IMG/VR virus record: IMGVR_UViG_3300030330_003102
DNA: 20,000 nucleotides
Direction: 5' to 3' (one strand)
Source: an uncultured virus (IMG/VR IMGVR_UViG_3300030330_003102)
Taxonomy: Duplodnaviria; Heunggongvirae; Uroviricota; Caudoviricetes
The position numbers were made by a program, and so were the translations under genes. The notes under the pieces are model-generated. The model did no database searches, was not told the DNA's origin, and saw only the letters and a list, made by a program, of their open reading frames with translations. Positions within the stretch are counted from its first letter, which is position 1, and each line of letters begins with the position of its first letter. Shown here piece after piece: positions 1 to 20,000 of this stretch.

Positions 1-347
1 CACTTGCATGATGGTTCGACTGGGTTGGCTGCTATCCATGCGTGCCAGTTGTGATTAAGAGGAGTCTCAGTCTGCATGACCCACACGGAGAGGCAGTTGC
101 CCTCGACCTCGGTGCAGTTATCGTCAATCTCTAACTCGCCGTTCTGCTCTAGGAGGCACACAGCGTCCCAAAAGGCGCTACGAGGAATAACATCTTCATC
201 AAACTCATAGTGATGAATATAACCAGCACCCTGCTCAAATTCACCATCCTCAAACGCCTCCCTTACCAACATTCTCACCAATTGGATTTGATGAGGTAGG
301 AGTATAGTCATTCTTGGGGCTTGTCCGTTCGATTTTAGGTCGCTCAT
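1..347 (-). CDS. Hypothetical acidic protein, at least 115 aa, runs off the left edge (absent from the ORF track)
   Basis: Manual translation from ATG at 347 is open to position 1 (MSDLKSNGQAPRMTILLPHQIQLVRMLVREAFEDGEFEQGAGYIHHYEFDED...). TATA-like TTCATAAG at 369-376 on the minus strand has the same spacing as at the other cassette genes. Confidence 0.8.
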   Translation of the reverse strand, partial: MSDLKSNGQAPRMTILLPHQIQLVRMLVREAFEDGEFEQGAGYIHHYEFDEDVIPRSAFWDAVCLLEQNGELEIDDNCTEVEGNCLSVWVMQTETPLNHNWHAWIAANPVEPSCK

Positions 348-555
348 GGTCTATCCATAGAGCATCCCCTTATGAACCTGCCGATATTATGTTATGTAGT
401 TTTGACAAGCCGATACTATGTTATGTAGTTTCCGCTACTGAATCAACACGACCCCAAACTACATAACATTATGTACCTATATGATACTTACTACATGATG
501 AAAACTACATAACATTTTCCTAACAATTCTAAAACTACATAACATTCAAAACTAC

Positions 556-582
556 AAAAAAAGTGGGGGGCCGAAGCCCCCC
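556..582 (-). terminator. GC hairpin with a C(UUCG)G tetraloop followed by a U7 tract, downstream of ORF 600-848
   Basis: Minus strand reads GGGGGGC-TTCG-GCCCCCC-AC-TTTTTTT, 17 nt after the stop codon. Confidence 0.8.
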
Positions 583-599
583 AAAAACTACATAACCGA

Positions 600-848
600 T
601 TAGGTTTCGGCGTCCTCGATTTTGTCCCAGTCCGGCTCTTGGATGTCGGAAATTTTCTCCCAAAGTTTGTCCACATCAATTCCGCGCTCGCTGAGTAGTT
701 TTGCGATGAAATGAATTTGGTTCAGACTGAGCGATGTGCCGTCGTCGCCGCCGAGATTGTTGTCAACTTCGCGGATGCCGATGGCGTACAATCTGATTAG
801 ATTCTTGGTTGATAGTTCGGGCAGTTTGGCTATGTATCGTGTCCTCAT
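600..848 (-). CDS. Hypothetical protein, 82 aa
   Basis: ATG at 848 with CCCTTAAGTACCC (TATA at 870-877) upstream and a terminator hairpin downstream. Confidence 0.8.
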   Translation of the reverse strand: MRTRYIAKLPELSTKNLIRLYAIGIREVDNNLGGDDGTSLSLNQIHFIAKLLSERGIDVDKLWEKISDIQEPDWDKIEDAET

Positions 849-1016
849 ATTACTGGGATAGCGGTTGGGTACTTAAGGGTTTTGTTGCCTATGTTATGTA
901 GTTTTTCGCGGGACATTTAGTAGTATAATAACTACATAACATTATGTAGGAGCGTATTATTTTTTACTTGACAAAAAAATACATAACATTATGTAGATGT
1001 AATTTGAAAAAAGAAA

Positions 1017-1248
1017 GTTCCCGCAACGCCCCCGCTTCATCAGGGCGGGGTGCGCTTAGGAGGAGCGGTGATGAACCGCGAGAGCGTCAGCATCGCAATA
1101 CTCTCACCCGCACATACGGGCCTTGCCTCCCACTTGGTTAGAGTCAGCGTCAGACTCTTTCGCGGTGCTCCGCCCCAAGCGCGGGGTCTGCACCTTGTGC
1201 CTTCCGTAACCCCCCATGAGAGGCGTTGGTTGGCCCGCCGTTGCAGAC
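1017..1248 (-). ncRNA. Candidate structured ncRNA 1, about 230 nt, family not recognised
   Basis: GC-rich island with a promoter (GAAAGGTTCTTATA, 1271-1284) and a downstream T-tract (1007-1016). The 5' UCUGCAACG can pair with the 3' CGUUGCGGG. It has a multi-stem core homologous to 1380-1612, and G-U pairs favour the minus strand. Confidence 0.7.
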
Positions 1249-1379
1249 AAGGTGAACGAACAGCCCTGAGTATAAGAACCTTTCTATGACTACATAACAT
1301 TATGTATCATCGGCGTTATACGCTTGGATTAAATTACTACATAACATTATGTAGGTGTAATTTTAAGAAAAAGAAAAAA

Positions 1380-1612
1380 CCCCGCCACCTTCCCCTTTCC
1401 ACAGGGGCGAGGCTTCGGAAGGGCTGGCTTGGAAAGCCAGCGAGGTCGCGAACCTCACCCGCCTATACGGGCTTACTTCCTACCTGATGAGCCGTATTTC
1501 ATCTCTCTCAGGCGCGGGGCCGCTCAACCCCTGCTTTTCGCTACCCACCAAATACCACAGAACACTCGCGGAGGTCGTAGGATATTACATCGGTGGGGGG
1601 GTGTCTTGCGAC
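1380..1612 (-). ncRNA. Candidate structured ncRNA 2, about 230 nt, paralog of ncRNA 1
   Basis: Promoter GAAAGGTTCATAAG (1634-1647) with no ATG at the expected start and a T-tract at 1365-1379. It shares the core CCCGUAU-NN-GCGGGUGAG and covarying stems with ncRNA 1. Confidence 0.7.
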
Positions 1613-1703
1613 AAACCTCCGTGTCGTCGTTTGCTTATGAACCTTTCTATCACTACATAACATTATGTAATGTTGGGTCAGTAAGTATAATAACTACATA
1701 ATA

Positions 1704-1750
1704 TATCACCGGAGGACTTACGCGGGCAAGCCCGCCGCCCCCGGATGATA
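1704..1750 (-). terminator. GC-rich 3' hairpin downstream of ORF 1759-2064 (terminator or stability element)
   Basis: Inner GCGGG-CTTG-CCCGC on the minus strand, enclosed by outer arms TATCA/CCGG...CCGG/TGATA. No clear T-tract follows. Confidence 0.5.
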
Positions 1751-1758
1751 CATGATGA

Positions 1759-2064
1759 TTAGAAATCTACGCTTCTGATTATGAAGCGGTCGTCGTCATA
1801 TCCGGCTATGACCGTAGTCTGTGTTTCAATGTCCTCAATGGTTTCCCAATCGCCATAAGATTCTTGAAACTCCTCAAGGTTCTCAAATTCTGTGAAATCA
1901 CAGCATATAGCGATTACATCAAGTTCAATCTCAATGCCGCAATCATCTTCAAGGTCAGTCAAGTATTCGTATAGCGCGAAGCGACCTAAGCGGGAGAAGT
2001 TCGCTTCTCTGCCCATATCGTCAAACGCTTGTACGAAGCGGTATTCGCTTACAGTATCTCTCAT
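1759..2064 (-). CDS. Highly acidic phage protein, 101 aa (ELDVIAICCDF motif); possible DNA-mimic or anti-restriction protein
   Basis: Start reassigned from 2103 to ATG 2064 because TTCATAAG (2086-2093) has the same spacing as at ORF 347. By my count it has 28 D/E, 7 R and no K. The function is inferred from composition only. Confidence 0.8.
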   Translation of the reverse strand: MRDTVSEYRFVQAFDDMGREANFSRLGRFALYEYLTDLEDDCGIEIELDVIAICCDFTEFENLEEFQESYGDWETIEDIETQTTVIAGYDDDRFIIRSVDF

Positions 2065-2209
2065 AGTTGGCCCACTTACTCCACCCTTATGAACCTTACG
2101 CATAACTACATAACATTAACTACATAACTTATGTAGTTAGTATGCATAACTTAATCAAAAACTACAAAACATTAAAATAATCCAAAAATCCAAAAACTAC
2201 ATAAGATAA

Positions 2210-2398
2210 CTACATAAGTTCTGTGTCATCCCTCCCCTCGTTCACTACATTGTCAATAATCATATTCATAACGCGGTCATGCTCTGCGTAGAGGTCAGCG
2301 AAAGTTGCCAACCTCTCTCCCTCTTGGTTCTCGCCAACCGTCCTCAGTCCGGCCATTACGATTCTTTCAATCCATCTGTATTCATGGGTCTTGTCCAT
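2210..2398 (-). CDS. Hypothetical protein, 62 aa
   Basis: Promoter CCCTTAAGTACCC (TATA 2420-2427) is nearly identical to that of ORF 848. Its last codons CTT ATG TAG are supplied by a repeat copy. Confidence 0.7.
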   Translation of the reverse strand: MDKTHEYRWIERIVMAGLRTVGENQEGERLATFADLYAEHDRVMNMIIDNVVNEGRDDTELM

Positions 2399-2705
2399 GA
2401 TACTGGGAGGGGGTGGGGGTACTTAAGGGTGTCGTTTAACTACATAACATTTCGTTGACTAACTACATAACATTATGTAGTTTGTGTTGGTTAACTACAT
2501 AACATCAAAACTACATAACAATTTGTAGTTCCAAAAACTACATAACATTTTCGGTTTCAAAACTACATAACATGTTGTAGTTTCACTTGGTGCAAAAACT
2601 ACACCGAGTGTAGTAAATTACACCGGGTGCAAAAAGTGAAGCAGGTGTGCTTGTGGCACTAGGTGTTTGAAGCAAAACCGAAAACTACATAATAAATCCA
2701 AATTG

Positions 2706-2720
2706 CGAACCTTTAAGTAG
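2706..2720 (+). promoter_or_regulatory. BRE/TATA-like element CGAACCTTTAAGTAG with no ORF at the expected start
   Basis: Matches CGAAGCCTTTAAGTA at 2828-2842; a repeat copy lies just upstream at 2684. Confidence 0.55.
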
Positions 2721-2827
2721 TTGTTCTTCTTCTCGCTTTGGGCTTCGGCTTCGCGGCCCCTGCGAAATAACTACATAATCCGTAAAAGTAACTACATAAG
2801 ATAACTACAAAACAAATTGTAGTTCAA

Positions 2828-2846
2828 CGAAGCCTTTAAGTACCCC
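2828..2846 (+). promoter_or_regulatory. Archaeal BRE/TATA promoter for the leaderless gene at 2866
   Basis: TTTAAGTA at 2835-2842, 24-31 nt upstream of the ATG. It has the same TTAAGTACCC core as the minus-strand cassette promoters. Confidence 0.75.
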
Positions 2847-2865
2847 ACCGCCGTCAGAGAAATTA

Positions 2866-3519
2866 ATGAGCGACCTACTAGACCGCATCGAACAGAAGAA
2901 AGCAGACATGAGAGAAGCCCGTGCAGGTATGAAGCAGGGCATCAAATACTCCTCGCGCTCGCTAGGAGGACACACCACGCAGTACCGCAAACTGTGCCGC
3001 GAGGCGGGCATTCCAGTTGAGATAACCAAGATTGTCCAAGCAGAGGAGACACCGGCCCCGACCATCGGCAAGCCCTGCCGCTACAAGGCGTGCAAGGGAC
3101 GCAATCACAAGTTGCACGGCGAAAAATGCCCGGTAGCATCAGCGAGAGGCAAAACCGGCGGACTGAACGGCGATGGAGAAGCCAAGCAACGCTTGGGAAG
3201 CACGAACGGAAACTTTAGGGCTGTTAGGCCGTGTGGCTGTCCCATGAGAGCGCACAAGCCCGACTGTGAACACGCTAGACCGGCCAACCGCAAGGACTTC
3301 GGCACTACGGCGAAAAAGGTCAGACAGGTTCTCAATATCCAGTCAATCTCATGGCAGAGCAAGGCTCTCAGCGTGGGTGCAGTTGCACACATGATGAGAG
3401 GTGTCACAGGCGTCTGCTCAGGTTGCAAAGAATCAATCCCGGCTGTACAGGCCGTCAAGGTTCACCCTGACGACATCATGCAGAATCCAGCACGGGTCAT
3501 CTGCGGAGGGTGTGAGTGA
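2866..3519 (+). CDS. Basic Cys/His-rich protein, 217 aa, probably multi-zinc-binding and nucleic-acid-binding
   Basis: Clusters CRYKAC..H..H...C, CGC....H...C and CSGC...H...CGGC; K/R rich; first gene of the rightward unit with its own promoter. Confidence 0.8.
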   Translation: MSDLLDRIEQKKADMREARAGMKQGIKYSSRSLGGHTTQYRKLCREAGIPVEITKIVQAEETPAPTIGKPCRYKACKGRNHKLHGEKCPVASARGKTGGLNGDGEAKQRLGSTNGNFRAVRPCGCPMRAHKPDCEHARPANRKDFGTTAKKVRQVLNIQSISWQSKALSVGAVAHMMRGVTGVCSGCKESIPAVQAVKVHPDDIMQNPARVICGGCE

Positions 3520-3550
3520 CGCTTGCGAGGCACGAACACAACGATAATAA
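3518..3550 (+). promoter_or_regulatory. Class II promoter motif GACGCTTGCGAGGCAC plus TATA
   Basis: Motif starts 55 nt before ATG 3573; AT-rich box at 3543-3550. Confidence 0.85.
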
Positions 3551-3572
3551 ACTGAGGAGTAGTGGAAAAAAT

Positions 3573-3791
3573 ATGAGCAATTGGGAGAGAATAATGGCTG
3601 GCGCATACATTGACGGCGGCTGGATGATAATTAGCGAAAGCACGGTGGGCGTTGATGCCTACGGCTATGAAGCACCCGAAGCAAAGCATGACTGGGTCAT
3701 CTTTCAAGGCGGAGAACACATTGGTGATAAGCCCACACTCGCAGAAGCGAAGAAGTATGCTGACGCGCATTACCTTCTGTGGCCGTTCTGA
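3573..3791 (+). CDS. Hypothetical protein, 72 aa (C-terminal TLAEAKKYA)
   Basis: Start moved from GTG 3516 to ATG 3573 on promoter spacing. Confidence 0.8.
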   Translation: MSNWERIMAGAYIDGGWMIISESTVGVDAYGYEAPEAKHDWVIFQGGEHIGDKPTLAEAKKYADAHYLLWPF

Positions 3792-3792
3792 T

Positions 3793-3826
3793 GACGCTTG
3801 CGAGACACGAAGGGAACAATTAAAAG
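3793..3826 (+). promoter_or_regulatory. Class II promoter motif GACGCTTGCGAGACAC plus TATA
   Basis: 55 nt before ATG 3848; ATTAAAAG at 3819-3826. Confidence 0.85.
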
Positions 3827-3847
3827 GAACGACGGAGAGGAGAAAAT

Positions 3848-4027
3848 ATGGCAATAGCACTAATAGAAATGACGATAGACTACAACACACCGGCAGAGGA
3901 GTTTGACGCTTTAGGCGACAAGTACCCTACGGGAGAGTACAGAGAGGAAACCGGAACCTACTGGTTCAGGGTGACTATCACAGGAGACTCTACCAACGGT
4001 GTGAAACTGACATGGTTCAAGGAGTGA
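3848..4027 (+). CDS. Hypothetical protein, 59 aa (absent from the ORF track)
   Basis: MAIALIEMTIDYNTPAEEFDALGDKYPTGEYREETGTYWFRVTITGDSTNGVKLTWFKE; has its own class II promoter and fills the gap between genes. Confidence 0.8.
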   Translation: MAIALIEMTIDYNTPAEEFDALGDKYPTGEYREETGTYWFRVTITGDSTNGVKLTWFKE

Positions 4028-4039
4028 GAAGGTGAGCCG

Positions 4040-4411
4040 ATGAGTATTCCTGAGCGACTATCCCACCTGAATGACTGGTTTGCCGAGGGCATACTATTAC
4101 AGGAAAAATACCTTGAGGAAATAGATGAACTAGAGGTGTGGGACTTCACCCACAACCTACTAGGCAGGGTGGCTTACAATGCTCTGTACACCGTTGCTAG
4201 AGAGGAAGGTCTAACGACCCATGAGGCGGCAGAGTTCTGTACTAGCAAGTGGATAAGACATCATGAGGAGTACCTACAGGCTATCATCACACAGGCTATA
4301 CAAGCGAGAGGACAGGCACGGAAGGCCGGTGACGACGGAGAAGCAAACTTCTTTGCCTACCTAGACTCCTACCGCAACTCCTTCGACGAAGCGGAGAGGT
4401 GTTCTGTATGA
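4040..4411 (+). CDS. Hypothetical protein, 123 aa
   Basis: GGTGA Shine-Dalgarno just upstream; lies in an operon-like run. Confidence 0.8.
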   Translation: MSIPERLSHLNDWFAEGILLQEKYLEEIDELEVWDFTHNLLGRVAYNALYTVAREEGLTTHEAAEFCTSKWIRHHEEYLQAIITQAIQARGQARKAGDDGEANFFAYLDSYRNSFDEAERCSV

Positions 4412-4474
4412 CTGAGCGAATATCCAATGCTGAATACTGGTTATCACCAATCGCCTTCAAGAAGGAGAATCAAC

Positions 4475-4507
4475 GACGCTTGCGAGACAGGAACACAAAG
4501 TATAATA
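4475..4507 (+). promoter_or_regulatory. Class II promoter motif GACGCTTGCGAGACAG plus TATA
   Basis: 56 nt before ATG 4531; GTATAATA at 4500-4507. Confidence 0.85.
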
Positions 4508-4530
4508 GCGAGATAGACAGAGGAGATAAT

Positions 4531-4827
4531 ATGACAACAGAGACACAACCCGAAACACCAGCAGACCTGTACAGAGTTAGGTTGCAATACCACCACCTGA
4601 CTAAAGCACAGGTAGAGAAGTTGATGATGGTTCTACACGACAGCCCCTTTGGGATGCCTAAGACACACGACCAATACCCTCAGATGGCTAATATGGAGTG
4701 CCAAATATGCCCACCTGTGTACGAAACCGCAGAAGAAGTAGAATGGGACTTTGACCCTAGAGGAGACGAGCAAATCCAAATACAGATAGTGACACACGAT
4801 GGAATCAACCCAGTAGAGGAGGAGTAG
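4531..4827 (+). CDS. Hypothetical acidic protein, 98 aa (in-frame alternative start at 4408)
   Basis: Promoter spacing supports 4531; an ATGA overlap with the previous stop makes 4408 possible too. Confidence 0.75.
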   Translation: MTTETQPETPADLYRVRLQYHHLTKAQVEKLMMVLHDSPFGMPKTHDQYPQMANMECQICPPVYETAEEVEWDFDPRGDEQIQIQIVTHDGINPVEEE

Positions 4828-4829
4828 AT

Positions 4830-5054
4830 ATGACGGGGTATATCCACTACAAGAACAAGCACAACGGACGAATCGTTTCCCTAGTGGAGACTAAGATAAC
4901 CGACACAGGCAATCAGATACACAAACTGAAAGACCTCAATGACGGTGTTTCAAACTGGACTTCTAACTACGACCTCCATGAGCATTGGGAGTCCTATACT
5001 GACGCTTGCGACACACATTCCAAAACTTCAAATACAAGTGAGGAGGAGGAGTAA
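4830..5054 (+). CDS. Hypothetical protein, 74 aa
   Basis: GAGGAGGAG Shine-Dalgarno upstream; its 3' end contains the promoter of the next gene. Confidence 0.7.
   Translation: MTGYIHYKNKHNGRIVSLVETKITDTGNQIHKLKDLNDGVSNWTSNYDLHEHWESYTDACDTHSKTSNTSEEEE
5001..5034 (+). promoter_or_regulatory. Class II promoter motif GACGCTTGCGACACAC plus TATA
   Basis: 56 nt before ATG 5057; TTCAAATA at 5027-5034. Confidence 0.85.
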
Positions 5055-5056
5055 AT

Positions 5057-6042
5057 ATGACAGGAAACATAATGCCAGCATACGCCCTACTAGGGCAAGA
5101 AGCAAAAGGAACGACAGCCGAGGAAGTCCTCGCTAACGCGGGACTGGACTTTGAGGTAGCACGCGCTCCGTCGGGGTATATTGACCCTAAGACTAATGAG
5201 TTTGTGAACCACAGAGGTCACAGTATCACCTACCGTACAGACACCAATCAATGCTTGGGTCATGTCGGCGGTACTTATCAGGTAGTACAGAACATAGACG
5301 CACTAAAGGTCTTTGACCGGATAGTGGGTGAAGGTAATGTAGAGTATGACCGAATCGGAATGATAGACGGTGGCCGCAAGATGTTCGCCAGCATGAAGTT
5401 GAACGAAGGGTTCAGCATCGCTGGTTGGGACGATGTTGACCAGTACCTCTACATGATAACAAGTCACGACGGCTCTACTGGCGTGCGCTACATCCCTGCT
5501 AATGTCCGCATCGGATGCACTAACCAGTTTGCCTACCTAGAGTCCATGCTCAAGGAAGCGGGCATCAACCCACGCATCCTATCTAGCCGACATTCAAGGC
5601 TAGTTGACCAGCGCATTGACGAGGCTATCGCGGCCCTGAAAGTCACAGACCAACTCAACGAGCAGTTCTCACACAGAGCCGCCGAGTTGATGCAGGTCGA
5701 ACTGGATGTAGCAGGTAGAACCGAGTTCTACATTGACGCTATGGGCCTCAAGACCGACGAGAAGTTGGTGGATAAGGCTGACAACCCCTTCGGCCTCACT
5801 ACACGCGGCAACAACACACTAGACCGCCTGTTTGAGTTGGAGGAGGCAGACACCAACACGACTAACGGAATGGCTGGCTCGGCTTGGGCCTCCTTCAATG
5901 TCGTCACCGAGTACCTTGACCACGCATGGGTCTATGACCGCAAGGGCGAGAAGGTCAATGAGAAGCGCGTAGAGAGCGCACTACTCGGCACAGGCATGAG
6001 GACTAAGGACAGGGCATGGCGAGCCGCCGCACGCCTTGTCGC
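5057..6042 (+). CDS. DUF932 / TIGR03299-type phage/plasmid protein; the true stop probably lies in the N gap
   Basis: Family-like segments EVLANAGLDFEV, YRTDT..CLGHVG..YQVVQN, IDGGRKMF, YLYMITSHDGS, VRIGCTNQ, SAWASFNVVTEYLDH and C-terminal LLGTG..TKDRAW. Translation past the gap does not look like real protein. Confidence 0.85.
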
Positions 6043-6117
6043 NNNNNNNNNNAGGAGGTTAAAAGAGGTTCGACACGGAGGCCCGTCGTATATGCGGCTG
6101 ACGATTCATCGTGCTTC

Positions 6118-6312
6118 CTCCCTCCCCCACCTATATTCACAGTAAAAATAACATTCACATAAGGAGGGCAGGGAGTTAAACAGGCCGAAAAGATGTATGT
6201 TGAGAGTCGTACTATCCTTGTTCTTAGGGATGCTTTCTGTTTGTGTAAACTTACGACATATCATCAGAAATCTAATTGCCTCTCCCTCCCTCCACCTATA
6301 TTCACAGTAAAA
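6118..6312 (+). repeat. About 30-bp direct repeat CTCCCTCCC(T)CCACCTATATTCACAGTAAAA at 6118-6147 and 6282-6312
   Basis: Read directly; the two copies are identical apart from a 1-nt indel. Confidence 0.9.
6163..6293 (+). ncRNA. Candidate ~130-nt stem-closed small RNA; a related partial element lies at 6053-6128
   Basis: 5' GGAGGG-C-AGGGAG-TTAAAC-AGGC pairs with 3' GCCT-CTCCCT-CCCTCC. Internal stems GTCGTA/TACGAC and ATCCTT/AGGGAT; G-U pairs favour the + strand. Confidence 0.45.
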
Positions 6313-6326
6313 GTAAGGTGAAAAAA

Positions 6327-6815
6327 ATGAGTACCGGAGACATGAAAAGAGACAAGTGGTGGAGGAGGAAGATAGCAAACAGGACTATCTCATTTGAGGA
6401 CAGCGCAGGGCTACTACCTATGGCCGAAGGCGGTTGGGCAGAGCGACGCTGTGTGCTTGACGACCCAAGCATAACCTGCGTAGATAGGAGGACTTTGGTT
6501 GCTCCTAAGTGCAAGTGTAAGAGTACACGCGGAAGAAAAATGAAACTATTACTTTCACCGGAAACTTATTTTCGCCAGTTCATCGCAACAGGCTCATGGG
6601 TACAAATCCGTAGGGTACAGGGATGGCTCTGTACCAACTGTGGTCGTATCGAGGAGCATGGTTGGGGCAGAGTGGGCGTAGTAGCGGCGCGTGGAAGGGT
6701 CACGGATATGCTCTACGAGAATGCGAGTTTGGTTCCCGACGAGTTGGCTCACCTGATACCGGAGGACGCTGACGAGTGGTTCAATCTCAACCCTATGGAG
6801 ACACAGAATGAGTAA
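6327..6815 (+). CDS. Hypothetical zinc-ribbon protein, 162 aa
   Basis: ATG 6327 follows an AAGGTGA Shine-Dalgarno; CKC...CTNCG motifs. Confidence 0.75.
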   Translation: MSTGDMKRDKWWRRKIANRTISFEDSAGLLPMAEGGWAERRCVLDDPSITCVDRRTLVAPKCKCKSTRGRKMKLLLSPETYFRQFIATGSWVQIRRVQGWLCTNCGRIEEHGWGRVGVVAARGRVTDMLYENASLVPDELAHLIPEDADEWFNLNPMETQNE

Positions 6816-6927
6816 TCGTTGTTCAAATCCGTCGCACGGACGCTTGGTCGGAGAGGGCCGATGTAGAATCTGCGACGCTTCCGAAGCACGAAAGAAAACT
6901 ATAAAAATAAAGGACGAGGAGGAGTAA
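6808..6927 (+). CDS. 39-aa putative zinc-binding microprotein (absent from the ORF track)
   Basis: MSNRCSNPSHGRLVGEGRCRICDASEARKKTIKIKDEEE; overlaps the previous stop, has GGAG upstream and a Cx4H...CxxC pattern. Confidence 0.5.
   Translation: MSNRCSNPSHGRLVGEGRCRICDASEARKKTIKIKDEEE
6874..6906 (+). promoter_or_regulatory. Class II promoter motif GACGCTTCCGAAGCAC plus TATA
   Basis: 56 nt before ATG 6930; CTATAAAA at 6899-6906. Confidence 0.8.
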
Positions 6928-6929
6928 AT

Positions 6930-7610
6930 ATGACGAACGAATGGAGCCACTATGTAGGCGACCCCTGCTATGTGATAGACGATGACCGATGGAGCGACTT
7001 CTGTGATGCTCTATGGGCTGAACAACACCGAAGAAAGACGGAGTTTGAGGAGAGAACAGGAAAGGAAATCAGCGCCTACTCCTTTTACCCCGTCATCTTA
7101 GACTGGGAATACAAGGACGAGGACGGCGACACTAACATAGCCGAAGTCGAGGTACATAACAGTCCCTTTGGCGACGGCTGTTGGGGCTTCGGTGACACCG
7201 TGAGAGGTATGACAGGATGGGTGGCCGGAACGGAGTTGGGCGTTGATGCCGGACTCCTTGCCGTCGTGCCAAGAGAAGCCGTAGAGCGAGATAACATGGG
7301 TGATGCTGAACACTTAGGCATCCTGTTTAACTGCTATCCCGACCTTGAAACCGGAGAAAACTTGGCCGGTCATGTTCTGTTAGATGGGTTTCATCCTGAC
7401 GGCTACATGGAATGCGACGACTGTGGCGAGGCCACAGACGAAGGCAATATGTGTTGGTGTGACAATTGTGGAGCATCCTCTTGTTCCTCCTGTTGGGGTT
7501 CCTGTGGTTGCTCTGAGTGTGAGGACTGTGGTAGTTACTACGAAGAAAGATACAGTCACTACGACTATATATGCAACGACTGTGGAGAACTAAGAGAGGA
7601 GGAGGAGTAA
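6930..7610 (+). CDS. Acidic phage protein (YVGDPCYV...GDG...GVDAG motifs) with a Cys-rich C-terminal tail, 226 aa
   Basis: The N-terminal motifs resemble a widespread uncharacterised phage family (DUF4241-like; recalled, not searched). The tail has CDDC, CWCDNC, CSSCWGSCGCSECEDC and CNDC. Confidence 0.8.
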   Translation: MTNEWSHYVGDPCYVIDDDRWSDFCDALWAEQHRRKTEFEERTGKEISAYSFYPVILDWEYKDEDGDTNIAEVEVHNSPFGDGCWGFGDTVRGMTGWVAGTELGVDAGLLAVVPREAVERDNMGDAEHLGILFNCYPDLETGENLAGHVLLDGFHPDGYMECDDCGEATDEGNMCWCDNCGASSCSSCWGSCGCSECEDCGSYYEERYSHYDYICNDCGELREEEE

Positions 7611-7612
7611 GC

Positions 7613-7843
7613 ATGGGTTGGGAGGTACTAATTAACGACTCATGGAGGTTTAGGTTTTCCTTTTTCTGTAATACTATTGACCGAGCCTTTGGTGATGTTT
7701 TCTACCTTGACTGTGGGAGTATTGAGGAATTTTATGAGGTATGGGCAGAATTGAGCCTACCCGACCCAAGACGCATGACCGCTGACGAAAGGTGGGAAGC
7801 GATAGAAAAAATGCGTGCGTACATAGAGGGGGAAGAAGAATGA
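7613..7843 (+). CDS. Hypothetical protein, 76 aa
   Basis: ATG 7613 follows a GAGGAGGAG Shine-Dalgarno and the previous stop. Confidence 0.75.
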   Translation: MGWEVLINDSWRFRFSFFCNTIDRAFGDVFYLDCGSIEEFYEVWAELSLPDPRRMTADERWEAIEKMRAYIEGEEE

Positions 7844-8133
7844 GTGATAAGGAGTACCTTAACGACCACTACCACGACCGACTCCATGAGGAGGCTATCG
7901 CTACCTGCGAGCATGAGGACTACACAATCACTAGCATAGACAATGTAAGGACTCACGACCTGAGAGGACACAAGATGAAAGAGCCTGTGGTCGAGGTCGA
8001 AGTGACCTGTGACTTTTGCGGTAAAACTAACTATGGCGAACTACCCCTTGAACAAGTGCTTGACCTTCTCAACAACTTTCTATATGACTATCGGCTGAAC
8101 TGCACAATCCAAGACGACGGAGCGTGGGGCTAA
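7840..8133 (+). CDS. Hypothetical zinc-ribbon protein, 97 aa
   Basis: ATGA overlap at 7840; CEH...CDFCG. Confidence 0.75.
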   Translation: MSDKEYLNDHYHDRLHEEAIATCEHEDYTITSIDNVRTHDLRGHKMKEPVVEVEVTCDFCGKTNYGELPLEQVLDLLNNFLYDYRLNCTIQDDGAWG

Positions 8134-8234
8134 TGGCGACCAAGAGGCAAAGAGCAGCGCAACGGTGGCGCTACAATCAGAAGTATAAATCGAGAGTCAA
8201 ATCCGGTGAGAAGAATAGCCGTAAAAGTAAGTGA
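8133..8234 (+). CDS. 33-aa highly basic peptide (absent from the ORF track)
   Basis: TAATG overlap; MATKRQRAAQRWRYNQKYKSRVKSGEKNSRKSK. Confidence 0.5.
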   Translation: MATKRQRAAQRWRYNQKYKSRVKSGEKNSRKSK

Positions 8235-8239
8235 GTAAT

Positions 8240-8273
8240 AACGCTTGCGACACAGGAACGAAAACCCTAAAAG
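8240..8273 (+). promoter_or_regulatory. Class II promoter motif AACGCTTGCGACACAG plus TATA
   Basis: 55 nt before ATG 8295. Confidence 0.8.
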
Positions 8274-8294
8274 CAAACACCTCTAGGACTAATT

Positions 8295-8516
8295 ATGAGA
8301 AGGAGCATGAAACAGACGCTACACTTTGCTGATTGTAAGAGATGTGGTATCGCTGAATGGATAACCGTAAATGGAAGTATAATCGGAGACATACGCTTTG
8401 AAGGCCAAAAGTATGAGCCGGAAGAAATATGCACAGAGTGTGCGTCAGAGTTGATAGACAAAATAGTAAATAGATGGATGACAAATAGAGGATATACAGA
8501 GGAGGACAGAGAATGA
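8295..8516 (+). CDS. Small zinc-ribbon protein, 73 aa
   Basis: CKRC...CTEC; has a class II promoter. Confidence 0.75.
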   Translation: MRRSMKQTLHFADCKRCGIAEWITVNGSIIGDIRFEGQKYEPEEICTECASELIDKIVNRWMTNRGYTEEDRE

Positions 8517-8755
8517 GTAAATTATCAGGAGCAATCCAACGACTACAAGACCTACAAGACGAACTACAACAGTTAGAAGAAACACGCGACGCTATCTATG
8601 TGGCGTTAGACGCGATAGAAAACGCCGACTGTGCTTTCAGTAGCACCGGACTCGGTCAAGACCTGTCGCATCATGCGTCAATGGAGATAGAAGAATCTCT
8701 CTGCATGGTTGATGAACGAATCGAGGAAATAGAAGGGGCGGCTGAACAACTATGA
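8513..8755 (+). CDS. Acidic coiled-coil protein, 80 aa
   Basis: ATGA overlap; heptad-like LQDLQDELQQL. Confidence 0.75.
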   Translation: MSKLSGAIQRLQDLQDELQQLEETRDAIYVALDAIENADCAFSSTGLGQDLSHHASMEIEESLCMVDERIEEIEGAAEQL

Positions 8756-8979
8756 GAGCAAAGACCGTTCCTCATGTTGAATACGAAATCTTCAATCTGA
8801 TACTTGACGAGATAGATATTTCTATGCTAAAAGAACAGATGTGTCCGACGGGAGATGATGTCGCACTTACTCGCTTTGAGAAGGGCGCGGCATCGGCGGC
8901 ACAACTGATACAGAATCTAATCGAGAGGCGTAAGCACAGGCTACCTCACGACCACTTGGACTACGAGGTGAAGGAATGA
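8752..8979 (+). CDS. Hypothetical protein, 75 aa
   Basis: ATGA overlaps at both ends. Confidence 0.75.
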   Translation: MRAKTVPHVEYEIFNLILDEIDISMLKEQMCPTGDDVALTRFEKGAASAAQLIQNLIERRKHRLPHDHLDYEVKE

Positions 8980-9245
8980 CTAAGCACGAAGGAATGATGA
9001 AGCACATCTCACGCGGCAGACGCAACAATCGGGGGAGACTAGTCTTCGACAGAATCTGTGGTACTCCTGTCTCTGAAAAGGGCGAGTATGTATCTGATGA
9101 GGAGTGGAGCAAATTACCTGAGTGTCCTGAATGTTTTGGTAAAAATAACTTCACGCTTGCACCACAAGAACCCAAAGTAGATAAGTGTGAAGCACAACCG
9201 AAAATCATAACACAGGGTCTGTACCTGCGACAATACTTGGAGTGA
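8976..9245 (+). CDS. Hypothetical protein, 89 aa, possibly zinc-binding
   Basis: GAGGTGA Shine-Dalgarno and ATGA overlap; H...CG...CPEC. Confidence 0.7.
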   Translation: MTKHEGMMKHISRGRRNNRGRLVFDRICGTPVSEKGEYVSDEEWSKLPECPECFGKNNFTLAPQEPKVDKCEAQPKIITQGLYLRQYLE

Positions 9246-9249
9246 AAAA

Positions 9250-9444
9250 ATGTACAAAAAAGAATGGATAGAATACTACGAGTTCCTTGAGATGCTAAGG
9301 CAATCGGGAGCAACGAATATGTTTGGTGCGGCTCCGTATCTTGAAAAACACATGGGTCTTGATAGGAAAGAGGCACGCGCCGTGTTAAACTCATGGATGG
9401 AGAACTACGACGCACTATTAGAGGACGGGGTGATAGTACGGTGA
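9250..9444 (+). CDS. Small conserved phage protein with LRQSGATNMFGA motif (DUF5049-like), 64 aa
   Basis: The LRxSGxTNMF motif is recalled from phage hypothetical proteins; GGAGTGA Shine-Dalgarno upstream. Confidence 0.75.
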   Translation: MYKKEWIEYYEFLEMLRQSGATNMFGAAPYLEKHMGLDRKEARAVLNSWMENYDALLEDGVIVR

Positions 9445-9764
9445 CTAGAAGAAAGTATCGCGCAATCAAGGGCTTCACAGTCAAGGGTTGGTGGCAGTTG
9501 GCTAGTGCGGCCCGCTACCTACAAGATGTCGGGGAAGCGACTTCACGCGAAATCGTAGAACACGCAAGAGCGAAAAATGGTTCACGGTTGGGTTTGACGG
9601 TAATGGAGATGTCGTCCCGTATGGCTAAACACAACTCGTTTAAGAGCAGAAAGGTGGACAGAAACAAAGCAACTCCTGTCAGGTGGTCACTAGCCAACGA
9701 CAACATTTTCTTAGAGAATCCTAACGATAAAAATACTCGCGTAAAGAAGGAGTGGAAAGAATGA
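9441..9764 (+). CDS. Basic winged-helix-like protein, 107 aa
   Basis: GTGA overlap with a GGGGTGA Shine-Dalgarno; YLQDVGEATSREIVE helix pattern and a terminal RWSL strand. Confidence 0.65.
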   Translation: MTRRKYRAIKGFTVKGWWQLASAARYLQDVGEATSREIVEHARAKNGSRLGLTVMEMSSRMAKHNSFKSRKVDRNKATPVRWSLANDNIFLENPNDKNTRVKKEWKE

Positions 9765-9964
9765 GTGATACAAAGTGGATATTGTTCGCCAAGAGGTCAT
9801 CGAGAGATAACTGCATAGGTAAAGGTAGAATCCTTGACTGTCGGCTAAATAAAAGAGGAGTGGAGTTTGTGGAAGGGTTTTTGTTGGAAATAGACATGAC
9901 GCTAGACGGTGTTAGGTTTGCCGGTACTTTAGCACCAGTATGCAAACAGGATGAGGAGGAGTAG
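9761..9964 (+). CDS. Hypothetical protein, 67 aa
   Basis: ATGA overlap at 9761 with a GGAG Shine-Dalgarno. Confidence 0.65.
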   Translation: MSDTKWILFAKRSSRDNCIGKGRILDCRLNKRGVEFVEGFLLEIDMTLDGVRFAGTLAPVCKQDEEE

Positions 9965-9965
9965 T

Positions 9966-10220
9966 ATGAGCAGACCAATAACAGTCTTAGAACTGTCAGA
10001 GGCGTTAGATAAAATGCTACAAGAAGGAAAGGGTGACTACCCTATCTGCGTTGCTTTCCGTTGGAAGGGCGACACCGTTATGTCCGACATCACATCATGG
10101 TGTCTTAACGGTAATAGTATTCAACTAAACGAGGAGGACTTTATGCGCCATGCGACACTCTTGAATGAGTTAGGGTATGATACAAGCGTCATAAGCGGAA
10201 TACCTACAAAGGATAGGTAA
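9966..10220 (+). CDS. Hypothetical protein, 84 aa
   Basis: ATG 9966 after GAGGAGGAG; N-terminus ITVLELSEAL...GDYPI. Confidence 0.7.
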   Translation: MSRPITVLELSEALDKMLQEGKGDYPICVAFRWKGDTVMSDITSWCLNGNSIQLNEEDFMRHATLLNELGYDTSVISGIPTKDR

Positions 10221-10225
10221 GACAA

Positions 10226-10327
10226 ATGAAAACTTGTAGCGTGTGTAGGGGCCGAGGATTCACAGTAGTTTCTGCCGCTTGCGGAGAGAAAGAAATCGAA
10301 CAATGTATGTGGTGTAAGTATGAGTAA
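10226..10327 (+). CDS. 33-aa zinc-finger microprotein (absent from the ORF track)
   Basis: MKTCSVCRGRGFTVVSAACGEKEIEQCMWCKYE; CxxCxGxG...CxxC; fills the gap between genes. Confidence 0.6.
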   Translation: MKTCSVCRGRGFTVVSAACGEKEIEQCMWCKYE

Positions 10328-10556
10328 GTTTGAGGAAAAAGTAATAGAAAAAATCATGGAGCGAGCCAAAGTAGGCGAAGGCAAATACGGCGTCACGATG
10401 GAAAGGAAAGACCTCAGTATCGTTGAGTGGTTGGTTCATCTCCAAGAGGAACTGATGGATGCCGCCGTCTATGTAGAGCGTCTGATAGCAGACTGTTCAT
10501 GTCACATACACGGCACAGAACCGGAACAGGGATGTCCTTACTGCCGACGCTTGTGA
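10320..10556 (+). CDS. Small MazG-like / all-alpha NTP pyrophosphohydrolase-like protein, 78 aa
   Basis: R..VG..KYGVT..R.DL...WL.HLQEELMDAAVY contains the EExxD acidic motif; C-terminal CSCHIH...CPYC. Confidence 0.6.
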   Translation: MSKFEEKVIEKIMERAKVGEGKYGVTMERKDLSIVEWLVHLQEELMDAAVYVERLIADCSCHIHGTEPEQGCPYCRRL

Positions 10557-10579
10557 GGCACAACCGAATACTTTAAGTG
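10546..10579 (+). promoter_or_regulatory. Class II promoter motif GACGCTTGTGAGGCAC plus TATA
   Basis: 55 nt before ATG 10601; TTTAAGTG at 10572-10579. Confidence 0.85.
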
Positions 10580-10600
10580 TGGTATAACCCTCGGAGATAT

Positions 10601-10855
10601 ATGAGACACAAGAGAATAAGAAGGACTCTACTACAAACCCTGCGGGAAAATCCCGAAGGGTTGACAGCAATTCAAATCATGGACAAACTCGACAAGAAGA
10701 AAAGGGCTAAGGTTAGTAATGCAAAACATATCGGCGTTCTACTTCGTGGTCTGAAAGGAGTAAAGAAAATGAGAGAGGTGGATATTCATAGCGATGTGTA
10801 TAGGTACAAAGTCAATGTTTATTATTACGATGAAAATGAAGGAGCAGAAATATGA
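10601..10855 (+). CDS. Basic winged-helix-like protein, 84 aa
   Basis: Start at ATG 10601 by promoter spacing; LLQTLRENPEGLTAIQIMDKL. Confidence 0.75.
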   Translation: MRHKRIRRTLLQTLRENPEGLTAIQIMDKLDKKKRAKVSNAKHIGVLLRGLKGVKKMREVDIHSDVYRYKVNVYYYDENEGAEI

Positions 10856-11112
10856 AGAAGTACAGAGACTACTTAGATGAAAAAGAGAGAGAAGCGGCAG
10901 AGCCTAAGAAGGTGTTTCCCTACACAGAAAACGATGAAGTGAATCATCTAAGGCAACTGGTCGAGGATATGACTAGATGGATGAGTATAGGTTCCTACGG
11001 TCAAAAGACACCGCAGAACATGGTGAGAGAGTTCAAGGAGACGATGAGTAAGGCTAACACCATCGTGAGACAGAATAAGTGGCAGAGGGAAAACAATGGA
11101 AACATTCGTTGA
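10852..11112 (+). CDS. Hypothetical protein, 86 aa
   Basis: ATGA overlap and GGAG Shine-Dalgarno. Confidence 0.75.
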   Translation: MKKYRDYLDEKEREAAEPKKVFPYTENDEVNHLRQLVEDMTRWMSIGSYGQKTPQNMVREFKETMSKANTIVRQNKWQRENNGNIR

Positions 11113-11968
11113 GATAACACCTAAAGAAACCGAGGTGACATACGCCTATGAATATCAAGACATAAAATACAAAACCAAACTACAGCCTGAGATAAGACTT
11201 TTTGACGGTAAAAATAACTACACAATCACGGATAGATACATTCTCTATCGCTTCCTTAGATGCCTAGACCCCGAACTTAGGTATCTTGATATGATGCTAA
11301 CCATCTATGATATGGGAATTGATGAGCGACCAAGTTTAGCCGACATCATACAGGGATATTTGTATAATACTAATACGGAAAAAGTAAGTATGTGGGTAGA
11401 TGGTGAAAAAATTGTTTTAGTAGAAGATGACAACAACACTTACAGTAAATATTTCCAGACCACTATGGACTACATAGGTGCTAACTTCCTACCGGACTAT
11501 GTTCGTTCCATGCGCTACATGAAGGCAGGTAACAAGGACAGAAAGTTTCCCGTAATGGTGTTCACCAAAGTAAAGGCTCTCGGTAGAATCAAGATAGAAA
11601 TAATATCCTACAATCAAAAGACTTTCATAGCCGGAAGATACAGACCACACACACAACAGACAGCAGATACAGGCAAGACCTTTTGGGTTCAACCAAGACC
11701 CGTAGGGTTCTGCCCCCGTTGGGCGCACCTGATACCACATACTGCCCTCAAGGTAATGCTAGACGACTTCCGTGTGCTTGAGAAGATGGGTGAATTAACT
11801 AAGGGTAGCACATTGGTTGGTGGCGGTGGAGCATCAGACCGACTAGATAGATGGAACGAAAGAAATAATTTAGAAGCAGAAAATATGCATAGGTTTGACC
11901 GTAAAACTATTGACGAACTCAAGTATTACGCAGATATTTGGGATTCTTTCAGTTTTGAGGAGGAGTAG
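11096..11968 (+). CDS. Hypothetical protein, 290 aa
   Basis: Long ORF; no motif recognised. Confidence 0.85.
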   Translation: METFVEITPKETEVTYAYEYQDIKYKTKLQPEIRLFDGKNNYTITDRYILYRFLRCLDPELRYLDMMLTIYDMGIDERPSLADIIQGYLYNTNTEKVSMWVDGEKIVLVEDDNNTYSKYFQTTMDYIGANFLPDYVRSMRYMKAGNKDRKFPVMVFTKVKALGRIKIEIISYNQKTFIAGRYRPHTQQTADTGKTFWVQPRPVGFCPRWAHLIPHTALKVMLDDFRVLEKMGELTKGSTLVGGGGASDRLDRWNERNNLEAENMHRFDRKTIDELKYYADIWDSFSFEEE

Positions 11969-12116
11969 AAAAATAATAAATCGTGGTACTGCTCCCCACT
12001 TTTCTAATTCTTCAATTACTTCAAAGGTAGTTAAGTTAAGGTAAGGTATCTAAAATACCTATGAAGAAATAGAATAAATAAACAATAGGCTCGCAGTACA
12101 GCGTTTTATTATTTTT
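11969..12116. repeat. 148-bp AT-rich nested inverted repeat
   Basis: Outer arms 11969-11992 and 12093-12116 match at 21/24. Inner arms TTCTAATTCTTCA (12002-12014) and TGAAGAAATAGAA (12062-12074) match at 12/13. A small AGGTAT/ATACCT hairpin lies inside. Confidence 0.8.
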
Positions 12117-12149
12117 ACGCTTGTGTCACAGAATGAAAACAATTAAATG
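12116..12149 (+). promoter_or_regulatory. Class II promoter motif TACGCTTGTGTCACAG plus TATA
   Basis: 56 nt before ATG 12172; ATTAAATG at 12142-12149. Confidence 0.75.
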
Positions 12150-12171
12150 TGTAATAGAAGGAGGGAGAGAT

Positions 12172-12609
12172 ATGCCTAGAGCGCAGAATAAACGAATGCA
12201 ACACAGGCTCTATCTACGCTTAGTAGAGAAGGGGCCACAGAGTACACAAGACTTACTATTGTGGTACAACCACGAAAGACCACAGATGTCAAAGCACACT
12301 AAGGGCGCACAGCACGGTGCATCAGTACATGAGTTGGGTGGTTGCCTTTCATCGTGTATCTTGTTTGAAAAAATGGGTACAGTACCGAGAGAAAAGGTCG
12401 AGGCATTCATCGCACATAGCCAAGAGCCAAACAATCAAGGTAAGTTCTTTGAAACATTCTCTAGGCGTTCAGCATACGAGATAGCGGTATGGAAAGCGAG
12501 GCCGATGGATGAGGCAGTAGAAAGGGCCATAGCATCAAAAAGACCAATCAAAAAATACCCACACTTTCTACAAAAGGAAATCAACAAGAAGATAGGTGAT
12601 ACACAATGA
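12172..12609 (+). CDS. Basic winged-helix-like protein, 145 aa
   Basis: Start at ATG 12172; LVEKGPQSTQDLL...SVHELGGCLS...VWKA. Confidence 0.7.
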   Translation: MPRAQNKRMQHRLYLRLVEKGPQSTQDLLLWYNHERPQMSKHTKGAQHGASVHELGGCLSSCILFEKMGTVPREKVEAFIAHSQEPNNQGKFFETFSRRSAYEIAVWKARPMDEAVERAIASKRPIKKYPHFLQKEINKKIGDTQ

Positions 12610-13379
12610 AGGTCATAGACAGTAGAGGAGATACTGACTTCGTGTGGGAACGCGAAGTAGAAGTAGAGCCAACAACCCTTATCGCATACTATCAGAACGA
12701 ACAGGGCTTTGCCTCCTTCATCGCGGGCGCGAGCCTGATAGGAGATGGTGAGCCCGTGTGTAGCATCCTCTCAAAGTTGCACCAAGTAGAGCCAATGAAT
12801 ACAATCCCTGCCCCCACCTTCCCTGAATGGAGACTCTATGAACTCCGCAACGAAGATGGTCGTCGTTATTTTGTCTTAAGAATAAATCACGCATACATTC
12901 CCGCACCCAATCACACTAAGGCGTGGCTGTATAACTATCCTGTGTTCCGTGACATCGTGACCGTACTTTCTGAGAAGGGAGTGGATGAATTAGTTTATCT
13001 TACGGCAAATATAATGCAAGAATATATTTATCAAGAACAGGCACAGATACCCTCAGATGAATTACTTGTGTACGACTATGATGAAAAAGATGACTCGTTA
13101 TTTTTGACTGACGGTACAGACCTTGCTTACCAAGACCTTGACATACCTCCGCCTTCATGGATAGTGGCTGAGTGTTTTGAAAAGTTCAACACTAATCCCG
13201 TGCGTGGCAACTACATAGTCTTATGCGCAAATACCGCTACTACATTCATCAATGAGAGGGAAGCAGAAAGGTTGTTGCAGTTTCTTGAGGACACACACGC
13301 TCTGATGTACGACGAAAAGTATAAGGGCGAGTTGTTAGAGGTTCTGTATGACGCAGAGGCATCGCAGGTGGTAGAATGA
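12606..13379 (+). CDS. Divergent PAC2 (proteasome assembly chaperone)-like protein, 257 aa
   Basis: Ordered segments match the PAC2 pattern: PTTLIAY...GFASFIAGASLI, WRLYE, IVTVLSEKGVDELVYL, INEREAERLLQFLE. Judged by eye, so remote homology only. Confidence 0.55.
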   Translation: MKVIDSRGDTDFVWEREVEVEPTTLIAYYQNEQGFASFIAGASLIGDGEPVCSILSKLHQVEPMNTIPAPTFPEWRLYELRNEDGRRYFVLRINHAYIPAPNHTKAWLYNYPVFRDIVTVLSEKGVDELVYLTANIMQEYIYQEQAQIPSDELLVYDYDEKDDSLFLTDGTDLAYQDLDIPPPSWIVAECFEKFNTNPVRGNYIVLCANTATTFINEREAERLLQFLEDTHALMYDEKYKGELLEVLYDAEASQVVE

Positions 13380-14713
13380 CCTTCAACATTTTCGATAAAA
13401 CTATTGAGTTTGCGAGGAAAAATTACTTCGTGGAAGTAGAGGACAAAATCCCAATCTTCCTGTGTAGTATCGGAGGACACATCTTCAACTGCCTGAACAA
13501 GTGTAGTCGTTGCGACTTTGACCCTGACAGCCCGCTAGTGAACGAGGAGGAGGACTTTGTGATAGAGAATTGTCCGTTGAGACATGACAACATCCCGTTC
13601 TACACCCCGATGTCACAGTTGCCTGACACGCGCATACACATACTAATGAGAGGCGCAAAGGGTTCAGGTAAATCTGTCTTAATACTAATGTTCCTTGCAG
13701 AAGGAACAGGACTCGTTCATTCTCCTACTGCTGACTTAGGGCAGGGCTTCCGCACCATGATGGGCGCTAACTCTATCACAGAAGCAGGTATGTTCGGCTC
13801 GGTGGATGAAGAAGGGGAGATAGCGGGGCGACCTATCGCCCGTGAGATGTGTGGTGGCTTCCTCGGCTTTGAGGAGTTTTCTTCAATGTCGGATGCCTCT
13901 AAGAAAGACCACAGCCTAGACATGAAGAATCAATTACTTACCAGTTTAGATAACGGTAGGGTACAGAAGGCTCTACGGGCCGGATGGGTGAATTATACTA
14001 CTCGCTATACCGTATGGGCGGGAACACAGCCCGCAAGGTTTGAGTTGGACTCAGGGCTTGACCGTCGTTTCTTTATCATAGATATAGAGATGAACCCTGA
14101 AAAAGAGAGGCAGTACAAATTGGCTCAACACGCCCAAGCAAATATGAATAATGAGGAGAGAGTTAAATTGGCTAATCTTAATATCCAAATCAAAGACTGG
14201 ATAAGACAGAGAATGCACGCGGCTGTCTCTAACCCACCAACCGGCATCATTTTTGACGACGACATCATGGAGTGGATAGACAGACCTGATGTGCGTTCCT
14301 TTGAGGCCGACTTGTTCCGTCGTATGTGTATCGGGTACGCTATGATGCAACCCGACTATCAAGGTGGTGGTCCACTAATCATTAAACTTGATGATAGACT
14401 TAAGGCAATACTAAATCAATCACTTGCTATGAGAAGGAGAGTCATGGATGCAGATGTCGAACTGATACGCTCGGCGTTTTGGATGAAGGATGTTCCTAAG
14501 TCGCAACTACTCAAAGAGATAAGCCGCATGATAACATCCGGTGACTATCAAACAGCGAAGCGATGGTTGATAGAAAATCTTGAGGGGCAGGGTTGGTATC
14601 AAGAAGTAGAGCCAACTGTTAAAAGACGCGGGCGTAAAGGAGTAATATGCCGCTTTGGGCCTGTATCAGAAGCAAGCGCAGCAATTGACTGGGGTGATAA
14701 AAATGCCGAGTAA
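13376..14713 (+). CDS. MCM-like AAA+ ATPase (putative helicase) without the canonical N-terminal OB domain, 445 aa
   Basis: IHILMRGAKGSGKS (Walker A), GANSITEAGMFGSV, GGFLGFEEFSSM (Walker B variant), LLTSLDNGRVQKALRAG (presensor-1 hairpin), VWAGTQP (sensor 1), GLDRRFFII (Arg finger). Confidence 0.75.
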   Translation: MTFNIFDKTIEFARKNYFVEVEDKIPIFLCSIGGHIFNCLNKCSRCDFDPDSPLVNEEEDFVIENCPLRHDNIPFYTPMSQLPDTRIHILMRGAKGSGKSVLILMFLAEGTGLVHSPTADLGQGFRTMMGANSITEAGMFGSVDEEGEIAGRPIAREMCGGFLGFEEFSSMSDASKKDHSLDMKNQLLTSLDNGRVQKALRAGWVNYTTRYTVWAGTQPARFELDSGLDRRFFIIDIEMNPEKERQYKLAQHAQANMNNEERVKLANLNIQIKDWIRQRMHAAVSNPPTGIIFDDDIMEWIDRPDVRSFEADLFRRMCIGYAMMQPDYQGGGPLIIKLDDRLKAILNQSLAMRRRVMDADVELIRSAFWMKDVPKSQLLKEISRMITSGDYQTAKRWLIENLEGQGWYQEVEPTVKRRGRKGVICRFGPVSEASAAIDWGDKNAE

Positions 14714-15038
14714 TCCAATATATGACCGAAGAAGTCCACAGTACCGACCTGACTATGTTTTTCCACACAATGAAACTGCGTGGTGGCAAAAGAATAATAA
14801 AAATCCTGTCGTGCGTGCGTTGGTTCACTATGCTCTTACGCTAAAAGAACCTTTCACAATACACAAACTTCAAAATGAAGCAAAGTATATGAACGGTAAT
14901 CTTATTTGCGCTAGTGGTAGAATGTCTCCGGGTATAAATAAAATCAGGGCTATGATACGGCTGTGTGGGTACTTCAAAAAGAGTGAAGAAAAGGTGGTCG
15001 TGGGTACTTCAAAAAGGTGGCTGTGGGTGAGAAAATGA
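14703..15038 (+). CDS. Basic winged-helix-like protein, 111 aa
   Basis: ATG 14703 after a GGGGTGA Shine-Dalgarno; EPFTIHKL...KIRAMIR...LWVR. Confidence 0.7.
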   Translation: MPSNPIYDRRSPQYRPDYVFPHNETAWWQKNNKNPVVRALVHYALTLKEPFTIHKLQNEAKYMNGNLICASGRMSPGINKIRAMIRLCGYFKKSEEKVVVGTSKRWLWVRK

Positions 15039-15652
15039 GAAGTAAGAGAGAGATACAACAGAGGCTCGCATCTGAAAATGATGCTTTCGCCATAGAAGTC
15101 CTACGGTGGGTTCTTACTGGTGGTTGTGAGGTCTGCGAACACAAAGAAAGAAAGGAAATAGAAATGGATGTCTATAATGGCTCGGTTTCCCCTGCGTATC
15201 TTGAGGCTAAATATAACTGGCCCGACGGCCATGTTATGAACCACATGGATGCTCACCTTGACTATGACCCGCGTGAAGCACAACACATAGAGGAGGCACG
15301 AAGCCAAAGCATCAACACGCTAGATGCCGCCGAGGACATCGTAAATCGTATCACTACCTATCTTGATGAGTTGGAAGCCCTCAAGGAAGCAGAAGGTGGT
15401 ATCACATCTGACTTCGTAACTGATGCGGCGCGTCTTATCGCACAGGCTAATACTTCCTTAAAATTAGTAGGGACTCTCAAGAAAGAGATAGGAGTTGATA
15501 GCCAACTACTTCTCGCCCATACTCAACTGAATGAGGTTAGTCGTATCTTAGTGGAGGTTCTATCAGACCAACCAAAACTATTAGATGATGTGGAAAGAAA
15601 ATTAAATATGCTAAGTACACCAATTGATGTCCCATACGAGGTAGTAGAATGA
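15035..15652 (+). CDS. CxxCxH-HTH-HxxxH protein with a helical C-terminus, possibly terminase-small-subunit-like, 205 aa
   Basis: CEVCEHKERKEIE...LEAKYNW...VMNHMDAH; ATGA overlap and GGGTGA Shine-Dalgarno. The function is tentative. Confidence 0.55.
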   Translation: MRSKREIQQRLASENDAFAIEVLRWVLTGGCEVCEHKERKEIEMDVYNGSVSPAYLEAKYNWPDGHVMNHMDAHLDYDPREAQHIEEARSQSINTLDAAEDIVNRITTYLDELEALKEAEGGITSDFVTDAARLIAQANTSLKLVGTLKKEIGVDSQLLLAHTQLNEVSRILVEVLSDQPKLLDDVERKLNMLSTPIDVPYEVVE

Positions 15653-15918
15653 GAAAGTGGAGGAGCAAACCTACTAAGTATCTAGCAACAAGAGCGATAA
15701 CGAAAGAAGAATATCCTAAGTTAATCGAGGCTATGAAGGAAGATGGTCTTATCGCAATAATAACTGCCGAGGGAATAAAGTGGTATCACGGAGACTACAA
15801 GGTGACACAGAGTGTGGTGCGTGGTGTTTGGAATCTTTCAGTAGGGCAGATGAAAAGAATCGTGAAATACATATACAGTTATGACCCGTTTGTGAGTGAA
15901 GAAAATGGTGAAGCATAA
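15649..15918 (+). CDS. Hypothetical protein, 89 aa
   Basis: ATGA overlap and GAGGT Shine-Dalgarno. Confidence 0.75.
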   Translation: MRKWRSKPTKYLATRAITKEEYPKLIEAMKEDGLIAIITAEGIKWYHGDYKVTQSVVRGVWNLSVGQMKRIVKYIYSYDPFVSEENGEA

Positions 15919-16168
15919 GTTAGCACGACGCGCACTACAAGTGTGGGCTAAACACAAAGGAGAACGCTTCACTACTGATGAGGCGATGCAGTATCTTGAC
16001 AGTAAAAATACTAAATCTTACTCAGTATCTCAAAAACAACTAAACAATATATTAGGAAAGACTAAGAAAGTTAAAAGCCGTGATGGTATAATGTATGGTT
16101 ATAGGGGAGAGTTGATAAGACAACCTCAAGGTCAGCGAATGATATGGGAGTATATCGAATATGAGTGA
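15905..16168 (+). CDS. Basic winged-helix-like protein, about 87 aa
   Basis: GERFTTDEAMQYL...SQKQLNNILG...IWEY; start uncertain (15896 or 15905). Confidence 0.7.
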   Translation: MVKHKLARRALQVWAKHKGERFTTDEAMQYLDSKNTKSYSVSQKQLNNILGKTKKVKSRDGIMYGYRGELIRQPQGQRMIWEYIEYE

Positions 16169-16286
16169 GAACGAGGAATGGTGTATCGAACACATGGGCG
16201 TAATGGCCTTTTGGAGAACAGGAATTAGTATCGTAAATCTATTCCTTACATTTATTATTGTCTTAAAAGTATTTGAGGTTTTGTGA
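16161..16286 (+). CDS. 41-aa single-pass membrane peptide (absent from the ORF track)
   Basis: MSENEEWCIEHMGVMAFWRTGISIVNLFLTFIIVLKVFEVL; overlaps both neighbours (TGATG at the 3' end). Confidence 0.6.
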   Translation: MSENEEWCIEHMGVMAFWRTGISIVNLFLTFIIVLKVFEVL

Positions 16287-16945
16287 TGATAATTTTTACA
16301 AGCGATGAGACACCCTTTAGAAGTGATAAGGAAGTGTGCATGTATGGTACAATTGATACTATACCAAATCTACCTGAGACTACATACATACTACATACAG
16401 ACAAGTTTGGGTCAGAAGATGTCCTCGCTTGGTCGCCGTTTGTACAACACCGTTTGGTTATCGTTACACAGAAAGCCCCCTCATTGAACAAAGCCGCGCA
16501 CGAATTGTGTGTTGTTGATGATAAATTAAATGGAAAAAACAAGGACGATACTTTTCTTATCGTTAAAGCAATCATGAATTGGACAGACCGAAAAAGAGTC
16601 CGTGCGGTTTTCAAGAGTCCACCTATACCTTTGCTACTGTGGTTCTTGAGAGGTAATGTCGAGGACATAGATGTGTGGAGAAGGATAGCAAAGGTTCAAT
16701 ATACACTCCCCGAAGATTATTTGAGGGCGGCAATTATCTACGGAATCAAGCCATCGAGAAAGCGAGTAGTGTGGCCTAAGAAAAAGGGTAAAAGTAAAGA
16801 GCGTCCTTCTGTGTTTAGAAGTACAGACAAACATTGGGAAATCCTAATAGAAAACTCTAATAGTGTAGCCAACTCCGTCAGGAACGACGGCGACATACCA
16901 AAGGGTATGCGTCGGCGCAAGGCGGCAGAAAAAACATGGCTATAA
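16286..16945 (+). CDS. Hypothetical protein, about 219 aa
   Basis: Long ORF with a GAGGT Shine-Dalgarno and a basic C-terminus; no motif recognised with confidence. Confidence 0.8.
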   Translation: MIIFTSDETPFRSDKEVCMYGTIDTIPNLPETTYILHTDKFGSEDVLAWSPFVQHRLVIVTQKAPSLNKAAHELCVVDDKLNGKNKDDTFLIVKAIMNWTDRKRVRAVFKSPPIPLLLWFLRGNVEDIDVWRRIAKVQYTLPEDYLRAAIIYGIKPSRKRVVWPKKKGKSKERPSVFRSTDKHWEILIENSNSVANSVRNDGDIPKGMRRRKAAEKTWL

Positions 16946-17133
16946 TTGGATTATTATATACTATTGTTGGTATAATACTATTATGTTTTTTTGGTTGGTT
17001 TGTTATATGTTTAGATAATTTCTTTAACGGTAAAAGTAACACAGTAAATCCGCAAGAAAATTTTACGCTTGCGCAGCACGAAGAATCGTTTATTAATGGT
17101 ATGATTTGGGCCGATGTGGGGAACGACTTATAA
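16936..17133 (+). CDS. Small membrane protein, 65 aa
   Basis: Hydrophobic N-terminal 25 aa; overlaps the previous stop. Confidence 0.55.
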   Translation: MAIIGLLYTIVGIILLCFFGWFVICLDNFFNGKSNTVNPQENFTLAQHEESFINGMIWADVGNDL

Positions 17134-17135
17134 AT
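17064..17135 (+). promoter_or_regulatory. Tandem promoters for gene 17157: a class II motif (TACGCTTGCGCAGCAC plus TTTATTAA) and a second TATA (TTATAAAT, 17128-17135)
   Basis: Motif-to-TATA spacing matches the other class II sites; the second TATA is 22-29 nt upstream of the ATG. Confidence 0.6.
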
Positions 17136-17156
17136 GCCATACGCTAACACTTATAC

Positions 17157-17555
17157 ATGAGTGCGAACAATAGGCGGGTGAGGCGTTTCATAGTAGAGAT
17201 ACTATGGGAACATGGCCCGCTTACGAAAGAGGGTGTGGCTGAGAAGTTATCCTCTTTGAAGAATGTTCGGGCTGTTCCTTCGCCTCACAGTCTGTCCGCT
17301 CTCCTCTCTAAGAACTCACAGATTGTAGCAGTAGGTAGTGAGAAGGTGGAGAACGCGGTAGGTATCAAGGCATCTCATTTGTTGTATGATGTGGATAGAG
17401 AAGTTATGAAGTCTAAGGATGATATACTTTATACCCGTAGTCCGACAGTTATGACTCCAAAGCAGAAGCGCGAAGCGCGACAATGCACCTGTGGCCGGAT
17501 GCGTATTTTTCCGACGGATTCGCAGGTCTGCATACATTGTCTTCGCAATAGTTAA
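17157..17555 (+). CDS. Winged-helix-like protein with a C-terminal zinc ribbon, 132 aa
   Basis: IVEILWEHGPLTKEGVAEKL...SPHSLSALLSKN; CTCG...CIHC. Confidence 0.75.
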   Translation: MSANNRRVRRFIVEILWEHGPLTKEGVAEKLSSLKNVRAVPSPHSLSALLSKNSQIVAVGSEKVENAVGIKASHLLYDVDREVMKSKDDILYTRSPTVMTPKQKREARQCTCGRMRIFPTDSQVCIHCLRNS

Positions 17556-17578
17556 TACAACAGTAGGAGTATGAATAT

Positions 17579-17920
17579 ATGAGGCAAGAGATGCGCGAAG
17601 ACATCAGTTCCTTAGTATCGAGTATGCTACATACCAATACGAGGATAGACCTAACTCGGATGCTCACGCAAGAGAATATGTTTGATGCCTCATTACTACG
17701 CAGTTTTCTTTTAGATTTCCACGAAGACGAGAGCGAGTTTGAAGACTTCTTCGCTGATGTCGAAATGGATGAATCTTTCTTACGCGGCTTCATGGCGGGC
17801 CTCGTTCAGTCTATTATGATAGAAAGAGCGCACGGCGAAAACATAGGCAGACTAAGCCACGCTGAGTTTGTTGAACTGTATGATGCCGCCTGTGCTTTTC
17901 TCATGGAGTCATCCGTTTAG
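17579..17920 (+). CDS. Acidic hypothetical protein, 113 aa
   Basis: AGGAG Shine-Dalgarno; D/E rich. Confidence 0.75.
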   Translation: MRQEMREDISSLVSSMLHTNTRIDLTRMLTQENMFDASLLRSFLLDFHEDESEFEDFFADVEMDESFLRGFMAGLVQSIMIERAHGENIGRLSHAEFVELYDAACAFLMESSV

Positions 17921-17946
17921 TTTATATCCGTGTTAATTGACGGATA
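17921..17946 (+). promoter_or_regulatory. Class III promoter: TTTATA overlapping the palindrome TATCCGT-N8-ACGGATA
   Basis: TATA starts 29 nt before ATG 17950; the motif recurs at 18831. Confidence 0.65.
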
Positions 17947-17949
17947 ATC

Positions 17950-18828
17950 ATGCTTTGGGCGAATAAGTATAGACCCATGACCTTCAATCAGATGGTCGGC
18001 GGTGCAAGAAGCCTTGCTCACCTCAAGGACAATATGCAACATCTTCTGTTGTATAGCAGGGGCGCGGGAACAGGTAAGACTACATTAGCCCATGTTCTCG
18101 CTAACGAGTTAGATTGCCCGCTTCATGTCTTCAACGCTTCTTCTAAGAAGACGAGAGGCATAGCATTTGTCGAGCAAGAACTAATACCCCTTACACGCGC
18201 AGGTATTAGAAACCAAATCATACTTCTTGATGAGGCGGACCAATTGACTCACGAAGCACAGTCGGCTCTCAAGGGTGTTATCGAGAATGCTGATGGTTAT
18301 TTCATCCTTACGTGTAATGATATTAGCAAGGTCAGCGCATGGATTCAATCTCGCTGTTTGAAGATTGAGTTCTTACCAATCGCTAAAGAGCCTATGATGG
18401 ACCGCTTAGAATATATCTGTGGCTCGGAAGGTGTTAATATTACCGAGAGTCAATTAGGCGTTATCTGTGATGCACACGAAGGCGACCTAAGAAACGCTAT
18501 CAATGCGCTTCAAGCCTTTGCGTCATTTGATGACCCAATCAAGGCAACGCAATTCATTAACAGTTTGACTGTGCAAGATTTCGACAGTAAACTTTTCCTA
18601 AAACTATGTGTGGCTGAAAGAGACATGACGAATGCTTCGTCTATGCTTAACAGCCGAGATACGCGAGAGATAGTGCGTGCGGTGTTTGATTACGCCGTAA
18701 GCAGCACGGCCTCTCAAACAGCAAAACTTCAAGTCGTTGATGCGGCAATAACCGCTGAACGAGATGTCCTTAACGGTGTTGATGAAGACATAATTAAGGC
18801 AAACTTCGTGAGGATGCTGATAGGATAA
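17950..18828 (+). CDS. rfcS: Replication factor C small subunit (clamp loader), 292 aa
   Basis: LWANKYRP, GAGTGKTT (Walker A), FNAS, IILLDEADQL (Walker B), AQSALKGVIE, FILTCN, IQSRC and GDLRNAINALQ. Confidence 0.93.
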   Translation: MLWANKYRPMTFNQMVGGARSLAHLKDNMQHLLLYSRGAGTGKTTLAHVLANELDCPLHVFNASSKKTRGIAFVEQELIPLTRAGIRNQIILLDEADQLTHEAQSALKGVIENADGYFILTCNDISKVSAWIQSRCLKIEFLPIAKEPMMDRLEYICGSEGVNITESQLGVICDAHEGDLRNAINALQAFASFDDPIKATQFINSLTVQDFDSKLFLKLCVAERDMTNASSMLNSRDTREIVRAVFDYAVSSTASQTAKLQVVDAAITAERDVLNGVDEDIIKANFVRMLIG

Positions 18829-18830
18829 TC

Positions 18831-18854
18831 TTTATATCCGTAATCATTTGACGG
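18831..18854 (+). promoter_or_regulatory. Class III promoter TTTATATCCGT-N6-TTTGACGG
   Basis: Shares TTTATATCCGT and TTGACGG with 17921-17943; a GGTGA Shine-Dalgarno precedes ATG 18879. Confidence 0.65.
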
Positions 18855-18878
18855 CTTGATAGAACAAAGGTGAATTAG

Positions 18879-20000
18879 ATGTCTGATGAGATGCTAAACA
18901 ATATCGCTAAAACATTGAATGTCGCACCCGAAACGGTGCGTGCGAGGGCTGATGAAGTTCTTGCGGAACAGGGCGCAGCATGGCGAAATGCTGGTCGTTC
19001 AGAAGAAGACTGTTTTATTCTCGCGCTGAGAGTAGCAGGTCGCAACATTACTTCTGAAAACGCAAGACTACGCCGAGCCCGCGCCGATACATACGAGGGT
19101 ATGTTCATTAGTGTTCCACGACCGAAGGAGTGGGGTAAGATTCTATACAATAAGATGAAGAATCAATTGGCTACCGCTTCTCCCGAAATGCGACAGAACT
19201 TCGTTGATAACGGTTCGGTAGTTCTGTTTGAGGATAACCACGATGGTTCATACACCCGCCTATGCGCCGAAGAATACGGACAACCGGAAAGCGATGTATC
19301 TTCACTACCAAAACACACAATGCAGTTAGATGCTAATACGCATTTCTATGTTGTATGGGATAAAAACAACCCTACTTTCCCATCCGGTGATGCTAACTTC
19401 AAGTATGGTGCGCCTCGCCCACAGGATGAGAGAGAGCGAACATGTCTATTCTATGGCCGCATGGTTGGTGGTAGCGACCTACAAATGATTCAAGTTAGCG
19501 GTAGTGGTAAGGCGGCTGATACACAGTTCCCTACTTTCACACCATTAACTATCCCGCTACGAAGCGGTAAGAACGNNNNNNNNNNGCTTATCTAAACGCT
19601 GATGTGTCTAAGCCAACAATCAACTTAGACCTTGCCTCAATGTATGACGGCTCTCCTTTGGATATGGTGCCTTCTCTAATCGGTGAAGAAAACATCTTGC
19701 CTTCACTATCTGCGCTCGGTCAATACTACGACCAATACAAAGACGCAGACGGTTGGTGGGATAGAAACTGCGCTACCGTAGTTGAAGTAAATCACATTGA
19801 CCCGCGAGATAACGGCGGTTGCATTTTGGTCTGTGGCGACACCGACCTAATGTCTATGGCCGGAACAATAGACATCTATTGTGATGATATTCCACCGCTC
19901 GGTGTTGGCTCACAATTGCTCGTCTTAGGACAGGCATGGCGCACGCAAGAGGGCGATGACCGCATGACCGTGAATGGTTGGTGGCCTTCTAATGTGGTTG
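18879..20000 (+). CDS. Putative RPA-like ssDNA-binding (OB-fold) protein; spans the N gap and runs off the right edge
   Basis: The ORF-track stop at 19595 is an artefact of the 10-N gap. From 19586 the frame is open to 20000 (AYLNADVSKP...TIDIYCDDIPPLGVGSQLLVLGQAWRTQEGDDRMTVNGWW), an OB-fold-like strand pattern. It is adjacent to rfcS. Confidence 0.6.

Follow-up and report, generated by a model that had tools for sequence, protein, structure and literature searches.

The window, a 20,000-nt stretch of an uncultured virus (IMG/VR record IMGVR_UViG_3300030330_003102), opens with an array of short units that are set apart by clusters of one repeated motif (Table 1). The sequence-only reading of this DNA had described six leftward units with near-identical promoters of two types. 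The four ORFs, starting at 347, 848, 2064, and 2398, were all found on the minus strand, and the two RNA units proved to be real paralogues whose stems covary. The promoters agreed with the description in five of the six cases, with AGGTTCATAAG exact at 379, 1644, and 2096 and CTTAAGTACCC exact at 877 and 2427, but RNA1 carries the variant AGGTTCTTATA. TATA-like boxes and hairpins occur at each unit, every unit has its own promoter, and the TAG of ORF 2210-2398 sits within a repeat copy, as had been claimed. A G/C hairpin at 565-582 is likely the terminator of the 82-aa gene, and a palindrome variant at 2803-2822 stops 12 nt short of the box at 2835.

Table 1. Features at the left end of the window (aa, amino acids; nt, nucleotides)
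Feature	Position	Strand	Remark
125-aa orphan ORF	1..347	-	start 347; last 30 nt lie left of the window
BRE/TATA-like promoter AGGTTCATAAG	369..379	-	
Repeat cluster, 6 exact cores	392..595		
82-aa orphan ORF	600..848	-	
TATA-like promoter CTTAAGTACCC	867..877	-	
Repeat cluster with full palindrome 932-949	894..996		
RNA1, structured non-coding RNA	1005..1265	-	conserved core 1005-1197
RNA1 promoter, variant TTCTTATA	1271..1282	-	11 nt after repeat site
Repeat cluster with full palindrome 1337-1354	1290..1354		
RNA2, RNA1 paralogue	1364..1625	-	core 1364-1530
Promoter AGGTTCATAAG before RNA2	1634..1644	-	11 nt after repeat site
Repeat cluster	1653..1701		right breakpoint of RNA-for-other-unit exchange vs L021
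101-aa ORF, phrog_9974 (unknown function)	1759..2064	-	
Promoter AGGTTCATAAG	2086..2096	-	12 nt after repeat site
Repeat cluster	2106..2217		copy 2210-2217 gives TAG of ORF 2210-2398
62-aa orphan ORF	2210..2398	-	C-terminus different in L021
Promoter CTTAAGTACCC	2417..2427	-	12 nt after repeat site
Repeat cluster with 22-nt palindrome 2461-2482	2440..2582		site of two extra units (665 nt) in L021
Separate conserved element, GGTGCAAAAA / ACACCGAGTG motifs	2589..2670		
Repeat copies and rightward TTTAAGTA promoters at 2712 and 2835	2685..2842	+	
217-aa Cys-rich gene	2866..3519	+	

The motif CTACATAA has 30 exact copies in the window, all within 392-2799, where shuffled sequence gave 0.73 expected copies and a maximum of four; the units are separated by clusters of one repeat, as the earlier reading had it. 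That reading had also called the rest of the window free of the repeat. An exact search found no CTACATAA in 2867-20000, but the rightward operons carry a different repeat, GACGCTTGCGA, with seven copies at one mismatch or less against 0.26 expected. Further copies had been anticipated to the left, and the array indeed reaches 2.3 kb beyond that edge: the whole genome holds 65 copies, 63 of them in one 5.1-kb array (C1:51,311-56,422). The full 18-bp palindrome CTACATAA-CA-TTATGTAG has exact copies at 932, 1337, and 2463, and its inner 16 nt occur seven times, while lone plus-strand half-sites form the majority of copies. The whole array is strongly polar, with 58 forward and 12 reverse copies, and in this A-rich DNA the copies tend to lie 13-14 or 25-26 nt apart. 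Each array holds 60-70 copies, far above the number of units, and some lie inside an ORF (L001 7881-8207).

The genome belongs to an ocean virus that likely infects archaea, and it looks like a group C magrovirus as that group is described by Philosof (2017, PMC5434244). It encodes PolB, a clamp loader, a GroEL-type chaperonin, and a metallophosphoesterase/exonuclease in the structural block, and it has no ATP-dependent ligase, all as in that description. The RadA-like ATPase, MCM, primase, and sliding clamp gave no HMM match in this genome; for group C, these are stated to need profile-profile searches (PMC5434244). The main text of that paper nowhere contains the word "repeat". Searches of host genomes found nothing.

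The proposal that the repeats are protein-binding sites is compatible with their fixed spacing from the TATA box. Over five motif-bearing loci, 22 of the 30 promoter-side sites that have the common orientation end 11-12 nt before a TATA-like box, all seven such sites of this genome among them, and the same spacing recurs, mirrored, at the rightward promoter in 5/5 loci. The spacing is looser, 9-26 nt, in other lineages. The position of the last site, 11-12 nt before the TATA box, suggests that the motif is a regulator's operator. Across lineages, the motif takes three variant forms with a common ACTACA core, and a 301-aa orphan gene lies at the left end of the array. All eight scorable loci with this gene carry the core in one of the three variants, and the loci without it (L022, L028, L047, and L036) have 0, 0, 1, and 0 core matches, its absence in L036 and L047 being established over 2.2-2.5 kb. 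The gene/repeat label switches several times along the terminase tree. The 301-aa protein had no family or structure match, including none to HTH or RHH, nothing under E 0.3 in a viral fold search, and low confidence in two AlphaFold models (pLDDT 33 and 43), so it is a candidate binder by co-occurrence only. Linkage within an exchanged block would equally yield co-occurrence of a gene and a repeat. Two other genes were considered and rejected: the 217-aa gene as a specificity factor, as near-same proteins occur in L009 with the repeat and in L022 without it, and the 82-aa gene as a binder, as none was found in the repeat-bearing L008.

Related loci retain the flanking genes and differ in the content and order of units (five single-match loci, L002, L003, L006, L007, and L050, were dropped as unrelated). 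The 217-aa gene is the right anchor in all relatives, whether the repeat is present or absent. The element at 2589-2670, a candidate origin or terminus signal, is likewise retained in repeat-less relatives. A close relative, L021, is ~95-99% identical to the present genome (G000) and has two extra units (665 nt) flanked by an identical 22-nt palindrome, where G000 has one palindrome copy. It also carries another unit in place of RNA1 and RNA2, with a repeat copy at both junctions in one genome or both, and a copy of the 125-aa ORF at 82% identity. Eight of the 13 differences of at least 10 nt between the two genomes touch a repeat copy (by eye), repeat neighborhoods making up 33% of the array, and five lie away from repeats. 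Micro-indels of 14-27 nt in copy number are common. L009 and L026 have two units in swapped order, and the RNA position differs between L010 and L026. Among L009, L010, and L026, in which the 82-aa homologue lies on the plus strand ahead of the 217-aa gene, block ends fall 0-20 nt from repeats or at a common promoter. Crossovers involve full palindromes and lone half-sites, and also promoters and ORF interiors. The same cargo genes, including the 101-aa ORF (phrog_9974), are present in repeat-less relatives. A function search identified no function for the cargo genes, and an early or host-takeover role of the region may be supposed.

The earlier proposal of exchangeable cassettes is borne out in part, in the variable content and order of units and in several breakpoints at the repeat. 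The repeat is not the sole crossover point, however, as promoters and ORF interiors have breakpoints too, and it is not required for exchange, since repeat-less relatives share the cargo. The excised circles that mobility might leave were not seen: the contigs of eight runs, which drop rare forms, contained neither circles nor repeat-to-repeat joints, a weak joint between 5956 and 8493 in X9, whose short side has 21 letters, being left uncounted. The window had shown no recombinase, and in the full genome, a record rated 100% complete, tyrosine and serine recombinases (PF00589, PF00239) were absent, no integrase or resolvase family was encoded, and the Rad51/RadA family was undetected. Given the varied crossover points, the cargo of repeat-less arrays, and the lack of an integrase or resolvase, the shuffling resembles recombination through short homologies, as known from T4 PeSLs, and not an integron. 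A likeness to a dif/Xer site was also dropped: the spacer is 2 nt, and there is no Xer gene.

Contigs of the array had depths of 1.15-1.8 times their flanks in 5/5 runs, depth being one mean per contig and not a copy number, and all five runs (two studies) possibly being the source of this DNA. These depths are fitted by a single doubled stretch of ~5.8 kb (C1:49,950-55,725) that spans the array, with a worse fit in X4 (3.9 kb doubled). L036 shows 96.6% identity up to C1:49,992 and is wholly different beyond it, and the left edge is traversed unbroken by contigs of X4 and X6. Contig depth thus points to a likely long terminal repeat of ~6 kb. A search for descriptions of long terminal repeats in magroviruses found none, although genome maps in the papers' supplements may bear on novelty.

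The reading considered most probable, at about 0.6, is that the array consists of promoter-gene-terminator units in this likely ~6-kb terminal repeat, with the motif likely serving as a regulator site and likely as recombination homology. A virus-encoded regulator would likely bind the motif, whose copies would, as a side effect, probably offer short homologies for the gain, loss, and reordering of units. The units may be expressed first after infection, from host TBP/TFB promoters. The 301-aa protein may bind the motif for joint activation or later shut-off of all units, and the extra same-direction copies could spread the protein or stop read-through. Exchange could proceed through general or slippage-type recombination, favored by the presence of the region twice in each virion. 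A bolder version is unlikely: in it, the 301-aa protein would represent a new protein family and, together with its 60-70 sites, make up an exchangeable control module. This module would coat the genome end that enters first and both regulate and actively recombine the cassettes, and its terminal repeat would be the first one reported from a marine archaeal virus.

Only slightly less unlikely is a structural role for the dense same-direction copies, which would then mark the genome end for DNA entry, packaging, duplication of the terminal repeat, or the start of replication, with closeness to promoters reflecting intergenic placement. The location of 63/65 copies in the depth-doubled stretch or just to its right, their polarity and spacings, and the copies within an ORF would fit such a signal. 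However, relatives with a near-identical terminase lack the repeat altogether, the element at 2589-2670 and a left-edge motif are retained in all, and such a signal would not predict the narrow spacing between site and TATA box on both strands. An integron-like array, with the repeat as target of a dedicated site-specific recombinase in the form of the 301-aa protein, is quite improbable. It could account for the 665-nt indel bounded by just 22 nt of identity, exactly the palindrome, for the co-occurrence of gene and repeat, and for a site readable as two arms around an 8-nt spacer; RNase H-like clusters (0.91-0.92, low shared count) in a feature search with one homologue are a lead only. Yet there are neither promoterless cassettes nor a single fixed crossover point per site, copies far outnumber units, repeat-less arrays hold the same cargo, and 12 homologues show no conserved DDE or tyrosine-recombinase residues (by eye).

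Binding by a host protein, as a decoy or sponge or as a host activator, has a similarly small probability. The half-site is one base off the TATA-like spacer repeats at the same places in the repeat-less L022 and L028, and first-expressed genes necessarily use host factors; against this, three variants occur in close viral lineages and are lost together with a viral gene, and the full palindrome had a single match in 185,579 species genomes, which fell in a bacterial bin. That the repeat is functionless and spread by slippage, with depth steps contributed by another strain, is very improbable. The common micro-indels would agree with slippage, but the fixed TATA spacing, the confinement to one region, and the core conserved across lineages would not, and the sole branching left-edge contig has low depth where two runs are unbroken.

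The preferred reading, of units exchanged at regulatory joints, has a close counterpart in the T4-type PeSLs, where small orphan genes each have a strong host-type promoter and a terminator, and indels and replacements arise by recombination at repeated regulatory joints with no dedicated recombinase (Arbiol 2010, PMC2839356; Comeau 2014, PMC4122927). In the present array, too, a repeated promoter and terminator joint precedes orphan genes, and indels and replacements between relatives end at joints. Unlike PeSLs as so described, the promoters here are archaeal TATA rather than sigma-70, the joint contains a distinct 11-nt motif in clusters, together with its palindrome, and the units form a single compact array, which likely lies in a terminal repeat and includes non-coding RNAs as cargo; PeSL mini-circles have no counterpart in the present contigs. 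The array works like a PeSL array but is not a member of that class.

The host-takeover module of SPO1 spans several kb of small early genes, of which each virion has two copies. T5 and Thermus phage phiFa are likewise reported to carry several kb of early small genes twice per virion with raised coverage, the phiFa long terminal repeat being 6.6 kb (PMC7515739). Coverage is similarly raised over the array, in contig means, but this virus is archaeal, its likely terminal repeat is read from contig depth, and the whole region is replaced between close relatives. In the accounts of L5 stoperators (PMC9283540) and SSV1 F55 sites (PMC5569661), one viral regulator binds many short oriented sites. 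The copies here are likewise many and short, they lie in intergenic and promoter DNA with an orientation that follows transcription, and they have the fixed promoter position (22/30) and polarity of operators or stoperators. In contrast to those accounts, they lie upstream of the BRE and not over the start site, the candidate binder has no HTH or RHH match, and no sign of lysogeny was found. Halovirus HF2, also a tailed archaeal virus, has repeated promoter-bearing intergenic DNA, reported as 29-58 nt, genome-wide, and conserved in position (PMC8707807; PMC7230728), whereas here units are shuffled and the motif stands apart from the TATA box.

The array is the likely location of the first-expressed and fastest-changing genes of an abundant uncultured ocean virus. 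With one orphan protein family and three site variants found in nature, it offers a protein-DNA pair that can be tested, and it predicts that magroviruses have long terminal repeats. The swappable cargo also includes an uncatalogued RNA family. In Rfam, the window and seven related loci gave no match at gathering score, with E-value matches attributable to chance; a tRNA search found none, and a literature search on RNAs of Poseidoniales viruses returned nothing relevant. Readings of RNA1 and RNA2 as a tRNA mimic, RNase P, or SRP were weighed on known motifs and dropped. RNA1 was matched by mismatch-free contigs in two RNA runs of one study, stretches without RNA contigs not being taken as silent.

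The window corresponds to C1:53,631-73,630 of the 73.6-kb virus record (G000). The repeat CTACATAA was found 30 times in the window, against an expectation of 0.73, and every copy was located within 392-2799. The sequence-only reading had proposed looking for further copies to the left; these were present, as the array reaches 2.3 kb beyond the left edge of the window, with 63 of the 65 genome copies in C1:51,311-56,422. Beyond that edge were more units and a leftward 301-aa gene, followed by the terminase block. Lone half-sites on a single strand made up most of the copies (58 forward and 12 reverse), and the exact 18-nt full palindrome, formed by two inverted half-sites around CA, had three instances in the window. 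The four ORFs, and the stop codon provided by a repeat copy, were as first described, and the near-identical promoters assigned to six units were exact in five, the RNA1 promoter being a variant.

Relatives were gathered via the repeat and via three genes: the 217-aa Cys-rich gene that anchors the array on the right, the 82-aa gene located behind the terminase, and the 301-aa gene. In L021, a close strain of G000, two extra promoter-gene units (665 nt) were flanked by identical 22-nt palindromes, where G000 has a single palindrome. The block of RNA1 and RNA2 was swapped in L021 for a different non-coding unit, with the repeat at 1652 as the right junction and a left junction that adjoins a palindrome in L021. 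Of the 13 differences of at least 10 nt between the two strains, eight touched a repeat copy and the other five were patches within ORFs or 3' ends; repeat neighborhoods make up 33% of the array. This by-eye count on the alignment is no formal test, since shared repeats also draw alignment ends. In another lineage, two units were in reversed order between L009 and L026 and the RNA position differed between L010 and L026, with junctions at full palindromes, lone half-sites, and one shared promoter. Locus L008 had the repeat and anchors as in G000, but only two of nine tested cargo ORFs in common. In the repeat-less arrays L022, L028, and L047, cargo genes homologous to the 101-aa or the 50-aa gene were also present.

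The proposal that cassettes are shuffled at the repeats was thus borne out for variable content and order and for several junctions, but not for the promoter and intra-ORF differences or the cargo shared with repeat-less arrays. The repeat is thus used in exchange, yet is neither its sole site nor necessary for it. The excised circles or deletion joints suggested as a check were not seen at repeats in the contigs of eight runs. The virus genome encodes neither the tyrosine nor the serine recombinase family, for which a search had been advised, and Rad51/RadA was not detected in it. The cassette array is genuine and its units are shuffled; it functions in the manner of a region with promoter-bearing joints (PeSLs), as known from T4-type phages (PMC2839356, PMC4122927), and is not an integron.

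Array contigs were deeper than flanking contigs in all five DNA runs spanning the whole stretch, with array/flank ratios of 1.79 and 1.17, 1.82 and 1.15, 1.81, 1.38, and 1.18, although contig depth is flat and gives no copy number, and the runs, which are from two studies, may be the record's own source. These depths fit a single doubled stretch at C1:49,950-55,725 (edges 49,525-50,350 to 54,925-56,525), with a length of 5.6-6.1 kb in four runs and 3.9 kb in run X4. A second strain is disfavored as the cause because branches would be due at both edges, yet X4 and X6 were unbroken across the left edge; the sole branching contig there contributed almost no depth. Independently of depth, the relative L036 shared 96.6% identity with G000 as far as C1:49,992, followed by unrelated units, partly rightward. 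The array region is likely a long terminal repeat. Early-gene terminal repeats of this kind occur in T5 and phiFa, according to the portion of PMC7515739 covered. A motif found at the fitted left edge in similar form in all 10 loci viewed is a candidate cut site, and an element at the right of the array is a candidate origin or right-end signal.

Sequence features of the array and its surroundings in the virus and related loci
Feature	Location	Remark
Motif variant AACTACATAAC	G000, L008	
Motif variant TACTACAAATT	L009, L010	
Motif variant AACTACAAAAC	L041-L045	
A/T-tract and GCGT..GGTGGT..GGC motif	L001 5925-6010	Directly after 82-aa gene
Element with GGTGCAAAAA and ACACCGAGTG motifs	Window 2589-2670	In relatives with and without repeat
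Second repeat GACGCTTGCGA	Window 3518, 3793, 4475, 5001, 6874, 8240, 10546 (+)	Between rightward early genes
Short tandem repeats (GAATCTAGGTT-like and TTCACT)	L001 7180-7300	Between 301-aa gene and first repeat cluster
108-aa ORF	L001 7881-8207	Five repeat copies inside; L021 version nearly unchanged
Difference of one 14-nt repeat unit	L001 9488 vs L011	Near-identical records; assemblies break here
Two more promoter-led units without convincing ORF	L021 3300-3610; L008 8110-8420 (minus)	Outside RNA1 family; further RNAs possible, though folding z is just -0.9 and -1.5
Repeat-less arrays	L036 3200-5000; L028 4700-7400; L047 2300-4400	First units face rightward; different shared joints
TATA-like spacer repeats	L022, L028	Oriented against genes
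DUF932 gene	Window 5057-6145	Assembly gap at gene end

Next to promoters, the repeat is a predicted operator. After 26 of 56 promoter-side sites in the common orientation were set aside as belonging to other lineages, 30 remained from the five loci with this motif. The distance from the site end to the TATA-like box was 11-12 nt in 22 of these and 22-25 nt in four, with no pattern match in four. All seven sites in G000 had the 11-12 nt spacing (L021 does not count as independent), and the same spacing was mirrored at the rightward promoter in five of five loci; other lineages ranged from 9 to 26 nt. Immediately upstream of the BRE is also the position bound by archaeal activators that work by recruiting TBP or TFB. 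In the part of PMC5569661 covered, Ptr2 and TFB-RF1 are given as activators of this kind, and repression at repeated sites is described for SSV1 F55. The numerous polar intergenic copies also resemble L5 stoperators as described in sections of PMC9283540, and the intergenic repeats of HF2 are promoters with a conserved position. The remainder of the window, initially read as free of the array repeat, indeed lacked it but carried the second repeat (seven copies, expected 0.26; about 10 in L028).

Each of the three motif variants was accompanied by a corresponding 18-nt palindrome where sequence sufficed. All eight scorable loci with the 301-aa gene also had one variant; L037 and L040, although they carry the gene, stop before the array, and L039 and L046 were too short to score. 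The gene was missing from L022, L028, L047, and L036, with 0, 0, 1, and 0 core matches, respectively, over anchor-to-anchor stretches in the former two and 2.2-2.5 kb only in the latter two. In the terminase tree, L036 was sister to G000 (98/97) and L009/L010 clustered with L028/L047 (100/99), and the starred branches demand at least four gene/repeat changes. Gene and repeat are thus gained and lost jointly, although such joint occurrence would also be expected from block exchange alone. The 301-aa protein is Cys-rich, has six relatives in databases, and had no match in Pfam, PHROG, PDB sequences, or viral folds; it is a candidate partner, predicted to bind the repeat. The findings added here are a dense polar motif in three variants, this candidate partner gene, and the likely terminal repeat. 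Among the papers listed by literature searches, no description of repeats or terminal repeats in magroviruses was found, nor in the parts of PMC11706807, PMC5434244, PMC5628999, and PMC8651126 covered.

Six homologues of the array RNAs from five viruses shared a fold of two stacked multi-stem junctions, and had no match in Rfam. Both-sided changes occurred at 10 of 40 pairs, more than in any of the 500 shuffles or any slid control, although the rows are few and related. RNA1 was recovered mismatch-free in two RNA runs of one study at depths of 44 and 38 (3-15 for other pieces), a weak hint of expression from contigs that give neither level nor strand.

The genome encodes PolB, a clamp loader, a GroEL-type chaperonin, ERCC4 and PD-(D/E)XK nucleases, a portal, and a terminase adjoined by a metallophosphoesterase gene, and no ATP-dependent ligase. 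This gene content matches magrovirus group C as described in the part of PMC5434244 covered, and the virus likely infects archaea. The two ends of the record (C1:1-2,765 and window 17,230-19,990) are homologous, yet only 71% identical, and the contig that carries the near-identical L011 has 70,925 nt; one end of the record may come from another strain.

Follow-up and report, generated by a model that had tools for sequence, protein, structure and literature searches.

Two homologous RNA genes, RNA A and RNA B, lie on the minus strand of a 20,000 nt stretch of DNA (the window) that belongs to a tailed virus infecting marine archaea, and each fills its own one-gene promoter cassette. We are highly confident that they represent a real functional non-coding RNA family. 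The defining feature of this family is a 6–7 bp pairing between the loops of two neighboring hairpins, which is recoded in RNA B.

The carrier virus and its cassette array

Judged by gene content, the carrier is a magrovirus-like archaeal virus. The window contains DUF932 and clamp-loader ATPase genes, and the whole tested stretch is contained in eight sequencing runs, all of them marine metagenomes and each a possible source of the window; DNA runs holding small shares of the stretch were left out of this reading of habitat. A relative that also carries the RNA (G001; record of 68.5 kb, 99% complete) encodes a PolB whose best matches are Halorubrum tailed viruses, as well as a clamp loader, chaperonin, portal and terminase. 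This combination of archaeal-type replication and head-tail genes, from marine samples, agrees with the magrovirus gene set in the available portion of PMC5434244. We read the carrier as group C-like, a placing drawn from gene content and not from a tree that includes reference genomes. Runs of unknown bases near positions 6045 and 19580 break the DUF932 gene and the gene at 18879–19595.

The locus L158 is identical in sequence to the window, and through it positions 1–2900 are recognized as the right-hand end of a cassette array, with one gene per cassette, bounded by a terminase gene on one side and a conserved 217-aa gene on the other. Half-sites of a palindromic repeat number 30 in positions 1–2900 and 0 in positions 2901–20000, and all four protein cassettes within 1–2900 have 21 nt between a TATA-like 8-mer and the ATG. 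Repeat-borne promoters are also present in halovirus HF2, a tailed archaeal virus with promoters in intergenic repeats; the likeness is limited to cassette design, and the HF2 abstract reports no RNA genes like RNA A or B (PMC8707807).

Several other features of the region were noted. The 217-aa protein (2866–3519, plus strand) is basic, Cys/His-rich and conserved, has no Pfam match, and is a candidate binder of the palindromic repeats; its gene adjoins the array in every relative retrieved along with it. The array is only ~1.7 kb long in L156 and L181, compared with 5.3–8.9 kb in other relatives. Between 3186 and 17082 on the plus strand, a different repeated motif of 18–32 nt precedes several genes (families D2 and D6) and is possibly a second class of promoter or operator. 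Behind the stop codon of a 114-aa gene lies a small element of stem, hairpin and stem that carries a conserved GUAAG bulge (1708–1743, minus strand), and similar elements lie behind different genes in L124, L183, L184, L121 and L157.

Two RNA genes in one-gene promoter cassettes

An earlier note on this DNA had described two minus-strand modules with the layout repeat, TATA-like box, body, U-tract and repeat, and all of these elements were located in the window (Table 1). It gave the RNAs a length of ~230 nt; the structured RNA stands, and the length is about 240 nt. The putative promoters follow the spacing of the protein cassettes closely, with 21 nt from the 8-mer to the predicted start in RNA B (G1612) and 22 nt in RNA A (G1248), and members of the family in other viruses also have a GU start ~21–23 nt after a TATA-like box. 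The promoter and leader of RNA B match those of an A-type member in L124, which indicates that promoters and bodies are shuffled between members.

Table 1. Positions of RNA A, RNA B and their cassette elements in the window
Feature	Position	Strand	Remark
RNA A gene	1007–1248	−	~242 nt, counted from the predicted start through the U-tract
RNA A variable 5' domain	1186–1248	−	own closing helix P0, 1242–1248 with 1186–1192
RNA A core	1020–1185	−	P1 to P7
RNA A P1	1181–1185 with 1020–1024	−
RNA A P2	1175–1180 with 1132–1137	−
RNA A P3	1126–1130 with 1059–1063	−
RNA A hairpins P4 and P5	1080–1121	−	variable insertion
RNA A P6 hairpin	1065–1079	−
RNA A loop L6	1069–1075	−	in hairpin P6; first kissing partner
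RNA A 3-nt linker	1056–1058	−	UAA
RNA A P7	1026–1055	−
RNA A loop L7	1036–1042	−	second kissing partner; 7 Watson-Crick pairs with L6
RNA A U-tract	1007–1016	−
TATA-like box, cassette A	1271–1278	−	protein-cassette spacing +1 nt; predicted promoter activity
16-nt palindromic operator-like repeat, upstream of A	1291–1306
16-nt palindromic repeat, downstream of A	980–995
RNA B gene	1368–1612	−	~245 nt; from fold and held-out model match
RNA B variable 5' domain	1519–1612	−
RNA B core	1381–1518	−	P1 to P7; also has P2 and P4–P5
RNA B P1	1514–1518 with 1381–1385	−
RNA B P3	1476–1480 with 1417–1421	−
RNA B P6		−	6 bp
RNA B loop L6	1429–1435	−	recoded
RNA B linker	1414–1416	−	GAA
RNA B P7	1387–1413	−
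RNA B loop L7	1396–1401	−	recoded in step with L6; 6 Watson-Crick pairs between them
RNA B U-tract	1368–1379	−
TATA-like box, cassette B	1634–1641	−	putative promoter
16-nt palindromic repeat, upstream of B	1654–1669
16-nt palindromic repeat, downstream of B	1338–1353

The cores of RNA A and RNA B align with a score of 112, compared with 45.8 ± 7.6 in shuffles, and none of 500 shuffles aligned as well, in agreement with the claim that the two are homologous. The 5' domains align unclearly (22.5 versus 12.6 ± 5.4; 24 of 500 shuffles as good). The 5' domain of RNA A is near-identical in L154 and L184 and differs in other members. Over its full length RNA A is 75–77% identical to single copies in other viruses, and RNA B is more distant; a recent tandem duplication was rejected because RNA A is closer to those single copies than to RNA B. 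Hairpin P4 is nearly identical in RNA A (1101–1121) and RNA B (1452–1472), both on the minus strand, and differs in all other members, and the rest of RNA A is closer to L154 and L184 than to RNA B; local conversion between the copies is possible.

The reading that these stretches encode small proteins and that their structure is incidental is largely refuted. Spurious open reading frames of 57–90 codons overlap both modules and would favor it. However, no shared frame is open across the members (the longest sense ATG frames span 0–44 codons), stops fall in differing frames, the start position has no ATG, and the columns that pair covary. The comparison of homologues thus came out on the side of RNA.

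A search with the 4227 families of Rfam 15 returned 0 matches in the window and 0 in five homologue loci, and the earlier reading as a promoter-driven structured viral RNA family of no recognized class is supported; at E up to 10 there were 6 and 5 weak matches, all far below the gathering threshold. Resemblances to sequence words of the pistol and hammerhead ribozymes, RNase P and the lysine riboswitch were dropped, as Rfam did not confirm them.

Homologues and covariation

Thirteen viral and 29 metagenomic loci around the 217-aa gene were collected, and members were found in L154/L182, L184, L183 and L124. A first covariance model, trained on five A-type sequences with RNA B held out and run on 58 sources, matched RNA B with 62.4 bits (E 1e-16), L149 with 66.3 bits and L147 with 63.3 bits. 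A second model, run on 80 terminase loci, gave ten matches at E below 1e-7, nine of which are copies of known members; the tenth, L264 (33.9 bits), is the single new member. The family comprises nine distinct sequences.

In the nine-row alignment, 98.0% of 298 cells hold standard pairs, compared with 47–52% in slid controls, 24 of 34 pairs have changed on both sides, and none of 500 shuffles reaches the observed pairing; this alignment was fitted to the structure, five of its nine rows are close kin, and relatedness alone can beat shuffles. The held-out cases therefore weigh more, and RNA B, L149, L147 and L264 all fit the family model. The compensatory changes proposed from the two copies are thus borne out across the family, and the structure is kept across viruses with 78–100% terminase identity.

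Searches with looser descriptions yielded no further members. Loose hairpin patterns in viral contigs gave chance matches only (120 and 19 loci); with two tighter patterns the yield was 5 and 4 loci, two of each being known members and the rest lying in unrelated sequence. A 21-base pattern in genome contigs gave eight bacterial matches with at most 17.3 bits under the model, which were taken as chance. The weak model matches L269 (12.5 bits) and L153 (10.2 bits) proved on reading to be terminator-like motifs. A phage collection gave no match to the region beyond one of 25 bases, and plasmids gave no match for RNA A.

Secondary structure of the core

Minus-strand folds are more stable than those of shuffled sequences for both RNA A (z −2.63; 2 of 200 shuffles as good) and RNA B (z −2.54; 1 of 200), and the plus-strand folds are worse (z −2.16 and −1.39). 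Every stem listed in the earlier note is present in the minimum-energy folds of RNA A and RNA B, but that structure was incomplete, as it missed a long-range closing helix and the loop-loop pairing. The linker motif given there as NAAGC is corrected to UAA in RNA A and GAA in RNA B.

The core is a four-way junction, closed by P1 immediately 5' of the U-tract. P1 is followed by P2, a single purine and P3, which carries P6; a 3-nt linker with AA at its end then leads to P7, whose first pair is an invariant G-U. Conservation of sequence is concentrated at the junction, and elsewhere it is shape that is conserved; the few invariant unpaired bases of the family are mainly the two A residues of the P3–P7 linker. 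P4 and P5 vary freely among members. Both are absent in L264, which keeps everything else and is a natural minimal member; folded alone, it forms P1, P2, P3, P6 and P7 (z −4.09) with new pair types. The whole core appears in four of eight members folded alone, and L183 forms all but P1; L154, L184 and L149 adopt a different minimum-energy fold with only parts of the core. A possible K-loop in the P2 tip of RNA A was dropped for lack of conservation, as was a UGAAA loop that some members have.

Since P4 and P5 are variable and missing in L264, a cloverleaf is not the core, and the earlier suggestion of a cloverleaf or tRNA-like core is not supported. A tRNA-like cloverleaf decoy is accordingly very improbable: the upper P3–P6 junction does carry three hairpins in eight of nine members, but L264 lacks P4 and P5, there is no CCA end, the helix continues into the linker and P7, the would-be T-loop is used in the loop-loop contact, and ARAGORN finds 0 tRNA or tmRNA genes in the window.

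The compact multi-junction fold with a pseudoknot could also suit a ribozyme or a ligand-sensing RNA, a reading we consider improbable. Very few unpaired bases are invariant, Rfam gives no ribozyme or riboswitch match, and the RNAs do not have the conserved catalytic core of any known small self-cleaving ribozyme class. The lysine, purine and cobalamin riboswitches also have junction arms closed by kissing loops. Unlike them, RNA A and RNA B have no conserved binding pocket and do not lie in the leader of a regulated gene; each has its own promoter and U-tract, and the gene downstream has its own promoter and differs between viruses.

Loop-loop pairing

In all nine members the P6 loop is complementary to the P7 loop, with at least six contiguous pairs. 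UUCAUCA pairs with UGAUGAA in RNA A and UUUCCA with UGGAAA in RNA B. L264 carries a third variant, in which one pair is swapped and one is a wobble, and in L147 a single mismatch lies at the edge of the pairing. Among 40000 random loops, with loop boundaries set from the structure, those pairing as well numbered 3 for RNA A, 55 for RNA B, 108 for L264, 133 for L147 and 86 for L149. Comparative sequence evidence thus shows covariation in support of the L6–L7 pairing, which comprises only two independent change events (RNA B and L264).

In RNA B, P6 is longer by 2 bp and distal P7 is shorter, a compensation that is expected if arms of similar length meet within one molecule. We infer a bundle of arms lying side by side in a single molecule. 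Pairing between molecules, giving rings or cages in which the A and B codes keep assemblies separate, appears improbable. The codes do match poorly: L6 of RNA B pairs over only 2–3 bp with L7 of any other member (3 bp with that of RNA A), and L6 of RNA A pairs over 5 bp, two of them wobbles, with L7 of RNA B. However, arms of matched length, together with the compensating change of length in RNA B, fit a contact within one molecule. The pRNA of phage phi29 builds rings by loop pairing between molecules. An RNA of that type, needed for packaging, would be expected in every genome of the group, whereas the present RNA occurs in only 5 of 14 complete arrays; its absence from the other nine, and from both of two further 99%-complete genomes, makes a packaging role unlikely.

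The loop-loop contact has a local counterpart in the Alu domain of the Bacillus SRP RNA, in which helices 3 and 4 are joined by five consecutive loop-loop pairs in a protein-free form. Both RNAs have two neighboring helices, a short linker and a loop-loop pseudoknot, but RNA A and RNA B differ in having a four-way rather than three-way junction, longer arms and UAA or GAA in place of the UGU linker; they also lack helix 5 and the S domain and have a different domain order (comparison with the accessible part of PMC4231752). An Alu-like RNA would use its two helices, short turn and pseudoknot to bind a ribosome factor site and tune host translation. This reading shares the local topology, including that of the protein-free domain in that part of PMC4231752, but Rfam returns no SRP match at E up to 10, and RNA A and RNA B carry their large domain on the 5' side where a 3' position would be expected; together with the architectural differences this makes it improbable.

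Distribution and exchange

Fourteen loci span the whole array; the RNA is present in five (L158, L154, L145, L149 and L147) and absent from nine. Carriers are scattered over a terminase tree of 31 rows chosen from the available loci, and the nearest sisters of L154 do not have the RNA. Of 28 further virus records one matched; two of the 28 are 99% complete, and neither of them did. Only the window virus has two copies. In L178, which is 95% identical over 3 kb of flank, the same slot holds another GU-starting cassette without a long frame. No array protein is confined to carriers of the RNA. The RNA gene is accessory, and viruses acquire it, lose it or swap it through cassette exchange.

Such patchy presence, with promoters and bodies shuffled between members, might also mark a selfish or nearly neutral passenger spread by cassette recombination. 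This is quite improbable, as there is a single copy per record in all three carrier records searched whole, no transposase or reverse transcriptase among the genes of the window or 14 tested genes of G001, and retention of the structure across viruses that have diverged in their terminases.

Other cassettes may hold unrelated RNAs. The L178 cassette (3298–3606, minus strand) is a third RNA candidate of ~310 nt in the A/B slot, with a fold z of −1.27. A second, unrelated candidate of ~290–350 nt occurs in L124 (6490–6777, minus strand) and L157 (~7575–7230, minus strand); it has a GU start 21 nt after a TATA box and shares 82–84% identity in two blocks, its fold z is only −1.41, and it has no Rfam match. 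A promoter-based scan found more GU-starting cassettes without an early ATG frame in L157 (7075, minus strand) and L287 (8149, minus strand).

Possible transcripts in marine RNA libraries

Three RNA libraries from one study are among the 20 runs listed in the search, which was made with the window stretch itself. All three contain contigs that match RNA A without mismatch: 1021–1182 at depth 44, 1043–1248 at depth 14 and 1054–1215 at depth 38. Other contigs with at least 99% identity have a depth of 3–5 (1746–2062, 1821–1977 and 857–1021), so that the depth of 14–44 over RNA A compares with ~3–5 on a neighboring protein gene; strand, ends and level of a transcript cannot be read from contigs, and some DNA may be present in the RNA libraries. 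For one of the RNA-library samples there is also a DNA run, and it has no contig over RNA A. No contig covers RNA B in any of the three RNA libraries, which is not taken to mean that RNA B is silent, as the strain there may lack it. These data hint that RNA A is abundant as a transcript. The 5' ends had been predicted at 1248 and 1612, and one RNA-library contig begins at 1248, in weak agreement.

Possible function

A free-standing RNA of ~240 nt would be made from a host-type TATA promoter, beginning at the position where neighboring cassettes start leaderless mRNAs and ending in the U-tract. The 3' two-thirds would fold as the four-way junction, in which the neighboring arms P3–P6 and P7, each ~10–11 bp, are joined at their tips by 6–7 loop-loop pairs, and the 5' domain, the P2 tip and P4–P5 would be interchangeable parts around this core. 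Early in infection this RNA, abundant and stable, may then work in trans and tie up a host RNA-binding protein, nuclease or defense sensor as its decoy or ligand, much as adenovirus VA RNA does. The early timing and action in trans, like the anti-defense role proposed in the earlier note, are inferred from position.

Our tentative preference is for a decoy that presents its shape to a host RNA-binding factor. This reading follows from the conservation of shape over sequence, the few invariant unpaired bases, the lack of a dedicated viral partner and the accessory-like turnover; its basis is the position and apparent abundance of the RNA and the elimination of other readings. The partner of the RNA could also be a core viral protein that all these viruses have in common.

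Alternatively, the knotted core may be a stabilizing or docking module for a variable 5' domain that works as a host-RNA antisense guide or protein sponge. The 5' domains differ between subfamilies around a kept core, and those of L149 and L147 keep A-rich single-stranded words that are repeated twice. However, most 5' domains are themselves paired up, and a search of viral DNA for antisense targets found no complement to the RNA above chance. We regard such a guide or sponge as unlikely.

A shape-based decoy has a precedent in adenovirus, where VA-I and VA-II are tandem. The VA RNAs are stand-alone, abundant, GC-rich structured viral RNAs, as RNA A/B would be too, but the former act in a eukaryotic host on PKR and the latter belong to a virus of an archaeal host; the decoy role is an analogy and no homology is expected (available portion of PMC6599070).

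RNA A and RNA B are a real but uncatalogued family with a new fold, within a known broad kind of virus-borne structured RNAs. The phage-borne RNAs manA, wcaG, ROOL and GOLLD are multi-junction, pseudoknotted and of unknown function. RNA A/B share the viral location, multiple junctions and pseudoknot, but differ in belonging to an archaeal virus, in their fold and in having no Rfam match. Literature searches returned no description of the family. Keyword searches of magrovirus papers found, in the passages returned, nothing on non-coding RNA genes beyond tRNAs, and the term non-coding is absent from the main text of PMC5434244 as available. The searchable supplements of PMC10690425 contain neither the four contig ids nor the core motif; its other parts may list an unnamed candidate.

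Implications

It is possible, if rather doubtful, that these RNAs are RNA-only effectors of host takeover or anti-defense, the first in archaeal viruses, with a core locked by kissing loops, exchangeable domains, paralogues that act independently through non-matching codes, and membership in one of several RNA families swapped through one slot. If so, two versions of an RNA would fold and act independently in one cell by means of non-matching loop codes, and the family would be one of several swapped through the same early cassette slot. The fold would be a new architecture for RNA structure work. It is also accessible in vitro, as a compact RNA with a tertiary contact defined by covariation, a minimal member in L264 and a natural loop swap between RNA A and RNA B. 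The hosts of magroviruses are uncultured and include some of the most abundant archaea in the surface ocean. Identifying the partner of the RNA would point to a host factor whose neutralization these viruses require.
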